IMG/VR virus record: IMGVR_UViG_2693429635_000010 | Origin: a virus | Taxonomy: Duplodnaviria; Heunggongvirae; Uroviricota; Caudoviricetes | Reading direction: 5' to 3' (one strand) | DNA: 16,972 nucleotides | Shown: one piece after another, positions 1-16,972 of the stretch | How the letters are laid out: each line of letters starts with the position of its first letter | Numbering within the stretch: the first letter of the stretch is position 1 | Notes under the pieces: model-generated | Database searches by the model: none | Told to the model about the DNA's origin: nothing | What the model saw: the letters and a program-made list of their open reading frames with translations, nothing else | Program-made: the position numbers and the translations under genes

Positions 1-815
1 CTGCCACCATGGCACTGCGCGTTAAACACGGAGAGGTCAGCACGAAACTGTGTCAGCATGGCTGTAAACAGCGCAGGTTGCTGTGCGTGGGTGGTGGCGC
101 TCATGTCAAACTCTCCCTGCATCCAGCACACCGCCAGCAACACATTTTTCGGGTTCTTCTGTAATGCAGCTTTGGTGCGCGCAATCAGGTCCTGATATAA
201 CGGTTTACCCACACCCCAGCGTGCCGAATCCTGGCTGGCCCCCGTGTCTGCACTGAATGTCCCCTCAGCGCCCTGGGTGAATGCAGAACCACCACGACAG
301 CATGGTACCAGCAGGATCCCCGCGTTATTCGGGATATACGGAAGCAGTTTTTTGGCAATATGTAAGCCCTGGCCGACACAGCCGTACTGCCCTTTGCTCA
401 GGTCTGCCTTCGGATGATTCAGCGTACTCATATCCTGCACATCATGCAGACAGTGGTCAGCCGGGATGATGTCGTTATACGTACAACTCTCTCCACCCGG
501 AGTTACCGTGCTGCGGCGCGCCAGCTGTTTAATGCGCGGATCCGGAGCATCGTAAGAATCCGGTAACGGAAGCCCTTCACCGTAGGCCATGCCGTTGGAC
601 TGTCCGGCAAGCACAACCACATAGAACCAGTCCGGCTCAGATGAAGGGCCGACCTGTGGATCTCCTTCAATAGCCACCGCCTGCATCAGTGTGTACGGCG
701 TAATGGCAACCGGTCCGCCATATGGCTGCCAGCCCTCTTTCAGTTTGTGTGTCAGCTTTTCCGCAAGGTCTGACGGCGACGCCGCCCTGACAACATCATA
801 GTGTTTAAATGCCAT
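1..815 (-). CDS. Sialate O-acetylesterase-like protein (NanS-p family: DUF1737-like N-terminus plus SGNH/SASA esterase domain); N-terminal ~271 codons only, 3' end runs off the left window edge
   Basis: Hand translation of the minus strand from ATG at 813-815 (GGGAGG 4 nt upstream) is open to position 1: MAFKHYDVVRAASPSDLAEKLTHKLKEGWQPYGG...VVLAGQSNGMAYGEGLPLPD... The GQSN block is the SASA/SGNH esterase signature. Absent from the ORF track because no stop codon lies inside the window. Confidence 0.6.
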   Translation of the reverse strand, partial: MAFKHYDVVRAASPSDLAEKLTHKLKEGWQPYGGPVAITPYTLMQAVAIEGDPQVGPSSEPDWFYVVVLAGQSNGMAYGEGLPLPDSYDAPDPRIKQLARRSTVTPGGESCTYNDIIPADHCLHDVQDMSTLNHPKADLSKGQYGCVGQGLHIAKKLLPYIPNNAGILLVPCCRGGSAFTQGAEGTFSADTGASQDSARWGVGKPLYQDLIARTKAALQKNPKNVLLAVCWMQGEFDMSATTHAQQPALFTAMLTQFRADLSVFNAQCHGG

Positions 816-1008
816 GAATCCTCCCGGCCGGGATAATATTGTGAGTAAAATGAGGAGCGGGCTGAAGTCCGGAAGTTACAGGACAATGGCAGAAGAGAGA
901 CAACAGCCCGCAATACGAAAAAGGCCGCGCTATTGCGCAGAGTGATTACTGTCGGATATTATTCGCCAGCTGAAATATTACTTCACGTTTTGTTGTTTAT
1001 TCCTTGCC

Positions 1009-1037
1009 GCCCGCGTCTCCCTGCGCGGGCTTTTTTT
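1009..1037 (+). terminator. Rho-independent terminator oriented on the plus strand
   Basis: Perfect 7-bp GC-rich stem GCCCGCG (1009-1015) / CGCGGGC (1024-1030), 8-nt loop, followed by TTTTTTT (1031-1037). On the minus strand the hairpin is preceded, not followed, by the run, so it acts only on rightward transcripts. Confidence 0.5.
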
Positions 1038-1040
1038 GTC

Positions 1041-1068
1041 CATAAGAAAGCCCCTCCGGAGAGGGGCT
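1041..1068 (-). terminator. Possible minus-strand terminator hairpin
   Basis: Perfect 8-bp stem AGCCCCTC / GAGGGGCT (1049-1068) with 4-nt loop; on the minus-strand RNA it is followed by UUCUUAU. The U tract is interrupted, so weaker than the others. Confidence 0.3.
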
Positions 1069-1263
1069 GGAGAGTGGCGCTATGTGCCATTGCATGGTGC
1101 CGGGTGCCTCCCGGTGAATTCAGTACCAGCACCTGAATCCGCGATTATCCCATATACCTACTCGCTGATTGCCCCTCCGCACAGGGGGATTCACCATGCC
1201 AGTTTCTTTTAACAAACTCCCCGCAAACCAGACAACAGTCAACCGCCTGAATTGTGAGACATT

Positions 1264-1290
1264 TAAAAAAAAGGCCCGCAAAAGCGAGCC
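1264..1290 (-). terminator. Rho-independent terminator immediately 3' of the tRNA cluster
   Basis: Minus-strand RNA GGCUCGC-UUUU-GCGGGCC (7-bp stem with one G-U pair) followed by 8 U (plus-strand A run 1265-1272); 14 nt downstream of the tRNA-Arg 3' end. Confidence 0.55.
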
Positions 1291-1304
1291 AGGGAAAATA
1301 AGTG

Positions 1305-1381
1305 TGGCGCGTTGTACTGGATTCGAACCAGTGACCGATTGCTTAGAAGGCAATTGCTCTGTCCGGCTGAGCTAACAACGC
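1305..1381 (-). tRNA. tRNA-Arg (anticodon UCU)
   Basis: 77-nt cloverleaf read by hand on the minus strand: acceptor GCGTTGT/ACAACGC, D arm GCTC...GAGC, anticodon stem ATTGC/GCAAT with loop CTTCTAA, T arm ACTGG-TTCGAAT-CCAGT, discriminator G, encoded CCA. Position matches the argO-type tRNA of lambdoid late regions. Confidence 0.85.
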
Positions 1382-1394
1382 ATGATGCAGATAA

Positions 1395-1471
1395 TGGACC
1401 GCCATCGGGGACTTGAACCCCGCGCAGCCAGCTTCGAAGGCTGGCGCTCTTTCCTGATGAGCTAATGGCGG
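1395..1471 (-). tRNA. tRNA-Arg (anticodon UCG as read from loop CTTCGAA)
   Basis: 77-nt cloverleaf on the minus strand: acceptor CCGCCAT/ATGGCGG (7 bp), D arm GCTC...GAGC, anticodon stem CCAGC/GCTGG, T arm CGGGG-TTCAAGT-CCCCG, discriminator T, encoded CCA. Unusual C1-G72 first pair. Confidence 0.75.
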
Positions 1472-1478
1472 TATGTGA

Positions 1479-1554
1479 TGGTGGCCCTTGCTGGATTTGA
1501 ACCAGCGACCTGGCGATTATGAGTCGCTCGCTCTCACCACTGAGCTAAAGGGCC
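1479..1554 (-). tRNA. tRNA-Ile2 (anticodon CAU, lysidine type; ileZ-like; a plain CAU reading would be tRNA-Met)
   Basis: 76-nt cloverleaf on the minus strand: GGCCCTT acceptor, D arm GCTC-AGTGGTGA-GAGC, anticodon loop CTCATAA, T arm GCTGG-TTCAAAT-CCAGC, AAGGGCC-A-CCA. Closely resembles E. coli ileX/ileY as I recall them. Confidence 0.8.
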
Positions 1555-1603
1555 GGAAGCAGAATAATAATGGTGCGTAATTAATTCTGCAATCTCATCC
1601 GTT

Positions 1604-2533
1604 TCAAACGATTAAATCCTGAACTTCCCTGACTGTCTGCTCAAAACGTCCGGTCTCCAGCTCAACACCAATCGCACGACGCCCCAGTGCCATCGCCGCT
1701 TTTACCGTTGAACCCGACCCCATGAAAAAATCCGCAACCAGATCACCAGGACGACTACTTGCGCTGATTATCTGCTGCAGCATTTCTGCCGGTTTTTCGC
1801 ACGGATGTTTCCCGGGATAGAACTGCACCGGTTTATGTGTCCACACATCCGTGTACGGCACCTGCGCCGTCACACCAAAATACCGCCGCAGATGCTTATA
1901 TTCACTCTGCAGCTCCACATACTGCCGGTTCAGTGACGTATACGTATCCACCAGCTGGTGGTGGGGCTTTTCCAGTTCACCGCGCTGATGTTTCTCTTCT
2001 GCCACCCGGGCAAACAGCGACTGTAATTTCAGATAATCGCTTTCGTTCGGTAGCTGCCACTGACTGGCACTGAACCAGTGCGACACCATGTTTTTCTTTC
2101 CTGTGGCATCTGCAATCTGTTTTGCCGTTATCCCCAGGGCCGCGCGCGCATCACGAAAGTAAGAAATCAGCGGGGCCATCACATGCTGTTTCAGTGCACT
2201 GCCCTTCGCCGCATACCCGGCATCTTTCGGACGATACGGCCCCTGATAATGTTCCGCGAACAGAATGCGCTCTGTGACGGGGAAATACGCCCGCAGGCTT
2301 TCCTTGTTGCATCCGTTCCAGCGTCCGGACGGCTTCGCCCAGATAATATGGTTCAGCACACTGAAGCGTTCACGCATCATGATTTCGATATCAGATGCCA
2401 GGCGATGACCACAGAACAGGTAAAGACTTCCGGCAGGTTTCAGCACCCGCCAGAACTGCGCCAGACACTGGTCCAGCCACTTCAGGTAATCATCGTCGCC
2501 CTTCCACTGGTTATCCCAGCCCTCAGGCTTCAC
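1604..2533 (-). CDS. DNA methyltransferase (beta-class N6-adenine/N4-cytosine type); 5' boundary uncertain, the DPPY motif lies upstream of the first canonical start codon
   Basis: ORF-track protein ends with motif I (HPCEKP...DFFMGSGST). Extending the frame 5' by hand gives stop-LINADCLEFIRSLPENSVDLIVTDPPYFK-V(GTG at 2531-2533), so catalytic motif IV (DPPY) is in frame but has no ATG/GTG/TTG ahead of it. Confidence 0.6.
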   Translation of the reverse strand: MKPEGWDNQWKGDDDYLKWLDQCLAQFWRVLKPAGSLYLFCGHRLASDIEIMMRERFSVLNHIIWAKPSGRWNGCNKESLRAYFPVTERILFAEHYQGPYRPKDAGYAAKGSALKQHVMAPLISYFRDARAALGITAKQIADATGKKNMVSHWFSASQWQLPNESDYLKLQSLFARVAEEKHQRGELEKPHHQLVDTYTSLNRQYVELQSEYKHLRRYFGVTAQVPYTDVWTHKPVQFYPGKHPCEKPAEMLQQIISASSRPGDLVADFFMGSGSTVKAAMALGRRAIGVELETGRFEQTVREVQDLIV

Positions 2534-2790
2534 TTTAAAGTACGGCGGGTCCGTGACTATCAGGTCAACAGAATTTTCGGGTAACGACCGGATAAATTCC
2601 AGGCAGTCGGCGTTGATTAACTAACAACTGGATATTTTTACAGTATTAAGCATGGATCATTAAGCCTGTCTCTGATAGGCTCATTCTGCTTTTGCGCAAA
2701 GCAGTGGGCCTGAGGTTTGCTTGTGAACCCAACGCATGAGCAGATGGCTGGTGGGTGCCCCTAACACCTACCAGCCGCCCATTTACCACA

Positions 2791-2817
2791 AATAAAAAAG
2801 CCTTTACTGCGGAAGGC
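2791..2817 (-). terminator. Putative rho-independent terminator overlapping the stop codon of the small ORF
   Basis: Minus-strand RNA GCCUU-CCGCAGUA-AAGGC (5-bp stem, 8-nt loop containing the UAA stop) followed by UUUUUUAUU. Confidence 0.4.
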
Positions 2818-3001
2818 GTCTGTAACAACCGAACTGATAGTCTGCCAGACCCGCCATAACCAGCTGGGTCAGTATTAACTGGCAGCGTTCGCGTGAAAGG
2901 TAAGTATTCTGCGCAATCTCCCCGACTGTCGCCGGGTCGGTAACGCTTAATTCATTAAACACCACTCTGGCGGTTTCTGTCATATCCTGCTGTTTTAGCA
3001 T
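2804..3001 (-). CDS. Small hypothetical protein (65 aa), possible helix-turn-helix DNA-binding protein
   Basis: Internal ATG of track ORF 2804..3124 with AGGGA ~8 nt upstream: MLKQQDMTETARVVFNELSVTDPATVGEIAQNTYLSRERCQLILTQLVMAGLADYQFGCYRRLPQ. The track's longer N-terminal extension is hydrophobic low-complexity and overlaps the tR'-like terminator. Sits between two terminators. Confidence 0.4.
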   Translation of the reverse strand: MLKQQDMTETARVVFNELSVTDPATVGEIAQNTYLSRERCQLILTQLVMAGLADYQFGCYRRLPQ

Positions 3002-3124
3002 GTCTTTTTCCCTTTTCCGGTTAACGTGACACACCAATAACTCTTGTCGAAAAAGCCAGCAAGCTGAAAGAACGGTATTAATAACCACCAGCGAATTTAT
3101 TGCGCTGCTGTATATTACGGACAC

Positions 3125-3146
3125 AAAAAAACCACCTTCCGGTGGC
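3125..3146 (-). terminator. tR'-like rho-independent terminator ~100 nt downstream of the Q gene
   Basis: Minus-strand RNA G-CCACC-GGAA-GGUGG followed by 7 U (plus-strand A run 3125-3131). Position relative to Q mirrors the lambda pR'/tR' (6S RNA) layout. Confidence 0.55.
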
Positions 3147-3242
3147 TTCCTTGTGCGAAAAAACTTGCATTTCGCCTCGCGATACAGCTTTGCGAAGCTT
3201 ACAGGAATTCAAGCTGTTTCTGCGTAAAAAAGCAAGCTTTTT
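3147..3242 (-). promoter_or_regulatory. Putative late promoter (pR'-like) and Q-utilisation region between the Q stop codon and the tR'-like terminator
   Basis: Positional inference from lambdoid architecture only; several TTG.../TA...T hexamers are present on the minus strand but none could be fixed confidently by eye. Confidence 0.3.
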
Positions 3243-3785
3243 TTATCGAAATGAATCGTGCATAGGTACATAAAGCATGTGTTCAGCCACGGCTAACCAA
3301 CCTGCAATACGTTTCTCACATGTGCTGAAACACCATTCCGGGTGAGTACGATTTAAACATTCTGCCATTTTTCTCTTACTCATTCCCCGTCCTTCGTACC
3401 TTTGCCGGAGAATATTGATTAGCCCGGGATATTCCCCAAGCACCTCACTGATAACGCGATCAATAATCAACGCCTCTGTGTCTGTACAATGTGACAACCA
3501 GCTCTTCTGCTTCCCTCTGGTCATATCCCGAAAAAATGCCTCAAGTTCCGGTTTTTCCAGCCCGGATTTCTTCATGCTGCGTAAAACCTCATTAACTGCT
3601 GTTTTCGTCAGCTTTTTCGAAACCAGTAACCGGTTAAACATATTTCCGGATTTACCCCCACCGATATACGACCACCGCCCCCACATCCGTAATTTCCCCT
3701 GGATCCAGACTGCTTCCAGCGTGTTCAGGCGTAAATGTTCGCCGCTTTTGCCTGTAATTTCCGGATATATCATATTTACGCTCAC
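3243..3785 (-). CDS. Late-gene antitermination protein Q (phage 21/82-type Q family)
   Basis: 180-aa ORF directly downstream of rusA with overlapping stop/start (GTGA), followed by the tR'-like terminator; N-terminal LRMWGRWSY motif resembles the ERWGAW motif I recall from QuuD-type Q proteins. Confidence 0.55.
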   Translation of the reverse strand: MSVNMIYPEITGKSGEHLRLNTLEAVWIQGKLRMWGRWSYIGGGKSGNMFNRLLVSKKLTKTAVNEVLRSMKKSGLEKPELEAFFRDMTRGKQKSWLSHCTDTEALIIDRVISEVLGEYPGLINILRQRYEGRGMSKRKMAECLNRTHPEWCFSTCEKRIAGWLAVAEHMLYVPMHDSFR

Positions 3786-4141
3786 TCACTCTCAATTTTG
3801 TAAATCTTCACACCCAGCCGTCCACCAGATACTGGCTGACCACGTACAATATTGATTTCATCAAACTGCTCGTCATCAATGAGCACTCCCGCATGCGTCA
3901 GCGCATCCAGCGGTGCTTTCAGAATATTGTCCAGGTCACGACGACGCTTATCCGGTGGCTCTGCAATAATTTTTATTGCCAGCCGTCCGGACAGGCTTAA
4001 TTTCAGTCGCTGCTGGCGAACAATAAGCGCCACTGCCCGGCGATAACGCTCCCCGGCTTTTGATACAAAATATGTGCTGCCACGACGTCGCCAGTAAGTG
4101 TTCACTGTCGGCGGGTAAGGTAAAACCAAATCTATGAGCAT
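3782..4141 (-). CDS. rusA: Holliday-junction resolvase RusA
   Basis: 119-aa ORF with strong RBS (AGAGGTG, 5-nt spacer). Motifs LPYPPTVNTYWRRRG and RRRDLDN...DALTHAGVLIDDEQ match the RusA family as I recall the E. coli K-12 sequence. Confidence 0.8.
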   Translation of the reverse strand: MLIDLVLPYPPTVNTYWRRRGSTYFVSKAGERYRRAVALIVRQQRLKLSLSGRLAIKIIAEPPDKRRRDLDNILKAPLDALTHAGVLIDDEQFDEINIVRGQPVSGGRLGVKIYKIESE

Positions 4142-4153
4142 CAGTCACCTCTT

Positions 4154-5200
4154 TTACCCGAGCACGCCAGTCGCAAAGGCGTGATCAAGAAAACGAAAAA
4201 TTAACTCAATCTGAGAGCCGTACTTTTTCTCAAACTCCAGCGGGTCTGCATGAAGTTCGTTGTGGTGCTCCCGGCACAACGGTAACGTGAAAATATCGTG
4301 GGCCTTTGTCCCCATTCCCCCCTGACCATGACCAATCAGGTGATGCGGATCGTCAGCAGGCTTACCACAACACGCACACGGCTGTGTCTTCACCCAGCGC
4401 GTGTATTTCTCGTTAACCCAGCGGCGACGTTTAGGTCGTTTCATGAAAGATTCCGGAGACTCAGGATCAACGGCAATGCTGACCACCGTCTTTTCCTGTG
4501 GCGGGTTTTGCTGGTGGGCGTGAGGCAGCGGCGCAAGATTTTTTGTGCGCTGCTTCAGTATGCTGGTGGCGGTCTGCTCTCCCGGTACGATGTCGCTTTC
4601 ACGGTACATTGAGCGGATTTTTTCCGCACGCAACCCCAGCGAACGACGTAATACCGCTTCCGGTAGCGCGTCCGCCACCTGATTGCGGACCGCCCACCAG
4701 GATAATTCAGCCAGAGATAATTCCCGTTCCTGTGCACCACTTATTGCGTGACGTATGACGTCAATCATCCAGGCTGTCAGATTTTGTTGAGCAAGCTGCC
4801 CGAGTGATTCGGATGTCTGGTCGCGCAGCTGGTTGTCGCAGTGCCAGCACAACACCATTGCGCCGGTACCATAACGGTGAATGACGGTTTCACTGTGGTG
4901 ATAATCACCGTGTGGCCACTGGCAGGATTTAACATGGCGCAGTAACCAGTCAGACAATGCGCCAGCGCCACCAGCAGCACGAATCACTCGTTCGTCGCTG
5001 AAAAATGGCAGTAATGATTTATCCTCCGCCAGCGGCTGGCGAACGGCAGGAACGACCCCGGACGGCAGATTACGCATGCTTTTCGGTTCCGGCTCCACCA
5101 GTACCCGGGTATTGTGGAATACCGGCATGGATTCACGGCCCGGCTTAACGATCACCAGCCCGAGTTCCGGTACCAGAACAGGTCGAAGTAATACCCGCAC
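4154..5200 (-). CDS. DUF968-like (YdfU-like) nin-region protein with C-terminal Cys/His motif
   Basis: 348-aa ORF with GTG start and GGAGG 5 nt upstream; C-terminus carries CACCGKP...HHLIGHG...LCREHHNELH, a zinc-finger/HNH-like signature. Size and position match the DUF968 proteins of lambdoid prophages. Confidence 0.55.
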   Translation of the reverse strand: MRVLLRPVLVPELGLVIVKPGRESMPVFHNTRVLVEPEPKSMRNLPSGVVPAVRQPLAEDKSLLPFFSDERVIRAAGGAGALSDWLLRHVKSCQWPHGDYHHSETVIHRYGTGAMVLCWHCDNQLRDQTSESLGQLAQQNLTAWMIDVIRHAISGAQERELSLAELSWWAVRNQVADALPEAVLRRSLGLRAEKIRSMYRESDIVPGEQTATSILKQRTKNLAPLPHAHQQNPPQEKTVVSIAVDPESPESFMKRPKRRRWVNEKYTRWVKTQPCACCGKPADDPHHLIGHGQGGMGTKAHDIFTLPLCREHHNELHADPLEFEKKYGSQIELIFRFLDHAFATGVLG

Positions 5201-5201
5201 G

Positions 5202-5480
5202 TTACCTCCAGATGCGTTGCTGGAATGTGCGGGACGGACGCGGTGGTCGTTCGGAGTAAGGAAGCCTGACGGAGATTATCCAGTGACGATAATCGAGGCT
5301 GAGGGCTTTCTTAATCTCGTATCCGTGTCTGCGGTAGCACTGAATTAGCCACTCGGCCTGTTCTTCAGTGCATGGGGGATGCTGGAACCAGTCAGATTTG
5401 AAAGTGCGGGAACGCCGCCCGTGCCTGCTGGCAGGGGCGGCAGAGTTATCCGAATTGTAAAATTTGGTATCGTGCGCCAT
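5202..5480 (-). CDS. Hypothetical nin-region protein (92 aa), paralogue of 10055..10333
   Basis: Internal ATG of track ORF 5202..5609: MAHDTKFYNSDNSAAPASRHGRRSRTFKSDWFQHPPCTEEQAEWLIQCYRRHGYEIKKALSLDYRHWIISVRLPYSERPPRPSRTFQQRIWR. About 80% identical to the copy-B paralogue, supporting a real gene; weak RBS. Confidence 0.45.
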   Translation of the reverse strand: MAHDTKFYNSDNSAAPASRHGRRSRTFKSDWFQHPPCTEEQAEWLIQCYRRHGYEIKKALSLDYRHWIISVRLPYSERPPRPSRTFQQRIWR

Positions 5481-5549
5481 CTGTTTTCTCTGCTGGCGCA
5501 GCAGGTGCCAGTTGTTCAGGCTGACGGATGGATTGTAAACCAGAACGAC

Positions 5550-5579
5550 CAGAAAAAACAAAACCCGCCGAAGCGGGTT
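5550..5579 (-). terminator. hok mRNA 3' terminator
   Basis: Minus-strand RNA AACCCGC-UUCG-GCGGGUU followed by UUUUGUUUUUU (plus-strand A-rich run 5551-5561). Confidence 0.5.
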
Positions 5580-5647
5580 AAGTGCGGGTGCGTTGAGGAT
5601 GCCTGACACATCAGAGGTGGCGAGGGATTTCTCCCCCGCCAGGTCTC

Positions 5648-5803
5648 TTACTCCTCAGGTTCGTAAGCTGTGAAGACAGCGACCTCCGTCTGGCCGGTTC
5701 GGATTCGTACCTCGCAGAGGTCTTTCCTCGTTACCAGTGCCGTCACTATGACGGTTAAACAGATGACGATCAGGGCGATTAACATCGCCTTTTGCTGCTT
5801 CAT
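5648..5803 (-). CDS. hok: Hok-family type I toxin (51 aa, HokD-like)
   Basis: MKQQKAMLIALIVICLTVIVTALVTRKDLCEVRIRTGQTEVAVFTAYEPEE, embedded in track ORF 5648..5860; matches the Hok/Gef consensus, and I recall HokD (RelF) of E. coli as identical. Confidence 0.85.
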   Translation of the reverse strand: MKQQKAMLIALIVICLTVIVTALVTRKDLCEVRIRTGQTEVAVFTAYEPEE

Positions 5804-5993
5804 AGCCTGCTTCTCCTTGCCTTTCGGCACGTAAGAGGCTAACCTACATTTGTGAGACATAGATTGGGCCTCAGATTAATGTTAAGCGTCTTGCAGGACG
5901 CGTAATGTTAACTGGGGCTTTTCTCTATCTGCCTTTTGGTGTTCATGCCTGAGACAGATAGCCTCAAGCACCCGCAGCAATTCTACTTAACTC
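5804..5993. promoter_or_regulatory. hok mRNA leader (mok / fold-back region) with the expected antisense Sok RNA gene on the plus strand
   Basis: Established hok/sok architecture. An inverted repeat CTATCTG...CAGATAG is visible near 5925-5958. Sok promoter and ends were not mapped. Confidence 0.4.
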
Positions 5994-6049
5994 TCCTTTT
6001 CCCGCAAACCGTTTTTACCCGATATGGGAATTCCCATATCGTAATGAAT

Positions 6050-6154
6050 TCAGTTCCCTAGTCGATCCATCAAAAACACAACCAGGCAGTAAACGCCCAC
6101 AACAGCAACAACAGCCAGCGCACCTTCCATTGCCAGTGATATATCATCCGACAT
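6050..6154 (-). CDS. Small hydrophobic peptide (34 aa, single predicted TM helix), not in the ORF track
   Basis: Hand translation: GGAGGGAAT-ATG then MSDDISLAMEGALAVVAVVGVYCLVVFLMDRLGN-TGA. A diverged homologue sits at the same relative position beside the second hok locus (11159..11248). Confidence 0.35.
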   Translation of the reverse strand: MSDDISLAMEGALAVVAVVGVYCLVVFLMDRLGN

Positions 6155-6269
6155 ATTCCCTCCTTTGGTGTTAATCCCGGCGAACGTTTTTACCCCCACC
6201 GACAAATAACATATACTAAAAAAGCGATAGCCATAGCAACGCCTGTAATTGCAAATGCTTCAGGCCAGT

Positions 6270-7139
6270 TCATTGGCGCACCTCCTGCGGCGGTTCTGGT
6301 AGCGGCATCCAGTGTGACGGTTTCCACGACGCACCAGGAATTATCCACCCATCATTAGCGTCAGGATGACCCGGGATGTAAGTCGCCCATTTCATTCGCC
6401 AGTCACCTTTCCTGTCAAACTCCACGGCAACAAGAACGGCTGTTTTGGTATCCGGCATTCGCTCACTACAGCTTATCCAACTATCCGGAGTTACCGGATA
6501 GTTGCCCGATAGTGCATTCTGCTCCAGTGATGCTTTTACAAACCACGCTGCCTGAACTATAACGCCATGAATCCAGCGCAAATCAGCATCGCGATCTTTC
6601 TTTTTCATCTTTTCGCCACTTAAGGCCTTGCTTATGTGGCTGCGTACCAGGTCTTCATGTAATTCCTTCGCCTCCTCAATGGTGAAACCACCAGGCAGAA
6701 GAGCCGGAGTTACCGGAGAGCTGGTTGACGCTTCCGGGATTTTCCGAAAATTATTGGTTGACGAATCTTTATTTTCCCGAAAGTTTCCGGACTGAAGCAT
6801 GGCTTCGCGGCAATCGTTCCAGCCTGTAGCGTATGCAGCCGCTTTGCTGCTGCCTTCAACTGGCGCATCCTGCCAATACATTTCTTCCGGCACTATCGGC
6901 GCTGGAGGGGCGGCAAATAGATATCCGCCAAAGTCAGGAAGCTCTCTAATGGCCTGTACGAATTTTTGTTTGCCTACGTCAACCCCTAATGGGTAATGAG
7001 CTATAATCTTTGCCACCGGCTCTGCTTCCAGCGATGCCAGCGCAATCCGTGCCAGTTCCATTTGTTCACCACGGGTAAGCCCGTTTTCAACCGGATTTTT
7101 AATGAACAATTCAATACGTTCTTTGGTAATAGTGGTCAT
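6270..7139 (-). CDS. Hypothetical protein with DUF551-like C-terminal domain
   Basis: 289-aa ORF with RBS AAGGAG (7-nt spacer). C-terminus WISCSERMPD...GDWRMKWATY...WMPLPEPP resembles the DUF551 signature of lambdoid prophage accessory proteins. Confidence 0.5.
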   Translation of the reverse strand: MTTITKERIELFIKNPVENGLTRGEQMELARIALASLEAEPVAKIIAHYPLGVDVGKQKFVQAIRELPDFGGYLFAAPPAPIVPEEMYWQDAPVEGSSKAAAYATGWNDCREAMLQSGNFRENKDSSTNNFRKIPEASTSSPVTPALLPGGFTIEEAKELHEDLVRSHISKALSGEKMKKKDRDADLRWIHGVIVQAAWFVKASLEQNALSGNYPVTPDSWISCSERMPDTKTAVLVAVEFDRKGDWRMKWATYIPGHPDANDGWIIPGASWKPSHWMPLPEPPQEVRQ

Positions 7140-7149
7140 GTGTTACTCC

Positions 7150-7413
7150 TTAACCCGCAGTGCTTTCAACTGATGAGGGGAACAAAATCTTTTCATCAAA
7201 CCCTGCATTCATATCATGAACAGCAACACACCAATCCATCGACGAACGATTATCAAGAGCCTCCATGATTTCATCCATGCGGCGTAGGTCATACAGGTAA
7301 ATGCTTTTATCGCCAATGGTGTAAAAGCCAATTTTTTTCGGTGATGGACAGCGATCAAGAACTTCCTGTAATTCGTTTAACCATGCCCGTTCTTTTTTTG
7401 TCAAAGTTGCCAT
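7150..7413 (-). CDS. Hypothetical protein (87 aa)
   Basis: Internal ATG at 7411-7413 of track ORF 7150..7503, with AAGGA 8 nt upstream: MATLTKKERAWLNELQEVLDRCPSPKK... The track's longer start lacks an RBS and would overlap the upstream gene. Confidence 0.5.
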   Translation of the reverse strand: MATLTKKERAWLNELQEVLDRCPSPKKIGFYTIGDKSIYLYDLRRMDEIMEALDNRSSMDWCVAVHDMNAGFDEKILFPSSVESTAG

Positions 7414-7414
7414 A

Positions 7415-7633
7415 TCAGTTTTCCTTATACGGATTAATTTTATTGTGCAGTGTGTTGAACGACGCCCATACAACGTCGGTATACAATTCAGTAACTGGCT
7501 CAATTATTTTCCCGATTGCCCAGACAAAAATTAGAGGGGATATCGGTATCATCAATACGATAAACAGAATGAGAAACAAAAATTCTGTCGACCTACTTTT
7601 TTGCGGATATTCTTTTCTGAATAATGTAGTCAT
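7415..7633 (-). CDS. Hypothetical small membrane protein (72 aa)
   Basis: Track ORF with hydrophobic core FLFLILFIVLMIPISPLIFVWAIG; tightly packed between neighbouring minus-strand genes; RBS weak. Confidence 0.35.
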   Translation of the reverse strand: MTTLFRKEYPQKSRSTEFLFLILFIVLMIPISPLIFVWAIGKIIEPVTELYTDVVWASFNTLHNKINPYKEN

Positions 7634-7665
7634 TTCTTACCGCCCTTTCGGGCGGCCTCCCGACA

Positions 7666-7878
7666 TTAATCGTTGTGGTAACTCATGGCTTCATTTGCAG
7701 CATCAACCGGATCAACCTCCCACCAGCAATAATTTGGTGCGTTTCCTTCAGGTGTCCACGGTTCTAATTCATTTTTTGCCACATTCCCATCGCCAGTAAT
7801 TTTAAAAATCTGCTCAGAGAATTTTCTTGCCCACTCGTTATATTTTTCCGCATTAATGGCTTTCTGTGTATTTAACAT
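7666..7878 (-). CDS. Hypothetical protein (70 aa)
   Basis: Track ORF with RBS GGAGG 8 nt upstream of the ATG. Confidence 0.5.
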   Translation of the reverse strand: MLNTQKAINAEKYNEWARKFSEQIFKITGDGNVAKNELEPWTPEGNAPNYCWWEVDPVDAANEAMSYHND

Positions 7879-7983
7879 AAATATACCTCCAGTTAAGGAT
7901 TAAATTTTATTTACAGTGCTGAACTTAATTATTCAGATTTGGATTATGCTTTCTCTTCACGAAGTTCCGATTGTTAATTTGGC

Positions 7984-8406
7984 TCACAACAGCACCTTCT
8001 GAAAATTACCCTGATAGAAAGCCAGTACACGCTGCATAGCTTCGCTCTTCCGGCACTCGCTACAGATTATGTTCAGACGCCTGTCGTAGCGGCGTATTTC
8101 TCCGTCTGGTAATGACCAGATAAGATCCGGATCAACCACAGATGGTTTCTTCACCTTTGCCCTAGATAGTTTTTTGCGGGCATTTTGCCAGTCCTTACGA
8201 GCCTGTTCAGACGGGAATAACCCGTAACCAGAGTTGTATACATCGCCACTGGCAACCAGCTCTCTGGCGAGAACGCTCATCAGATATCTTGTCGCACCTG
8301 TCCTGGCTTCCAGTTGCCGTAACGTCTCGCGCCCACTCCGGCGTACTAGTTCAACAACCTGCCCTTTAATTTTTTCCCGCTCTTCTTGTGTAAATACTTT
8401 TGCCAT
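7984..8406 (-). CDS. Hypothetical protein (140 aa), paralogue of 15628..16050
   Basis: ATG at 8404-8406 with GGAGG 6 nt upstream (the track's TTG start at 8421 would overlap the RBS): MAKVFTQEEREKIKGQVVELVRRSGRETLRQLEARTGATRYLMSVLARELVASGDVYNSGYGLFPSEQARKDW...; ~90% identical to the right-hand copy. Confidence 0.55.
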   Translation of the reverse strand: MAKVFTQEEREKIKGQVVELVRRSGRETLRQLEARTGATRYLMSVLARELVASGDVYNSGYGLFPSEQARKDWQNARKKLSRAKVKKPSVVDPDLIWSLPDGEIRRYDRRLNIICSECRKSEAMQRVLAFYQGNFQKVLL

Positions 8407-8421
8407 AAGCGCCTCCGGCAA

Positions 8422-9192
8422 TCACTTTTCCGATACAACACGGCGGGAAGAATCAGTAATCTGTCGAACAATATCCCGGTGCTTGTTCAGCTCCCGCAGC
8501 GCGGCGCAGACTCGCTCCCACTTCTGAACATCACTTTTCGCCCTGCGCAGCGCCAGGTTTGCCCTGCGAAGGGACGGAAAAATCAGCTCATCTGCTTGCG
8601 TTTCGGTAAACGATGGCAACGGCTGCACAATGTCCGCCACAGTTTCTGTTTTAATTTCTTCCTGTGTTGCGGCTTCCCGGACTGGTAACGCAGCACCTGC
8701 TGGCTGAGGAAAGGCCTTACCATCACTTTCCGTTACCAGCGCGGCTTTCGGCTCTGCTGGTAAATTATCGCCCGGCATGCAGTAACGAAATTTACCGTTC
8801 TGATTAACGCGTGCCAGCCGCCCCGTTGCGGTTACCACCGCCAGCGTGGAAGCAACCTTGCGAGTACTGACACCGAACTTACCCGCCAGTTCCTCACACG
8901 TTTTAGCCCCATCCTGACCGATAAACTCAATCATCATGTCTGCGGTAACTTTTTGTTCGACCTCCCCGGTCAGCATATCCTGTGCTTCAGATTTTACTGG
9001 CCGCTCTTCGGTTACCCGGGATTCACCTTCGCCAGCCAGAAACCAGGTGTGACCAGTTTTATCAACGACGCCATTTCTTTTGAGTTCCCACAGCTCGTTG
9101 ACAGCCTCTTCACGACTGATTCCAAGGCTGGCCGCCACTACCTGTGAAGAGGCTCTTTTCAGTGCTTTCAGTGCGTCAAATACGGTTTCCAT
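8422..9192 (-). CDS. Hypothetical protein (256 aa) with winged-helix-like N-terminus
   Basis: ATG at 9190-9192 with GGAGG 8 nt upstream (track uses an upstream TTG at 9210). N-terminus METVFDALKALKRASSQVVAASLGISREEAVNELWELKRNGVV suggests a DNA-binding fold. Confidence 0.45.
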   Translation of the reverse strand: METVFDALKALKRASSQVVAASLGISREEAVNELWELKRNGVVDKTGHTWFLAGEGESRVTEERPVKSEAQDMLTGEVEQKVTADMMIEFIGQDGAKTCEELAGKFGVSTRKVASTLAVVTATGRLARVNQNGKFRYCMPGDNLPAEPKAALVTESDGKAFPQPAGAALPVREAATQEEIKTETVADIVQPLPSFTETQADELIFPSLRRANLALRRAKSDVQKWERVCAALRELNKHRDIVRQITDSSRRVVSEK

Positions 9193-9225
9193 TAATATTT
9201 CCTCCGACAAAATCGTTTCTCAGAT

Positions 9226-9888
9226 TCAAATAAAACCAGCTGCCTTCCGGCGTTCGTATTCCTGTTTCAGCCGTTCAATTGGCGTTGGCCCTTGCGGGTG
9301 TTTCGCCCCTTCCAGTTGTCGTCGCACTGGCGGAACACTCATCCCGTTACCAACATGCTTTGCCCATTTCGTCAGTTGCCGTTCCGCAAGTCGTTTTAAC
9401 TCACCCTGCGTCATCTGGCGCTCAATCCCTCTGGTACGCATTTCGAGGCAGATGTGGTACAGCACAGGCTGTGGCCACGGGTATTTATCACTCCCGTCGT
9501 ATCGCCAGGATTCATTGCGCCAGCGCCGGTACTCTTCCATCACTGCATCCACCGTAAGACCAAATGGATTTGCCCCACTCTCCGAAATCAGTGCAACAAA
9601 CTCAGCCAGGTCCGGGGGCCACGTTTCACCCGCCCGGCAGCGGTCCATGCACTGACGGCAGACCAGCCGGATTTGCTGTTCAGTCATCGCGCCAATCTGG
9701 GCAATCCAGAGCTTCGAAGGTGCGGCCCCGTTCTTCTGTGTCCAGCGGTTCGAATACACCTCCCCCATAAGCTCCCACAGCTTCCAGGCCGTTTCCGTTG
9801 CTGATAAATCCGTTGTCACGTTCCCACTGTTCGCGTGCTGCCCGGATTTCCTGAACTGCCCGTGATGCCGTGCCACCTGATGCTGCAT
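9226..9888 (-). CDS. Replication protein P-like (lambda P family, helicase loader)
   Basis: 220-aa ORF with RBS AAGGGGG 5 nt upstream. The blocks TEQQIRLV...TWPPDLAEFVALISE and VDAVMEEYRRW...YPWPQPVLYHICLEM...TQGELKRLAERQL...VPPVRRQL resemble lambda P as I recall it. No O-like gene lies directly upstream. Confidence 0.5.
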   Translation of the reverse strand: MQHQVARHHGQFRKSGQHANSGNVTTDLSATETAWKLWELMGEVYSNRWTQKNGAAPSKLWIAQIGAMTEQQIRLVCRQCMDRCRAGETWPPDLAEFVALISESGANPFGLTVDAVMEEYRRWRNESWRYDGSDKYPWPQPVLYHICLEMRTRGIERQMTQGELKRLAERQLTKWAKHVGNGMSVPPVRRQLEGAKHPQGPTPIERLKQEYERRKAAGFI

Positions 9889-9891
9889 GGC

Positions 9892-10053
9892 TTACCCCCT
9901 TGCTGACTGGTTAGACGGCAGATTACGCATGCTTTTCGGTTCCGGCTCCACCAGTACCCGGGTATTGTGGAATACCGGCATGGATTCACGGCCCGGCTTA
10001 ACGATCACCAGCCCGAGTTCCGGTACCAGAATAGGTCGAAGTAATACCCGCAC
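9892..10053 (-). pseudogene. Truncated 5' fragment of a DUF968-family gene (53 codons), recombination remnant
   Basis: GTG at 10051-10053 opens a frame encoding MRVLLRPILVPELGLVIVKPGRESMPVFHNTRVLVEPEPKSMRNLPS, nearly identical to the N-terminus of the 4154..5200 protein; it then diverges at the repeat boundary (9913/9914) and stops after 7 further codons, just upstream of the P-like gene. Confidence 0.5.
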
Positions 10054-10054
10054 G

Positions 10055-10333
10055 TTACCTCCAGATGCGTTGCTGGAATGTGCGGGACGGACGCGGTGGG
10101 CGTTCGGAGTAAGGAAGCCTGACGGAGATTATCCAGTGACGGTAGTCGAGGCTAAGGGCTTTTTTAACCTCGTATCCGCGCCTGCGGTAACACTGAATTA
10201 TCCATTCAGCCTGCTCTTCAGTGCATGGTGGATGCTGGAACCAGTCCGATTTGAATGCATGAAAACGCCGTCCGCACCTGCTGGCAAAGACGGCAGAATC
10301 ATCAGAATTGTGTAATTTGGTATCGTGCGCCAT
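10055..10333 (-). CDS. Hypothetical nin-region protein (92 aa), paralogue of 5202..5480
   Basis: Internal ATG of track ORF 10055..10444: MAHDTKLHNSDDSAVFASRCGRRFHAFKSDWFQHPPCTEEQAEWIIQCYRRRGYEVKKALSLDYRHWIISVRLPYSERPPRPSRTFQQRIWR. Confidence 0.45.
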   Translation of the reverse strand: MAHDTKLHNSDDSAVFASRCGRRFHAFKSDWFQHPPCTEEQAEWIIQCYRRRGYEVKKALSLDYRHWIISVRLPYSERPPRPSRTFQQRIWR

Positions 10334-10694
10334 CGGTTGTCTCTGCTGGCGCAGCAGGTGCCAGTTGTTCAGGCTGGCGTATAAAGTATAAATAAACTGG
10401 TTCCAGTGTAAAGCCCCTACATTAATGGAATAAAAGTCAAACAACAGATTGTTGGGATAAACACAACGCTTATTATTAAAAGCGATTAGATAAATTAAAT
10501 TTTAATGTTATGCAATTTTACCAGATCACCATAACATCTCGTTTGAAACCACCGAAACAACAACCATATCAATATTGATTATGTTAAAGTGAGTAAATAT
10601 GGAAAACAACAAATCTGCACATTACGCTCCTTTTTTATCTGTGATACTTTTTGTTTTATGCTGTGTGTGGGCATTATTTTTATAAAAATATTTA

Positions 10695-10723
10695 CAGATA
10701 AAATAAACCCGCCGAAGCGGGTT
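10695..10723 (-). terminator. hok mRNA 3' terminator (second copy)
   Basis: Same AACCCGC-UUCG-GCGGGUU hairpin as at 5562-5579, followed on the minus strand by UUUAUUU. Confidence 0.45.
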
Positions 10724-10791
10724 AAGTGCGGGTGCATTGAGGATGCCTGACACATCAGAGGTGGCGAGGGATTTCTCCCTCGCCGGGTCTC

Positions 10792-10947
10792 TTACTCCTC
10801 AGGTTCGTAAGCTGTGAAGACAGCGACCTCCGTCTGGCCGGTTCGGATTCGTACCTCGCAGAGGTCTTTCCTCGTTACCAGTGCCGTCACTATGACGGTT
10901 AAACAGATGACGATCAGGGCGATTAACATCGCCTTTTGCTGCTTCAT
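10792..10947 (-). CDS. hok: Hok-family type I toxin (51 aa), second copy
   Basis: Encodes the same 51-aa protein as 5648..5803, embedded in track ORF 10792..11004. Confidence 0.85.
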   Translation of the reverse strand: MKQQKAMLIALIVICLTVIVTALVTRKDLCEVRIRTGQTEVAVFTAYEPEE

Positions 10948-11136
10948 AGCCTGCTTCTCCTTGCCTTTCGGCACGTAAGAGGCTAACCTAGATTTGCCGT
11001 TCATAGATTGAGCCTCAGATTAATGTTAAGCGTCTTGCAGGACGCGTAATGTTAACTGGGGCTTTTCTCTATCTGCCGTTGGTGTTCATGCCTGAGACAG
11101 ATAGCCTCAAGCACCCGCAGCCATTCTACTTAACTC
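10948..11136. promoter_or_regulatory. hok mRNA leader / expected antisense Sok region (second copy)
   Basis: Near-identical to 5804..5993. Confidence 0.4.
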
Positions 11137-11158
11137 CCGTCACCTCGCCAATATGAAA

Positions 11159-11248
11159 TCAGTCAGAAAGGCGATCCATAAGAACAACAGCAAGGCAATA
11201 AATTGCCATTACAGCAGCAATAGCCAGCGCACATTTGAGAACCAGCAC
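11159..11248 (-). CDS. Small hydrophobic peptide (29 aa), homologue of 6050..6154, not in the ORF track
   Basis: AGGAGG then GTG (5-nt spacer): (M)LVLKCALAIAAVMAIYCLAVVLMDRLSD. Shares the A-rich hydrophobic core and LMDRL C-terminal motif with the copy-A peptide; lies in a different frame from the Cys-rich track ORF 11163..11471. Confidence 0.3.
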   Translation of the reverse strand: MLVLKCALAIAAVMAIYCLAVVLMDRLSD

Positions 11249-11544
11249 CACAACCTCCTGTATTGGACGTACACCAGTCCTGATAAATATGAGGCTGTCT
11301 CGTCAGTGATTCAATACAACTATTGGGTATAGTTTCTGTGATTTTGTTCTGTAGAAATGGAACACAACAACCAGTCACCACCAGCACTTCTTTAAATACG
11401 CCAAGTCCGACGCAAGCTAACCTTCTAGGCCGCTTTGAGCGAAGAGCGGACGCTCGCATCTGTCCCAACACACTGAGGGCTTCACGAACACCTAGGTGTA
11501 CTCGTCAACTGGGAAAAAGTCAGATTATCTGCGTAAGTTTCAGC

Positions 11545-11572
11545 GTAAAAATTGGGCACTATAAAAGTGCCC
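11545..11572 (-). terminator. Rho-independent terminator 3' of the large NTPase gene
   Basis: Minus-strand RNA GGGCAC-UUUUAUA-GUGCCC (6-bp stem) followed by AAUUUUUA, starting ~25 nt after the TAG stop at 11596-11598. Confidence 0.5.
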
Positions 11573-11595
11573 AAACTGTAGAAAAATACATAATG

Positions 11596-14500
11596 CTATG
11601 TATCTGAGCCAAACATAGAGCGCCGCCTTGTTATTTTATAATAAGTGGGATTTTCATTATCCACCTCAAAATCAGAGAAGAAGTGGTTATCTCTTAATGC
11701 TGTTAATAAACTTTGATTAGTTGAATCAACTTCAATTTTAGGTTTGCCTCGCCCCAAAATTTTACTGAACTCCGATAAACCAAGCAGATCAAGATACTCT
11801 TTGCAAGTCGTCTTACTCAAATCCTTACCCGGCAACAAAGCGATTAGCAGTGCTATTTTATTCTGCATATTCAGTCCCTCTGCGACAAACAGGTTTTTTA
11901 GTAACGGTTCAGAAACATCATTAGGACTTGCTATCAATGCTGATATATCCTGTATTGCTCGACTCAAGATGAGCGACTGAGTAGAGGTTCCCCAAGTTTT
12001 ATAAGATGACGTCAAGATTAGAAGTTCATCTGGTTTAAAATTATTTTCTAAAATATAGTCATTAACGACCTGAGAGTAATTCTTACTATAAATAGCCAAC
12101 GGAGTTTTAACAAACTCGAGTAGCTTAACTTTCAAATCATCATCAACTTTCCAAGAAAGTATTGATATAGCCTCATCCAAAATAAAGTTATCAATCGTCA
12201 TTAATTCAACGTATGCCCTGATATTCTTATGAATATAATAGGAAAGTTGCTCTGAATAGTTATCTCGTATGAAATTAAGTGGCGCAACATTCATACGAAT
12301 AATATTTTTATCCACTAATATTTTGAACTTATCACTCGCGATATCACTAGCGCTAAAGGATGTTTTACAAATAATATTTAGTGAGCAAATTAATTTTTCA
12401 TATTTATCATTTGATAAATCATTACAGATAACAATCGATTTAAATAATTTACCTTTAAGCTCGTTATCAATATTAATATTTTGAAAATTCAGGTCTACAT
12501 CAGTTCTATTGATAAATTCGATAAGTGAGTCATCCAGTCCATCAACATGTTCAAAATAAGAGACAATATTTTCCTCAGAGCACACTGCTCTATCTTTATC
12601 CAACAAAGATGACCATAAAGATTCGCTCTCAACCTCACTCAGAGATGTCACGAAAGTTTGCAAAGCGTTTATATACTGGCCTTTTTGTTCATCAGATATT
12701 CCCTCATTATTAAGAACGGATAAAACAATGGATTCATCATCCACGATTGAACCATCACAACTAGATAAAACCATATCCAGATAGTCCCTAATATGGTTAT
12801 TAACATAACTAGCCAAGGGAGAATCAGGTTGTGACATCACTAGTGTATAGTTCTTATGGCGAATATCATCTTCACTATTAAGCGTGTAAACCTTACTCAG
12901 CATTAAGGTCAGGTTGGAAAAATTAATATCATAAAGTGAATGCTGGTAAACCGCATCAAAGAGTACTTTATTTGCGTTTTCAAATTTAATACTGACAAAA
13001 GAGACGTTAAGCAACTTAAAACCACTAATTAATTTGTCAACCTTTGGTTCTGATATTGCTAAATAACCTGCCGAATCAGAGATGTAATCAGTCAGACAAT
13101 CATCAATATTAATGGCCTCGATGGCGTCATTGGCAGAATAATAAAACGTGCCTATAGAGTAGAGTTTAACCCAATCAGCAGAAAATTCACTCTCTGTCAG
13201 CGCATAAGAAAAAAACTCAGGCCACTGTGTATTTAATCGATTAATGAAGACAGGCTGAGCCCTCTCAGTTTCAAAGTAACCACGAATAAACTCAACTCTT
13301 CTATCTTTTCTTAGTTGTTTGAATAAACGTTTTATTAAGTTTACCAGGGCTGGCGTTTGAAGCAGATAAGCTAATAAATCAAAATTAAGCGCCTCTTCCT
13401 GTTCAAAATCCACTTCTCGAAGGCGGGCAACGACCAGCTTGGGGTTCTTGAGTTGATAAGTGAACTCTTTGCCTTTTTGATCGGTAATGCTGCGTAAAAA
13501 CATCTTATCAATTCGACTCAGGCTATTTTCATAAAAATAGGTCATATAGTCGGTATAGGTTTCATCAATATAACCATCACGAATAAGGTATTTAAGCAAG
13601 TCAAAATACTCACTGCTTTTTATTTCATTAAAGTCTCTTTCCTCTCCAATTTCATTGGTATAGGTGAGTTTAAATATTTCATCAATGTTTTCTCTAGTTA
13701 TTACTTCTTTAAGTCTTTTGTTTCTAGAATCAACCAAACTTTCTCTTGATCTTGATATAAGCTCATTAATTTCTTCTATTTTACCATTAAATTTATTTTC
13801 AACACTTTCTTTTCTAGCCGCCCTTCTCTTTGCTATATCAGCTTTCTCAGCCTGATTATAGTGAGGATGATTATTATATCTAGATAATTCCTTATCGTAT
13901 ATAGCATCAACCTCCTGACTAGAGTTGAGTATTTCATCATTGATTGCCTCAATCTCTTTTTTTCTATCTCTAATATCTTTTTCTATTTTCTTTATTTCTT
14001 CAATAATAAGGTTGTCTTTTTCACTAAATATGGTATAAACCATACCTTGATTAAGTTGCAACTCACTAAAATCTCTTGGGAAAATATTCTTATAGGCAAT
14101 AATGGCCAACATTTTATTACAGTCAAGTTCTGTCGTGTTTAATTTGTTATAATAAATTTGAAATTCGTTATAAATATTCTTCAATATTCTCATATCATCA
14201 ATATATAAAGACATCCCTTGTAGAAATCTTTCATTGAACAACTTGAGAATACCACCACCATCAAAATGTGTGATAAACTGATCGTAAGAGTTAGAACTAT
14301 CAACAACAGGAATAACTGGAATGATATAATCAAAGAATTTGGTTCTATCCTTCGAAATGAAGATATCATCACGAAGCAAGTAAATAAAACGTAACGTCGA
14401 TTTCTTGTGCCCTGCTGTGTCCCGTTGAATATTAACCAGTCTGTTAACCTCATGAAGACGTTCAAAGATGTTATTACTATTAAAACGGTCCATGTCTTCA

Positions 14501-15228
14501 AAAACAATGGCATCAGCATCAACGTTCTCGAAAAGGTACAATACTTCATTTAAATATCTATCGAAATAAGACTCGTTACTTTCTTCAAAAATCTCTATTT
14601 CATTACCCTGTAAATTTATTTTCTTAAGAACATTACGATTCTTTTGGGTTTTTATTAACTTGTAAATGAAAATACAAGATAGGATAGTACATATAAACCC
14701 ACTAATTAAAAGCGTATCGTATTTAGTTGATAATGTAAGTAGTGTCTTTATATTACCTTCAGATAAAAGTGAAACAAACTTTTCCCACTTATTAAATAGC
14801 GTGATATGTAGTATCATAGCGATAAATAACACCGTAAAGATGGTGTTTATCACAATGTTGTTAGTTTTTATTTTTTTCTTTACTTTAAAATGTGTCTGGG
14901 GAATATCATCAGCATTAATTTGGTGAATTAACTGGTTAAGAACTTTACCTTCTAACGCGGTTTCATTTATATCTTTACTTGGTTCATTAGTTTCAGCTTC
15001 CTCAATCGATCTGAAATGAGCAAGTGAGATATGAACAAACTTTATATTTGAATGACTTTTCTTATAGGATTCGATAAGACTACTTTTTCCTGCGCTATAT
15101 TGCCCTGATATCGCAACATTTTTTAGATCGTTATTGGCAAAAACAAAATCTATCGCATTTTTATATACACCCAGCTCAACATCGCTGAACGGCGTTAACT
15201 TTTGAAATTTATAGCTATCATCACTCAT
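11596..15228 (-). CDS. Large KAP-type P-loop NTPase (1210 aa): Walker A, two hydrophobic helices, Walker B, coiled-coil region and ~700-aa C-terminal region of unknown function; candidate defence/abortive-infection protein
   Basis: Single uninterrupted 3.6-kb ORF, ATG at 15226-15228 with AAGGGA RBS. Walker A SGQYSAGKSS (aa 41-50); hydrophobic helices NIVINTIFTVLFIAMILHITLF (~aa 124-145) and LLISGFICTILSCIFIYKLI (~aa 171-192); Walker-B-like DAIVFEDMD (~aa 238-246); K/E-rich coiled-coil-like stretch ~aa 400-510. Gene body is visibly AT-rich relative to the flanks. Confidence 0.7.
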   Translation of the reverse strand: MSDDSYKFQKLTPFSDVELGVYKNAIDFVFANNDLKNVAISGQYSAGKSSLIESYKKSHSNIKFVHISLAHFRSIEEAETNEPSKDINETALEGKVLNQLIHQINADDIPQTHFKVKKKIKTNNIVINTIFTVLFIAMILHITLFNKWEKFVSLLSEGNIKTLLTLSTKYDTLLISGFICTILSCIFIYKLIKTQKNRNVLKKINLQGNEIEIFEESNESYFDRYLNEVLYLFENVDADAIVFEDMDRFNSNNIFERLHEVNRLVNIQRDTAGHKKSTLRFIYLLRDDIFISKDRTKFFDYIIPVIPVVDSSNSYDQFITHFDGGGILKLFNERFLQGMSLYIDDMRILKNIYNEFQIYYNKLNTTELDCNKMLAIIAYKNIFPRDFSELQLNQGMVYTIFSEKDNLIIEEIKKIEKDIRDRKKEIEAINDEILNSSQEVDAIYDKELSRYNNHPHYNQAEKADIAKRRAARKESVENKFNGKIEEINELISRSRESLVDSRNKRLKEVITRENIDEIFKLTYTNEIGEERDFNEIKSSEYFDLLKYLIRDGYIDETYTDYMTYFYENSLSRIDKMFLRSITDQKGKEFTYQLKNPKLVVARLREVDFEQEEALNFDLLAYLLQTPALVNLIKRLFKQLRKDRRVEFIRGYFETERAQPVFINRLNTQWPEFFSYALTESEFSADWVKLYSIGTFYYSANDAIEAINIDDCLTDYISDSAGYLAISEPKVDKLISGFKLLNVSFVSIKFENANKVLFDAVYQHSLYDINFSNLTLMLSKVYTLNSEDDIRHKNYTLVMSQPDSPLASYVNNHIRDYLDMVLSSCDGSIVDDESIVLSVLNNEGISDEQKGQYINALQTFVTSLSEVESESLWSSLLDKDRAVCSEENIVSYFEHVDGLDDSLIEFINRTDVDLNFQNINIDNELKGKLFKSIVICNDLSNDKYEKLICSLNIICKTSFSASDIASDKFKILVDKNIIRMNVAPLNFIRDNYSEQLSYYIHKNIRAYVELMTIDNFILDEAISILSWKVDDDLKVKLLEFVKTPLAIYSKNYSQVVNDYILENNFKPDELLILTSSYKTWGTSTQSLILSRAIQDISALIASPNDVSEPLLKNLFVAEGLNMQNKIALLIALLPGKDLSKTTCKEYLDLLGLSEFSKILGRGKPKIEVDSTNQSLLTALRDNHFFSDFEVDNENPTYYKITRRRSMFGSDT

Positions 15229-15309
15229 TGATATCCCTTCCCAATCTTCACCGAGAGAGCTGGCTTTCGGAGTTAATCAAACAAAATCATGCAGATAAAA
15301 TTTCGCCTT

Positions 15310-15345
15310 ATTATAGCAGACACAACTGCAAAGATTAGCTAAAGC
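15310..15345 (-). promoter_or_regulatory. Putative promoter of the NTPase gene (extended -10 type)
   Basis: Minus-strand TGcTATAAT (hexamer complementary to 15310-15315, TG complementary to 15317-15318), ~85 nt upstream of the start codon; no convincing -35, as is typical for extended -10 promoters. Confidence 0.35.
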
Positions 15346-15627
15346 CTCGTTGTTTTCTTCATCTATCCCTATAATTTTACACTACAGTTAGCACTTACTA
15401 TACCTGAAAGCTTTGCTCGTAAAGAGCACAATCGCAAGTCAGCAAAGCACGACTTTGCAATCGAGCGCCGCTAAAACAGTGCTGAATCGCTACGACTTAG
15501 GCAGCCATCTTATCGGTTGGCAGATAATTTCTAACTTCCGCTTCTGGCACAAAGCGGACAACCACGATAGCTCTATCCTGTGCCACAAAATGTCAATTCA
15601 CATCTTAACTAATGCATTTTAATCTCG

Positions 15628-16050
15628 TCACTTTAATAAATACCGAACATTCCCCTGATAAAACGACAATATGCGCTGCATAACTTCGCTTTTACGACAC
15701 TCAGTACAAATTATATTATGATGCCTGTCGTAACGACGTATTTCTCCATCAGGTAATGACCAGATAAGGTCCGGATCAACCGCAGATGGTTTCTTCAGCT
15801 TTGCCCTTGAGAGCTTTTTACGGGCATTTTGCCAGTCCTTACGCGCCTGTTCAGACGGGAATAACCCGTAACCAGAATTGTATACATCACCGCTGGCAAC
15901 CAGCTCTCTCGCGAGAACGCTCATCAGATATCTTGTCGCACCTGTCTTGACTTCCAGTTGTCGTAACGTCTCACGCCCACTCTGGCGTACGAGTTCAACA
16001 ACCTGCCCTTTAATTTTTTCTCGCTCTTCTTGTGTAAATACTTTTGCCAC
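15628..16050 (-). CDS. Hypothetical protein (140 aa), paralogue of 7984..8406
   Basis: GTG start with AGGAGG 4-5 nt upstream: MAKVFTQEEREKIKGQVVELVRQSGRETLRQLEVKTGATRYLMSVLARELVASGDVY... Confidence 0.55.
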   Translation of the reverse strand: MAKVFTQEEREKIKGQVVELVRQSGRETLRQLEVKTGATRYLMSVLARELVASGDVYNSGYGLFPSEQARKDWQNARKKLSRAKLKKPSAVDPDLIWSLPDGEIRRYDRHHNIICTECRKSEVMQRILSFYQGNVRYLLK

Positions 16051-16090
16051 AAGTCCTCCTGAAAATTACCTCATGACCTGAAATAAACAC

Positions 16091-16972
16091 TTACCCCCTG
16101 AAGCCCGGCGGAATTTCGGTATCCGGTTCAGAAATATGATTCACACAACGCTGGTTGTTCGTGCCGTTTACCGGGAGCAACCAGGGGTTTTCAAAATTCC
16201 GGTCCGGTCCAAAAAACGTCGTCGCTCGCTGAACAAATTCCGTTCCCGTTTTCCCGGTAACCGCTAGGTATCTTGCGTAACGCCTCACGCCATCCAGCAT
16301 GGCCTCTGGTGGCACCCCCTCGCGTAATCTGGCCTTCCAGGCACTGAAAGCGGATTTCTTCGGGTTTGCCCCGGCACGCAACGGGTACTCCCGCCAGATC
16401 TGTTCGAACACATCCGGATAATCCACTCGTCCCACAGACTGCCCGGTGTTTTCCGGGACTACCCGATCGGCTTCCCGCTGAATGGCGGAATCGGCTTCGG
16501 GCTGCCGCAGTTGGTGTGATTGCTCCGGCCTTGCGGTCATCACCTGCTGCACAGCGCCCGAATCGGCTTTCAGCGCATACGCTGAATCGGCTTCCGGTGT
16601 CGTGCCTGCTGGCTGACCAGGATTGACGGTCTGAACATCCCCTGCCTGGTTCGTGGCGTTTTTTACGCCATGGACCATAGTGTTTTGATCTTCTTGATCT
16701 GTATCTTTATCTGTATCTTTATCTGTCGTGACTCGTCGTGACATGTGCGTGACATTTCGTGACGCGCCGTGACAATCGCCATTTTGTTCCCGCTTTCTTT
16801 CCCTCTCTCGCTGCGCCCTCTTGCGCTCTGCAGGAGATTTTGCGGTTTGCGAAATATTGCCGTTGTCCTCTTTCAGCACCTGGCGTTTTTCCCATCCAGT
16901 GATTAAATCACCATCAAGTACCCGCCCCTGCATCGTCTGCAAAATTGAATCAATTACCTCTTCTGTCACGTC
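16091..16972 (-). CDS. Replication-initiator-like protein (lambda-O-like organisation: acidic linker encoded by an iteron array, conserved C-terminal domain); 5' end outside the window
   Basis: Frame is open to the right window edge (codon at 16970-16972 is in frame), so the track's GTG at 16969 is not necessarily the start. Internal DNA repeats encode ...SRRVTTDKDTDKDTDQEDQ...; C-terminal domain DYPDVFEQIWREYPLRAGANPKKSAFSAWKARL...FFGPDRNFENPWLLP. The family call rests on gene position and repeat structure, not a confirmed homology. Confidence 0.45.
   Translation of the reverse strand, partial: DVTEEVIDSILQTMQGRVLDGDLITGWEKRQVLKEDNGNISQTAKSPAERKRAQRERERKREQNGDCHGASRNVTHMSRRVTTDKDTDKDTDQEDQNTMVHGVKNATNQAGDVQTVNPGQPAGTTPEADSAYALKADSGAVQQVMTARPEQSHQLRQPEADSAIQREADRVVPENTGQSVGRVDYPDVFEQIWREYPLRAGANPKKSAFSAWKARLREGVPPEAMLDGVRRYARYLAVTGKTGTEFVQRATTFFGPDRNFENPWLLPVNGTNNQRCVNHISEPDTEIPPGFRG
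16685..16773. repeat. Iteron-like array (putative replication origin) inside the initiator-like gene
   Basis: Five CGTGAC motifs starting at 16727, 16737, 16748, 16758 and 16768 (10-11 bp spacing, one per helical turn); two tandem 12-bp repeats ATCTGTATCTTT (16697-16720) plus a partial third; two GATC sites in TTGATC repeats (16685-16699). Confidence 0.5.

Follow-up and report, generated by a model that had tools for sequence, protein, structure and literature searches.

A toxin-free moron site in a lambdoid prophage late operon and the two convergent small RNA genes that it appears to carry

Organization of the interval between the tRNA cluster and the esterase gene

The stretch of DNA analysed here (the window, 16,972 nucleotides) is, from its gene order and annotation, the late region of a lambdoid prophage whose late genes are read on the minus strand. 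On that strand the order is a Q-like DUF1133 protein, a methylase (DNA methyltransferase), a group of tRNAs, the interval under study (1304-816), an esterase, a holin and a lysozyme. The interval occupies positions 816-1304, between the end of tRNA-Arg(TCT) and the esterase start at 815. The phage tRNA cluster (1305..1554, minus strand), which was located with ARAGORN and by Rfam tRNA matches and is annotated both in Sakai and by PGAP, comprises a tRNA(CAT) at 1554-1479 that Sakai and PGAP label ileZ/tRNA-Ile, tRNA-Arg(TCG) at 1471-1395 and, as called by ARAGORN, tRNA-Arg(TCT) at 1381-1305, all on the minus strand. On the other side, positions 1..815 (minus strand) hold the 5' part of a NanS-p-type esterase gene, annotated as such by PGAP, and the N-terminus of its product carries DUF1737 and SASA sialate O-acetylesterase domains according to Pfam. 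The esterase ATG lies at 815-813 and its GGAGG ribosome-binding site at 824-820 on the minus strand. Several E. coli chromosomes, for example that of strain 22-245 from chicken meat, are 100% identical to window 1-4000. Positions 816 to 1304 correspond to the usual moron-site region of a lambdoid late operon, here in a toxin-free form: the interval has Q and the late-promoter region on one side and the lysis genes on the other, and relatives carry variable cargo at a fixed junction within it.

An earlier, sequence-only reading of this DNA had found no credible open reading frame on the coding strand of the interval, and the lack of one was borne out. The open reading frames within it encode 32-77 aa, and a Pfam search of six of them gave no match at E<=0.01. 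The only RefSeq/PGAP annotation in the interval is a pseudo 'hypothetical protein' fragment at 1084-1209 on the plus strand. When Stx1A/B and Stx2A/B were compared with the window by tblastn, nothing was returned below E=1.

We scanned positions 600-1700 with a terminator consensus, using dinucleotide-preserving shuffles as the control, and observed 6 terminator-like sites, compared with 1.4 +/- 1.3 in the shuffled sequences. All three hairpin terminators reported previously were recovered at their places, but two of the three end small RNA genes and are not free-standing insulators. The tRNA-cluster intrinsic terminator (1265..1290, minus strand; stem 1290-1273, T8 at 1272-1265; -13.8 kcal/mol) lies directly 3' of tRNA-Arg(TCT), and the same hairpin is found between argO and stx2A in the Stx2 phage Sp5. 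The intrinsic terminator of the plus-strand RNA (1009..1037, plus strand) has its stem at 1009-1030 and a T7 (U7) run at 1031-1037, with a predicted energy of -16.7 kcal/mol. That of the minus-strand RNA (1041..1068, minus strand; -17.3 kcal/mol) has its stem at 1068-1049, followed by TTCTTATG, and a U-rich tail, UUUCUUAU; the 1068-1049 hairpin corresponds to the terminal helix of the Rfam STnc100 model. The last T of the plus-strand tail is at 1037, and the Rfam match to STnc100 stops at 1038. The two hairpin-plus-tail units stand tail to tail, a few nt apart (about 10 nt between the terminators).

The scan also detected a weak terminator-like hairpin in the esterase leader (915..940, minus strand), absent from the earlier list, with a stem at 940-925 followed by CCTTTTTCGT, a tail that reads CCUUUUUCGU and a predicted energy of -9.1 kcal/mol. 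In the alignment with Sp5 its stem is kept and its loop differs. Read on the plus strand, these bases fold into a stem-loop inside the small RNA encoded there, with an A-rich stretch just before it. A candidate anti-terminator pairing (909-915/931-937) in competition with this hairpin was dropped, as by eye it is not kept in Sp5. The terminator that follows the tRNAs appears to act as an insulator and, together with the weak hairpin at 925-940, probably limits read-through into the esterase and lysis genes.

Two convergent small RNA genes

When scanned against all of Rfam, the minus strand proved to match STnc100 (RF02076) over the whole model at 1228..1038, with a score of 138 bits against a gathering score of 47, an E value of 1.8e-31 and coverage of model positions 1-206 out of 206. 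We aligned 18 STnc100 copies, which came from phages, E. coli, E. albertii, E. ruysiae and Shigella. RNAalifold returned 34 consensus pairs for these copies, and 11 of the 34 keep pairing through changes on both sides. In the helix 156-163/174-181, for instance, 9 sequences have GC at pair 158/179 and 8 have AU. The single-sequence minimum-energy fold has the same core helices (z -2.0). Among the aligned copies the 5' third and the central loop vary, and the core helices and terminator are conserved. An exact-motif scan of one genome per species contributed little taxonomic breadth, with 4 loci only, one of them a probable contaminant. The properties of the STnc100 family that can be assessed from sequence, namely a full-length score, covariation and a 3' Rho-independent terminator, are all present, and the minus-strand element is a structured RNA gene of this family. 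Its probable extent is 1038..1255 (minus strand; cmscan match 1038-1228), and it represents the EcOnc05 allele of the Sakai prophage Sp4.

A candidate -10 element for this gene, TTAAAT at 1261..1266 on the minus strand, was recognized from a conserved motif. Of the 18 aligned copies, 12 are preceded by T(G/T)TTAAAT-N3-CTCACAATTCAG or by a sequence close to it, and these include 4 of the 5 copies in L016. The hexamer (1266-1261) overlaps the T-run of the tRNA terminator, and neither a promoter scan nor a listing of the upstream sequences revealed a recognizable -35 element upstream of the gene. From the -10 motif and published northern sizes, the 5' end of the RNA would lie at about 1253-1255 and the transcript would be 211-218 nt long, close to the northern band of about 222 nt for EcOnc05, the identical Sp4 allele.

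Between argO1 and ECs_1088, prophage Sp4 of E. coli O157:H7 Sakai has the same sequence as window 760-1319 (100% identity), and Sp4 is likewise without stx. Tree 2014 crosslinked Hfq to RNA in Sakai and described convergent small RNA genes at the moron site 3' of PR' (PMC4104026), in prophages Sp3, 4, 5, 9, 10, 11, 15 and 17 (PMC4104026). For Sp4, Table S2 of that study lists EcOnc05 on the late-gene strand (about 222 nt) and EcOnc08 and EcOnc21 on the opposite strand (about 271 nt); EcOnc05 was seen by Hfq-CRAC in 5 of 5 datasets, and the corresponding pair in Sp5 is EcOnc27 and AsxR, 3' of stx2B (PMC4104026). We mapped Sp4 onto the window as genome coordinate = 1180973 minus window position, with zero offset. 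Placement of the published peaks rests on an offset between Sakai genome versions, inferred from internal consistency, which is zero at Sp4 and at Sp5 and Sp15 amounts to about +137 to +142. Zero was taken at Sp4 because with any other value the convergent peaks would not meet at the convergent terminators, and the Sp5 offset was checked against the published position of AsxR, 282 bp 3' of stx2B. With the inferred zero offset, the EcOnc05 peak falls at window 1167..1059 on the minus strand, inside the STnc100 match, and the EcOnc08 and EcOnc21 peaks fall at 963-1035 and 872-957, respectively, on the plus strand. EcOnc15 of Sp15 was rejected as a relevant RNA, since it sits between Q and stx1A, outside the interval.

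A second line of evidence for the plus-strand RNA comes from enteropathogenic E. coli (EPEC). Prophage PP6 of strain E2348/69 differs from window 780-1183 by two mismatches, with one mismatch within 816-1037. Table S6 of Pearl Mizrahi 2021 lists an EPEC small RNA at 1444797-1444978 on the minus strand, with EcOnc08/21/42 as homologues (PMC8550237). This RNA corresponds to window 856-1037 on the plus strand, and its 3' end is the last T of the plus-strand terminator, at 1037. The identity to Sp4, the PP6 match and the two supplementary tables together place an Hfq-dependent small RNA at 856..1037 on the plus strand, with a 5' end perhaps at about 844. It is the RNA known as EcOnc08/EcOnc21 in Sakai Sp4, EcOnc42 in Sp15 and 'E2348C_1409.E2348C_1408.IGR' in EPEC E2348/69 (182 nt), and it converges on STnc100 and runs antisense to the esterase leader. 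The previous suggestion that the plus-strand terminator stops real antisense transcription proves right: a documented small RNA ends at this terminator. On the strength of the literature on identical or near-identical sequence, both RNAs of the interval are expected to be expressed and to bind Hfq.

The scan for σ70-like promoters found only one on the plus strand, a predicted element at 809..837 consisting of ATGCCA, a 17 nt spacer and GATAAT (832-837). This putative promoter overlaps the esterase start codon (813-815) and adjoins the GGAGG at 820-824, and its hexamers are conserved in PhiR5_1 and Sp5. Transcription from it would start at about 843-846 and give an RNA of about 194 nt. The length estimates differ, with 182 nt for EPEC, about 194 nt from the promoter scan and about 271 nt from the Sakai northern for EcOnc08/21, and the 5' end is uncertain because the 271 nt northern species exceeds both of the other values. 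The EPEC estimate fits the 809-837 promoter better than a start for a 271-nt RNA at about 767. Such an RNA, starting at about 767 inside the esterase gene, was set aside, as the scan gave no promoter there and the fold had a z score of -0.47. Outside the terminator, the fold of the plus-strand RNA was no better than that of shuffled sequence (z -1.3 and -0.5). A putative seed, CCUUGCC (CCTTGCC at 1002..1008, plus strand), adjoins the terminator stem on its 5' side and is complementary to GGCA(A/G)GG. The RIL-seq targets of the EPEC small RNA share this GGCA(A/G)GG motif (PMC8550237), and its partners include the cfa 5'UTR (767 chimeras), the dppA 5'UTR (197), tir and emrA (PMC8550237).

Comparison with characterized RNAs places both genes more precisely. 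The window copy of STnc100 has the multi-helix core and the terminator of STnc100/EcOnc05 and the same location, after Q, the tRNAs and whatever cargo is present and before the esterase, and the Sp4 copy is 100% identical. The allele of Stx2 phages (EcOnc27/sRNA103; 207.7 bits) differs from it in the 5' third and the central variable loop. When overexpressed, that allele increases fimZ and espA transcripts; its sequence variants track with HUS risk, and STnc100-family RNA is present in outer-membrane vesicles. Pairing of the Stx2-phage allele with stxB has been proposed (PMC12370729); this cannot apply in the window because there is no stxB upstream. The plus-strand RNA has the same terminator, 3' end (1037) and CCUUGCC seed as EcOnc08/EcOnc21/EcOnc42 and the E2348C_1409-1408 intergenic RNA, and the Sp4 sequence is identical. 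In E2348/69 an ISEc13 insertion truncates the neighbouring STnc100 gene, whereas the window keeps both partners intact.

Two other groups of prophage RNAs were considered and rejected. AsxR and AgvB (Rfam RF02703 and RF02702) occupy the same place and orientation as the plus-strand RNA, being convergent with STnc100, antisense to late transcription and Hfq-bound. However, they are 51-60 nt long with a conserved 3' region of about 42 nt, whereas the plus-strand RNA is about 180-270 nt and has no such region. Neither family matched window 900-1080 (181 nt) even at E<=10, and membership was therefore rejected. PasD1 and PasD2 of EPEC (EcOnc13 homologues) are likewise encoded just upstream of a sialate esterase gene in a prophage, and STnc100 and PasD have been proposed to be related RNAs linked to the esterase gene, with shared ancestry and structure (Zhu, Shabalina and Storz, bioRxiv 2026). 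The PasD northern probe CATGCGCAGCCAGAACTCACAAGG and its complement are absent from both strands of the window, and the reported PasD seed UGUGAG does not occur in the minus-strand RNA. In view of the missing probe sequence, an assignment of the minus-strand RNA as PasD was rejected.

The cargo junction and its relation to Stx phages

A base-by-base comparison with Sp5 located the cargo (moron) insertion point at 1258..1266 on the minus strand, a 9 nt segment reading TTAAATGTC. In Sp5 these 9 nt are replaced by a stx2AB cassette of 1,339 bp (L004 3055-4393). The two sequences are identical through the terminator hairpin and six T's to position 1267, and identity resumes at TCACAATTCAG, at 1257. 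The order in Sp5 is ileZ-argN-argO, the same terminator hairpin, stx2A, stx2B, STnc100, a convergent AsxR and the esterase ECs_1207; cmscan gave 207.7 bits for its STnc100 (EcOnc27) and 88.1 bits for AsxR. This confirms the expectation that in Stx phages the toxin genes lie between these tRNAs and the esterase. The Stx1 phage Sp15, which is 98.7% identical to window 816-1121, rejoins the alignment at nearly the same right-hand boundary.

Relatives carry stx2AB (Sp5), stx1AB (Sp15) or TerB and DUF3927 genes (the E. coli prophage locus L017) as cargo, and Sp4, phi296 and the window carry none. In L017, where the junction was not mapped to the base, TerB and DUF3927 lie between the tRNAs and STnc100, and the convergent partner is AgvB (96.5 bits). 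PhiR49_2 has the same RNA module with a holin gene in place of the esterase, and strain 2014C-4135 has four tandem STnc100 copies. About 440 bp of the interval thus form a conserved module of two convergent small RNA genes and the esterase leader, which Stx phages keep downstream of stxB.

Compared with the stx moron site of 933W/Sp5 and Sp15, the window has the same backbone order and the same flanks of the cargo point and is without the stx cassette. An Stx-converting prophage has stxA and stxB between Q/tRNAs and esterase; here the interval runs on without a break, and 9 nt stand where the cassette would be. Together with the tblastn result, this upholds the earlier proposal that the prophage is a toxin-less relative of Stx phages, and the alignment with the Stx phage interval suggested at that time fixes the insertion point. 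The description of the interval as an empty, gene-free slot did not survive: it holds two convergent small RNA genes, and only about 9 nt constitute the cargo site.

Interpretation of the locus

By a wide margin of confidence, the best explanation of these observations is a toxin-free moron site with two convergent small RNA genes, one of the STnc100 family on the minus strand and one of the EcOnc08/21 type on the plus strand. Three other readings were weighed against it. The STnc100 element might not be an independent gene but a structured 3' trailer or leader that arises when polymerase reads through the tRNA terminator (in Stx phages, the 3'UTR of the stx mRNA) and is released by processing. 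There is indeed no convincing -35 element upstream; the element immediately follows the tRNAs here and lies 3' of stxB in Sp5, and two northern species (about 235 and 247 nt) have been reported for the Sp5 allele. On the other hand, a motif of the T(G/T)TTAAAT-N3-CTCACAATTCAG type precedes most copies whatever stands upstream, a -13.8 kcal/mol terminator with its T8 run lies immediately before the element, and the predicted 211-218 nt fit the northern band of about 222 nt for the identical Sp4 allele, all of which make a processed trailer improbable.

Still less probable is the view of the sequence-only reading, in which the slot is empty and gene-free and the hairpins do nothing but insulate the flanking transcription units. 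The enrichment of terminator-like hairpins, the lack of stx and of any credible protein gene and the lack of functional RefSeq annotation would all fit it. Nevertheless, positions 1038-1228 match an Rfam family with covarying helices at full length and with a high score, identical sequence gives rise to two Hfq-bound RNAs in Sakai and near-identical sequence to a RIL-seq small RNA in EPEC, the cargo site amounts to 9 nt only, and the RNA module is retained downstream of stxB in Stx phages. As a complete account this view is refuted because of the Rfam match and the identity to experimentally detected RNAs. We give the least credence of all, hardly any, to the idea that the interval encodes a small protein, whether of 67 aa (933-1136, plus strand), of 58 aa (1036-1212, plus strand) or from the PHANOTATE open reading frames of phage phi296. 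Its basis is the entry 'hypothetical protein (x3)' in phage records under the match and the PGAP pseudo-CDS at 1084-1209 (plus strand), yet PGAP itself marks this CDS as an incomplete pseudogene, and a Pfam match is lacking for all six open reading frames that were searched. Moreover, the homologues vary as structured RNAs do, by indels of arbitrary length and by compensatory base-pair changes, and the 946-1037 part is swapped for AsxR in Sp5.

In the favoured arrangement of two convergent small RNA genes, the minus strand would present, in order, the tRNA terminator, the cargo junction of about 9 nt and the STnc100 gene with its own -10-like element and terminator. The convergent gene of about 182-194 nt would occupy the opposite strand, and the weak hairpin and the esterase ribosome-binding site would follow. 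In a lysogen, both genes would produce Hfq-bound regulatory RNAs, whose hairpin-plus-U-tail ends may both stop transcription from either side and provide the usual Hfq-binding 3' end. The CCUUGCC segment of the plus-strand RNA would pair with GGCA(A/G)GG sites of host mRNAs, for example in the leaders of cfa and dppA, as judged from the literature on near-identical sequence. It is established for lambdoid phages that Q-modified polymerase ignores terminators, and after induction polymerase so modified, coming from the late promoter, would be expected to pass the minus-strand terminators and reach the esterase and lysis genes. The present data directly show the identity of the sequence, its membership in the family, the covariation of the structure and the place where cargo inserts; expression, Hfq binding and targets come from the literature on identical or near-identical sequence, and the promoters, 5' ends and Q read-through are predictions.

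The promoter of the plus-strand RNA overlaps the esterase start codon and the body of the RNA is perfectly complementary to the esterase leader, and we therefore propose, as a speculative and rather unlikely extension, that besides acting on cfa and dppA this RNA might also brake leaky expression of the esterase-holin-lysin operon in the lysogen, through cis antisense action and transcription interference. The tail-to-tail terminators would then form a two-way insulator that only Q-modified polymerase overrides.

The two-RNA content of the interval is already known biology, and the value of the present analysis lies in annotation: RefSeq marks a pseudo "hypothetical protein" where two Hfq-dependent regulators are encoded. 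The stx2 cassette site, between the tRNA terminator and the start region of STnc100, provides a landmark when Stx phages and toxin-free relatives are compared, and the junction is also useful for studies that link variation just downstream of stx2B to disease outcome (PMC12711010). The interval is common, with part or all of it matched in 2,865 of 5,426 complete E. coli genomes; the match covers at least 80% of the interval in 978 genomes, and in 729 records the best match has at least 99% identity.

Small-RNA gene arrays and a split gene pair

Among the relatives, E. coli 2014C-4135 (locus L016, NZ_CP027310) carries five copies of the STnc100 small-RNA gene, at 2727-3706 and 5465-5677. Four of the five are arranged head to tail in tandem upstream of the esterase gene, and the fifth lies about 1.8 kb farther upstream. 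The TGTTAAAT...CTCACA motif is present in each of the four copies closest to the esterase gene (L016a-d), the first three of which have their own terminator. E. albertii (L010) and phage PhiR5_2 (L015) each carry two copies, and arrays of small-RNA genes thus accumulate at the site upstream of the esterase gene. In prophage PP6 of EPEC E2348/69 (L018, 612-1985), the STnc100 gene has lost its 5′ part through an ISEc13 insertion. The convergent plus-strand small RNA is intact there, indicating that natural uncoupling of the two partners is possible.

The STnc100 5′ motif and the PasD seed

Alignment of 18 STnc100 copies revealed that the motif CUCACAAUUCAG, located at 1247-1258 (−) in the window, is conserved at the 5′ ends of most copies. 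This motif contains CUCACA, an exact match to the target motif reported from EPEC RIL-seq for the seed (UGUGAG) of PasD1 and PasD2. It is therefore tempting to speculate, from this sequence match, that PasD-type RNAs could bind STnc100-type RNAs by base-pairing at their 5′ ends.

Annotation and coordinates in public records

Opposite the STnc100 gene, PGAP places a pseudo hypothetical-protein CDS ('incomplete, partial') at window 1084-1209 (+), and likewise at L008 4084-4209 and L007 1769-1894, and its annotation contains no ncRNA at any of these sites. In the same interval of phage phi296 (L013), PHANOTATE calls three hypothetical proteins. These protein calls look like systematic mis-annotation of an RNA locus. 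The tRNA gene at 1479-1554 (−) is called tRNA-Met(CAT) by ARAGORN; an identical or near-identical gene is ileZ/tRNA-Ile in Sakai and PGAP annotations, the CAT anticodon presumably being lysidine-modified.

An 888-bp contig labelled 'Xanthomonas pisi' DSM 18956 (NZ_JPLE01000080.1) contains the 3′ end of stx2B, STnc100 (207.7 bits) and AsxR (88.1 bits), the two RNAs having the same scores as in Sakai Sp5. The contig almost certainly entered the assembly as a contaminant from E. coli or an Stx2 phage. The Sakai coordinates in Table S2 of Tree et al. (2014) appear to agree with NC_002695.2 at Sp4 (~1.18 Mb), whereas for Sp5 (1.27 Mb) and for Sp15 (2.92 Mb) they appear to be offset from it by ~137-142 bp, a shift that must be corrected when EcOnc peaks are mapped onto this current RefSeq record.

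Putative hok/sok loci

Elsewhere in the prophage, two segments match the sok antitoxin RNA (RF01794) over its full length: 5798-5973 (−; 120 bits), adjoining a PGAP-annotated hokD (~5939-6094), and 10942-11116 (−; 107 bits). The two matches imply that the prophage may carry two hok/sok-type toxin–antitoxin loci.

Follow-up and report, generated by a model that had tools for sequence, protein, structure and literature searches.

Introduction

The closest described relative of the gene analysed here is M.EcoGII, a 349-residue beta-class enzyme that methylates adenines irrespective of the surrounding sequence (Murray et al., 2018, PMC5778455). Enzymes of this type are non-specific N6-adenine DNA (and RNA) methyltransferases of lambdoid prophages. 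M.EcoGII comes from E. coli O104:H4 C227-11 (GenBank EGT69837.1), which also has a paralogue, M.EcoGI; the two proteins are identical at 333 of 349 positions. M.EcoGII is prophage-borne, neither M.EcoGII nor M.EcoGI is expressed in the lysogen, and constitutive expression of M.EcoGII slows growth and is unstable (PMC5778455). The same study named phage 1720A-02 as the carrier of a very similar enzyme and defined the beta-class motif order as DPPY, target recognition domain and FxGxG (PMC5778455).

The gene also has a characteristic neighbourhood. At 86-95% nucleotide identity it is found in phage 1720a-02 (AGR48369.1), in Stx2a, Stx2d and Stx2e phages (Stx2_EH2201, WGPS2) and in phiP27 (L24), and these phages share the arrangement of a Q-position gene, a 65-residue open reading frame (ORF), the methylase and the ileZ-argN-argO tRNAs. 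Published descriptions of some of the Stx phages give the order Q, small regulator, methylase, tRNAs and stx (PMC8456039, PMC9729726).

Here we analyse a stretch of 16,972 nucleotides from a virus of the Caudoviricetes (IMG/VR record IMGVR_UViG_2693429635_000010), henceforth the window, in which a methyltransferase frame has no canonical start codon in front of its catalytic DPPY motif. The first-pass annotation had offered two explanations, a start-codon mutation (ATG to ATC) that inactivated the gene or non-canonical initiation, and had named as the stake whether the prophage methylates host DNA. We find that the codon to be explained is a different one: the frame is interrupted by an amber codon ten codons downstream of an intact ATG, and the gene is most likely a recent loss-of-function allele.

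An M.EcoGII-type gene in the window

The 338-codon frame that is open in the window matches the Pfam profile PF01555 (N6_N4_Mtase) with 152.2 bits (E = 2.7e-44; profile positions 1-219 of 221), above the curated cut-off of 26.7 bits. Relatives of the predicted protein in the PDB include M.RsrI, CcrM and M.MboIIA, and its motifs run from DPPY through a central target recognition domain to a C-terminal FxGxG, an order that fits the beta class. With Glu11 restored (see below), the protein is identical to M.EcoGII at 331 of 350 positions, the reference being the sequence in Supplementary Table S1 of PMC11551740 as machine-read from the PDF, with a few obvious reading errors. The M.EcoGII sequence starts MLNTVKISSCELINADCLEF, or MLNTVKISSCELINADCLEFIRSLPENSVDLIVTDPPY as printed in that supplement, and the N-terminus MLNTVKISSC(E)LINADCLEF is common to M.EcoGII and the window. 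Both genes lie on lambdoid prophages and have the same DPPY...FxGxG order. They differ in the amber at codon 11 of the window gene and in its Val126, where M.EcoGII has Ala.

Among phages, the best match to the window is 1720a-02, with 94.9% nucleotide identity over 1401 bases. On these comparisons the gene is an M.EcoGII orthologue, which belongs to the family by descent but as a disrupted allele, its frame from the family ATG being interrupted.

An amber codon opposite Glu11

The methyltransferase frame is open on the minus strand from an in-frame TAG at 2623-2621 (...CCATGCTTAATACTGTAAAAATATCCAGTTGTTAGTTAATCAACGCCGACTGCCTGGAATTT...; Table 1). The 29 sense codons after it (2620-2534) encode LINADCLEFIRSLPENSVDLIVTDPPYFK and lead to a GTG at 2533-2531. 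Both the ORF list and direct reading of the sequence are devoid of ATG, GTG or TTG between this TAG and this GTG, and the list, which takes the first such codon after a stop, gives an ORF at 1604..2533 of 309 residues that begins at the GTG. Since DPPY (2551-2540) lies upstream, initiation at the GTG would drop the motif. On these three points, the open 29 codons, the missing start and the fate of DPPY, our reading bears out the first-pass annotation. By our own rough estimate, a run of 29 codons free of start codons has a probability of about 1 in 5; what counts is the conserved catalytic domain upstream of the first usable start and not the length of the start-free run.

The frame does not begin at the TAG but runs on in register upstream of it, as ATG (2653-2651) CTT AAT ACT GTA AAA ATA TCC AGT TGT TAG. 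An in-frame TGA at 2659-2657 bounds the ORF on the upstream side, so that the ATG at 2653-2651 is the only possible wild-type start. Annotation of the homologues leads to the same codon. The gene is annotated as a DNA methylase of 349 or 352 residues in phage 1720a-02, several Stx2 phages and phiP27, intact E. coli copies are annotated as well, and the start in each of these maps onto the window ATG, which is itself intact and lies ten codons upstream of the TAG.

At codon 11, all four aligned phage homologues have GAG (GAA in phiP27) opposite the window TAG, and all four have ATC two codons further on. Codons 1-11 are translated sequence, as indicated by the synonymous differences among homologues at codon 3 (AAT/AAC) and codon 11 (GAG/GAA). 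In a scripted regex check of 20 fetched loci, codon 11 was GAG or GAA in each of the 7 without the TAG-bearing 41-mer and TAG in each of the 13 with it. The lesion is thus a single G-to-T change at 2623 that turned Glu11 (GAG) into an amber TAG. A frameshift is rejected as a bypass of the stop: the +1 frame meets a TAA after two codons and the -1 frame a TGA after about 20.

Table 1. Features of the methyltransferase locus and its surroundings, in window coordinates.
Feature	Position	Strand	Basis
M.EcoGII-type beta-class N6-adenine DNA methyltransferase gene (predicted), ATG to TGA, 349 codons, interrupted at codon 11	1604..2653	-	homologue CDS boundaries, alignment, PF01555, M.EcoGII identity
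Native ATG start codon, intact	2651..2653	-	annotated start of the 349/352-residue homologues maps here
Premature amber codon, Glu11 (GAG; GAA in phiP27) to TAG; would leave the 10-residue peptide MLNTVKISSC	2621..2623	-	alignment, allele counts
ATC, conserved Ile13; RefSeq/PGAP start; one codon after the stop	2615..2617	-	alignment, annotation
Catalytic motif IV, DPPY, residues 35-38	2540..2551	-	sequence; motif description in PMC5778455
GTG, Val41, first canonical in-frame start after the amber; product without DPPY; 309-residue form of other callers	2531..2533	-	ORF list, protein collection
GTC, Val126; Ala in M.EcoGII, reconstructed ancestors and the other homologues examined	2276..2278	-	sequence comparison
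AdoMet-binding motif I, FMGSG (FxGxG), residues 310-314	1712..1726	-	sequence; PMC5778455
65-residue ORF ("hypothetical" or "TrmB family regulator" in homologous phages), always precedes this methyltransferase	2804..3001	-	homologous phage records
DUF1133 protein in antiterminator Q position, weak Phage_antitermQ match	3243..3773	-	annotation, profile
Terminator-like hairpin and T-run at the end of the 65-residue ORF, about 140 nt upstream of the methyltransferase ATG	2790..2817	-	terminator scan
Terminator-like hairpin CCACC-GGAA-GGTGG then T7, about 100 nt downstream of the Q-position gene, candidate tR'	3125..3145	-	sequence reading; same stem flagged on the opposite strand
Three tRNA genes (CAT-anticodon Ile/Met type, Arg-TCG, Arg-TCT), immediately downstream of the methyltransferase, an arrangement shared with Stx phages	1305..1554	-	tRNA calls

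Distribution and history of the allele

The TAG 41-mer is present in 6 of 5426 complete E. coli genomes, three of which are chicken isolates, the others having come from seawater, a rabbit farm and a human; the exact GAG 41-mer occurs in at least 1430 of the 5426. The 309-residue product is indexed in 38 blocks of an assembly collection. Among the further carrier loci shown, out of 24 contigs read, all 10 have both the TAG and an identical 170-nt 5' region, and they include NCBI isolates and human-gut metagenome assemblies. A protein collection holds the ATC-start form of 337 residues on 74 contigs and the GTG-start form of 309 residues on 17, and the repaired 349-residue sequence is absent from about 15 billion proteins.

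The ORF downstream of the stop is intact in every carrier examined. Relative to the nearest GAG relatives, the allele has two private coding changes, the nonsense change and a C-to-T at 2277 (Ala126Val), and no synonymous ones, numbers too small to give a selection test on the post-mutation ORF statistical power. Val126 is confined to the six TAG-carrying complete genomes and is always linked to the TAG, residue 126 being Ala in M.EcoGII and in the reconstructed ancestors.

The allele has moved between prophages. Strain Z1323CEC0015 shares the TAG and Ala126Val but differs in the surrounding mosaic when compared over window positions 1293-4147: a 44-nt patch at 1998-2041 differs at 15 positions, and the Q/promoter module (3000-3700) is about 75-80% identical, with some 170 mismatches, as against almost none in 1400-3000. 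The shared changes together with the diverged Q/promoter module imply that the TAG segment was carried into different mosaic prophages. The sequence comparisons thus show the lesion, the orthology, the distribution of the allele and its mosaic spread. An IS3 element follows the tRNAs in Z1323CEC0015.

The nearest GAG relatives are the E. coli AR_0017 group, eight genomes with 1399-base matches at 99.2-99.4% identity, and here the same methyltransferase is frameshifted by an independent 2-nt deletion (equivalent to window 2149-2148). Thus, the loss of this gene recurs: the AR_0017 allele, the closest GAG relative (99.4%), and the window allele are both inactivated, by different and independent lesions. 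Of the two, only the AR_0017 copy carries a pseudogene flag in RefSeq; the TAG allele is entered there as an intact gene.

Probable loss of function and the alternatives

We consider it highly probable that the window gene is a recent loss-of-function allele of the M.EcoGII type, null or strongly weakened. With Glu11 turned into an amber codon by the G-to-T at 2623, ribosomes that initiate at the native ATG would release a peptide of 10 residues. The remaining 338 codons hold every catalytic and AdoMet-binding motif and have neither a canonical start nor a Shine-Dalgarno sequence ahead of DPPY, which is why loss of function is the most likely outcome. If any enzyme is still made, its only sources would be rare read-through of the amber and an inefficient restart at the AUC of Ile13. 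Such a loss would be tolerated because the M.EcoGII family is silent in lysogens and would come into play only once the phage is induced, shielding progeny phage DNA from restriction; we infer that the lesion is neutral in the lysogen. By the same token, the stake first attached to the locus is undercut: M.EcoGII and M.EcoGI, although intact, remain silent during lysogeny (PMC5778455), so that even intact copies do not methylate the host chromosome at that stage.

Several points count against calling the gene a pseudogene. Besides the intact downstream ORF of every carrier examined, the allele is common enough to be present in two prophages of different mosaic make-up and has no further disabling change in either, although none is expected at a divergence of at most 0.1%. 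In addition, the AUC lies 3 nt after the stop, and terminating ribosomes could restart there; RefSeq, for its part, annotates the gene as intact.

Such a restart is the core of the leading alternative, which holds that the gene is functional through a non-canonical start or termination-reinitiation at the AUC (2617-2615) and yields a 337-residue enzyme without residues 1-12, which could be a natural, weakened version of a toxic methyltransferase. As a near-cognate start, AUC has measurable activity and lies here one codon after the stop, the product from Ile13 would keep DPPY and the whole PF01555 match, and the downstream ORF is intact in all carriers. Indeed, RefSeq/PGAP starts the coding sequence at this ATC in all carrier complete genomes (WP_252322676.1, 337 residues), with no pseudogene flag. 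We read this choice as a homology-driven annotation rule and not as translation evidence.

Near-cognate AUH initiators do exist in E. coli, where infC and pcnB use AUU starts, and such an initiator is what the AUC alternative proposes for the window. However, the unusual start of infC and pcnB is conserved in their orthologues and accompanied by a ribosome-binding site, whereas the orthologues of the window gene start 12 codons upstream, at ATG, and have an internal Ile at this position. No Shine-Dalgarno sequence (GGAG/AGGA-like) is found in the 25 nt upstream of the ATC, AAAAATATCCAGTTGTTAGTTAATC. Even with a strong engineered ribosome-binding site, AUC initiates at 0.02-3% of AUG (bioRxiv 10.1101/063800). 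Finally, a change at a conserved site, the linked Ala126Val, is in keeping with relaxed constraint. On balance, production of a working enzyme from the AUC is unlikely.

A variant of this idea, that the amber and the AUC one codon on together form a natural translational throttle that releases small amounts of enzyme without residues 1-12, strikes us as distinctly improbable. If true, the enzyme would be less toxic to the host, which would explain the wide circulation of the allele and its transfer between mosaic prophages with the ORF intact.

Full-length enzyme might instead be made in sufficient amount by amber read-through or with the help of a host suppressor tRNA, and a very active non-specific methyltransferase might need little protein. 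UAG is the leakiest stop codon of E. coli. A U after the stop is a poor suppression context, though, and it is the base that follows the window TAG; natural read-through is usually at or below 1e-3. An amber suppressor was sought among the three tRNAs of the window and none was found there, and the rarity of the TAG (6 of 5426 genomes) gives no sign of selection for it. We judge sufficient read-through very improbable.

The two remaining readings have next to no chance of being right. That the original ATG was mutated to ATC had been suggested by the position of the ATC (LIN-ADCLEF) just ahead of the conserved NADCLEF, a positional intuition only, and is ruled out by the alignment with intact homologues, in which the ATC is Ile13 in every case and the start is the ATG 36 nt upstream, still intact in the window; M.EcoGII itself reads ...CELINADCLEF. 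That the TAG is a sequencing or assembly error in a gene that is really intact would agree with its being a single base apart from more than 1400 genomes, and is ruled out by independent assemblies, the identical allele being present in six complete genomes of different sources and countries and in 10 of 10 carrier loci listed from isolate and metagenome assemblies, linked to the private change at 2277.

The first-pass annotation was thus right that no canonical start can yield a product with DPPY and that the gene may be inactivated; the defect is the amber at codon 11. Its start-codon lesion does not hold, and non-canonical initiation receives no comparative support: all homologues examined start at ATG, and none has an equivalent non-ATG start.

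Consequences for annotation

For predictions of the methylome or of restriction evasion by this prophage, the gene is best entered as a probably dead member of the M.EcoGII type of non-specific adenine methyltransferases. An automatic pipeline hides the nonsense mutation by starting at the ATC, leaving 74 contigs with an "intact" 337-residue record, and another caller gives a 309-residue protein that lacks the catalytic motif. The by-products of the analysis are a correct diagnosis of the lesion and a caution on automatic annotation that rescues genes by means of an ATC start. Taken with the separate frameshift of the nearest relatives, the allele hints at recurrent loss of a potentially toxic gene in resident prophages. 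Public databases already contain the gene family, its location and the allele; little follows from the finding in practice, and no new biological question is opened.

Genomic context

In transcription order, the locus comprises DUF968, RusA, DUF1133 in Q position, the 65-residue ORF, the methyltransferase, three tRNAs, a DUF6645/SASA esterase (nanS-p-like) and a holin, and belongs to the late region of a lambdoid prophage that lacks stx. In the homologous Stx phages and their relatives the intact methylase (GAG or GAA at codon 11) and tRNAs are followed by stx genes, whereas no stx genes are present in the window, which has an STnc100-like sRNA region instead. The STnc100 match, a strong one (138 bits), is at 1038-1228 on the minus strand, just downstream of the tRNAs, where the homologous Stx phages carry stxAB.

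Late, Q-dependent expression of the methyltransferase gene is suggested by the order of the genes, the pair of terminator-like hairpins and published work, and would agree with the silence of the M.EcoGII family in lysogens. A scan of 1200-3900 detected no sigma-70 consensus promoter. The hairpins at 3125-3145 and 2790-2817 bracket the 65-residue ORF, between the Q-position gene and the methyltransferase. A structured 5' leader that hides the start was considered and rejected: folding of 2830-2600 gave z = -2.1, with no stable structure over the ATG.

A four-codon upstream ORF at 2646-2660 on the minus strand (ATG ATC CAT GCT TAA) shares nucleotides with the native start codon of the methyltransferase. 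The only Shine-Dalgarno-like element, AGG at 2666-2664, is better spaced for this short ORF than for the methyltransferase, and the short ORF is kept in phiP27, with a TTG start. The short ORF may hold down synthesis of a toxic enzyme; alternatively, it may merely result from the conservation of codons 2-3.

Tools disagree on the first tRNA, at 1479-1554 on the minus strand: ARAGORN calls it tRNA-Met (CAT), while RefSeq and the phage records have tRNA-Ile (ileZ), the usual ambiguity for a lysidine-modified tRNA-Ile2.

Further from the methyltransferase, an extra segment of about 4.4 kb (5530-9912) has no counterpart in the five closest complete genomes. It is flanked by a direct repeat of about 470 nt (about 5056-5529 and 9913-10386), with a hok/sok locus to either side (Rfam sok at 5798-5973 and 10942-11116), and resembles an early-region module that was duplicated, has diverged and was acquired through recombination between prophages. 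Also in the early region, adjoining hokD, an ORF of 1210 residues at 11596-15228 on the minus strand is annotated as a YobI-family P-loop NTPase in identical genomes and may be an accessory or defence-type cargo gene.

Follow-up and report, generated by a model that had tools for sequence, protein, structure and literature searches.

Lambdoid morons are promoter-gene-terminator insertions in late operons. R-M controller (C) proteins such as C.PvuII and C.AhdI are Xre-type helix-turn-helix (HTH) dimers with palindromic C-boxes; they mainly control the endonuclease and are thought to time expression through a site before their own gene. In Mu-like phages, the small regulator Com, encoded upstream, gates Mom, a harmful enzyme that modifies adenines, and in FluMu, Pnm1, and H. 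influenzae biotype aegyptius a com-like gene accompanies a non-specific adenine methyltransferase (PMC3299994; PMC6483171). Lysogens do not express the adenine methyltransferase M.EcoGII, whose constitutive expression is deleterious (PMC5778455; PMC6602927), and the recombinant enzyme is active by itself (PMC5778455). In the literature, we found no account of the gene that precedes M.EcoGII and none of a LexA box associated with the methylase.

Here, we analyzed a 16,972-nucleotide stretch of DNA from a virus of the class Caudoviricetes (IMG/VR record IMGVR_UViG_2693429635_000010), referred to below as the window. The features of the locus, in order of coordinates, are as follows:

1604..2653, minus strand: ortholog of M.EcoGII, a 349-aa beta-class DPPY non-specific N6-adenine methyltransferase (identity, Pfam N6_N4_Mtase)
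2627..2645, minus strand: LexA-box-like palindrome TACTGTAAAAATATCCAGT over methyltransferase codons 3-9 (consensus match)
2654..2795, minus strand: structured 5' leader of the methyltransferase mRNA (RNAalifold, covariation)
2791..2817, minus strand: stop-codon hairpin and T-run, a weak or leaky terminator (terminator rule, fold)
2804..3001, minus strand: gene for a 65-aa winged-helix protein (PHROG 331; RefSeq WP_000917749.1; AlphaFold2; codon-level purifying selection)
3010..3014, minus strand: Shine-Dalgarno sequence AAGGG of the small ORF (sequence; 8 nt upstream of the ORF)
3026..3063, minus strand: motif A, a bipartite non-coding element and candidate operator or RNA element (alignments)
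3121..3156, minus strand: tR'-like intrinsic terminator, with core hairpin and T7 at 3125-3146 (fold, conservation)
3243..3785, minus strand: upstream neighbor, a Q-like late antiterminator gene, DUF1133 / Phage_antitermQ (Pfam, PHROG 753)

The neighbors at this locus are Q, the methyltransferase, and tRNAs; the methyltransferase was absent from the original prediction's account of the small ORF.

The arrangement recalls Mu com-mom, with a tiny, putatively regulatory gene directly upstream of a late, host-harming enzyme that broadly modifies adenines for restriction evasion, under what would here be multi-layered control, and with the start region of the enzyme mRNA concealed by RNA structure (here, a predicted one). 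Com, however, is a Cys4 zinc finger, whereas the small protein is a predicted winged helix without a zinc site: it contains no CxxC pair and just two cysteines, C40 and C59. The methyltransferase is beta-class (DPPY...FxGxG), in contrast to Mom or the alpha-class enzyme; the phage is lambdoid and Q-driven, in contrast to the C-driven late transcription of Mu; and 150 nt and a hairpin lie between the two genes, with the small gene and the leader separable. Like the C proteins, the small protein would be an HTH protein heading a DNA-modification cassette, with a conserved site before its own gene. Unlike them, it is a winged helix with a non-palindromic upstream motif and no endonuclease: a search with Pfam HTH_3 gave no match, no endonuclease was found among the locus neighbors, and motif A contains no palindromic C-box. 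With lambdoid morons, the gene shares its shortness, its place in the Q-to-lysis region behind different Q modules, and hairpin terminators on both sides, the downstream one weak and variable, but it has no recognizable promoter and is tied to one downstream gene rather than moving freely.

The original prediction had taken the 65-codon ORF for a small HTH regulator and had proposed checking it by profile and structure prediction and by its conservation in related prophages. Length by itself is no evidence for a gene in an ORF of this size. The ORF (65 codons and a TAA stop) matches PHROG 331 (E = 2.8e-37, residues 1-64 on profile positions 35-98 of 111), and its product has 333 database homologs. 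The protein is identical to RefSeq WP_000917749.1 and occurs in exactly this form on at least 1000 contigs, and the DNA of the cassette formed by the winged helix-turn-helix (wHTH) gene and the methylase turns up in about half of the complete E. coli genomes searched (2535 of 5426). The ATG start (MLKQQDM) is kept in essentially all loci, and an AAGG or AGG motif aligns in relatives with the Shine-Dalgarno position. Copies in Proteus, Providencia, and Plesiomonas, with identity as low as ~42%, retain the frame, start, and length, and sizes among relatives are 63-68 aa. Conservation is high in the flexible N-terminal tail, MLKxxDMTE, and the invariant residues C40, L44, T45, Q46, A50, and G51 are each encoded by two to six synonymous codons. 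A 106-aa version starting from a GTG at 3124, taken from a mechanical ORF list, was rejected: many relatives have an in-frame stop 2-5 codons upstream of the ATG, and the extra N-terminal positions of the PHROG 331 profile reflect over-long start calls of this kind. The small ORF is thus a real, widely conserved phage gene under protein-level purifying selection, as had been proposed, and its reading frame is kept in relatives.

AlphaFold2 predicts a minimal winged helix with high confidence (pLDDT 92.9). Helices span residues 9-16, 26-33, and 37-49 and strands 53-56 and 59-62, so that the model has the winged helix-turn-helix topology H1-(b1)-H2-H3-b2-wing-b3, consisting of the three helices and a beta-hairpin wing only, with no flanking helices. 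The segment originally singled out as a plausible HTH corresponds to H2-H3 of this fold. The structural neighbors are wH domains of the MarR/OhrR, IclR, and TrmB types, as well as the RNA-binding SelB wH (TM 0.7-0.8). Foldseek against PDB and BFVD gave generic wH matches only (E >= 1e-3), a PDB sequence search returned no relative, and in Pfam, NCBIfam, and PADLOC all winged-helix matches were sub-threshold, with no curated family threshold reached and no NCBIfam model matching the protein. PHROG 331 itself is listed as function unknown.

Members of the TrmB family have an N-terminal wHTH followed by a dimerization coiled coil and a C-terminal effector domain, and true TrmB proteins are ~340 aa long with a sugar-binding domain. 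The match to this family (PF01978) reached 17.3 bits against a cut-off of 25.6 (E = 0.0044), and the coiled coil and effector domain are absent from a protein of 65 aa that is winged helix only. Because no curated family threshold is reached, the RefSeq name of WP_000917749.1, "TrmB family transcriptional regulator", is unsupported. Similarly, MarR_2 scored 14.3 bits against a cut-off of 27, the dimerization helices that flank the wHTH in the MarR family are absent from the model, and the Foldseek matches to OhrR/MarR span the wH core only. RgdR, a prophage regulator of broadly comparable size (99 aa) that resides on P4-like islands and whose functional RGD motif lies near residue 20 (PMC3378721), is set apart by its length, by the absence of RGD from the 65-aa sequence, and by the lambdoid late-region context. 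Most lineages have an acidic to neutral version of the small protein (pI 4.7-6.5), apart from one basic subfamily (pI 9.6), and the wing lacks conservation; such a charge and such a wing are both unusual for a minimal DNA-binding wH.

The gene downstream is closely related to M.EcoGII, with 330 of 350 positions (94%) identical to the reference sequence printed in the supplement of PMC11551740. The ortholog alignment revealed a premature in-frame TAG at codon 11 (2621-2623), by which, judged from its sequence, the window copy is inactivated. Overall, 81-93% of ~220 related loci across Enterobacterales have the small ORF and the methyltransferase as a pair; 145 such gene pairs were collected, of which filtering left 82 non-redundant ones. 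Among 35 loci seeded with the small protein, 29 carry a full-length orthologous methyltransferase (~350 aa) downstream, two carry a shortened one, and two end before it. Seeding with the methyltransferase start recovered the small ORF in 97-100 of 108 loci, at a fixed 150-nt spacing, with ~7 lacking it; among more divergent loci, seeded with the methyltransferase protein, it was present in 63 of 78 and missing from 15. Of those 63, 33 have neither the LexA box nor the full leader. The reverse case, a small ORF without a methyltransferase, was seen in phage PhiR5_1 and one further locus (L023). Since some methyltransferase loci lack the small ORF, the small protein is not essential for methyltransferase expression. 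In mosaic phage genomes, moreover, neighboring genes can be passed on together without being functionally coupled. The region downstream of Q had originally been read as a site for accessory cargo; at this frequency of pairing, the small gene is instead a conserved upstream partner of the M.EcoGII-type methyltransferase and not a free-standing passenger.

The upstream neighbor is a clear Q-like gene (Pfam DUF1133, E = 1e-110; Phage_antitermQ, E = 1.4e-8; PHROG 753, "anti-termination protein Q-like"), and in 19 of 27 cases the upstream genes fall in three unrelated Pfam Q families. The tR'-like terminator, with the core GCCACC-GGAA-GGTGG followed by T7, is stable (-23.9 kcal/mol, z = -6.6, equalled by none of 200 shuffles), and a terminator lies at most 260 nt upstream of the small ORF in 157 of 174 unique loci. 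These data bear out the proposed slot just after Q and tR'. The hairpin at the other end, GCCTT-CCGCAGTA-AAGGC with T6AT3, holds the stop codon in its loop; it passes the terminator rule but is weak here (5-bp stem, 8-nt loop, z = -0.39). In most E. coli copies, a TGA stop yields a 6-bp stem, and by eye (uncounted) other lineages keep a hairpin after the small ORF with different complementary arms. The rule is passed in 85 of the 174 unique loci, and Morganellaceae-type copies lack the hairpin. The suggestion that the ORF has its own terminators on both sides therefore holds for the upstream one, while the downstream one is variable.

No sigma-70 promoter was detected between tR' and the ATG, either in a consensus scan of 1400-3900 (0 sites) or as a conserved forward site in a PWM scan of 30 loci, which favors Q-dependent read-through as the route of expression. 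Of the two modes originally offered, Q-dependence or a promoter of its own, the first gains support and the second gains it only indirectly, from motif A, which does not fit the -10 consensus.

Motif A reads CTTGCTG-N12-AGAGTTA-N3-GT-N-TG(TCAC). It occurs once per locus, is strictly tied to the small ORF, and is missing where the ORF is missing; its blocks keep a fixed spacing, and it ends 22-35 nt before the ATG. It has neither dyad nor direct-repeat symmetry and resembles no recognizable consensus. As a sigma-70 promoter it was rejected, with no consensus site, no conserved PWM site, and in every register either G/C at -7 or no A at -11, hence no usable -10. Inspected by eye, it also misfits sigma-54, sigma-32, sigma-E, sigma-28, and CII-type promoters and LexA, CRP, DnaA, IHF, and Pho boxes. 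A terminal repeat of a mobile unit was rejected on the single copy per locus, and an upstream leader peptide is not conserved. At the RNA level, a hairpin of the variable N12 with the Shine-Dalgarno region is marginal (-7.17 vs -6.54 kcal/mol; 58/94), and pairing of CUUGCUG with codons 4-6 shows no covariation. The N-terminal half of helix 3 varies (RERCQ, NENCE, YESCE, EPFCD) while motif A stays constant, which argues against base-reading by those residues.

Between the genes, the spacing is fixed at 150 +/- 1 nt, and RNAalifold models the transcript as stem-loop I and a multi-stem domain, superseding a three-way-junction model. Across the 41 pairs of the model, 92% of cells are paired, compared with 29-42% in slid controls, and 15 pairs changed on both sides, compared with 7.9 in shuffles. 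Pairing is higher in the sense strand (92.0%) than in the antisense strand (84.6%), which disfavors an antisense origin, and Rfam holds no family for the leader at gathering thresholds or at E <= 10. In the closing helix, the 12 nt at -4 to -15 relative to the methyltransferase start codon are paired, and no Shine-Dalgarno sequence precedes that start. Covariation thus supports a leader that would occlude the methyltransferase start; many loci have such a leader, along with a LexA-type box. Leader and small ORF also occur apart: the leader stands without a small ORF in 12-13 loci, and 33 loci with the ORF lack the full leader, some of them having an ordinary Shine-Dalgarno sequence before the methyltransferase.

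The gammaproteobacterial LexA consensus is TACTGTATATATATACAGTA. The palindrome at 2627-2645 has the CTGT-N8-ACAG form with an AT-rich center (TACTGTAAAAATATCCAGT in the window, TACTGTAAAAATAAACAGT in relatives) and, by its sequence, is a LexA-type box, with one match in the window against 0.00 expected. Among 30 diverse loci, its arms are invariant and its center AT-rich and variable, with synonymous sites fixed. The alternation of ACAG and CCAG matches the pattern of known LexA boxes, such as those of uvrB and recN. An antisense LexA-controlled promoter was rejected, as the -10 is not conserved (Asn codon 3 is AAT or AAC). As far as we have found, motif A, the 150-nt leader, and a LexA box within methylase codons are undescribed in the literature.

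We tentatively propose, with a confidence that stops just short of even, that the small protein is a Q-dependent, cassette-specific regulator of the M.EcoGII-type methyltransferase. The enzyme would have to be silent in the lysogen because it is harmful to the cell. RNA polymerase passing tR' would reach the small gene first, so that its main expression would depend on Q, with perhaps a trickle in lysogens from terminator read-through. We infer that the protein binds nucleic acid, its target probably being the invariant motif A in its own leader, as DNA or RNA; by this recognition it would set the extent of transcription or translation into the small gene and the methyltransferase. The protein, the hairpin or terminator after its ORF, the start-hiding RNA leader, and the LexA-type box would then form a multi-layer lock. 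Possible, though on the whole doubtful, is the wider reading in which the small protein is the missing specific regulator of M.EcoGII and, with motif A, the leader, and the LexA box, makes up a lambdoid counterpart of com-mom, independently evolved and assembled from unrelated components.

Several other explanations were weighed against this regulator. The gene could be an independent moron, with motif A serving as its promoter, non-canonical or dependent on an activator, and the hairpin at the stop codon as its terminator. The regulator would then be made in the lysogen and act on host or other prophage genes, a case of lysogenic conversion unrelated to the methyltransferase. Terminators on both sides would be pointless for a gene read only by terminator-resistant polymerase, motif A is laid out like a promoter (two fixed blocks at fixed spacing, 22-35 nt before the ATG), the unit exists without a methyltransferase in PhiR5_1 and L023, and homology in phage matches begins ~30-45 nt upstream of motif A. 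However, no register of motif A offers a usable -10 hexamer, only half of the loci have a downstream hairpin that satisfies the terminator rule, Morganellaceae-type copies have none, and pairing with one downstream gene at 81-93% is unexpected of a free moron. On this balance, we regard it as unlikely.

Alternatively, the small protein might bind the M.EcoGII-type enzyme itself, in the manner of an antitoxin or chaperone, and restrain or redirect it until late in the lytic cycle; by analogy with type II antitoxins, it may also autoregulate through motif A. An order of small gene followed by harmful enzyme would fit such a partner, as would the acidic pI of most lineages, the conserved flexible tail, and the persistence of the pairing in lineages without the RNA leader and LexA box. 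It fits poorly with a terminator-like hairpin and 150 nt between the genes, which leave no translational coupling, with the basic subfamily (pI 9.6), with the 7-19% of methyltransferase loci that have no small ORF, and with the activity of recombinant M.EcoGII alone (PMC5778455). We consider this quite unlikely.

To a Com-like translational activator, whose winged helix would bind the leader RNA and open the start-hiding helix, we assign a lower probability still and judge it very unlikely. The helix covering -4 to -15 of the AUG in the absence of a Shine-Dalgarno sequence gives such a protein something to open, RNA hairpins can be ligands of wH domains (that of SelB appears among the structural neighbors), and com-mom and com-methyltransferase pairs are precedents. 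The leader and the small ORF nevertheless occur independently of each other (12-13 loci vs 33, some with an ordinary Shine-Dalgarno sequence), and most homologs are acidic. That the frame is non-functional, its conservation arising from overlapping nucleic-acid signals or recent spread, is hardly credible, for although nucleotide identity is very high among E. coli copies and the first nine and last eight codons show little synonymous variation, the frame, start, and length are kept to ~42% identity, invariant residues use many synonymous codons, and the predicted fold is confident.

M.EcoGII is a widely used tool enzyme, applied in chromatin footprinting, MadID, and RNA methylation, and very many strains of E. 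coli carry relatives of it in their prophages, Shiga-toxin phages among them. The literature consulted describes the enzyme as silent in lysogens and harmful when expressed, and leaves the upstream gene unmentioned. If true, the reading of the small protein as the missing regulator would explain why the M.EcoGII-type methylase is absent from lysogen methylomes despite its prevalence, and the cassette would represent a second, independently evolved instance of com-mom logic. A new RNA family may be represented by the leader, and through the LexA box a gene of the late operon would be directly linked to SOS. Together, a conserved partner gene and three conserved cis elements provide a handle on how phages time a dangerous anti-restriction enzyme.

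The window is a lambdoid E. coli prophage that is read on the minus strand. Its established arrangement runs from Q through tR' (the terminator after the Q gene), a non-coding element that we call motif A, a small gene for a predicted winged helix and a hairpin to a harmful, non-specific methylase, which can have a structured leader and a LexA-type box. In gene order, hokD/sok comes first on this strand, then a DUF968 gene and then rusA.

Features of the locus
10942-11116, minus: hok/sok-type locus (sok antitoxin RNA match, 107 bits)
5648-5973, minus: hok/sok-type locus (sok antitoxin RNA match, 120 bits)
3243-3785, minus: Q-like antiterminator gene, after rusA and before a strong terminator
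3125-3146 (core), minus: tR'-like terminator, hairpin plus T7, fold -23.9 kcal/mol, z -6.6
3026-3063, minus: motif A, CTTGCTG-N12-AGAGTTA-N3-GT-N-TG(TCAC)
2804-3001, minus: small ORF of 65 codons, AAGGG ribosome-binding site 8 nt upstream
2791-2817, minus: second hairpin plus T-run, stop codon of the small ORF in its loop
2654-2795, minus: structured methylase leader, ~150 nt, also in loci L005-L038 of our comparison and many viral loci
2627-2645, minus: LexA-box-like palindrome TACTGTAAAAATATCCAGT, methylase codons 3-9
1604-2653, minus: DNA methyltransferase gene, after the small ORF
1305-1554, minus: three tRNAs, by ARAGORN Met(CAT), Arg(TCG) and Arg(TCT)
1038-1228, minus: STnc100 sRNA (Rfam match, 138 bits, E 7e-31), in the late operon, directly past the tRNAs

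The locus at 5648-5973 adjoins an annotated hokD-like ORF (5648-5860). Shiga-toxin phages carry a tRNA cluster of this kind ahead of their stx genes. The identical E. coli record has a DUF6645 gene after the cluster and no stx genes. RefSeq labels the CAT tRNA as tRNA-Ile, whereas ARAGORN calls it Met.

Both the 65-codon ORF and the tR'-like terminator of the original prediction were borne out, and the reading frame proved conserved: it retains its ATG start and spans 63-67 aa across 35 genomic loci from Kluyvera, Salmonella, Klebsiella, Citrobacter, Enterobacter, Erwinia, Proteus, Providencia and Plesiomonas. A 106-aa upstream-extended ORF was ruled out, as stops interrupt the extension in many relatives. 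Among 105 distinct coding sequences, the invariant residues C40, L44, T45, Q46, A50 and G51 are spelled by two to six different codons, and constraint therefore acts on the protein; only codons 1-9 and the last eight, which overlap the hairpin, show little synonymous variation. Comparative sequence evidence thus indicates that the small ORF is a real gene. It was known before in catalogues as a hypothetical protein; it matches PHROG 331 (E 2.8e-37) and is RefSeq WP_000917749.1, whose annotation covers exactly the same 198 nt. The database holds 333 homologs, at least 1000 contigs carry the exact protein, and 2535 of 5426 complete E. coli genomes contain the DNA around the gene. The family is narrow: clustering at 50% leaves 61 representatives, and many of these are frameshifted.

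The original prediction did not include the neighboring methylase, a beta-class enzyme of 349 aa (DPPY...FxGxG) that starts 150 nt past the small ORF and is identical to M.EcoGII at 330 of 350 positions (M.EcoGII sequence from the supplement of PMC11551740). M.EcoGII methylates adenines whatever the flanking sequence. Lysogens do not express it, and its constitutive expression made cells grow slowly and unstably (PMC5778455). Similarly, non-specific methylation was absent from the methylomes of O111 STEC lysogens despite the two homologs that they carry (PMC6602927). In this prophage the methylase is probably inactive, since codon 11 (2621-2623, minus strand) reads TAG, versus GAG (Glu11) in M.EcoGII and other E. 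coli copies; the RefSeq CDS begins at a non-canonical ATC (2617), bypassing the TAG.

We measured linkage of the two genes from three independent seeds, and all three agree. Starting from the small protein, a full-length orthologous methylase of ~350 aa lies downstream in 29 of the 35 genome loci; in the other six it is shortened (two), the sequence ends before its position (two) or it is absent from the ORF list (L023 and the diverged L016). Starting from the DNA pattern at the methylase start, the small ORF was present by a strict test in 97 of 108 viral contigs, with variants in three more, and the distance from its stop to the methylase ATG was 150 +/- 1 nt in 92 of the 97. The methylase protein, used as a seed to reach more divergent phages, recovered the small ORF in 63 of 78 loci. 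A terminator directly precedes the pair in 157 of 174 unique loci, and the Q proteins before it belong to three unrelated Pfam families (PF03589, PF06323 and PF06530/DUF1133). Each gene is also found alone (methylase without small ORF in about 7/108 and 15/78 loci; small ORF without methylase in phage PhiR5_1 and L023), and therefore neither is strictly required for the other. In a few loci, such as those on viral contigs L057 and L129, leader and methylase are kept but the winged-helix gene gives way to an unrelated ORF (starting MDIVNLLEVLKP..., at least 120 aa), which suggests that modules were exchanged at this position.

Motif A, whose 3' edge lies 22-35 nt before the small-ORF ATG, is the best-conserved non-coding feature, with fixed spacing over 111 distinct variants and a conservation exceeding that of most neighboring coding sequence. 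A sigma-70 promoter was rejected, as no register fits; no symmetry was found in the element, and we know of no promoter or operator consensus that it matches. Its N12 is complementary to the Shine-Dalgarno region of the small ORF in two lineages, with a marginal signal over all variants. Between tR' and motif A, E. coli, Kluyvera and Citrobacter-type loci carry an insert of ~45 nt (here 3066-3110, minus strand; ACAGCGCAATAAATTCGCTGGTGG..., with a small CAGCG/CGCTG hairpin) that others lack, which accounts for two discrete terminator-to-ATG distances (~90 and ~120 nt). Motif A occurs once per locus and is present or absent exactly as the small ORF is.

From conservation, co-occurrence and predicted structure, on which all functional statements here are based, we tentatively favor a reading in which the small protein acts on motif A. 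It would be made from Q-antiterminated late transcripts, perhaps also from the small fraction of pR' transcripts leaking past tR', and would bind motif A in its own leader, tuning flow into the cassette. The protein would thereby be one lock of several that silence the methylase in lysogens and release it late in the lytic cycle. Alternatively, the small gene could be a true moron, with motif A holding a non-canonical promoter, but we consider this unlikely.

The helix-turn-helix proposed originally was supported and refined by structure prediction: from a 24-sequence alignment, AlphaFold2 predicted a minimal winged helix (pLDDT 92.9) with H1 at 9-16, H2 at 26-33, H3 at 37-49 and a beta-hairpin wing at 53-62. 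Its Foldseek neighbors were only generic winged helices (E >= 1e-3), including OhrR/MarR, IclR, the winged helix of O-methyltransferases, the T4 MotA N-domain, the SelB RNA-binding winged helix, and Z-DNA-binding and ArsR-type phage proteins. None of the curated sequence models reached its threshold: Pfam TrmB scored 17.3 bits against a cut-off of 25.6, NCBIfam models did not match and a PDB sequence search found no relative; "TrmB family transcriptional regulator", the database label, is thus a guess at the level of the fold. The protein carries a net charge of about -1.5 here and of -2.5 to -5 in several lineages, with only one subfamily basic; the wing is not conserved, and the flexible N-terminal tail (MLKxxDMTE) ranks with the best-conserved parts. 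These traits are odd for a DNA-binding domain this small, and the acidic charge would suit action on the methylase at the protein level, as its partner or inhibitor, which we nonetheless regard as quite improbable.

The second terminator, predicted to hold the ORF's stop codon, is present as a hairpin with a T-run, but this copy of it is weak (stem 5 bp, loop 8 nt, z -0.39), being one base pair shorter because TAA replaces the TGA of most E. coli copies. Other lineages keep the hairpin with different yet complementary arms, as judged by eye and uncounted; its U-tract varies from excellent to missing, and the terminator rule is satisfied at 85 of 174 loci.

The methylase leader is fixed in length and shows compensatory changes. 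An RNAalifold model of 41 pairs, derived from the same alignment on which it was scored, paired 92% of cells versus 29-42% when partners were slid, and 15 pairs changed on both sides versus 7.9 in shuffles (none of 500 reaching 15), with sequences representing a few clades. Allowing G-U pairs, 92.0% of cells pair on the sense strand versus 84.6% on the antisense strand, which places the structure on the sense strand. The closing helix pairs GGUCAC+AAGCG with CGCUU+ACUGAUC, the 12 nt immediately 5' of the methylase AUG; in other lineages it has variants that are still complementary (GGA/UCC, GAG/CUC, GGGC/GCCC), and it occurs in lineages whose methylase lacks a Shine-Dalgarno sequence. Since no Rfam family matches it, the leader is a candidate new cis-regulatory RNA.

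The favored reading has its precedent in Mu, where the gene just before mom encodes Com, a small protein controlling Mom, which is a harmful modifier of adenine; FluMu, Pnm1 and related elements have a com-like gene ahead of a methylase that acts non-specifically on adenine (PMC3299994; PMC6483171). The present locus has a winged helix rather than a zinc finger and a beta-class rather than an alpha-class methylase; its parts are unrelated to those systems, so the likeness is one of analogy, not membership. A strict Com-like RNA-binding activator acting on the leader is a very doubtful account, as leader and small ORF are distributed independently: leader and LexA box accompany the methylase in 12-13 loci without the small ORF, and 33 loci have the small ORF without the LexA box and full leader, some showing terminator, Shine-Dalgarno and methylase in that order. 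That the small reading frame is non-functional is extremely improbable.

The searched literature characterizing M.EcoGII, which excluded most subscription journals, mentions neither the upstream gene nor the leader nor the LexA box; they may have been described elsewhere. In the nin region, before rusA, some phages with the cassette also have a gene for a short LexA-family or "SOS-response repressor" protein (6788-7114 in phage 1720a-02, locus L039; 8179-8376 in locus L003), which is possibly relevant to the box. No chance occurrence of the LexA-type box is expected in the window, and in 30 loci across Enterobacterales its arms are invariant and its synonymous positions fixed. Such a box, as a roadblock or as part of some promoter, would tie a late-operon gene to the SOS response.

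Follow-up and report, generated by a model that had tools for sequence, protein, structure and literature searches.

Two direct repeats carrying hok loci in an apparent hybrid Escherichia coli prophage are most likely set in series by a scaffold join

The window analysed here, a stretch of 16,972 bp, appears to contain a hybrid prophage in which two diverged direct repeats, each with a hok locus, bracket a block of early genes. An artefact of scaffolding is the most likely source of this "hybrid prophage". The two repeats are the equivalent modules of two different lambdoid prophages, termed X and Y below, and their 4.9-kb spacing on one molecule would be a product of assembly. The window is the entire record CXZY01000049.1 of the draft assembly GCA_001283525.1, and the two differ solely at position 9913, where the record has an N for which the window shows an A. 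Because this N is situated exactly at the boundary, directly to the left of the first base of repeat copy B, the window consists of a contig from 1 to 9912 and another from 9914 to 16972, set end to end, and the collinearity of copies A and B is therefore not read-derived sequence. A genuine duplication or hybrid should have uninterrupted read-derived sequence across its novel junction; at this junction stands the N. A literature search on the accession returned nothing relevant.

The left contig (1-9912) carries the late side of prophage X at 1-4814, comprising a SASA esterase fragment, STnc100, three tRNAs, a DNA methylase, a DUF1133/Q-like gene, RusA and most of ydfU, and the early side of prophage Y at 4907-9912. 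It is followed by the scaffold gap character (9913) and by the right contig (9914-16972), which holds the early side of X: the 5' 140 bp of ydfU, a rem-like gene, an AT-rich spacer, hok/mok/sok, a Tmn-like YobI NTPase, DUF977 and a partial replisome organiser. Base 1 of the right contig opens a stretch of 118 bp that X and Y share exactly, and the N falls on an X/Y SNP column. The N is flanked by ...CTTGCTGACTGGTT on the left and GACGGCAGATTACGC... on the right; the flanks on a 20-nt scale, for read matching, are ...GCTGACTGGTT and GACGGCAGATT.... The uninterrupted sequences are ...GGCAGGAACGACCCCAGACGGCAGATTACGC... for X and ...GCTGACTGGTTTTACCTGTGCCCTGACG... for the O gene of Y, and the X-specific ydfU runs unbroken across the position of the N as ...GGAACGACCCCAGACGGCAG....

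The repeats themselves are real features of the letters. Self-alignment of the window confirmed the extended similarity between 5061-5993 and 9914-11136 that the initial annotation had described. By self-BLAST and a repeat search, 5061-5529 and 9914-10382 are 92.1% identical in the same orientation over 469 bp without gaps (E = 0), and self-BLAST aligned 5550-5993 with 10695-11136 at 96.4% over 444 bp (E = 0). The uneven divergence that had been noted was also recovered: the 5' end of ydfU is identical at 139 of 140 positions, the mok/hok segment at 97.2% and the sok/leader segment at 97.0%, as against 88.5% for the rem-like 92-aa gene. Uninterrupted identity between the copies is longest at 5642/10786 (205 bp) and 5061/9914 (118 bp). 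The AT-rich insertion in copy B, estimated earlier at ~329 bp, measures 291 bp net and consists of two blocks, 10393-10476 (84 bp, GC 0.345) and 10498-10704 (207 bp, GC 0.28). Homology does extend into the small peptide genes beyond each repeat, as had been proposed: the hydrophobic peptides ...AVVAVVGVYCLVVFLMDRLGN and ...AIAAVMAIYCLAVVLMDRLSD are homologous, and 6044-6126 and 11153-11235 form a weak fourth pair (73%, self-BLAST). The paralogous genes put forward as a third duplicated element are a direct pair of DUF977 genes, aligned by self-BLAST at 8001-8409 and 15645-16053 with 89.5% identity.

Each copy contains the 5' end of ydfU, a rem-like gene and a complete hok/mok/sok locus, and all genes and elements of the two modules are on the minus strand. 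Copy A (5061..5993) is of the Y type, with no mismatch to prophage Y of strain DCE7. The full-length ydfU (4154..5200) encodes a DUF968/HNH-like protein of 348 aa (PF06147, phrog_96), and is followed by the rem-like gene (5202..5480; phrog_1212, E = 1.6e-35), labelled 'rem' in related phage records. The 70-aa mok gene (5648..5860) matches the MokW-like phrog_251 (E = 7.7e-33); nested in it is a 51-aa hok (5648-5803; PF01848, annotated as HokD, WP_000813254.1), and a sok match lies at 5798..5973 (Rfam RF01794, 120.1 bits vs a gathering score of 59). The X-type copy B (9914..11136) contains the ydfU 5' fragment (9914-10053), the rem-like gene (10055-10333), a 70-aa mok (10792-11004) enclosing a 51-aa hok (10792-10947), and a sok match at 10942-11116 (RF01794, 107 bits vs 59). 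The two 51-aa hok ORFs are identical to each other; the PF01848 match refers to that of copy A, the hok of copy B being absent from the genes called for that search. Judged from sequence, both loci would qualify as type I toxin-antitoxin systems of the Hok/Gef class, each having a Hok ORF, an overlapping upstream mok frame and a Sok region at the 5' leader. Between the copies is the Y-type nin/early block (5994..9679), with a 34-aa peptide gene, DUF551, an 87-aa gene, DUF4014, a 70-aa gene, DUF977 (7984-8406), DUF1627 and the replication gene P (9226-9687, its ORF extending to 9888). The last 233 bp of a Y-type DnaT-like 'O' gene (9680..9912) follow, and the left contig ends mid-gene. The counterpart of the Y-type DUF977 gene lies in prophage X at 15628..16050 (PF06163).

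Both modules can be found intact, and apart, in finished genomes. The window from 9914 to 16972 (7,059 bp) is 100% identical to prophage X of strains CD45, 19AR0254 and MB06102, and 1-4906 has two mismatches to prophage X of CD45. The segment 4815-9912 is two bases off prophage Y of DCE7 and two bases off that of 19AR0254; the Y-type copy of CD45 matches at 97.8%. Deleting 4,853 bp from the window restores the intact X of CD45 with four mismatches in 12,119 bp. In 19AR0254 and CD45, X (at rspB, the Qin integration site) and Y (at potC) are both complete prophages lying about 540 kb apart, and in 19AR0254 they are in opposite orientation. The copies in the window are 92-96% alike, yet elsewhere each has a 100% identical counterpart, in a prophage distinct from that of the other, so that they are not each other's closest relatives, as the copies of a genuine duplication or hybrid would be. 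The proposal that two related lambdoid early regions have been joined thus holds as to their origin, the copies coming from the distinct prophages X (100%) and Y (two bases off), but the joining rests on a single N.

The module is ordinary and already known. The surrounding region is matched in 5,183 of 5,426 complete E. coli genomes, at a median of three places per genome, and in most E. coli lambdoid prophages the hok/mok/sok-rem-ydfU' module has the replication/nin genes on one side and RusA/Q on the other. The order hok/mok/sok, rem-like, DUF968 (ydfU), RusA and DUF1133/Q-like, inside an integrated lambdoid prophage, is that of the Qin-type hokD(relF)-rem-ydfU-(rusA)-Q region; HokD, rem and ydfU are annotated in finished genomes and phage records, and X adjoins rspB. 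Full prophage context (int/xis ... lysis) was present in the four prophage loci examined. Nothing essential distinguishes the modules in the window from the Qin-type region: X adds the 291-bp AT-rich spacer and the Tmn-like NTPase moron upstream of hok, and both hok loci keep mok and a sok match.

The junction between the contigs was found in this record only. The window follows Y to 9912 and X from 9914 on, with no shared boundary base. A 300-bp junction probe reached more than 50% coverage nowhere in the 5,426 complete E. coli genomes or in 50,697 phage records, every match ending at the boundary, and a junction 34-mer with a wildcard base had no matches in the GTDB representative genomes or the JGI metagenomes. 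The junction-specific 53-aa ORF occurs in this contig only within a 153-billion-gene index. A genuine hybrid should be recovered in independent assemblies, and these searches returned none. The last 150 bp of the left contig (9763-9912) are by themselves common, being 100% identical in at least eight genomes, with up to nine matching places per genome. The 220-aa 'P' ORF was uninformative as a marker of the junction; hundreds of ordinary prophages have it among their called genes, overlapping O. Nor is the end of the left contig at 9912 a known mosaic boundary, as other prophages with the same P are collinear with Y for about 300 bp further. A search for microhomology at 9912/9913 found none, and the question is moot since 9913 is N.

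A second transition between the prophages is present within the left contig. Base-level mapping places the last Y-discordant base at 4814 and the first X-discordant base at 4907, and the 92 bp between them (4815..4906, inside the DUF968 gene ydfU) are identical in X and Y. This stretch is flanked by further X/Y-identical stretches of 122 bp and 118 bp, and the left contig crosses it without any N. The resulting X-to-Y join is absent from all complete genomes searched, where the best full-length match was 93.9%. The switch could have arisen in assembly, by a chimeric path through these identical 92 bp, or in the cell, by homologous exchange between the prophages. A clean single-point insertion of Y DNA into X was rejected, the switch being about 150-250 bp to the left of the equivalent of the right junction. 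The hybrid DUF968 protein does not serve as a marker of the switch: its only other occurrence is on a metagenome contig whose prophage is of the ordinary X type and carries X alleles where the SNP columns are synonymous.

Several readings of this arrangement were compared. A scaffolding artefact is favored because the boundary is an N, X lies on both flanks with Y in the middle, and the two prophages occupy separate places in finished genomes; because neither the junction nor the switch in ydfU was found elsewhere; and because the modules are so highly repeated. Sequence this repetitive breaks and mis-links short-read assemblies. Against an artefact, joining contigs normally requires read-pair support, and the pairs that would have mis-linked the end of the O gene of Y with the ydfU end of X are not reconstructible; a scaffolder also writes a single N where contigs are genuinely adjacent and the gap is estimated at about 0; and the passage from X to Y in the left contig lacks an N, so that at least that join came from overlapping reads or k-mers. 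This last point, together with the 92-bp identical stretch and its identical neighbors, also bears on a sub-case of the artefact that is possible but doubtful, in which the ydfU switch is a real reciprocal exchange between the rspB-site and potC-site prophages and only the join at the N is false. The two hok modules would still be far apart in different prophages, and in strains where X and Y are inverted, as their opposite orientation in 19AR0254 exemplifies, such an exchange would invert the chromosome between them. However, no complete genome carries the X-late/Y-early join, exact stretches of 92-122 bp are repeats of a kind that can lead a short-read graph onto a chimeric path, and the right contig ends at the edge of the repeat and does not run on into the reciprocal product, the late side of Y.

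A real hybrid, as the initial annotation had proposed, depends on both copies sharing one molecule, and appears unlikely. About 5.0 kb of Y, from the 5' end of ydfU to the 3' end of its O gene, would have been copied or exchanged into X by a homologous crossover in ydfU (4815-4906) and an illegitimate, homology-free junction at 9912/9914, leaving ydfU of X cut to 47 codons, O of Y cut to its last 77 codons, and hok/sok present twice, at a spacing of 5.1 kb. Resident lambdoid prophages are well known to recombine; the contigs were set side by side in scaffolding with a minimal gap, the left contig is gapless through the switch, and the distance between the two X breakpoints, only about 95-185 bp, is what one Y-templated repair event would give. 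However, no read-derived sequence spans a junction that is an N, and a true junction should yield unique k-mers with which any assembler or gap-closer could have linked the two contigs. The boundary lacks microhomology, the junction is missing from every other collection searched, and the event would require rare end joining in E. coli, a species not known to have classical NHEJ. Like mosaic lambdoid prophages, the window has two identifiable parental types and a switch point in the conserved ydfU; in contrast, its second junction is an N, free of homology and mid-gene for two genes, whereas known lambdoid mosaics join at gene boundaries or shared homology. The sole link between the copies that were to form the hybrid and its deletion substrate is thus the N, in a junction present in no other public sequence. 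A duplication within the locus, followed by divergence with gene conversion keeping the ends and hok near-identical, had also been suggested and is refuted. Only the uneven identity along the repeat speaks for it, and that profile is the X-versus-Y pattern of the finished genomes. Each copy has its own counterpart in an extant prophage, the two prophages occupying different chromosomal sites, and is identical to it fully or with SNPs only beyond the repeat, so that the divergence predates any event at this locus and reflects two prophage lineages; the adjoining blocks, DUF1627/P in Y and the Tmn-like NTPase in X, are unrelated.

We therefore return to the scaffolding artefact and infer that the scaffolder's join is wrong. 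The record is a two-contig scaffold linked by one N, laid out as a shared flank running into branch Y, then the gap, then a tail of shared sequence leading into branch X. Such a layout is known to mark false duplications, where a flank with two near-identical continuations has both of them put in series. Among the primary characteristics listed for false duplications is a gap separating the two copies on a scaffold; read depth and pair discordance are other diagnostic criteria (Ko et al., 2022, PMC9516828). The window resembles their heterotype-type duplications in having two diverged versions in series with a gap exactly between them on the same scaffold (the N at 9913), each version being a genuine separate locus (in 19AR0254 and CD45), although theirs are haplotypes of diploid vertebrate assemblies and here paralogous prophages of a haploid bacterium are involved, so that the comparison is an analogy only. 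The initial annotation had named an assembly chimera of two prophages as what would overturn its proposal, and the evidence goes most of the way towards one, short of proof.

If the scaffold were correct, the window would represent a very recent hybrid carrying, in tandem, both hok/sok loci intact and two replication modules in partial form, a revertible intermediate of lambdoid mosaicism caught in the act, from which RecA recombination within an exact stretch (118 bp or 205 bp) would remove 4.85-5.15 kb, leaving an X-like prophage. A true join would be a modest example of the illegitimate recombination that makes lambdoid mosaics. The hokD-rem-ydfU module is a common one in E. coli, and the case serves chiefly as a warning that windows taken from draft assemblies may hide scaffold joins whose N has become a base. 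Two paralogous prophage modules joined in this way can be mistaken for a segment duplicated in place, a hybrid phage or a substrate for recombination.

The two direct repeats proposed in the initial annotation, copy A (5061-5993) and copy B (9914-11136), are present in the same orientation, on the minus strand like all genes of the window. Self-BLAST and a repeat search aligned 5061-5529 with 9914-10382 (92.1%, 469 bp, no gaps) and 5550-5993 with 10695-11136 (96.4%, 444 bp), and a weak extension in the same orientation pairs 6044-6126 with 11153-11235 (73%). The longest exact runs between the copies are 205 bp and 118 bp. By global alignment, the 5' ends of ydfU agree at 139 of 140 positions, and identity is 88.5% for the rem-like 92-aa gene, 97.2% for mok/hok and 97.0% for sok/leader. 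The same searches recovered the predicted third duplicated element, a same-orientation pair of DUF977 genes (8001-8409 and 15645-16053, 89.5%).

In phage transcription order, both copies contain a hok locus, the rem-like gene (phrog_1212, labeled "rem" in related phage records) and the first 140 bp of ydfU (DUF968/HNH-like). The hok locus is complete in both, with a 51-aa Hok inside a 70-aa mok frame and Rfam sok matches of 120 and 107 bits against a gathering score of 59. Downstream of copy A follow the remaining ydfU, RusA and a DUF1133/Q-like gene; the same hokD-rem-ydfU-rusA-Q order is well known from Qin-type lambdoid prophages. The region is matched in 5,183 of 5,426 complete E. coli genomes, at a median of 3 and up to 14 places per genome; the hokD-rem-ydfU module is already known and extremely common.

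The copies match two separate lambdoid prophages, X, which occupies the Qin site beside rspB, and Y, at potC. The segment 9914-16972 is 100% identical to X in CD45, 19AR0254, MB06102 and others, and 1-4906 differs from X by 2 mismatches, while 4815-9912 differs from Y by 2 bases in DCE7 and 2 bases in 19AR0254. Strain 19AR0254 carries X and Y as two complete prophages separated by about 540 kb; CD45 has the same layout, with its Y-type copy at 97.8% identity. Removal of 4,853 bp (5060-9912) from the window restores the intact X of CD45 with 4 mismatches over 12,119 bp. Since each copy has its own prophage as source, the variation in identity from segment to segment of the repeat is, on sequence comparison, ordinary divergence between X and Y and not post-duplication divergence, which refutes the proposed duplication followed by divergence and gene conversion.

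Copy B does carry additional AT-rich sequence, of 291 bp rather than the ~329 bp first estimated. It comprises 10393-10476 and 10498-10704 (84 and 207 bp; GC 0.35 and 0.28), belongs to the X-type module only, and immediately follows the hok terminator-like hairpin, ahead of rem; no gene is annotated there in finished genomes. Homology beyond the repeats was also borne out, in small hydrophobic peptide genes just upstream of each hok locus (6050-6154 and about 11153-11250, both minus strand), which have no PHROG match. The Y gene encodes 34 aa; its X counterpart, with a homologous C-terminus (...YCLxVxLMDRL..), is without annotation in the finished genomes examined. A perfect 22-bp palindrome (6020-6041, an inverted self-BLAST match) is situated between the hok locus and the 34-aa gene, inside a 34-bp segment that only copy A's side has.

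Among the other genes, a YobI-family P-loop NTPase of 1,210 aa (11596-15228, minus strand) matches the PADLOC anti-phage defense model Tmn (E = 7e-68, residues 9-439). It occupies a low-GC island (about 11137-15627; GC 0.29-0.37, flanks about 0.5), is missing from Y, and looks like a defense moron inserted between DUF977 and hok of X. An STnc100 sRNA (1038-1228; Rfam, 138 bits) and three tRNA genes (1308-1554), all on the minus strand, lie downstream of a DNA methylase gene; finished genomes label the corresponding tRNA genes of X as Ile, Arg and Arg, and such a cluster is usual in lambdoid late regions. An intact 289-aa DUF551 ORF (6270-7139, minus strand) corresponds in Y of DCE7 and 19AR0254 only to a 112-aa DUF551 protein and pseudogene fragments annotated by PGAP. 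This interval shows zero differences from either, the 2 mismatches of 4815-9912 all falling outside it; the discrepancy is one of gene calling, not sequence. A 220-aa P-like ORF (9226-9888, minus strand), overlapping the O gene, extends 201 bp further upstream than the annotated 153-aa replication protein P; it was rejected as junction-specific because the long form is called in hundreds of ordinary prophages.

The switch from X to Y on the left falls inside ydfU, within a 92-bp stretch identical in both (4815-4906). The right join, at 9912/9914, passes from the Y DnaT-like O gene, broken mid-gene with only its last 233 bp, to codon 47 of X's ydfU, and no base is shared by X and Y at this boundary. 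Look-up of a junction-specific 53-aa ORF identified the window as the entire 16,972-bp CXZY01000049.1 of draft assembly GCA_001283525.1. Compared base by base, window and record differ only at position 9913, where the record reads N and the window A. Gap or ambiguity characters were apparently swapped for a base in window preparation, hiding scaffold joins from a sequence-only reader. The N implies that a scaffolder joined two contigs (1-9912 and 9914-16972) end to end, without any spanning read-derived sequence. The right contig and the 118-bp exact X/Y repeat start at the same base, the N coincides with an X/Y SNP column, and at least 8 genomes match the left contig's final 150 bp (9763-9912) at 100% identity.

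A 300-bp probe centered on the junction found matches in 3,205 genomes, with as many as 9 places in one genome; all its matches in complete E. coli genomes and phage records end at the boundary, and no place in the 5,426 genomes or 50,697 phage records accounts for more than 50% of the probe. A 34-mer across the junction, with one base set as a wildcard, had 0 matches in GTDB representative genomes and JGI metagenomes. With 4800-11400 as query, the best complete-genome matches extend over only 5.1 kb of the matched sequence, a single copy. None of the complete genomes carries the X/Y switch in ydfU (best full-length identity across it 93.9%).

We consider it probable that the join at 9913 is false. 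The layout is a common flank leading into branch Y, then a gap, and then a tail of the common sequence with branch X. False duplications have a precedent in scaffolded assemblies, there between haplotypes (PMC9516828), whereas here the alternatives would be paralogous prophages on the same near-identical ydfU segment. The switch within the 92-bp stretch could in that case be a chimeric path through this repeat or a real homologous exchange of X with Y. That the window is instead a real hybrid prophage seems unlikely, although scaffolders need read-pair support for any join, a single N is also written where contigs truly abut, and spurious read pairs able to yield the 9913 join could not be reconstructed. 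Most probably, the tandem hok-module arrangement is not a real feature, and the case serves chiefly to warn of masked scaffold gaps in windows from draft genomes. If the hybrid were real, the deletion predicted in the initial annotation would hold, with 4.85 kb lost by recombination between the exact 118-bp stretches or 5.15 kb by recombination between those of 205 bp.

Follow-up and report, generated by a model that had tools for sequence, protein, structure and literature searches.

Results

The Window Carries Two Near-Identical hok/sok Units

The stretch of DNA analyzed here, referred to as the window, is 16,972 bp long and represents the whole of contig CXZY01000049.1 from draft assembly GCA_001283525.1. 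All of its genes lie on the minus strand and correspond to the early-right region of a lambdoid prophage, with replication genes, nin-type genes, RusA, a Q-like DUF1133 protein, a methylase and tRNAs. Two direct repeats, at 5550-5993 (-) (copy A) and 10695-11136 (-) (copy B), are situated between the replication genes and Q; they are 96.4% identical, with 16 differences over 444 aligned columns; this alignment returned exactly the boundaries that an earlier, sequence-only reading of the same DNA had given for two hok/sok-type loci. Copy A was a 100% match to loci in NZ_CP090611.1 and NZ_CM132280.1 that are annotated as hokD in RefSeq, and a chance resemblance can therefore be ruled out.

Each repeat contains a minus-strand open reading frame (hok A, 5648-5803; hok B, 10792-10947), and the two translate to the same 51-aa peptide, MKQQKAMLIALIVICLTVIVTALVTRKDLCEVRIRTGQTEVAVFTAYEPEE, as had been claimed. 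The coding sequences are identical at the DNA level as well. The peptide is 100% identical to HokD (RelF) of Escherichia coli K-12 and 92% identical to HokW of phage 933W/Sp5, and both copies matched Pfam HOK_GEF (3e-23, 81.6 bits against a cut-off of 22), so that the length of ~50 aa, the N-terminal hydrophobic helix and the PF01848 domain expected of a Hok toxin are all present twice. In an alignment of 93 sequences (91 distinct IMG/VR loci plus the two window copies), the hok coding sequence varied by only 0.07 bits per site, and this near-invariance suggests purifying selection. Among the recorded gene calls of the contig, hok copy A is present, whereas the identical copy B (10792-10947) is missing, as are mok and sok; the annotation given here thus supplies a clean description of the contig, including these genes that were so far uncalled.

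Codon 47 of hok is UAC followed by G in both copies (5663-5665 (-) and 10807-10809 (-)), and this UACG can be read as the A-to-I (TadA) editing motif. Recoding of Tyr to Cys in the hokD mRNA, like that in hokB, has been described in a preprint (10.1101/2025.08.07.668861).

Elsewhere in the window, three phage-borne tRNA genes (1305-1554 (-)) were identified by ARAGORN as Met(CAT), Arg(TCG) and Arg(TCT), the first of which RefSeq calls tRNA-Ile in related prophages. These genes lie downstream of the Q-like gene and of a DNA methyltransferase gene (1604-2533). Just downstream of the tRNA cluster, and upstream of a SASA/DUF1737 esterase gene, we found an Rfam match to the STnc100 sRNA (1038-1228 (-)) scoring 138 bits against a gathering score of 47.

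Both Copies Retain mok and a Predicted Two-State mRNA Fold

In each repeat, hok is overlapped by a mok frame of 70 codons with its own ribosome-binding site, and translation of hok is predicted to be coupled to it. mok A is in frame with hok at 5648-5860 (-), with its ATG at 5860 and a GAGG ribosome-binding site at ~5869-5872, and this layout is that of the annotated mokW in 933W. mok B occupies 10792-11004 (-), starts at an ATG at 11004 and encodes the N-terminus MNGKS instead of MSHKC. The GAGG lies 9 nt upstream of the mok ATG in both copies. Loss of the mok start had been named beforehand as a sign of decay, and the reading frames showed it to be intact in both loci.

The full-length hok A mRNA was placed at 5556-5975 (-), with a putative start at ~5973-5975 (the Rfam model begins at 5973), and the hok B mRNA at 10701-11118 (-). 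Upstream of them are putative promoters, TTGCGG-16-TAGAAT for hok A (5980-6007 (-)), which was read from the sequence and is identical to that of 933W, and TTGGCG-17-TAGAAT for hok B (11123-11151 (-)), a promoter scan hit with 9/12 matches whose -35 element falls outside the repeat. Minimum-energy folding of the hok A mRNA located tac (5962-5975 (-)), ucb (anti-SD, ~5912-5920 (-)), the mok SD (~5868-5874 (-)) and fbi (5584-5598 (-)), while dcb (~5836-5840 (-)) was located in the fold of the 3′-truncated form. A terminator, consisting of a hairpin followed by a T-run, was identified by the terminator scan at 5562-5579 (-). Copy B displayed the same two-state pairing, with fbi at 10728-10742 (-) in the fold and a terminator hairpin, again followed by a T-run, at 10706-10723 (-).

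In the predicted minimum-energy folds of both full-length mRNAs (~420 nt), tac (nucleotides 1-14) pairs with fbi, CCUCAA(C/U)GCACCCGC, which precedes the terminator, and the mok ribosome-binding site is paired with ucb, GCCCCAG. When ~45 nt were trimmed from the 3′ end, the predicted pairing in both copies changed to tac with ucb, and the mok ribosome-binding site paired with dcb (GCCUC) in the Sok-target hairpin. Both the tac/fbi fold-back and the alternative ucb/dcb pairings of a hok mRNA are thus predicted for each copy, and the resulting two-state switch is that of the R1 hok model as summarized in PMC9841398.

The leaders and the whole hok mRNAs were strongly structured relative to dinucleotide shuffles (z = -8.5 for A and -6.9 for B), in agreement with the structured leader and 3′ terminator hairpin that had been described for each locus. 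The tac and fbi columns were invariant among the 93 aligned hokD/W sequences. As for the differences between the copies, the one at 5592, within fbi, sits on a bulged nucleotide, and the one at 5636, in a 3′-UTR hairpin, converts a G.U pair to A-U, so both look structure-neutral. Rfam model RF01794 matched copy A at 5798-5973 (-) with 120.1 bits and copy B at 10942-11116 (-) with 107.0 bits, against a gathering score of 59. Although this model is named "sok antitoxin," it aligns to the sense strand of the hok mRNA and ends at the hok start codon, and we therefore read the match as marking the hok leader and not the Sok RNA strand.

An Antisense Sok Gene Lies Opposite Each mok Start

Coordinates for the antisense RNA were transferred from GenBank AF125520 (933W), in which sokW is annotated as a 71-nt misc_RNA. 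This placed the 71-nt Sok A at 5852-5922 (+) and, by homology to the same sokW, the 71-nt Sok B at 10996-11066 (+). Their promoters, at 5817-5845 (+) and 10961-10989 (+), both read TTGCCT-17-TAACCT and are identical to one another and to that of hokW-sokW. Both RNAs were predicted to fold into a long hairpin that is preceded by a 14-nt single-stranded 5′ tail and followed by a U-rich tail (z = -5.9 for A and -5.3 for B). Each copy therefore possesses a cis-encoded Sok gene opposite the mok start, with promoter, 5′ tail and terminator hairpin.

Comparison with a characterized hok/sok locus, which the sequence-only reading had proposed as a check on the Sok promoter, showed that the -35 and -10 elements of both copies are those of the validated sokW promoter, in which mutation of TAACCT to GAGCCG (primers YO-421/422), the change used for a sokW construct without promoter, abolished SokW antitoxin activity (Takada et al., 2021; PMC8621323). 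In a scan against the sigma-70 consensus, the Sok promoter (7/12 consensus matches) and the copy A hok promoter both fell below threshold. We rejected promoter decay as an explanation for these scores because the same sequences drive the active hokW-sokW of Sp5.

With every defining element kept in both copies at the sequence level, the identification of the loci as hok/sok-type type I toxin-antitoxin modules was borne out, and neither copy appears to be a decayed remnant. We nevertheless considered that one or both could be silent relics despite an intact-looking sequence, as are several chromosomal hok loci of K-12. In the hokD locus of K-12, nothing of the module remains beyond the hok ribosome-binding site on its upstream side, with homology stopping at window position 5817, and chromosomal hokA, hokB and hokC are reported to lack post-segregational killing, in work cited in 10.1101/2025.08.07.668861. 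In the window, however, all elements are intact in both copies, and the hok coding sequence is unchanged between them and nearly so (0.07 bits per site) among 93 sequences. In addition, the 94%-identical hokW-sokW is active (PMC8621323), and the HokD peptide itself has served as a toxic control (10.1101/2025.08.07.668861). We therefore regard silent relics as unlikely.

The Two Copies Derive From Different Prophages

To judge from sequence identity, the contig consists of prophage X interrupted by ~4.9 kb derived from prophage Y. Window positions 1 to ~5000 were 100% identical, and positions 9913-16972 (7,060 bp) 99.99% identical, to an annotated E. coli prophage in NZ_CM129889.1 (X, strain MB06102), while positions ~5000-9912 were 100% identical to a prophage in NZ_CP090611.1 (Y, strain DCE7). 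Gene order in X is DUF977, a YobI/Tmn-like NTPase, hokD, a 92-aa ORF, DUF968, RusA and Q, and in Y it is a DnaT-like gene, P, DUF1627 and DUF977, followed further on by DUF551, hokD, the 92-aa ORF and DUF968. The two DUF977 genes of the window (7984-8421 (-) and 15628-16050 (-)), one from each parent prophage, share 88-89% DNA identity.

The two boundaries between X and Y are of different kinds. One is a homologous crossover inside DUF968. The other, mapped to 9912|9913, is an illegitimate junction at which the 3′ part of the Y DnaT-like gene is joined to the X DUF968 gene, 140 nt from the DUF968 start, with no microhomology found at the join. This left a 53-aa DUF968 stump (9892-10053 (-)) and a 233-nt 3′ remnant of the DnaT-like gene (9680-9912 (-)). 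Because of this two-junction insertion, hok/sok, the 92-aa ORF and the 5′ end of DUF968 are present twice, the latter two as a 470-bp block at 5060-5529 (-) that is repeated at 9913-10382; a further sequence (L003, 9001-9470) matches both places of the block. The second hok/sok copy thus appears to have been created by the 9912|9913 event, with copy A being that of Y and copy B, which lies inside the 7,060-bp segment, that of X. A simple tandem duplication was rejected as the origin because the two flanks derive from different prophages. The description of the copies as lying inside one prophage accordingly holds insofar as both are on one contig, but that contig is a hybrid of two prophages.

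The same observations bear on whether the two-copy arrangement could be an assembly or library chimera, from a strain with two separate prophages carrying one hokD locus each. The window is an entire contig of a draft assembly, strains with both parent prophage types at separate sites do exist (CD45 and 19AR0254), and the 9912|9913 junction did not turn up in any of 5,426 complete E. coli genomes, nor in IMG/VR, the GTDB representatives or the JGI metagenomes, a search that recovered the source contig alone, through its 53-aa truncated DUF968 ORF. Against this, the contig is recorded in 2 samples, and a mis-join induced by repeats would be expected to change partners within the shared repeat and not to cut off one repeat copy at a unique point, while the 9912|9913 join has no shared sequence. 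On that ground we judged repeat-induced mis-assembly to be unlikely and consider the hybrid structure to be probably real, leaving a chimera of any kind distinctly improbable.

hokD-Type Loci Are Common but Rarely Paired in cis

The hokD-type locus was present in 4,943 of 5,426 complete E. coli genomes, at a median of 2 and a maximum of 10 places per genome. Phage records with the locus contained it at 103 places in 102 records, and apart from this contig the two-copy state in cis was seen in 1 of 594 IMG/VR stretches. In that record (IMGVR_UViG_2695420579_000006), the copies are at 84-493 and 2628-2975, 2.5 kb apart; both have the A-type Sok allele, and the second is without the 3′ ~85 nt at the BLAST level. 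Similarly, 96.3% of hok-bearing phages were found to have one homolog and 3.5% to have two (2026 preprint; 10.1101/2025.08.07.668861). By frequency, then, the earlier description of the pair as unusual stands; its origin, on the other hand, is trivial, through recombination.

The Sok 5′ End Differs Between the Copies and Is Hypervariable Among Relatives

The differences between the copies are not evenly spread, as 7 of the 16 cluster within 21 nt (permutation p = 1.7e-4), and five consecutive ones correspond to Sok nucleotides 2-6. Sok A, which begins GUGAGA, and Sok B, which begins GCCGUU, differ solely at nucleotides 2-6 and 16. Allele-specific probe sequences are 5′-GUGAGACAUAGAUU for Sok A and 5′-GCCGUUCAUAGAUU for Sok B. 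The variable positions (5852-5857 (+) and 10996-11001 (+)) correspond in the mRNA to the loop of the target hairpin and to mok codons 2-5. For duplexes between the first 11 nt of Sok and the target, the predicted energies were -17.7 and -18.9 kcal/mol for the cognate pairs and -4.8 and -4.9 kcal/mol for the non-cognate pairs.

Across the 93 aligned sequences, entropy peaked at Sok nucleotides 1-6 (1.23 bits), above the values of the transcript (0.17) and of the hok coding sequence (0.07). This variation is organized into discrete alleles, 16 of them in the first sample, and the five major ones each occurred in 88 to more than 120 IMG/VR contigs. Two different alleles are present in the window, and 933W has a third.

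These patterns led us to a tentative reading, which we hold to be possible but rather less than evenly likely, in which hokD/hokW-type lambdoid loci fall into discrete Sok specificity alleles, such that Sok A and Sok B would not cross-protect against each other's hok mRNA. Under this reading, we propose that alleles arise when the first five to six nucleotides of Sok are replaced, and by analogy they might be likened to the incompatibility groups of antisense-controlled plasmids. The hypervariability could equally be explained if the loop were the sole unconstrained stretch of a locus locked by overlapping constraints. Cross-talk at the Sok recognition site between co-resident prophage modules would bear on whether such modules can stabilize individual prophages in polylysogens.

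We also asked whether co-resident loci avoid a shared Sok allele. A first scan yielded three pairs only; a non-exhaustive by-eye tally over five allele-specific scans then gave 4 same-allele and 13 different-allele genome pairs (n = 17). This is close to the expectation from random pairing, and the 17-pair tally therefore provides no support for allele avoidance.

The allele difference does raise the idea that the duplication was selected, with two mutually insulated modules providing a double or redundant killing function, since Sok A and Sok B differ at 5 of their first 6 nucleotides and the predicted duplex energies separate cognate (-17.7/-18.9 kcal/mol) from non-cognate (-4.8/-4.9 kcal/mol) pairs. 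The difference was, however, inherited from the two parent prophages, and co-resident loci often share an allele, both in 4 of the 17 genome pairs tallied by eye and in the only other cis pair. Furthermore, the junction was found nowhere else in the collections searched and cuts two genes short, a pattern suggestive of a recent accident. A selected pair is, in our view, very improbable. Instead, we conclude that recombination between prophages generated the duplication as a rare by-product, and that it is neither a designed pair nor a new system.

A Tmn/YobI-Like Gene Neighbors Copy B

Between DUF977 and hok copy B lies a gene for a 1210-aa YobI-family P-loop NTPase (11596-15228 (-)). The protein matched Pfam YobI-ATPase (8e-123) and the PADLOC Tmn model (7e-68), the latter over residues 9-439 of 1210 only, and beyond the ~440 N-terminal residues it gave no family match. 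The adjacency of one hok copy to a candidate defense gene, which the sequence-only reading had remarked on, is simply the native arrangement of prophage X. The adjacency of Tmn-like gene and hokD recurs in several E. coli genomes and prophages at at least 99.5% identity, and prophages without the Tmn-like gene carry hokD at the same position, upstream of the 92-aa ORF and DUF968.

That copy B and the NTPase form a functional defense island, for instance with hok as an abortive-infection back-up, is an idea to which the two family matches, the recurrent adjacency and the partial exclusion of phage T4 by R1 hok/sok (as cited in PMC8621323) lend some appeal, but it is the least credible of the explanations considered here, given that hokD holds the same position where the Tmn-like gene is missing, that hok is not enriched within 20 kb of defense systems (12% versus 9.4% expected; preprint 10.1101/2025.08.07.668861) and that the Sp5 module aids phage release and does not block phage (PMC8621323).

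Discussion

Taken together, our results make it highly probable that the two loci are intact hok/mok/sok modules of the hokD / hokW-sokW lineage, one that is widespread among lambdoid E. coli prophages, and that the pair arose from recombination between prophages X and Y. Given the elements they retain and their predicted folds, both copies should work like R1 hok/sok and the hokW-sokW of Sp5.

In such a scheme, a weak promoter (-10 TAGAAT) would give rise to a stable mRNA of ~420 nt that, from its sequence and fold, is expected to be inert, with tac paired to fbi and the mok site sequestered by ucb. Slow trimming at the 3′ end, as in R1 hok/sok and Sp5 hokW-sokW, would take off fbi, and in the trimmed RNA tac is predicted to pair with ucb while the mok ribosome-binding site and dcb form a hairpin that presents the Sok target in its loop. 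The 71-nt Sok, whose gene is seen in the sequence, would be transcribed from the opposite strand by the TTGCCT-17-TAACCT promoter. Its 5′ tail would then bind the loop and block translation of mok and of the coupled hok, and RNase III would cleave the duplex. If Sok synthesis were to stop, whether through DNA loss, transcription shut-off or prophage induction, the unstable Sok would decay, upon which Hok would be made, insert into the inner membrane and kill or lyse the cell. As both copies are co-oriented with the early-right operon, read-through following induction would oppose the Sok promoters. Prophage stabilization and abortive infection are both possible roles.

The element itself is already known, its RefSeq relatives being annotated as hokD. 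The discovery value is small, as the module is among the commonest mobile elements of E. coli and its closest relative has been characterized experimentally. What the contig does document is inter-prophage recombination duplicating a killer module.

Near-identical repeated toxin/sRNA modules that have few differences, located in the sRNA recognition region, are familiar from zorO-orzO/zorP-orzP and ibs-sib. In those cases, toxins of other families were duplicated in tandem on the chromosome, and the discrimination between Sok A and Sok B is, by comparison, a predicted one.

The R1 hok/sok (parB) system shares the architecture and the predicted two-state switch of the window copies, including tac/fbi, ucb, dcb, mok coupling and the Sok 5′ tail. 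It differs in its carrier, a plasmid instead of a prophage, and the Sok hairpin in the window is 16 nt longer owing to an insert in the Rfam alignment. R1 Hok is ~43% identical to the window Hok, and HokW is 44% identical to R1 Hok (PMC8621323).

Closest among the characterized systems is hokW-sokW of 933W and Sp5/VT2-Sakai, with ~94% DNA identity over the locus (93.8% to 933W). Its Sok -35 and -10 elements and its tac, fbi, ucb and dcb sequences are the same as those of the window copies, and in 933W, where mokW, hokW and sokW are annotated, the in-frame layout of mok and hok is also shared. The differences comprise four C-terminal Hok residues, the Sok 5′ tail together with mok codons 2-5 (i.e., another allele), and the position of the locus, which is near the right end of the 933W genome and between the replication genes and Q in the window. 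Experimentally, HokW toxicity, SokW antitoxin activity and the sokW promoter have been demonstrated, establishing a type I pair that aids lysis on induction (PMC8621323). Upon RecA-dependent prophage induction SokW vanishes and HokW accumulates, and deletion of hokW-sokW halves phage release (PMC8621323).

Finally, hokD (relF) of the Qin cryptic prophage in K-12 is identical to the window copies in its Hok peptide, coding sequence, 3′ UTR, fbi and terminator, and it occupies the same position upstream of ydfU (DUF968) and the Q genes. There, however, relBE lies directly upstream, beyond the point at which homology ends (window 5817), and the locus is without promoter, tac, ucb, mok start and Sok gene, all of which the window copies, as the complete form, possess.

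Follow-up and report, generated by a model that had tools for sequence, protein, structure and literature searches.

Two diverged copies of a gene for a small, probably membrane-inserted peptide adjoin the hok/sok loci of a lambdoid prophage

The window, i.e. the whole 16,972-nt stretch of the viral record IMGVR_UViG_2693429635_000010 that was analysed, contains two short genes, pepA and pepB, each located directly upstream of the promoter of one of two hok/sok copies. On the strength of the comparisons described below, we take pepA and pepB to be real protein-coding genes on which purifying selection acts moderately. They are probably diverged members of one genuine membrane-peptide family, the product of which is most likely non-lethal and moron-like. 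The family-level picture of this peptide is new, while the genes themselves are already present in databases. An earlier interpretation of the region, made from the nucleotide sequence alone (below, the sequence-only reading), is partly supported: a selected small membrane peptide and the artefactual nature of an adjacent 102-aa ORF hold, whereas a toxin function finds no support and the link to hok is not obligatory.

The gene pepA occupies positions 6050..6154 of the minus strand (34 codons, ATG start, translation MSDDISLAMEGALAVVAVVGVYCLVVFLMDRLGN followed by the stop codon) and is preceded by the Shine-Dalgarno (SD) sequence GGAGG (6159..6163, minus strand) located 4 nt before the ATG. The gene pepB is found at 11159..11248 of the same strand (29 codons, GTG start, translation (M)LVLKCALAIAAVMAIYCLAVVLMDRLSD followed by the stop codon), and its SD sequence AGGAGG (11254..11259, minus strand) lies 5 nt before the GTG. 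These coordinates, proposed by the sequence-only reading, were confirmed by translation. Another in-frame GTG, at 11251, one codon upstream of the pepB start, is replaced by GTC or GTT in many copies and is thus not conserved; the GTG at 11248 is invariant among the pepB copies compared, and the same codon is ATG on Shigella pWR100. The start of pepB was therefore assigned to 11248. In the alignment, the B, Hanny, P0077, P0076 and pINV types of the family all start with GTG or ATG at one and the same codon, and GGAGG or AGGAGG is kept 4–6 nt before the start in all family types. Alignment of the two peptides gives 16 invariant columns and 53% identity, and a tblastn search inside the window with one peptide finds the other copy with E = 3e-6, bearing out the proposed homology. 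At the DNA level the genes are ~70% identical; their alignment begins near codon 7 of pepA and runs slightly beyond the stop codon. Neither gene is in the list of ORFs of at least 60 aa, and both appear when the minimum is lowered to 20 aa; they were indeed missed by the ORF track, as had been claimed, but not by RefSeq, GenBank and a RIBOseq study of 2017, which list such genes.

The window carries replication and nin-type modules of a lambdoid prophage, for which the minus strand is the coding strand. Read as it is transcribed, it contains, in this order, DUF977 (15628-16050), a P-loop NTPase of the YobI/Tmn kind, pepB, hok/sok copy B, a truncated DUF968 fragment, a lambda-P-like gene, DUF1627, DUF977, other ORFs, DUF551 (6270-7139), pepA and hok/sok copy A, after which follow DUF968, RusA, an antiterminator Q-like gene, other ORFs and a DNA methylase. 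The YobI-like P-loop NTPase (Tmn defence protein; 11596..15228, minus strand) is a cargo gene of the variable slot upstream of pepB and is followed by a strong intrinsic terminator (11552-11574). Elsewhere among E. coli prophages, the slot from DUF977 to pep-hok is occupied by QueH, HigBA or ORF6N, or is empty. Copy A of the toxin locus comprises mok/hok (5648..5860, minus strand; hok itself 5648-5803), the hok leader/sok (5798-5973, Rfam RF01794) and a promoter recognized by its sequence at about 5980-6008 of the minus strand. In copy B, mok/hok lies at 10792..11004 of the minus strand (hok 10792-10947), the leader/sok at 10942-11116 (assigned by Rfam) and the promoter TTGGCG-17-TAGAAT, found by a consensus promoter scan, at 11151-11123 of the minus strand with its -35 hexamer at 11151-11146. 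Two blocks are repeated between the copies, namely 5556-5855/10700-10999 (97% identical) and 5936-6008/11079-11151 (89% identical). The repeat copies end at 6008 and 11151, and pepA and pepB are situated just outside of them on the hok-sense strand, with about 41 nt between the pepA stop and the -35 hexamer of hokA and 7 nt between the pepB stop and that of hokB. Together with the Rfam and promoter positions, this means that neither gene is part of the hok mRNA: both closely precede the hok promoter and share its orientation.

Selection within types was examined on 65 B-type and 48 A-type distinct haplotype segments taken from IMG/VR and other sources. The codon-level comparison, which the sequence-only reading had suggested as a check of its claim of selection on the protein, gave a synonymous excess in the pep frame of both types: 19 synonymous and 16 nonsynonymous changes in the B-type (pN/pS 0.29, binomial p = 3e-4) and 19 and 27 in the A-type (pN/pS 0.48, p = 0.013). 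Among the open frames this excess is restricted to that of pep. The two other same-strand frames have pN/pS of 0.69–1.8; the antisense frame sharing its third positions with pep has a ratio of 0.38 (p = 0.005), yet it is not open across the region. In the 180 nt upstream of pepB the ratio is about 1.0, and the variants are distributed over the three positions as 101/109/105, i.e. with no periodicity. Diversity within each type is low and many of the nonsynonymous variants are singletons. Between types, Nei-Gojobori dN/dS is 0.22–0.60 in all ten pairs of five family types; several pairwise bootstraps are not significant, and with only about 25–30 codons each individual dN/dS test is weak. The variable columns between types fall on codon positions 1/2/3 as 14/7/19, and the amino-acid replacements are mostly swaps among V, I, A, L and M. 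The lengths of 29, 30, 31 and 34 codons imply that every indel is in frame, and the five types keep their frame, start, SD sequence and C-terminal motif at dS of up to about 1.7.

The Cys-rich 102-aa ORF (11163..11471, minus strand), supposed by the sequence-only reading to be this region read in a wrong frame, is an artefact of a conserved non-coding leader/promoter region, read in a frame other than that of pepB. At the 3' end the ORF overlaps pepB in a frame that is unconstrained, and its 5' part lies in a conserved non-periodic region of 190 nt. Its own frame has a pN/pS of 1.25, and no identical sequence occurs in a collection of 15 billion proteins. Predicted ORFs of related loci use the pepB frame upstream of pepB, whereas the 102-aa ORF of the window uses another one; a stretch read in different frames is not frame-conserved. 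On the plus strand, a 59-aa ORF (11153..11332, annotated in phage HannyBb) was also considered as the real gene and rejected, as variation falls on its first codon positions (pN/pS of its frame 0.66, not significant).

The peptide is, by prediction, essentially one hydrophobic α-helix with a short charged C-terminal tail (..YCL..V.LMDRLSD). The AlphaFold2 model is a single continuous helix of residues 2–33 with a pLDDT of 90, and the best 19-residue Kyte-Doolittle window has a mean of 2.7. Judging by these predictions, its insertion into the inner membrane is to be expected. A conserved start codon and ribosome-binding site, a predicted helix of membrane length and purifying selection are all found here, as in a small (at most 50 aa) single-pass membrane protein. 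The proposed single-helix membrane peptide is thus upheld as a prediction by the AlphaFold2 helix and the frame-specific selection, as well as by ribosome footprints reported for the type A gene in E. coli O157:H7 Sakai, a lysogen that was not induced. In that strain the ORF XECs145 (1550761-1550922) has the type A peptide as its C-terminal part (Huecker et al. 2017, PLoS One, PMC5597208), with the Sakai allele V16I of the 34-aa pepA sequence. The S2 and S8 tables of the study give XECs145 in LB a transcriptome RPKM of 79.1, a translatome RPKM of 346.1, a coverage of 0.99 and a ribosomal coverage value (RCV, translatome RPKM divided by transcriptome RPKM) of 4.35; in BHI the RCV is 1.14 (PMC5597208). 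Several near-identical copies are present in Sakai, so the assignment of RIBOseq reads to any one of them is uncertain. According to the same source the ORF was called with 54 aa from an upstream start, longer than the 34-aa pepA, was classified as "real" and was predicted by its authors to be an inner-membrane protein. In that publication it is one line among 465 candidates, described with no reference to the hok link, the B-type homologues, selection or function (PMC5597208).

Searched exhaustively with a profile, 1.84 billion representative proteins yielded 27 matches, all of them this peptide, either alone or inside longer mis-called ORFs. The types recognized are A (34 aa), B (29 aa), B-strain/HannyBb (29 aa), P0077 (30 aa), P0076 (31 aa counted from the conserved GTG) and Shigella pINV (29 aa). 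A scan of one genome per species detected pep in Escherichia, Shigella and mis-binned MAG contigs only, and a protein query with the upstream-extended ORF of 51 aa matched only close E. coli relatives. Judged by these sequence searches, the family is very narrow and restricted to lambdoid prophages of Escherichia/Shigella. No match in IMG/VR was obtained with a degenerate DNA pattern for P0083-like peptides, a more distant type. Scans of both peptides against Pfam, NCBIfam, PHROG and PADLOC assigned no family (Pfam E <= 0.1), and a profile search of the PDB gave noise only (E = 1). The pepA product is RefSeq WP_001278454.1, a "hypothetical protein" of PGAP at the matching position in strain 2013C-4187, and its cluster is seen on about 1000 contigs. 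Of 5426 complete E. coli genomes, 2361 have a match to a 381-nt query that includes pepB (1632 at 80% of the query length or more), and none of 30 sampled matches is annotated at the peptide. In REL606/BL21 there are 29-aa entries named "conserved hypothetical protein" or "membrane protein" (ACT39199.1, ACT43394.1), and the pINV type corresponds to UniRef A0A0M1UIT1. These peptides of REL606/BL21 and pINV are 79% identical to that of pepB and share its start position and length of 29 codons; they are allelic types of the same family, the pINV copy being without a hok neighbour. In phage records pep is unannotated or the opposite strand is called instead. A full-text search of the literature found no pep sequences or accessions in main texts; the one hit came from a supplement.

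The position of pep next to hok raises the question of whether the two act together. It is conceivable, though rather unlikely in our estimation, that pep is a dedicated partner of Hok and the third component of the prophage hok/sok cassette, which for example modulates the insertion or oligomerisation of Hok or confers partial immunity. In favour of such a role, pep always adjoins hok in co-orientation: hok is found 211–248 nt downstream of pep in every locus with enough flanking sequence except four (one hok deletion, two IS insertions and one Shigella rearrangement), and the divergent members P0077 and P0076 are also directly upstream of HOK_GEF genes. In B-type loci the stop is 7 nt from the hok -35 hexamer. 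The lack of a terminator between the genes makes co-transcription likely. Homology between different prophage backbones begins only 20–190 nt upstream of pep, so that the two genes travel as a pair past the cargo slot. The reverse association is much looser. Among 116 hok loci gathered by a DNA pattern of the hok promoter and leader, independently of pep, 52 have an intact pep and 61 have no detectable one; homology to pep is detectable by tblastn in 55 loci (the 52 intact copies and 3 truncated stumps). At least 16 of the 116 retain, following a cargo insertion, just the last 7 pep codons beside a QueH cargo gene, 7 retain just the sequence after the pep stop codon, and in 25 an unrelated 27-codon peptide stands in place of pep. 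The claim of the sequence-only reading that the peptide gene lies beside each hok locus is hence true of the window but not of hok loci in general. Phage 933W (hokW) lacks pep, and hokW/sokW of the Sakai prophage Sp5, homologous to the 933W locus and likewise without pep, is a working toxin-antitoxin system (PMC8621323). Since pep is absent or truncated in so many hok loci, it is dispensable both for hok/sok and for the phage. The divergence of the two genes is also uncoupled: the hok cores are 97% identical as against about 70% for pep, so they were not co-inherited as one unit. The boundary between pep and hok is thus a mosaic junction, and pep is a frequent neighbour of a hok that does not need it.

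The opposite case also occurs. On the Shigella virulence plasmid pINV (pWR100) an intact pep relic lies about 300 nt upstream of icsP, and hok has been lost. Pep thus stays intact where its supposed partner is deleted, which speaks against a dedicated partnership. A truncated Hok paralogue was considered as the origin of pep as well and was rejected, as the only match (33% over 21 residues, E = 0.39) is not significant.

The 27-codon gene mentioned above, pep27, is present in the window too. It lies at 6190..6273 of the minus strand (MNWPEAFAITGVAMAIAFLVYVICRWG; GGAGG SD sequence), encodes a hydrophobic peptide unrelated to those of pepA and pepB, and starts with an ATG that shares bases with the TGA stop of the DUF551 gene (ATGA). 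The stop codon of its homologue in 933W-type loci is 7 nt before the hok -35 hexamer. The within-type polymorphism test is uninformative for pep27; decisive is the between-type dN/dS of 0.07–0.13 (bootstrap P <= 0.002). Between the pepA stop and the hokA -35 hexamer there is a perfect 22-bp palindrome, CGATATGGGAATTCCCATATCG (6020..6041), which is also found before hok promoters without pepA; in one variant both arms are changed with the pairing kept. An 11-nt direct repeat, CGTTTTTACCC, at 6010..6020 and 6185-6195 brackets a 175-nt module of pepA and the palindrome. This bracketing indicates that the type A arrangement equals the 933W-type arrangement plus the 175-nt module.

A putative σ70 promoter of pepB can be proposed at 11286..11314 of the minus strand (-35 TTGAAT at 11314-11309, 17-nt spacer, -10 CATATT at 11291-11286). 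It agrees with the consensus at 8 of 12 positions and is absent from the output of the consensus scan. The motif TTGA(A/G)(T/G)-17 nt-CATATT recurs at -66 to -73 from the start in the B-type, pINV, P0076 and HannyBb/QueH-type copies, and its hexamers are kept between types with wholly different spacers, a pattern typical of a promoter; the pepB hexamers are shared in this way with four other locus types. Its location downstream of the cargo terminator suggests autonomous, lysogen-compatible expression. The motif is absent where DUF977 or ORF6N directly adjoins pep, and there pep must be co-transcribed with the upstream gene; type A is found downstream of DUF551 and pep27 without a promoter-like site. 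On the reading that we prefer, a moron-like membrane peptide, B-type pep would be transcribed from its own promoter TTGAAT-17-CATATT with a leader of about 30 nt, and A-type pep would be the last gene of a DUF551-pep27-pepA string. As no terminator separates pep from the hok promoter, pep transcripts probably read through into the hok/sok cassette. The peptide itself would be made constitutively without killing the cell, and its gene would travel with hok/sok at the edge of a cargo (defence-gene) hotspot.

An extension of this scheme, which we regard as doubtful, is that hok/sok of many lambdoid prophages is a three-part module. In such a module a constitutive pep (or pep27 in 933W-type loci) would tune the action of Hok, e.g. 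by setting a threshold for Hok pore formation when the prophage is induced or during abortive infection; or else transcription running from pep into the hok promoter would determine how much hok mRNA is made.

It was also suggested by the sequence-only reading that the peptide may be a second type I toxin, in which case it would have an RNA antitoxin of its own. Single-helix type I toxins such as TisB, DinQ, ZorO, Ibs and Ldr are 19–35 residues long, with one transmembrane helix and ends that carry charges. Pep does recall TisB, DinQ, ZorO or Ldr-type toxins in its size, its one hydrophobic helix and its charged tail, and the gene adjoins a type I system that is already known. At 6130-6157 of the plus strand there is a weak promoter-like site in antisense orientation; it is present in copy A only and is not kept in copy B. 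The only Rfam match in the pep region is sok (RF01794), though an undescribed antisense RNA may exist. While the peptide is small and hydrophobic like a type I toxin, it does not have the highly structured mRNA by which translation of such toxins is limited: the modelled pepB mRNA does not exceed shuffled sequence in structure (z = -0.22), and the SD sequence is strong and consensus-like. There is likewise no sequence similarity to the toxins named above and no detected small RNA or SD-hiding leader. An RCV of 4.35 for type A in healthy growing cells (PMC5597208) is hard to reconcile with a lethal peptide. The unstructured mRNA, the strong SD sequence and the high ribosome occupancy without induction therefore argue against a type I toxin and speak for a benign membrane peptide of the moron kind. 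The latter is more likely than a toxin accompanied by an antitoxin, which we consider improbable.

Hok itself (Hok/Gef, PF01848) shares with pep the character of a small hydrophobic membrane peptide of lambdoid prophages with a Cys inside the hydrophobic helix, encoded adjacently and in the same orientation. However, there is no detectable homology and no match of pep to the HOK_GEF profile (Pfam E <= 0.1). Some 20 residues shorter than Hok, pep has no periplasmic C-terminal domain and ends 5 residues past the helix; its gene is without a mok-like overlapping frame and an fbi/tac-type folded mRNA, and no Sok-like antisense RNA was detected for it. Small single-pass inner-membrane proteins of E. 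coli, of the class of KdpF, CydX, AcrZ, MgtS and MgrB, resemble pep in size, in their one transmembrane helix, in a strong SD sequence and in being often missed by gene callers (PMC10903887). Where their action is known, these proteins bind larger membrane proteins (PMC10903887). They differ from pep in being core-genome genes with known partners, pep being prophage-borne and found in Escherichia/Shigella only.

It may also be supposed that the pep ORF is a cis-acting element, either a uORF whose translation controls read-through into hok or a piece of DNA or RNA conserved as an upstream regulatory region of hok. The end of the ORF 7 nt from the hok -35 hexamer, a spacing common to pep and pep27, and the conservation of the surrounding, non-coding 190 nt are consistent with this. 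The pattern of substitutions is, however, the opposite of that left by constraint on DNA or RNA, since variation is concentrated at synonymous third positions and the replacements are conservative. It is the amino-acid sequence that is constrained, and neither significant RNA structure nor attenuator-like alternative structures were found in the modelled pepB mRNA; in addition, pep is kept on pINV without hok. A cis-acting element, including a regulatory leader or uORF, is thus quite improbable.

That the pep ORFs are young, chance, decaying frames without function which hitch-hike with hok, as the narrow taxonomic range, the frequent loss or truncation and the very short length might suggest, is very improbable and already largely refuted by the frame-specific selection signal, given also the five diverged types with their translation signals retained, the 52 intact copies among 55 loci with detectable homology and the reported footprints (PMC5597208).

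In practical terms, the pepB-type gene, left blank by NCBI PGAP, obtains an evidence-backed annotation and a spurious 102-aa ORF is removed. The pep copy beside icsP on the Shigella virulence plasmid may be of interest to researchers working on that promoter region. As for the prophages, two unrelated micro-peptide genes recur at one spot before the hok promoters, at the edge of a hotspot with defence genes such as Tmn, HigBA and QueH. If neither peptide interacts with Hok or with host membrane proteins, pep would be one more small membrane protein of the prophage moron type; if either of them does, one of the oldest model toxin-antitoxin systems would gain an additional component.

The window is composed of two prophage replication/nin modules arranged head to tail, with both DUF977 and hok present in two copies. 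A truncated DUF968 fragment (9914-10213) adjoins the lambda-P-like gene (region about 9888-10700). The region 5000-12000 was found as one contiguous stretch in 0 complete E. coli genomes of the collection, the top coverage being 83%. An STnc100 small RNA, scoring 138 bits against Rfam RF02076, lies downstream of the Q/methylase region at 1038-1228, as do three tRNA genes at 1308-1554; all are on the minus strand.

Upstream of pepB, the small membrane peptide gene preceding hok copy B, a variable cargo slot is bounded by DUF977 on one side and by pepB-hok on the other. It is filled by the gene of a 1210-aa YobI-like P-loop NTPase (11596-15228, minus strand; Pfam E = 8e-123), which PADLOC matches to the Tmn anti-phage defence protein (E = 7e-68) and whose terminator lies at 11552-11574. 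The same slot in other prophages harbors QueH, HigBA or ORF6N, or is empty. Homology between loci upstream of pepB ends sharply at about -190, and this position is the cargo boundary. The stretch of ~190 nt 5' of pepB (11252-11450, minus strand) is kept among B-type loci and shows no codon periodicity; a putative promoter is predicted within it.

A relic of the pep-hok cassette is found on pINV, the Shigella/EIEC virulence plasmid, ~300 nt upstream of icsP. The match, of 79% identity, is common to 135 plasmid records, among which the details of the relic are taken from the pWR100 copy alone (NZ_CP037924.1, around 90911-91012). In this copy pep is intact (29 codons with an ATG start) and the putative promoter is present; hok is gone and its leader is truncated.

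A second hydrophobic peptide gene, the 27-codon pep27 (6190-6273, minus strand; product MNWPEAFAITGVAMAIAFLVYVICRWG), lies 5' of pepA, the pepB homologue at hok copy A, and is unrelated to the pepA/pepB family. It has a GGAGG Shine-Dalgarno site, and its start codon forms an ATGA overlap with the stop codon of the DUF551 gene. In the record inspected, pep27 has no PGAP annotation. The Shigella version forms a fusion with a 121-aa DUF551 protein. A pep27 homologue stands immediately 5' of the hok promoter in 933W-type loci, which lack pep (25 of the 116 hok loci), and dN/dS for pep27 between the types is 0.07-0.13.

A perfect 22-bp palindrome, CGATATGGGAATTCCCATATCG (6020-6041), is located 12 nt upstream of the -35 hexamer of hokA and also occurs 5' of hok promoters without pepA. 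In one variant, CCGATGCGGGACTTCCCACATCGG, both arms are changed with pairing retained. The palindrome is not a canonical terminator because it has no U-tract; it may serve as an operator or fold into an RNA hairpin.

Together, pepA and the palindrome make up a 175-nt module flanked by an 11-nt direct repeat, CGTTTTTACCC (6010-6020 and 6185-6195), of which 933W-type loci contain a single copy. Two copies around the module against one in these loci suggest that the module was either gained by insertion or lost via recombination between the repeats.

Follow-up and report, generated by a model that had tools for sequence, protein, structure and literature searches.

A single N separates the two halves of an apparent DUF968–P gene fusion in a draft E. 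coli prophage contig: a probable scaffolding artefact

The window, that is, the whole 16,972-nucleotide stretch of DNA analysed here, is the entire draft contig CXZY01000049.1 of assembly GCA_001283525.1, to which it was traced by a look-up of the 53-aa product discussed below. Gene functions were taken from Pfam assignments and from the gene calls of the contig record. All genes of interest lie on the minus strand of the window and are given here in the direction of the genes, X and Y standing for the two prophages to which the copies are assigned further on:

16969-16091, minus strand: initiator-like (replisome organizer) gene, a 292-codon fragment
16050-15628, minus strand: DUF977, X copy
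15228-11596, minus strand: YobI-type P-loop NTPase, 1,210 aa
11004-10792, minus strand: hokD, X copy
10444-10055, minus strand: small gene, X copy (92/129-aa)
10053-9892, minus strand: 53-codon ORF
9888-9226, minus strand: lambda-P-like ORF, 220 codons as the longest ORF (PF06992)
9210-8422, minus strand: DUF1627
8421-7984, minus strand: DUF977, Y copy
between the Y copies of DUF977 and hokD, minus strand: several small genes and a DUF551 gene
5860-5648, minus strand: hokD, Y copy
5609-5202, minus strand: small gene, second copy (92/135-aa)
5200-4154, minus strand: DUF968, full length
after DUF968 in the gene direction: RusA, a DUF1133 Q-like antiterminator, a DNA methyltransferase and three tRNA genes
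within 1-4796, minus strand: SASA/DUF1737 gene, start only

A preliminary description had presented the 53-codon ORF as a DUF968 gene fragment fused by recombination directly upstream of P. The ORF, with its GTG start, is present as claimed (9892..10053, minus strand), and DNA identity with the full-length DUF968 copy does end at 9913/9914: in the alignment of 9860-10460 with 5007-5620 the last matching base is 9914, and the near-identity of the two DUF968 copies breaks off after …CTGCCGTC, of which 9914 is the final base. The repeat families to which these stretches belong (300-nt, 96–97% identity) are well above the chance expectation. At the protein level, the 47 N-terminal residues match those of the product of 4154..5200 except at residue 8 (I8/V8), which bears out the proposed kinship; as an account of the letters, the preliminary description is correct. 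The kinship is confined to these 47 residues and lies outside the domain: since the DUF968 domain occupies residues 160-345 of the full protein, the ORF has no match to PF06147, or to any other Pfam family. Beyond residue 47 the ORF reads NQSARG and ends with TAA at 9894-9892, the next ATG being at 9888. The 53-aa product was found in no protein record other than that of CXZY01000049.1. The shared stretch contains an exact repeat, at the last base of which the X-derived sequence ends:

9914-10031 = 5061-5178, no strand assigned: exact repeat R, 118 nt

X and Y are identical over 5061-5178; the two copies differ on either side of it, at 5179/10032 and at 5060 (A in X, G in Y), the latter position being the homologue of 9913. 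Across this point, the DUF968 gene of X itself reads …CTGCCGTCTGGGGTCG….

Base-by-base comparison of the window with CXZY01000049.1 revealed one difference, and it falls on the breakpoint:

9913, no strand assigned: N in the public record and A in the window, where X-derived and Y-derived sequences meet (n at position 7060 of L002)

This is the single N among the 16,972 bases of the record, which reads …atctgccgtc n aaccagtca… at this point; it had already been replaced by an ordinary A before the preliminary description was made. The codon for Ser 47 of the 53-codon ORF spans the N (TCN). The ORF is made up of codons 1–46 and two bases of codon 47 of the X DUF968 gene and, past the N, of six out-of-frame codons from the tail of the Y initiator gene, followed by the stop. 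Thus, the public record holds no uninterrupted determined sequence over 9913 and, as the breakpoint is the only N of the contig, the physical junction is not demonstrated; with A displayed in its place, a gap in a draft assembly takes on the appearance of a clean gene fusion.

The sequences on the two sides of the N correspond to separate, intact loci of a closely related finished genome, E. coli 19AR0254 (NZ_CM132280.1), which carries prophage X at 2.445-2.457 Mb (L010) and prophage Y at 2.987-2.993 Mb (L004), about 0.53 Mb apart and on opposite strands. X occupies a Qin-like site and Y adjoins potC. In gene order, X comprises cI/Cro-type regulators, YdaT, the organizer, DUF977, YobI, hokD, the small gene, DUF968, RusA and the Q-like gene, whereas Y comprises YdaT, a DnaT-domain initiator, P, DUF1627, DUF977, further genes, hokD, the small gene and DUF968, followed at its downstream end by RusA and the Q-like gene. 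Both parents are intact in 19AR0254, X having a full DUF968 gene and Y a full initiator gene (338 aa), and their hokD-to-DUF968 segments are near-identical. Compared with these loci, the window falls into three segments:

9914-16972, minus strand: X-left, from the 3' part of the organizer to the first 140 nt of DUF968
4797-9912, minus strand: Y-derived block, from the initiator tail to the 5' part of DUF968
1-4796, minus strand: X-right, from the 3' part of DUF968 to the start of the SASA/DUF1737 gene

The stretch 9913-16972 is identical to prophage X of 19AR0254 at 7060/7060 positions, and X-left differs from strain 22-245 (L003) at two; 4797-9912 is colinear with prophage Y and identical to it at 5113/5116 positions (99.94%); 1-4796 is again identical to X, with no mismatch to X of 19AR0254 below 4907. 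Judged by these matches, the layout of the contig is X-left, N and Y-middle, the last passing into X-right. Five genomes match the window at 99.2% over just 12.1 kb, i.e. without 4,853 bases.

The passage from Y to X takes place within the full-length DUF968 gene. Its first part is of Y type, at least as far as 4907, and the sequence from 4796 onwards in the gene direction is of X type; the change falls within the intervening 110 nt (4797-4906), over which the two prophages do not differ. In a site-by-site comparison, every X/Y-informative site from 5620 to 4907 has the Y allele in the window. Since the three X/Y differences at 5060, 4937 and 4907 are all synonymous, the 348-aa DUF968 protein cannot discriminate X from Y; this protein was considered as a marker of a natural Y/X hybrid, and its sole other occurrence is in an X-type metagenome contig. 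A return to X-type sequence below 4797 is not what a single reciprocal crossover between the prophages predicts. Such an exchange would have produced an inversion or a deletion with no second Y block, would have fused X-left to Y from initiator codon 263 and would have destroyed the Y initiator; in its favour, X and Y have opposite orientations in 19AR0254, so that a crossover there would give an inversion with this very junction. However, reads across a unique junction would have defined position 9913 and carried the repeat into the right-hand piece, whereas an N and no overlap are seen, and we consider a single crossover very improbable.

On the right-hand side of the N, the identification of the product of 9226..9888 as P-like is borne out by a match to Phage_lambda_P (PF06992; E 1.3e-15, 58 bits against a cut-off of 26), in which residues 58-187 of the ORF align with positions 31-161 of the 162-position profile. 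By contrast, the statement that this P has no O-like partner does not hold, as the stretch immediately upstream is the 3' end of a DnaT-domain initiator gene, its native partner:

9680-9912, minus strand: initiator remnant of Y type, consisting of two bases of codon 262, codons 263-338 and the stop

Thus, the last 76 codons of the initiator remain upstream of P, whereas the DnaT DNA-binding domain (PF17948, residues 194-260 of the intact 338-aa Y protein) and everything upstream of it are gone. Intact relatives are 100% identical to the window up to 9912, where Y natively continues as …GGGCACAGGTAAAACCAG…. In every intact relative examined, P is preceded and overlapped by a gene for a DnaT-domain protein of 338–345 aa, named in RefSeq as a DnaT-like ssDNA-binding or DUF1376 protein; a short ORF natively preceding P, which would have explained the arrangement without any breakpoint, was not seen in them. 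The segment joining initiator tail and P is contiguous in 1,250/1,253 of the genomes that have it. The module resembles lambda O–P in that, in intact relatives, the P-family product directly follows and overlaps an initiator gene with an iteron-like array. It differs in that the initiator is not lambda O but a protein of 338–345 aa with a DnaT ssDNA-binding domain, and in that the two genes overlap by roughly 85–135 nt instead of abutting. The closest named phage to the Y initiator and P is Escherichia phage Rac-SA53, with its Rac-type ydaU–ydaV module (87.9% DNA identity over 70% of the query), in which the counterpart of the Y initiator is annotated as ydaU/primosomal protein I. The order YdaS/YdaT–initiator–loader is common to both, but identity reaches only 88% and the 5' third of the initiator gene lies outside the match.

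The preliminary description had also taken the O-like gene 6 kb away for the displaced partner of P. It is instead the replisome organizer of the other prophage type, X, and the gene that comes after it natively in X-type prophages is DUF977, P being absent from them:

16091-16972, minus strand: 3' part of the organizer, cut by the contig end, with the iteron-like array inside

Pfam assigns no family to either the 292-aa fragment or the full 356-aa protein, and NCBIfam gives a sub-threshold match to the DnaT C-terminal model (19 bits against a cut-off of 201); the protein is named ‘phage replisome organizer’ in RefSeq, and no profile of a known phage initiator family in these two libraries matches it above threshold. 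The iteron-like array (16692-16774) consists of three copies of the 12-nt unit TCTTTATCTGTA at 16692-16727 and about five copies of the 10–11-nt unit GTCGTGACAC at 16725-16774. The 5' halves of the organizer and of the Y initiator are 98% identical (16704-16972 corresponds to 11014-11282 of L004), the iteron-like array included, whereas their 3' halves are unrelated and P follows only the DnaT-type half. This pattern of sequence conservation suggests modular initiators, in which a putative common origin-binding part would be combined with differing loader-recruiting parts. The relatedness of the initiators is also what would favour a scenario in which a single prophage had its O-like/P-like pair pulled 6 kb apart by a breakpoint and the NTPase moron. 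Against it, the arrangement of organizer, DUF977, YobI (or a CPBP protease), hokD and DUF968, with no P, is native in several complete genomes, the native upstream gene of P is a different, DnaT-domain allele whose tail is still attached to it in the window, and X-left and the Y block each derive from a prophage of their own. Accordingly, this scenario is scarcely credible. What survives of the proposed separation of initiator and P by a breakpoint is that the discontinuity at 9913 does cut P off from its native initiator body in the contig; the discontinuity coincides, however, with the N, and the organizer at 6 kb belongs to the other prophage.

The relation between initiator and P also bears on where P starts, which had been placed 4 nt after the stop of the 53-codon ORF. 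We used a codon-substitution test in which variants among five alleles differing by 5–14% were scored as silent or changing in each reading frame:

upstream of the ATG at 9888: initiator frame, 10 silent and 4 changing; P frame, 2 silent and 13 changing
ORF codons 1–28: initiator frame, 5 silent and 2 changing; P frame, 1 silent and 6 changing
ORF codons 29–67: initiator frame, 1 silent and 12 changing; P frame, 12 silent and 1 changing

The ATG at 9888 exists, but the first 28 codons that follow it are constrained in the initiator frame, and near ORF codon 29 the P frame takes over from the initiator frame as the one under purifying selection (within 9687-9888, corresponding to 10462-10663 of L004). 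This switch indicates that the public P starts, at 9888 (Prodigal, 220 aa) and at 9687-9685 (PGAP, 153 aa), look wrong; the true start is probably the ATG at 9768-9766 or the GTG at 9819-9817. Roughly the final 40 codons of the initiator, judging by the same substitutions, appear to overlap P and to be unconstrained.

The junction itself is found in none of the 5,426 complete E. coli genomes searched. A pattern of the junction allowing 0–3 free bases at the N was likewise absent from viral contigs, species-representative genomes and metagenome contigs, while the native sequences over the two sites, which served as positive controls, had matches in 102 viral contigs for one site and in at least 120 for the other. 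Among the genomes without the junction are four strains with a prophage X of at least 99.2% identity overall, and no independent genome or assembly with the junction was recovered in these searches. A sample count of 2 for the contig was considered as possible independent replication; finished genomes give the same count, which probably stands for duplicate archive copies. X and Y share no microhomology at the 9913 site, i.e. the junction is blunt. Nor does it coincide with a natural mosaic boundary, since the common boundary in this initiator gene lies about 330 nt further upstream (window-equivalent 16704), and four further contexts of the identical P ORF as well as four diverged alleles continue with Y sequence at 9912. 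A third prophage of 19AR0254 was considered as a source of a repeat fork at 9912: this genome has a second match to a 600-nt span around the site but none to its upstream half. As megablast needs a 28-nt exact word, the second match is uninformative; it is most simply a Rac-like module diverged to roughly 86–88%.

Taken together, these data suggest that the ‘fusion’ is probably a scaffolding artefact, a join unsupported by sequence and not contiguous DNA of the strain, and we infer that the join is false rather than a true adjacency with one unresolved base. The strain would probably have two lambdoid prophages, X and Y, like its relative 19AR0254, and two separately assembled short-read pieces would have been placed side by side and written with a single N. 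The X-left piece would cross the 118-nt X/Y repeat and halt one base before the first X/Y difference; as this difference follows the repeat, read-based extension is ambiguous at the X-left end. The second piece would begin in the Y initiator gene, track Y into DUF968 and exit on the X side. The 53-codon ORF would then be the start of the intact DUF968 gene of X, read over the N, the DnaT-domain initiator of P would be intact elsewhere in the genome, and neither replication module would be altered. In favour of an artefact, the end of X-left coincides with the repeat boundary, one base before an X/Y SNP. In this respect the locus resembles single-N scaffold joins in short-read drafts, where one N stands between segments matching two loci of a finished relative and the left piece extends no further than the base at which a repeat becomes ambiguous; it differs from them in that no known repeat boundary marks the beginning of the right piece and in that a linking repeat was not found. 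Indeed, the start of the right piece at 9912 coincides with no repeat or mosaic boundary in the eight related loci compared, and an intact, single-copy Y gives a contig no obvious reason to begin there. Scaffolders link contigs by read-pair evidence; a search for a repeat able to make false read pairs between the two ends found none. Moreover, the Y-to-X switch at 4797-4906 demands a second error. As for the assembly parameters, the contig end at 16972, situated 98 nt inside an exact X/Y repeat of 353 nt, suggests a k-mer length of 99, and this value is not reproduced at position 1, where the fit to an X/Y repeat is not of that kind.

The features that fit an artefact poorly are those expected if the join is real, that is, if a strain-private duplicative recombination copied a 4.85-kb Y segment into X and left Y intact elsewhere, which we regard as possible but doubtful. 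The copied segment would extend from initiator codon 263 via P, DUF1627, DUF977 and hokD and end in the 5' part of DUF968, with homologous recombination at 4797-4906 on one side and, on the other, a blunt, illegitimate join at DUF968 nucleotide 140 or a little beyond it. The N would be one unresolved base between two repeat forks, and the 53-codon ORF a true truncated DUF968 gene. An extra Y block in X would turn 9912 and 9914 into true graph forks and predict exactly the observed layout: the sequence in common with the other DUF968 copy ends with base 9914, and that in common with native Y begins with base 9912. A short node of the graph at the junction could drop out, and a scaffolder guided by read pairs would then put the pieces together with one N between them. 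Furthermore, the pieces are joined in the record, for which read pairs connecting them are normally needed, the contig runs through the repeat at 5061-5178 with no N, as it should if contigs overlap there, and the Y alleles at 5060, 4937 and 4907, followed by a single switch to X, resemble one conversion tract. Y also encodes a RecE-like exonuclease, and its likely origin, the iteron-like array, is predicted to lie about 300–400 nt upstream of the breakpoint. Homology-facilitated illegitimate recombination combines one homologous anchor with one illegitimate join. If the join were real, the homologous switch at 4797-4906 and the non-homologous junction at 9913 would follow this scheme, although the outcome would be a duplication–insertion and not a replacement, microhomology is lacking and the junction is not sequenced.

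Against a real copy, no recorded sequence spans the junction, which is missing from the 5,426 complete genomes and the three contig collections, the four X-bearing strains included, and microhomology is absent. In addition, the X-side end abuts an X/Y SNP, for which a random breakpoint has a roughly 2% chance unless the N hides more X sequence, and such events are rare compared with scaffolding errors in drafts of E. coli with several prophages. As scaffolding errors are much commoner than private blunt duplicative transfers, an artefact is favoured over the better mechanical fit of a real join.

If the join is a scaffolding artefact, the truncated DUF968 gene, the orphan P and the scar do not exist, and the question of whether replication was lost no longer arises. 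A real join would represent a copy from prophage to prophage and not the split of one O–P pair: X would keep its own complete organizer–DUF977 replication module, so that nothing alarming would follow for replication, and gain P, DUF1627 and DUF977 without their initiator, providing one more private case of prophage–prophage mosaicism, useful to specialists in prophage dynamics but unsurprising. Under either reading the feature is ordinary, and the main value of the check is one of caution, in that it exposed a masked N; E. coli drafts with several prophages are a rich source of such pseudo-junctions.

Several further features of the window are independent of the junction. The YobI NTPase gene (11596-15228) has a GC content of 0.30–0.34 against about 0.52 in its surroundings and occupies the DUF977/hokD interval of X-type prophages, where related prophages have a CPBP-family protease; the site looks like a slot for moron or defence-type cargo. 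DUF977 closes both replication modules (in X it comes right behind the organizer, in Y it follows P and DUF1627), and the two copies (15628-16050 and 7984-8421) share 88–89% DNA identity; the conserved position suggests a replication-linked role. The two hokD loci (Hok/Gef toxin; 5648-5860 and 10792-11004) derive one from each parental prophage, and their surroundings are 97% identical, with a difference of about 290 nt in the length of the spacer between hokD and the small gene. Finally, the three tRNA genes, at 1305-1554 downstream of the methyltransferase gene, are identified by ARAGORN as Arg(tct), Arg(tcg) and Met(cat); the third is annotated as tRNA-Ile in RefSeq relatives, in which case its CAT anticodon would be read as Ile after lysidine modification.

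Follow-up and report, generated by a model that had tools for sequence, protein, structure and literature searches.

An AT-rich cargo gene in a Qin-like prophage probably encodes a divergent Tmn-family transmembrane NTPase

What is encoded by a single, strikingly AT-rich gene that occupies a cargo slot in an E. coli prophage, and is it a new anti-phage system or a relative of one that already has a name? We address this question for a minus-strand gene on a viral contig of 16,972 nucleotides (IMG/VR record IMGVR_UViG_2693429635_000010; the whole stretch is called the window here). An earlier note, made from the sequence alone, had proposed that the gene encodes a novel KAP-type defence NTPase. 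The carrier is a Qin-like lambdoid E. coli prophage whose cargo slot is hypervariable. As the note had described, the gene lies between the replication genes and a hok module, with a DUF977 replication-region gene on its 5′ side (15628-16050) and hokD/sok on the other (10792-11116). The note had also raised the question of unrelated cargo at this position in related prophages, and many different cargos are indeed found in the DUF977-hokD slot, including NACHT, KwaB-like, and relBE genes. The gene and its signals are as follows.

11596-15228, minus strand: coding sequence, 1210 aa, ATG start; Tmn-like YobI-family transmembrane NTPase, WP_032241071.1
15319-15536, minus strand: conserved noncoding leader of the cassette, 5′ of the promoter
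15310-15318, minus strand: predicted promoter with extended -10 element TGcTATAAT, read from the sequence; the -35 is weak
15235-15242, minus strand: Shine-Dalgarno-like sequence GGGAAGGG, 6 nt 5′ of the ATG, conserved in the five-context alignment
11552-11574, minus strand: intrinsic terminator of the gene, 9-bp stem plus T-run, 22 nt past the stop

The 3.6-kb reading frame is free of interruptions and is as AT-rich as had been claimed: its G+C content is 0.328 (GC3, 0.30), versus 0.503 in the left flank and 0.490 in the right flank. The promoter and terminator noticed previously are likewise present. The TGnTATAAT element, its spacing, and the ribosome-binding site are invariant across five independent genomic contexts; a consensus two-hexamer scan does not list the extended -10 because the -35 is weak. 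The terminator folds at -9.7 kcal/mol, a strong value relative to shuffles (z = -6.5). The leader has a mean column identity of 92% over the five contexts, and on the gene strand it contains only TTG- or GTG-start reading frames, each of at most 32 aa.

The predicted protein can be divided into the following regions.

14035-15165, minus strand: YobI-type P-loop NTPase domain, aa 22-398, from Pfam PF20693 and hhalign against classical Tmn
15082-15105, minus strand: Walker A motif GQYSAGKS, aa 42-49 (K48); G47/K48 correspond to Tmn-25 G66/K67
14791-14865, minus strand: predicted transmembrane (TM) helix 1, aa ~122-146; KD hydropathy peak 2.29, AF2 helix 122-143
14653-14715, minus strand: predicted TM helix 2, aa ~172-192; KD peak 2.16, AF2 helix 170-198
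14485-14511, minus strand: Walker B and Mg-site block AIVFEDMDR, aa 240-248; D245/R248 correspond to Tmn-25 D276/R279
13429-14019, minus strand: proximal-arm equivalent, aa ~404-600, from AF2 secondary structure, hhalign, and the second PADLOC Tmn stretch
11689-13428, minus strand: distal-arm equivalent, aa ~601-1180; all-alpha, solenoid-like repeat array, presumed trigger sensor

Most of this layout had been recognized in the note, and our analysis recovers the Walker A motif with Lys48, the two hydrophobic helices, and the Walker-B-like block. Exactly two KD peaks of at least 1.6 occur in the protein (aa 122-148 and 170-193; hydrophobic segments ~124-146 and 172-192), and the two AF2 helices fall between strands 64-68 and 240-244. 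The hhhh[DE][DE] pattern has one match in the protein, AIVFED at aa 240-245. Of 102 full-length homologues, about all likewise have two TM segments between the Walker motifs. A K-rich stretch (HFKVKKKIK) directly precedes helix 1 and a K/R-rich stretch (KTQKNRNVLKK) directly follows helix 2, flanks that would fit an N-in/C-in topology. In the AF2 model of the whole protein (pLDDT 83.4), a P-loop domain, a TM hairpin, a coiled coil, and an alpha-solenoid follow one another in that order. The long helices at aa 404-501 account for the coiled-coil-like stretch seen earlier; they are followed by a small mixed domain that carries an invariant block of Y541, G552, E556, Y558, and D560 (own numbering). 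Beyond this lie 39 helices predicted by AF2 (aa 596-1180, pLDDT mostly >90), for which Foldseek returned weak matches to ARM/HEAT proteins (beta-catenin, importins, CAND1). The roughly 700 aa in which no motif had been recognized are a conserved module that alone retrieves 2163 cluster representatives.

Which NTPase family does this architecture represent? TM helices within the NTPase domain are common to KAP and YobI/Tmn proteins and therefore do not discriminate between the families. Profile searches do not support the "KAP-type" label: Pfam KAP_NTPase (PF07693) gave no match at E<=1, versus E=8.3e-123 for YobI-ATPase (PF20693), matched over positions 1-363 of 363 and alone significant among the Pfam families. 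RefSeq calls the protein a "YobI family P-loop NTPase". Moreover, the PADLOC model for Tmn, a defence system named by Gao et al. (2020, Science 369:1077), matches at E=7e-68, with a separate second stretch at aa 458-649 (E=7e-14). Together, the matched stretches (profile 27-474 and 538-735) comprise 646/1273 positions, a summed coverage of 50.7%; the best stretch by itself accounts for 35%. The summed value sits on the border of the inclusion rule in PMC13001434, which asks for a PADLOC HMM E<1e-10 and a profile coverage of 50% or more. The last ~560 aa give no match to the PADLOC model, which was matched by 8/8 diverse members of the clade. BLASTP against an F-plasmid Tmn, annotated "anti-phage transmembrane ATPase", aligned aa 4-648 with an identity of 25% (E=3e-55). 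PHROGs and NCBIfam searches returned no match for the protein.

Profile-profile comparison extends this relationship to the full length of the protein. Using a 48-sequence family profile, hhalign produced a single colinear alignment with classical Tmn (4-1197 with 21-1251, probability 100%), with an overall identity of ~21%. By region, the E value was 2e-58 for the NTPase, 9e-13 for the middle region (Tmn 430-725), and 2.3e-10 for the distal region (Tmn 725-1273), the last also colinear and with controls at ~0.2-0.4; reversed and shuffled controls overall gave 0.05-0.7. Mutagenesis of Tmn-25 identified G66/K67, Y262, D276/R279, N297, K325/F326, and R374 as essential in the NTPase domain, and F506 and Y541/R544 as essential in the proximal arm. 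All nine NTPase residues are conserved here and invariant in the 48 sequences, as are the equivalents of R544 (R472) and of the specificity residue L867 (L777). Tmn-25 Y541, which is essential within a double mutant, is replaced by R469, and F506 sits in a 37-aa insertion that the clade of this protein lacks.

We compared the protein with classical Tmn, represented in clade Ia/Ib by Tmn-25 (E. coli ECOR25) and the F-plasmid protein WP_235412070.1. Both are single-gene systems of ~1200-1270 aa with a YobI-type P-loop and two TM helices between Walker A and Walker B; both continue into a coiled-coil proximal arm and then an alpha-solenoid distal arm, and both travel on mobile elements and lack conserved partner genes. 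They differ in that the arms of this protein align to Tmn by profiles only, and in that it has a 33-aa distal-arm insertion and not the proximal-arm one. Whereas this gene is prophage-borne and chromosomal and its relatives are mainly in Bacillota, classical Tmn resides on an F plasmid beside Gabija and vapBC and has relatives only in Enterobacteriaceae. These sequence comparisons indicate that the gene is a member of an already named defence system and not a separate new one, and the novelty proposed for it is lost. We estimate a probability of roughly 0.8 that a divergent Tmn-family YobI P-loop NTPase in a prophage defence cassette best explains the locus as a whole.

Other large NTPases share parts of this plan. 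PF20693 takes its name from YobI of Bacillus subtilis, to our knowledge an uncharacterised protein. YobI-like proteins of Bacillota are equal in length and have the same Walker A and two-TM layout, but the present copy is part of an enterobacterial prophage cassette and has an E. coli-type promoter. Avs and other STAND proteins also couple a repeat-domain sensor to an NTPase switch in one large polypeptide; however, the present protein lacks a distinct effector domain, matches neither a STAND nor a NACHT profile, and is predicted to be membrane embedded, with the NTPase itself as the proposed effector. KAP NTPases such as PifA resemble it as membrane-associated signalling P-loop NTPases that are implicated in phage exclusion and often bear helical repeats. 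It is nevertheless unlikely that the gene encodes a KAP-family abortive infection protein that kills the cell through membrane damage, with depolarisation and nucleotide leakage. Such a function would suit TM helices inside the P-loop domain, a feature of KAP NTPases, the KAP label that earlier papers gave to Tmn, the ~25-Å central channel of the published Tmn decamer (PMC13001434), and a weak fold similarity to defence NTPases such as Avs3 (Foldseek, 8dgc_B, E=2e-3). However, the KAP_NTPase match is missing, and the 2026 Tmn paper (PMC13001434) assigns Tmn to the YobI family, which it separates by phylogeny from the KAP proteins, PifA among them. The same paper found none of the depolarisation and leakage through which PifA works, and neither PI uptake nor ATP leakage. 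PifA-like membrane damage is thus not what that work observed for Tmn.

Membership in the Tmn family suggests how the protein could act. In the published mechanism, described in a single preprint for a single homologue, Tmn-25, with an 11.6-Å map of the decamer, the solenoid arm senses a phage protein, ATP hydrolysis follows, Mg2+ is exported, and plasmolysis results (PMC13001434). By analogy, a lysogen would produce the protein from its own promoter as an inner-membrane oligomer (as for Tmn-25, PMC13001434), and the fast-evolving distal arm would bind a protein of the infecting phage. Binding would switch on ATP hydrolysis, leading to ion (Mg2+) export and ATP depletion, and the ensuing collapse of the cytoplasm would halt phage development. 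The C-terminal region is the likely sensor; dN/dS is highest in the distal arm (0.24-0.50). Because the similarity of the arms to Tmn-25 is confined to the profile level, a trigger and a phage range unlike those of Tmn-25 are expected. Published Tmn assays cover clade Ia, Ib, and VIII proteins, and our literature search turned up no experimental work on this protein or on its clade.

The gene most probably serves in anti-phage defence. This part of the earlier interpretation stands, together with its basis in a single-gene, membrane-anchored NTPase at a prophage moron slot, while its novelty and its KAP affiliation do not. We give still less credence than to a PifA-like function to the idea that a YobI-family NTPase mainly serves its carrier, by competing with other mobile elements, stabilising the prophage through addiction, or controlling the phage's own lytic cycle at the membrane. 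The gene is always found on mobile DNA and adjoins the hok/sok addiction module, classical Tmn occurs among vapBC modules in plasmid leading regions, and the Tmn literature mentions conflict between mobile elements. Yet Tmn homologues protect directly against many phages, defence-type cargo fills this slot in other prophages, and the gene's own promoter and terminator leave it with no tie to a phage lytic operon.

The distribution of the gene bears on whether it functions at all. It is a rare gene: 32 of 5426 complete genomes contain it, and an identical copy occurs on 10 IMG/VR viral contigs; none of the deposited phage genomes searched carries it. Its carriers are always mobile DNA: a prophage, an integrase island, or a site beside an IS110. 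One could imagine a decaying cargo, an acquired AT-rich gene silenced or nonfunctional in E. coli, since 33% G+C would make it a typical target of xenogeneic silencing; one E. coli copy is disrupted by IS5-family insertions, the reading frame in Serratia oryzae has an interruption close to codon 119, and rarity itself would agree. We consider this the most improbable of the readings. In 31 genomes the 1210-codon frame is unbroken, with 99-100% conservation. Across genera, dN/dS is 0.18-0.26, as under purifying selection, all catalytic residues are intact, and the promoter and ribosome-binding site are conserved. As for origin, the identity of the nearest relatives drops from 88% to 56% or less, the nearest non-enterobacterial relatives being in Bacillota (<=56% identity), with full-length relatives at 40-56% in Clostridia and Bacilli. 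This gap and the low G+C content point to a low-G+C Bacillota lineage as the putative donor, with the gene then spreading among Enterobacterales.

The unit that spreads is larger than the gene, and its limits can be placed as follows.

11445-15560, minus strand: mobile cargo cassette, ~4.1 kb, comprising border motif, leader, promoter, coding sequence, terminator, and border motif
15537-15558, minus strand: upstream border hairpin TCCGCTTCTGGCACAAAGCGGA, 7-bp stem, 70 nt past the DUF977 stop
11429-11450, no strand assigned: downstream border motif GCCGCTTTGAGCGAAGAGCGGA (plus-strand reading), related to the upstream hairpin

Matching cassette ends, at 94-97% identity, are found in a Klebsiella island, in Enterobacter, and in Serratia, and the cassette transfers alone between genomic contexts: a conserved neighbour was sought in 67 loci and none was found, the largest cluster of flanking reading frames covering 4/67. 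In a sister prophage with different cargo, homology ends at 11442 and restarts at 15537. At the upstream border, the hairpin (single-stranded DNA fold -6.7 kcal/mol, z = -4.2) recurs at an offset of 70-71 nt in prophages with four different cargos, and in most sampled matches among ~2190 E. coli genomes backbone homology begins no more than a few bases from its edge. The cassette ends of the other genomes fall within the downstream motif, which in an FRG-cargo prophage lies at the matching offset of +482 to +503 from hokD; on the gene-sense strand its hairpin is no better than shuffles. The two borders belong to a 36-nt inverted repeat with 72% complementarity (I2; 11415-11450 with 15537-15572).

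This recurrent border motif could reflect an undescribed mechanism of cassette exchange, site-specific or hairpin-directed; ordinary short-homology recombination is the alternative. The phage protein that is sensed, and possibly the ion that is moved, may differ between the Bacillota-like Tmn clade and Tmn-25. We regard these departures, a different sensed protein or ion and a dedicated exchange mechanism, as rather doubtful. The motif itself, a 22-nt hairpin of the form TCCGCT-N8-10-AGCGGA, occurs at module borders of the DUF977-hokD hotspot in ~40% of E. coli genomes and stands in tandem at the cassette junctions of Enterobacter and Serratia.

The AT-rich minus-strand gene at 11596-15228 is a single unbroken open reading frame of 1210 codons with an ATG start, and its product is identical to WP_032241071.1. 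Reading the sequence alone, the earlier note had described an AT-rich autonomous unit encoding a P-loop NTPase, and these observations held up: the open reading frame, low G+C, Walker motifs, two hydrophobic segments, terminator and extended -10 element were each found. The G+C comparison it had called for gives 0.328 for the open reading frame (GC3 0.30), versus 0.503 for the left 11.6 kb and 0.490 for the right flank. The individual features are as follows.

11574-11552 (-): terminator, 9-bp stem plus T-run, 22 nt past the stop codon
15318-15310 (-): predicted extended -10 element TGcTATAAT, with a poor -35
aa 42-49: Walker A GQYSAGKS with K48, from a motif scan of the protein
aa ~124-146 and ~172-192: two strongly hydrophobic peaks, exactly two, in a 19-residue window
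aa 240-245: AIVFED, the sole hhhh[DE][DE] match in the protein

The terminator folds with z = -6.5 relative to shuffled sequences. The extended -10 element is absent from the list produced by a two-hexamer scan because its -35 is poor; nevertheless, five independent genomic contexts share TGnTATAAT, the spacing from it to the ATG and the GGGAAGGG ribosome-binding site without change. The gene is thus an autonomous unit with its own signals. Upstream of the promoter lies a leader of about 220 nt (15319-15536, minus strand), bounded on its far side by a border hairpin and conserved in the five contexts at the level of the coding region. On the gene strand the leader has only short open reading frames with TTG or GTG starts (at most 32 aa), and short palindromes occur in it, GCAAAG...CTTTGC among them; a regulatory region or a small RNA is a possible reading.

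The protein belongs, with a probability of about 0.97, to the Tmn/YobI family. The Pfam YobI-ATPase profile (PF20693) matches in its entirety at aa 22-398 (E=8.3e-123), the PADLOC Tmn model matches at E=7e-68, and RefSeq names the identical protein "YobI family P-loop NTPase". Scans with PHROGs and NCBIfam returned nothing useful, deposited phage genomes searched with both the DNA and the protein gave no match, and a PDB sequence search found no solved relative. Tmn is cited as a named single-gene defence system defined in Gao et al. 2020 (ref 19 of PMC13001434). According to a 2026 preprint, Tmn is a YobI-family NTPase with two transmembrane helices within the P-loop domain as its hallmark; it assembles in the membrane as a decamer whose proximal arm is a coiled coil and whose distal arm is an ARM/HEAT-like solenoid (PMC13001434). 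Two claims of the earlier note therefore need revision. It had called the protein KAP-type, but Pfam KAP_NTPase gives no match even at E<=1, and by phylogeny the YobI family of Tmn stands apart from the KAP family, to which PifA belongs (PMC13001434); since earlier papers labelled Tmn a KAP NTPase, the label reflects older usage. It had also put the gene forward as a candidate novel one, whereas the PADLOC match and the RefSeq name place it in a family already known. The protein is a divergent, Bacillota-like clade member of a named defence family and is new at the level of the member only. The RefSeq annotation is correct at family level.

The predicted structure has the architecture of the family. 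An AlphaFold2 model of aa 1-1200, built from a 54-sequence alignment, has a mean pLDDT of 83.4, exceeding 90 over most of aa 600-1130. P-loop strands are predicted at 37-41, 64-68, 240-244, 280-285 and 301-304, and a long helical hairpin (122-153 / 159-198) separates the second strand from the Walker B strand. Together with the two hydropathy peaks, this hairpin upholds the proposal of transmembrane helices between the Walker motifs. K/R-rich stretches flank it (HFKVKKKIK before, KTQKNRNVLKK after), a pattern that fits a topology with both NTPase halves in the cytoplasm. Four long helices at 404-501 form a coiled coil, followed by a small mixed region with an invariant block of Y541, G552, E556, Y558 and D560 (numbering of the 1210-aa protein) and by 39 helices within aa 596-1180; the published Tmn repeat scheme totals 38, a loose comparison only. 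Foldseek against the PDB returned only weak matches, to AAA+ cores (e.g., Cdc6/ORC, TM-score 0.46 on target), Avs3 and ARM/HEAT solenoids (beta-catenin, importin-13, CAND1, BRAT1).

We then considered how far the protein stands from Tmn proteins of the classical plasmid type. Two of these match the PADLOC Tmn model end to end, L002 ("anti-phage transmembrane ATPase", 1273 aa) with 2057 bits and L003 (1264 aa) with 2225 bits; the 1210-aa protein reaches 227 bits, split between aa 9-439 (profile 27-474) and aa 458-649 (profile 538-735), the second stretch alone at E=7e-14. Summed over both, profile coverage is 50.7%, just at the 50% that the Tmn paper sets for inclusion, and the same two-stretch pattern was seen in 8/8 diverse clade members. 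By BLASTP the protein is 25% identical to L002 over aa 4-648 (E=3e-55), with a further separate match to L003 at aa 476-645 (E=4e-6). The isolated C-terminus does not match the PADLOC model, to which the last ~560 aa are invisible. Searched alone against 1.84 billion cluster representatives, however, the C-terminal 810 aa found 2163 matches with E<=1e-3, of which 588 reached E<=1e-30, mostly proteins of about 1200 aa aligned end to end at 30-46% identity. All 102 full-length matches have an N-terminal Walker A, followed in nearly all by two hydrophobic segments. The clade profile (48-sequence alignment) was drawn from this search, an earlier homologue search having returned only sequences with >92% identity. 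Compared by hhalign with a profile of the two classical Tmn proteins, it gave one colinear alignment (4-1197 / 21-1251; probability 100%, E=4e-70). Because the N-terminus alone might carry the whole-length score, the profiles were also split by region.

Region-by-region hhalign comparison of the clade profile with classical Tmn
NTPase region, 1-400 vs Tmn 1-430: E=2e-58
Middle region, 400-650 vs Tmn 430-725: E=9e-13
Distal region, 650-1210 vs Tmn 725-1273: E=2.3e-10, colinear 767-1184 with 857-1244
Controls, reversed or column-shuffled templates: E=0.05-0.7

All three regions match above the controls, and homology to Tmn therefore spans the whole protein at ~21% identity. An absence of C-terminal homology, as the PADLOC null would have it, is ruled out by the distal match. 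PADLOC-type models thus cover the N-terminal half only, and a clade lying at the coverage threshold may be under-counted. As a separate observation, L003 (171-8324) is an F-plasmid Tmn ("pcar") with vapBC pairs on either side and a Gabija-like pair of UvrD helicase and AAA ATPase next to it, an arrangement that agrees with the published Tmn-Gabija co-localisation.

The catalytic set is intact. L002 has the exact named residue at 15/15 positions mutated in Tmn-25, the experimentally studied Tmn of E. coli ECOR25, so its numbering is the same, and the essential residues were mapped from Tmn-25 through the profile alignment.

Tmn-25 functional residues and their counterparts in the 1210-aa protein
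G66/K67: G47/K48, invariant (48/48 family members)
Y262: Y231, invariant
D276/R279: D245/R248, invariant
N297: N266, invariant
K325/F326: K297/F298, invariant
R374: R347, invariant
R544: R472, conserved in 45/48
L867 (specificity residue): L777, conserved
Y541: R469, differs here; family majority Y
F506: no counterpart

F506 lies inside a 37-aa insertion of Tmn-25 that the clade lacks; the clade has, in turn, a 33-aa insertion in the distal arm. The gene is also under selection. In codon alignments against the Klebsiella and Enterobacter copies, dN/dS is 0.18-0.26 overall, with values of 0.12-0.16 for the NTPase and 0.24-0.50 for the distal arm, as would be expected for a conserved engine with a putative, faster-evolving sensor. 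These values and the invariant residues count against a rival account, that the gene is silenced or decaying cargo. Broken copies do occur: ISKpn26-family and IS903B elements have split the gene in E. coli NN5 (NZ_CP126348.1), and the Serratia oryzae copy (L013 6001-9622) has its frame broken near codon 119.

The Tmn-like gene is probably an anti-phage defence gene. Published work reports that Tmn is triggered by phage T2 RIIB, upon which it hydrolyses ATP and exports Mg2+, leading to plasmolysis without depolarisation or leakage (PMC13001434). By analogy with Tmn-25, the 1210-aa protein would be expressed from the cassette promoter in a lysogen and would then oligomerise in the membrane; its distal arm would recognise a phage protein, and recognition would switch on ATP hydrolysis. 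Whether the Mg2+ and plasmolysis mechanism would apply unchanged is, on this analogy, an even bet. A rival, much less likely, is membrane damage of the PifA type. Few membrane-integrated sensor-effector defences have a proposed mechanism; Tmn is one of them, and all functional work on it to date has used enterobacterial plasmid-type proteins and one distant clade. The 1210-aa protein is a tractable, prophage-borne representative, native to E. coli, of the large YobI branch of Bacillota type, in which more than 2000 cluster representatives share the C-terminal module, and suits a direct E. coli test of arm divergence against trigger specificity and of the generality of Mg2+ export and plasmolysis.

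The host element is a Qin-like lambdoid prophage integrated beside rspB/ynfA, with the order replication genes, DUF977, Tmn-like gene, hokD/sok, DUF968, RusA, Q-like gene, tRNAs, lysis genes and terminase. A sister prophage is homologous up to 11442 and again from 15537. The identical cassette, a unit of about 4.1 kb around the gene, occurs in 32/5426 complete E. coli genomes, invariably chromosomal, and on 10 IMG/VR viral contigs. A check that the earlier note had proposed shows that prophages with the same flanks carry unrelated cargo between DUF977 and hokD: a NACHT protein, a KwaB-like protein, a Ser/Thr kinase with PP2C phosphatase, FRG, SMEK with methyltransferase, HAD with NUDIX, DUF4209, QueH or, in K-12 Qin, relBE-ydfV-flxA. 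This interval is a cargo hotspot of the defence type, and several of the other cargos, unannotated, are candidates for a defence role. A much less likely rival reading of the Tmn-like gene is a role in inter-element competition or prophage maintenance: the gene adjoins the hok/sok module, but the slot holds defence-type cargo in other prophages. Cargo in the prophages L008 (2152-4131), L009 (1768-4027) and L105-L109 includes two uncharacterised genes of 333 and 320 aa.

Outside E. coli, the Klebsiella, Enterobacter and Serratia copies are 88-97% identical and have no lambdoid backbone genes around them; the Klebsiella context is an integrase/AlpA/AAA_25/methylase/HNH island beside an IS110-family transposase. 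The shared DNA ends alike, at ~15560 and 11445, the exception being E. quasihormaechei (start at 15489). No flanking family of open reading frames recurs in more than 4/67 family loci, indicating a single-gene system. The nearest genomes outside Enterobacterales are <=56% identical and almost all Bacillota; this drop, together with AT-richness across the family, suggests a Bacillota origin. Family-wide (67 loci, Bacillota hosts included), the gene is AT-richer than its flanks, with a median G+C of 0.30 vs 0.38.

Both ends of the cassette fall at a 22-nt motif, TCCGCT-N8-10-AGCGGA. Upstream (15537-15558), it folds into a hairpin of significant stability (z = -4.2) and sits exactly 70-71 nt past the stop codon of DUF977 in prophages that carry four different cargos; in most sampled matches among ~2190 E. 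coli genomes, backbone homology begins at its edge or no more than a few bases away. A related motif at the other end (11429-11450) forms, with its flank, a 36-nt, 72% inverted repeat of the upstream end, and lies at the same hokD offset in the FRG-cargo prophage. Its fold is not significant on the gene-sense strand, and it is therefore treated as a related motif rather than a hairpin; a strict palindrome search picked out the upstream hairpin alone. The K-12-type slot has additional copies between its modules, and tandem copies occur at the cassette junctions in Enterobacter and Serratia. Sites elsewhere are:

L008 4232-4253, L105, L107 and L109: prophages with other slot cargo
L012 5628-5691: Enterobacter locus
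L013 9772-9832: Serratia locus

Crossovers between contexts fall within the motif, and its copies may be cargo-exchange sites, acting through short homology or a dedicated enzyme. In Klebsiella (L005-L007 11813-13051), the IS110-family transposase gene lies 29 nt beyond a truncated downstream border motif; the IS110 family targets palindromic repeats. The hotspot and its border hairpins bear on the swapping of defence cargo among lambdoid prophages.

The window itself is a hybrid of two lambdoid early regions. Strain CD45, 99-100% identical elsewhere, lacks a 4.4-kb segment (5530-9912; junctions ~5529/5550 and 9912/9913), and another prophage matches the segment at 94%. As a result, hokD/sok, DUF977 and the 5' part of DUF968 each occur twice. 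The whole arrangement is found in no complete E. coli genome of the collection, and the hybrid reflects either genuine prophage recombination or a chimeric assembly. The two hok/sok modules comprise:

5798-5973 (-): Rfam sok match, 120 bits
10942-11116 (-): Rfam sok match, 107 bits
5648-5860 and 10792-11004: hokD-type open reading frames beside the sok matches

An STnc100 sRNA match (138 bits) lies beside the prophage tRNA cluster, with features at 1038-1228 (-) and 1305-1554 (-). The cluster consists of Arg-tct, Arg-tcg and a CAT-anticodon tRNA, the last being Met by ARAGORN and Ile in RefSeq.

Follow-up and report, generated by a model that had tools for sequence, protein, structure and literature searches.

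Iteron plasmids such as pSC101, R6K and P1 carry iterons of about 17–22 bp outside the initiator gene, and separate iteron clusters can pair. The iterons of phage lambda are about 18–19 bp long and show dyad symmetry. Ori-lambda is located in the middle of gene O and comprises iterons and an AT-rich tract (PMC7466680). In phage SPP1, oriL lies within gene 38 and is made up of direct repeats together with an AT-rich DNA-unwinding element (DUE), and the replisome organizer G38P binds two separate regions (PMC6316719). Also, an active origin, oriJ, was reported for the Rac prophage (PMC3945230), and oriJ plasmids are mentioned in the literature; we infer oriJ to be located within ydaU.

For the prophage analysed here, the core of the replication origin quite probably corresponds to positions 16647–16773 of the window, i.e. 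of the whole stretch of 16,972 bp, and thus lies inside the gene of its own initiator. A sequence-only reading had already placed the prophage ori within the initiator gene, and this is now supported by the comparison with relatives, by a melting tract, by the gene position and by the PHROG family of the protein. In the literature, we found no description of this initiator family or of its origin.

The replication-initiator gene is of the 'phage replisome organizer' type, which is also the NCBI name of the initiator, and is located on the minus strand at 16091–16972, where the window holds its 3′ 882 nt (codons 64–356 and the stop codon). The complete gene of 1071 bp (356 aa) is present in the 100%-identical E. 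coli ST2350 (NZ_CP031321.1), with the first 63 codons lying beyond the window. The earlier assignment of 16091–16972 as the initiator gene is supported as to function; the start at 16969/16972 had to be discarded because the gene runs off the window end. The protein belongs to PHROG 3729 'replication initiation protein' (E 1.8e-207), and its gene is positioned downstream of cI-like, cro(YdaS)-like and YdaT-like genes, as for the lambdoid initiator gene. Matches to the initiator gene were obtained in 2737 of 5426 complete E. coli genomes, with at least 80% of the gene covered in 1646 of them, and the protein cluster comprises 5786 member sequences, often labelled 'hypothetical protein' in RefSeq.

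Pfam gave no significant family for either the window fragment or the full-length protein. The profile of the lambda O family, PF04492 (Phage_rep_O), did not match the full-length protein with E values of up to 1 admitted, which rules out a lambda O homologue; the lambda comparison made earlier thus holds for the architecture and fails for the protein family. The N-terminal domain aligned weakly and below cut-off with PF09681 (12.8 bits, cut-off 23.3, E 0.12) and TIGR01714 (15.4 bits, cut-off 49.8, E 0.016), these alignments spanning nearly the whole profile (residues 5–122 to positions 1–118 of 121), and it reached none of the curated cut-offs of DNA-binding or replisome-organizer families. 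When nine diverse N-terminal domains were compared with Pfam, no family match was obtained at E up to 0.01. An AlphaFold model, poor overall (mean pLDDT 54, pTM 0.29) and used for domain boundaries only, shows folded residues 1–91 and 245–306, a helix at 110–127 and a linker at 128–244 with pLDDT below 50. The modelled N-terminal domain consists of helices followed by a beta-hairpin; Foldseek against PDB gave no match below E = 1, and the weak top ones include MarR/ArsR/Rrf2-type winged-helix regulators. For the C-terminal 25 residues, similarity to DnaT was detected (PRK02854; E 0.0015, 18 bits, cut-off 201), and a PDB sequence search gave only weak DnaT-tail likeness (6aep, 2ru8 and 9zbt; E 0.009–0.035). 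An identity as DnaT, as annotated in some phage records, was rejected since only these last 25 residues are DnaT-like and PF17948 is absent; this family occurs in an alternative C-terminal type found in E. coli KE26.

Codons 130–146 of the initiator gene, in the part encoding the disordered inter-domain linker (residues 128–244 in the AlphaFold model), harbour the linker iteron array (16727–16773, unstranded), which consists of five direct copies of CGTGAC (coding strand: GTCACG), each roughly one helical turn from the next. On the plus strand, the copies start at 16727, 16737, 16748, 16758 and 16768 with spacings of 10, 11, 10 and 10 bp; for the five phased copies described before, pattern search recovered the same positions and spacing as reading did. 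The repeats are also located inside the coding sequence as had been claimed, the minus-strand frame reading ...CHGASRNVTHMSRRVTTDKDTDKDTDQEDQNTMVHG... at this site. Elsewhere in the window, only seven further CGTGAC copies are present, both strands together. When the window was scanned for chains of any hexamer in 10–11-bp steps, the CGTGAC array was the only chain with at least three copies, and among 300 dinucleotide-preserving shuffles 298 had no chain, two had a chain of three and none had one of four or more. Because a period of 10/11 bp cannot be divided by 3, successive copies occupy all three reading frames and encode CH, SR or VT, so that a repeated peptide cannot be the selected unit. 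Judged from these sequence features, the array represents putative binding sites for the N-terminal domain of the initiator. Motif, number and spacing are identical in 74 of the 80 IMG/VR copies, a figure fit for population counts and not for divergence, as the scan of viral contigs matched only 100%-identical E. coli copies. In strain VTB96815v, one repeat is deleted (10 bp) and the gene is frameshifted.

The array is directly adjoined by an A+T-rich tract (16683–16726, unstranded), a putative DNA-unwinding element in which a 12-bp unit is present 2.9 times and GATC twice. Positions 16685–16726 contain 71% A+T and are purine-rich on the coding strand, and no other 40-mer in the gene is as unstable as the one beginning at 16683 (dG −43.4 vs a gene mean of −57.4, sd 3.8; 3.7 sd off). 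Two exact 12-bp tandem repeats, ATCTGTATCTTT, are present at 16697–16708 and 16709–16720 as reported previously, followed by a partial third, and TRF assigned 2.9 copies with a period of 12 and 95% matches to 16692–16726. Among E. coli copies, the tract length changes in steps of 6 or 12 bp. Of the 13 type-A genes that were compared, 11 have an equivalent purine-rich tract, (C/A)(T/C)AGATAAAGA..., after the last iteron, and so does Rac YdaU. The GATC pair noted earlier was found at 16687 and 16696, both within TTGATC. At least one GATC is present in the A-rich tracts of enterobacterial and Aeromonas relatives and of Rac, and none was seen in those of Pseudomonas, Ralstonia, spring-water or cyanophage origin on reading the compared sequences. 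The occurrence of GATC is explained equally well by GAT (Asp) codons preceding C.

Immediately distal to the A-rich tract, an inverted repeat (TGGTTCGTGGCGT / ACGCCATGGACCA; 16647–16677, unstranded) with 13-nt arms and a 5-nt loop possibly forms an origin-flanking hairpin. Folded as single-stranded DNA, it reaches −10.7 kcal/mol (z = −3.4). The hairpin is kept in 10 distinct homologue sequences, in which two pairs are compensatory and the covariation term, calculated from only these 10 sequences, is about 0. The same DNA encodes the conserved peptide NTxVHGxKxA, and the constraint could therefore act on the DNA or on the protein.

A second array with four copies of the same motif is located 260 bp upstream of the linker array, 25–61 bp beyond the end of the window, where the gene encodes a loop of the N-terminal domain. 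In the AlphaFold model, both arrays fall in low-confidence loop or linker segments (residues 47–52 and 128–244). Between the two arrays sits a single inverted iteron (16965–16970, minus strand; CDS nt 192–197), which reads CGTGAC on the coding strand within GACGTGACA. A matching GA(C/T)GTGAC(A/C/G) is common to relatives from Aeromonas, Pseudomonas and Yersinia, and in relative L102 two inverted copies are separated by 10 bp. The pairing of arrays is what is new here, a modest novelty, and the second array may either belong to the origin or act in its control.

The sequence-only reading had suggested comparing related prophages for conservation of repeat number and phasing rather than of the encoded peptide. 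The relatives indeed keep the number and the 10–11-bp phasing, while the peptide changes; homologues with a conserved protein and lost DNA repeats had been named as the case against an origin, and the comparison of homologues gave the opposite outcome. E. coli KE26 encodes CHDESRICHDMSRRVTT vs CHGASRNVTHMSRRVTT in the window, with five GTCACG copies in both; the KE26 array has spacings of 10, 10, 11 and 10 bp, and the C-terminal domain also differs from that of the window initiator. In L009, a relative from a sister class (O157-type N-terminal domain), the linker repeats are inverted when compared with L006, and the peptide is unrelated. Equivalent arrays, in each case with a purine- and A-rich tract behind them, are present in phages of Aeromonas, Pseudomonas, Yersinia and Ralstonia and apparently in one cyanophage, related arrays were found in metagenomic relatives, and the 10–11-bp phasing persists across genera of very different G+C content. 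As the close E. coli copies are 95–99% identical, conservation among them weighs little.

Each phage of the type-A N-domain family has the same motif in the linker as in the N-loop, and this motif differs between lineages. The GTCAC motif is found in E. coli, Yersinia, Aeromonas and Pseudomonas, others have GTAACG, TAACGCA, CGAACGC or GCAACG, and a different class of N-terminal domains (O157-type) carries AAGGGGCTT at 11-bp spacing in both array places. These motif classes track the divergence of the N-terminal domain, with both arrays changing together, and the array motif is nearly absent from the remainder of each type-A gene. Between E. coli and Pseudomonas, identical synonymous codons are more frequent in the N-array region (14/17) than elsewhere (23/56; Fisher p = 0.005), and the synonymous excess was also obtained for the other two pairs (p = 0.013 and 0.016). 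The C-terminal domain of the window initiator is fused to at least five other N-terminal domains, and in 11 of the 13 genes analysed with those domains, the linker region contains DNA repeated in tandem with a period of 11, 15, 21–22 or 24 bp. The sequence comparison supports selection of the repeat array as DNA, irrespective of the peptide encoded. Microcystis JY25 and Cy-LDV1, the two relatives that have diverged most, weaken the array pattern. No array was found in the former, and in the latter the linker array was seen only by eye and there is no clear N-array.

Tentatively, and with slightly less than an even chance of being right, we propose a two-part origin in the initiator's own gene, with arrays of one hexamer at one-turn spacing in the linker, beside the unwinding element, and in a loop of the DNA-binding domain by which the hexamer is presumably read; both would evolve in concert. 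The initiator family occurs in Enterobacterales, Aeromonas, Pseudomonas and Ralstonia (phages and prophages) and apparently in one cyanophage. If the proposal is true, a complex looped or wrapped over about 260 bp would be expected, or else a control element built into the gene, and changes in binding-site specificity would rewrite part of the binding domain, an unusual coupling. Alternatively, the repeats could bind the initiator for autoregulation or copy-number control by handcuffing or as a roadblock, like oriR of SPP1 or the control iterons of plasmids, with the true origin located elsewhere in the prophage. Two arrays that share a motif and are separated by 260 bp, of which one lies within the domain-coding part, would suit such a function, as would the transcription of the initiator gene itself, which crosses both arrays, and SPP1 G38P likewise binds a second, distant site (PMC6316719). 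However, the least stable tract adjoins the linker array, and the order of iterons followed by an A-rich tract, kept across genera, is the signature of an initiation site. We therefore regard the control explanation as unlikely, while such a role could hold for the upstream array alone.

It is very improbable that replication slippage or unequal recombination generated the repeats as a by-product in a tolerant, low-complexity linker, with the repeats having no sequence-specific DNA function and the region mainly serving as a junction for swapping of N- and C-terminal modules. Mosaic breakpoints indeed occur at the A-rich tract, where matches of other prophages end at 16686 or start at 16704, the number of 12-bp units varies among copies, and the 10-bp frameshifting deletion in VTB96815v removed one repeat. 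Such processes would, however, not account for one hexamer maintained in two separate arrays which change together between lineages, nor for the excess of synonymous conservation. Also the 10–11-bp phasing kept despite very different G+C contents and the retention of the motif in the inverted array argue against them.

Reading of the array by another protein, i.e. a host response regulator of the kind binding direct repeats of 10–11 bp, RNA polymerase or another phage regulator, with a role in transcription and not in replication, has hardly any probability. The TGTCA core of the array is similar to a PhoB half-box and GTGACA to a −35 hexamer, and a promoter-like GTGACA-16-GACAAT overlaps the array on the plus strand. 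But the number of such promoter-like sites (9 of 12 matches) is within expectation (1 vs a shuffle mean of 0.4, sd 0.6), and the motif shifts to GTAACG, GCAACG or CGAACGC where the N-terminal domain has diverged, which fits a phage-encoded, co-evolving partner and not a conserved host factor. A promoter/terminator explanation (a single promoter-like and a single terminator-like site, a number not above that in shuffles) and a known RNA element (no Rfam match in 15200–16972) were ruled out.

For an origin at 16647–16773, the following course of initiation can be envisaged. After derepression, rightward transcription from the cro-side promoter would lead to synthesis of the initiator, whose putatively winged-helix-like N-terminal domain would occupy the phased repeats cooperatively from one side of the helix and may bridge both arrays into an O-some-like complex. 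The bound complex would distort the DNA, thereby melting the neighbouring A-rich tract, and the conserved C-terminal domain with its DnaT-like tail (…IPPGFRG) would recruit the DnaB helicase via a DnaC-type loader. Since no loader gene follows the initiator gene, host DnaC would be the loader here. Directly downstream of the initiator gene, in the slot of the helicase-loader gene in relatives, a DUF977 (LygF / 'Ren-like') gene is located on the minus strand at 15628–16050 (Pfam PF06163, E 1.3e-29; PHROG 142). This gene follows the initiator in 68 of the 80 IMG/VR copies, and a DnaC-like ATPase in only 6 of 80. Elsewhere, the C-terminal type of the window initiator is paired with DnaC-like ATPases or occurs without any loader gene. 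The P-like gene at 9226–9888 was rejected as cognate partner, as P-type genes follow the other C-terminal type (KE26, Yersinia); it belongs to a different module type and is probably not the cognate loader. With no cognate loader gene and with inserted cargo, the origin may be inactive in this prophage.

A defined cis element would make it possible to test whether these prophages, many of them without a loader gene, still replicate, and a defined origin would help to read post-induction read-depth peaks and to build replicons. It could also help to investigate the possible use of host DnaC and DnaB by an initiator whose tail is DnaT-like. Furthermore, two arrays co-evolving in one gene would be a natural example of DNA- and protein-level constraints on the same bases.

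Compared with the known systems, the locus shares with iteron plasmids the phased direct repeats, putatively bound by a replicon-encoded initiator, beside an AT-rich unwinding element, but its repeats are 6-bp cores and lie inside the coding sequence. Rac YdaU resembles the window initiator in its position after ydaS/ydaT, in the same C-terminal tail IPPGFRG and in having its own linker repeats followed by the nearly identical element AATAAAGATACAGATAAAGATC. It differs in its N-terminal domain, which is DUF1376, in its GATGTTCAAACA-like repeats in place of GTCACG, and in being followed by the DnaC-like YdaV. As in SPP1 oriL, repeats and an AT-rich unwinding element are located inside the organizer's own gene and there are two separate array regions; the N-terminal domain also resembles Phage_rep_org_N / TIGR01714 weakly over its full length, but with scores far below the cut-offs, so that homology is tentative at most. 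In contrast to SPP1, the second site lies within the gene at a distance of 260 bp, not of kilobases, and the prophage encodes neither its own loader nor its own helicase, both of which SPP1 has. Unlike in lambda, the repeats have a 6-bp core, a one-turn period of 10–11 bp and no internal dyad, a second array lies 260 bp upstream in the region coding for the DNA-binding domain, and no P gene follows the initiator gene, whose C-terminal type pairs with DnaC-like ATPases elsewhere. In lambda and the Stx phages 933W and P27, the initiator gene holds a mid-gene origin with direct repeats and then an AT-rich tract, as found here, and the lambda type is also resembled in that the origin encodes an inter-domain linker, the gene follows cro/cII, the repeats co-vary with the N-terminal domain and the C-terminal domain goes with the helicase-loading partner. 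The locus, most likely the origin of a very common E. coli prophage, thus shows the lambda arrangement in an unrelated protein family.

The linker array of the initiator gene (16091-16972, minus strand) consists of five plus-strand copies of CGTGAC starting at 16727, 16737, 16748, 16758 and 16768 (steps of 10, 11, 10 and 10 bp), as confirmed by a pattern search of the window. At a mean step of 10.25 bp, the five copies stray by no more than about 35 degrees from a single face of the helix. Outside the array, only seven copies of CGTGAC occur on both strands of the whole 16,972-bp window, and a scan for chains of any hexamer at 10-11-bp steps detected the array as the sole chain of at least three. 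Among 300 dinucleotide-preserving shuffles, 298 contained no chain, two a chain of three and none a chain of four or more. A 12-bp unit (2.9 copies at 16692-16726 according to TRF) directly adjoins the array, and the two exact tandem copies (ATCTGTATCTTT, 16697-16720) and the GATC pair (16687 and 16696) named in the sequence-only reading were recovered. Its placement of the repeats within coding sequence also held, with minus-strand translation across them giving ...CHGASRNVTHMSRRVTTDKDTDKDTDQEDQNTMVHG...; the one point to correct is the ORF start, which lies beyond the window end. The window matches E. coli ST2350 (NZ_CP031321.1) at 100% identity, and the full-length gene has 1071 bp (356 aa) in that genome. 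There, a second, upstream array of four GTCAC(G) copies in coding sense was found at CDS nt 129, 139, 149 and 160 (steps of 10, 10 and 11), 25-61 bp past the window end; the linker array (CDS nt 389-435) lies 260 bp further downstream. The upstream array codes for a loop modelled at low confidence by AlphaFold (residues 47-52), which separates two N-terminal-domain helices. One inverted iteron copy is located between the two arrays (window 16965-16970), and the anatomy in coding sense is array, inverted copy, array, A-rich tract and candidate hairpin.

The A-rich tract, a putative DNA-unwinding element (DUE), contains 71% A+T at 16685-16726 and is 74% pyrimidine on the plus strand, and so rich in purines on the coding strand. 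No 40-mer of the gene is less stable than the one starting at 16683 (dG -43.4 compared with a mean of -57.4, sd 3.8). In the relatives from Aeromonas, Pseudomonas, spring water and metagenomes, the last iteron is followed by an equivalent tract that begins (C/A)(T/C)AGATAAAGA; those of Ralstonia and the cyanophage show a looser resemblance to it. YdaU of the K-12 Rac replication module has a DUF1376 N-domain and other repeats, yet shares the IPPGFRG tail of the window initiator and carries a near-identical element (AATAAAGATACAGATAAAGATC). Rac reportedly has an active origin, oriJ (PMC3945230), whose mapped sequence we did not find in the literature. The candidate hairpin distal to the A-rich tract, an inverted repeat with 13-bp arms at 16647-16677, has z = -3.4 as single-stranded DNA. 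Ten distinct homologue sequences retain it, with slight compensatory change, and the stretch also codes for the conserved peptide NTxVHGxKxA. One arm of the Yersinia homologue has a Val-to-Ser exchange and the other Glu-to-Gly, by which pairing is restored. On the plus strand, the inverted repeat also has a weak terminator-like score (tail TAGTGTTTTG); no match to known RNA families (Rfam) was obtained in 15200-16972.

In NZ_CP031321.1, cI-like, cro/YdaS-like and YdaT-family genes precede the initiator gene and DUF977 follows it. The gene occurs at 94-97% identity in phages Tritos, Evi and several vB_Eco isolates, and was matched in 2737 of 5426 complete E. coli genomes (at least 80% of the gene covered in 1646). 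Annotations in phage records vary between replisome organiser, primosomal protein I and replication protein O, and the protein matches PHROG 3729 'replication initiation protein' (E 1.8e-207). A Pfam profile search yielded no Phage_rep_O (lambda O) match, and matches to Phage_rep_org_N and TIGR01714 were sub-threshold, yet end to end; the initiator is not a lambda O family member, and the SPP1-type organiser would be at most a possible homologue. Likeness to the DnaT C-terminus (PDB 9zbt, 6aep, 2ru8) is confined to the last 25 residues (…ISEPDTEIPPGFRG; window 16091-16170). In the AlphaFold model, poor overall, residues 1-91 form a helical domain that includes a beta-hairpin, 110-127 a basic helix and 245-306 the helical C-terminal domain, and both 128-244 and the tail are disordered; a fold search with this model returned nothing significant.

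Relatives sharing the N-domain family of the window initiator (type A) were gathered by tblastn and protein search, and thirteen type-A genes were compared. A phased array is present at the same linker position in Aeromonas phage pAEv1818, Pseudomonas phage P7869, a Yersinia prophage, four metagenomic contigs, Ralstonia phage Firinga and cyanophage Cy-LDV1, the last being weak and visible only by eye; in this comparison, no array was found in Microcystis phage JY25. By automated scan, the linker pentamer core recurs in the upstream loop region of nine of the thirteen genes and is almost absent elsewhere in the gene, and inspection added a tenth gene (L102) with the core in both places. The motif is GTCAC(G) where N-domain identity is at least 73%, and GTAACG, TAACGCA, CGAACGC or GCAACG in more divergent lineages. 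An O157-type N-domain class (MRDYAKVSPRFW...), joined to the same C-terminal half as the window initiator, has AAGGGGCTT at 11-bp spacing in N-domain and linker alike; in strain cM8a of this class, the linker copies are inverted (AAGCCCCTT) and code for an unrelated peptide. The window-type C-terminal domain also occurs fused to five or more other N-domains, HTH_36 among them, in prophages of other Enterobacterales and of Burkholderiales. Tandem DNA repeats with periods of 11, 15, 21-22 or 24 bp were detected in the linker region of 11 of the 13 such genes analysed, followed in six by a short 12-13-bp-period repeat. Five loci from Kosakonia, Phytobacter, Enterobacter and Paraburkholderia prophages (L109, L110, L114, L118 and L119) combine an HTH_36 N-domain with the same C-terminal domain, and their linkers contain 21-22-bp tandem repeats (e.g. 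TGGTGCAGCAGTTTCACCACA x3.9, with internal dyad symmetry) and then a 12-13-bp-period repeat. The HTH_36-type linker repeats are probably further origins of the same design.

Successive linker copies are translated as Cys-His, Ser-Arg and Val-Thr, because a period of 10/11 bp is not divisible by three and the copies are read in different frames. The initiator of E. coli KE26, with the window-type N-terminal domain, has five linker copies (steps of 10, 10, 11 and 10); its linker peptide (CHDESRICHDMSRRVTT) and C-terminal domain both differ from those of the window initiator, and its upstream array has six copies via a 21-bp frame-preserving insertion. E. coli VTB96815v (L004; NZ_CP178648.1, 2101-2561) has a natural 10-bp deletion of one iteron, and its initiator gene is annotated as a frameshifted pseudogene; therefore, copy number can change only in frame-preserving combinations. 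Such a limit fits the near-constant 4 + 5 iterons of 80 IMG/VR prophage copies, whose protein-length steps are consistent with 6/12-bp units of the A-rich tract. Codons for the same amino acid in E. coli and Pseudomonas are identical in 14 of 17 cases in the upstream-array region and in 23 of 56 elsewhere (p = 0.005), and the excess recurs in two other pairs (p = 0.013 and 0.016). These comparisons show the repeats to be under selection as DNA rather than as peptide, and the repeat motif to co-vary with the N-domain.

The C-terminal type correlates with the downstream gene. IPPGFRG-type initiators are followed by IstB/DnaC-like ATPases in O145, O157, metagenomic relatives and Rac, and the Aeromonas phage gene (tail ...KPPGFN) by a DnaC-like loader gene; lambda-P-like genes come after the KE26 gene, of the PF17948 (DnaT-domain) C-terminal type, and after the Yersinia homologue with its extended C-terminus. 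The DnaT-like tail recurs in initiators whose N-domains are unrelated, Rac YdaU among them; it usually occurs together with a DnaC-like gene and may be a DnaC/DnaB-recruiting peptide. In the window prophage and 68 of the 80 IMG/VR copies, DUF977 follows the initiator gene, without a loader gene; therefore, host DnaC would have to serve, or the origin would be inactive in such prophages. A Phage_lambda_P-domain protein of 220 aa (9226-9888), DUF1627 (8422-9210) and a second DUF977 copy (7984-8421) are encoded on the minus strand. No initiator gene was found upstream of this P-like module, 9900-11450 being hok/mok-, rem- and ydfU-like sequence. The P-like gene is part of a second, initiator-less module remnant, which suggests a mosaic or recombinant prophage, in which crossovers may have taken place at the duplicated DUF977 genes. 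The stretch from the initiator-DUF977 pair to the hok-like region contains a 1210-aa ORF with a YobI-like P-loop NTPase domain (11596-15228, minus strand; PF20693, E 8e-123), probably accessory or defence cargo; it is unbroken in the window, and RefSeq has three separate hypothetical CDS over the same stretch of NZ_CP031321.1. Genes for a DNA methylase (1604-2533), a Q-like antiterminator (DUF1133/Phage_antitermQ; 3243-3785), RusA (3782-4141) and a DUF968/HNH-like protein (4154-5200), all on the minus strand, belong to the late-regulatory and nin-region set usual in lambdoid prophages and confirm the lambdoid context.

The sequence-only reading had proposed an origin here and comparison with relatives as a check; as number and phasing are kept and the peptide is changed, the proposal is supported, and we consider it quite likely that this element is the prophage replication origin or its core. 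It is possible that the repeats, the upstream array especially, serve control only. By-products of slippage or of a module junction would leave the paired, co-varying, phased arrays and the synonymous conservation unexplained. Recognition of the array by a host factor or RNA polymerase fits poorly with the lineage-specific motif changes, and the promoter-like match is within chance.

For a replication origin, beyond the anatomy, the DNA-level selection and the co-variation of motif and N-domain, we infer the mechanism by analogy with ori-lambda and SPP1 oriL: the N-terminal domain would bind the phased repeats cooperatively, the A-rich tract would then melt, and the C-terminal domain would bring in the helicase. 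The element would best be filed as an uncharacterised addition to the familiar class of replication origins that lie inside an initiator gene. Modestly novel are the hexamer iterons at one-turn spacing, the second array in the coding loop of the putative DNA-binding domain itself, apparently evolving in concert with the first, and the apparently wide occurrence of the architecture in phages from several bacterial orders. Like the window element, ori-lambda, located mid-gene in O with iterons and an AT-rich tract (PMC7466680), and SPP1 oriL, located within gene 38 with direct repeats and a DUE (PMC6316719), combine direct repeats or iterons with an AT-rich element inside the initiator gene.
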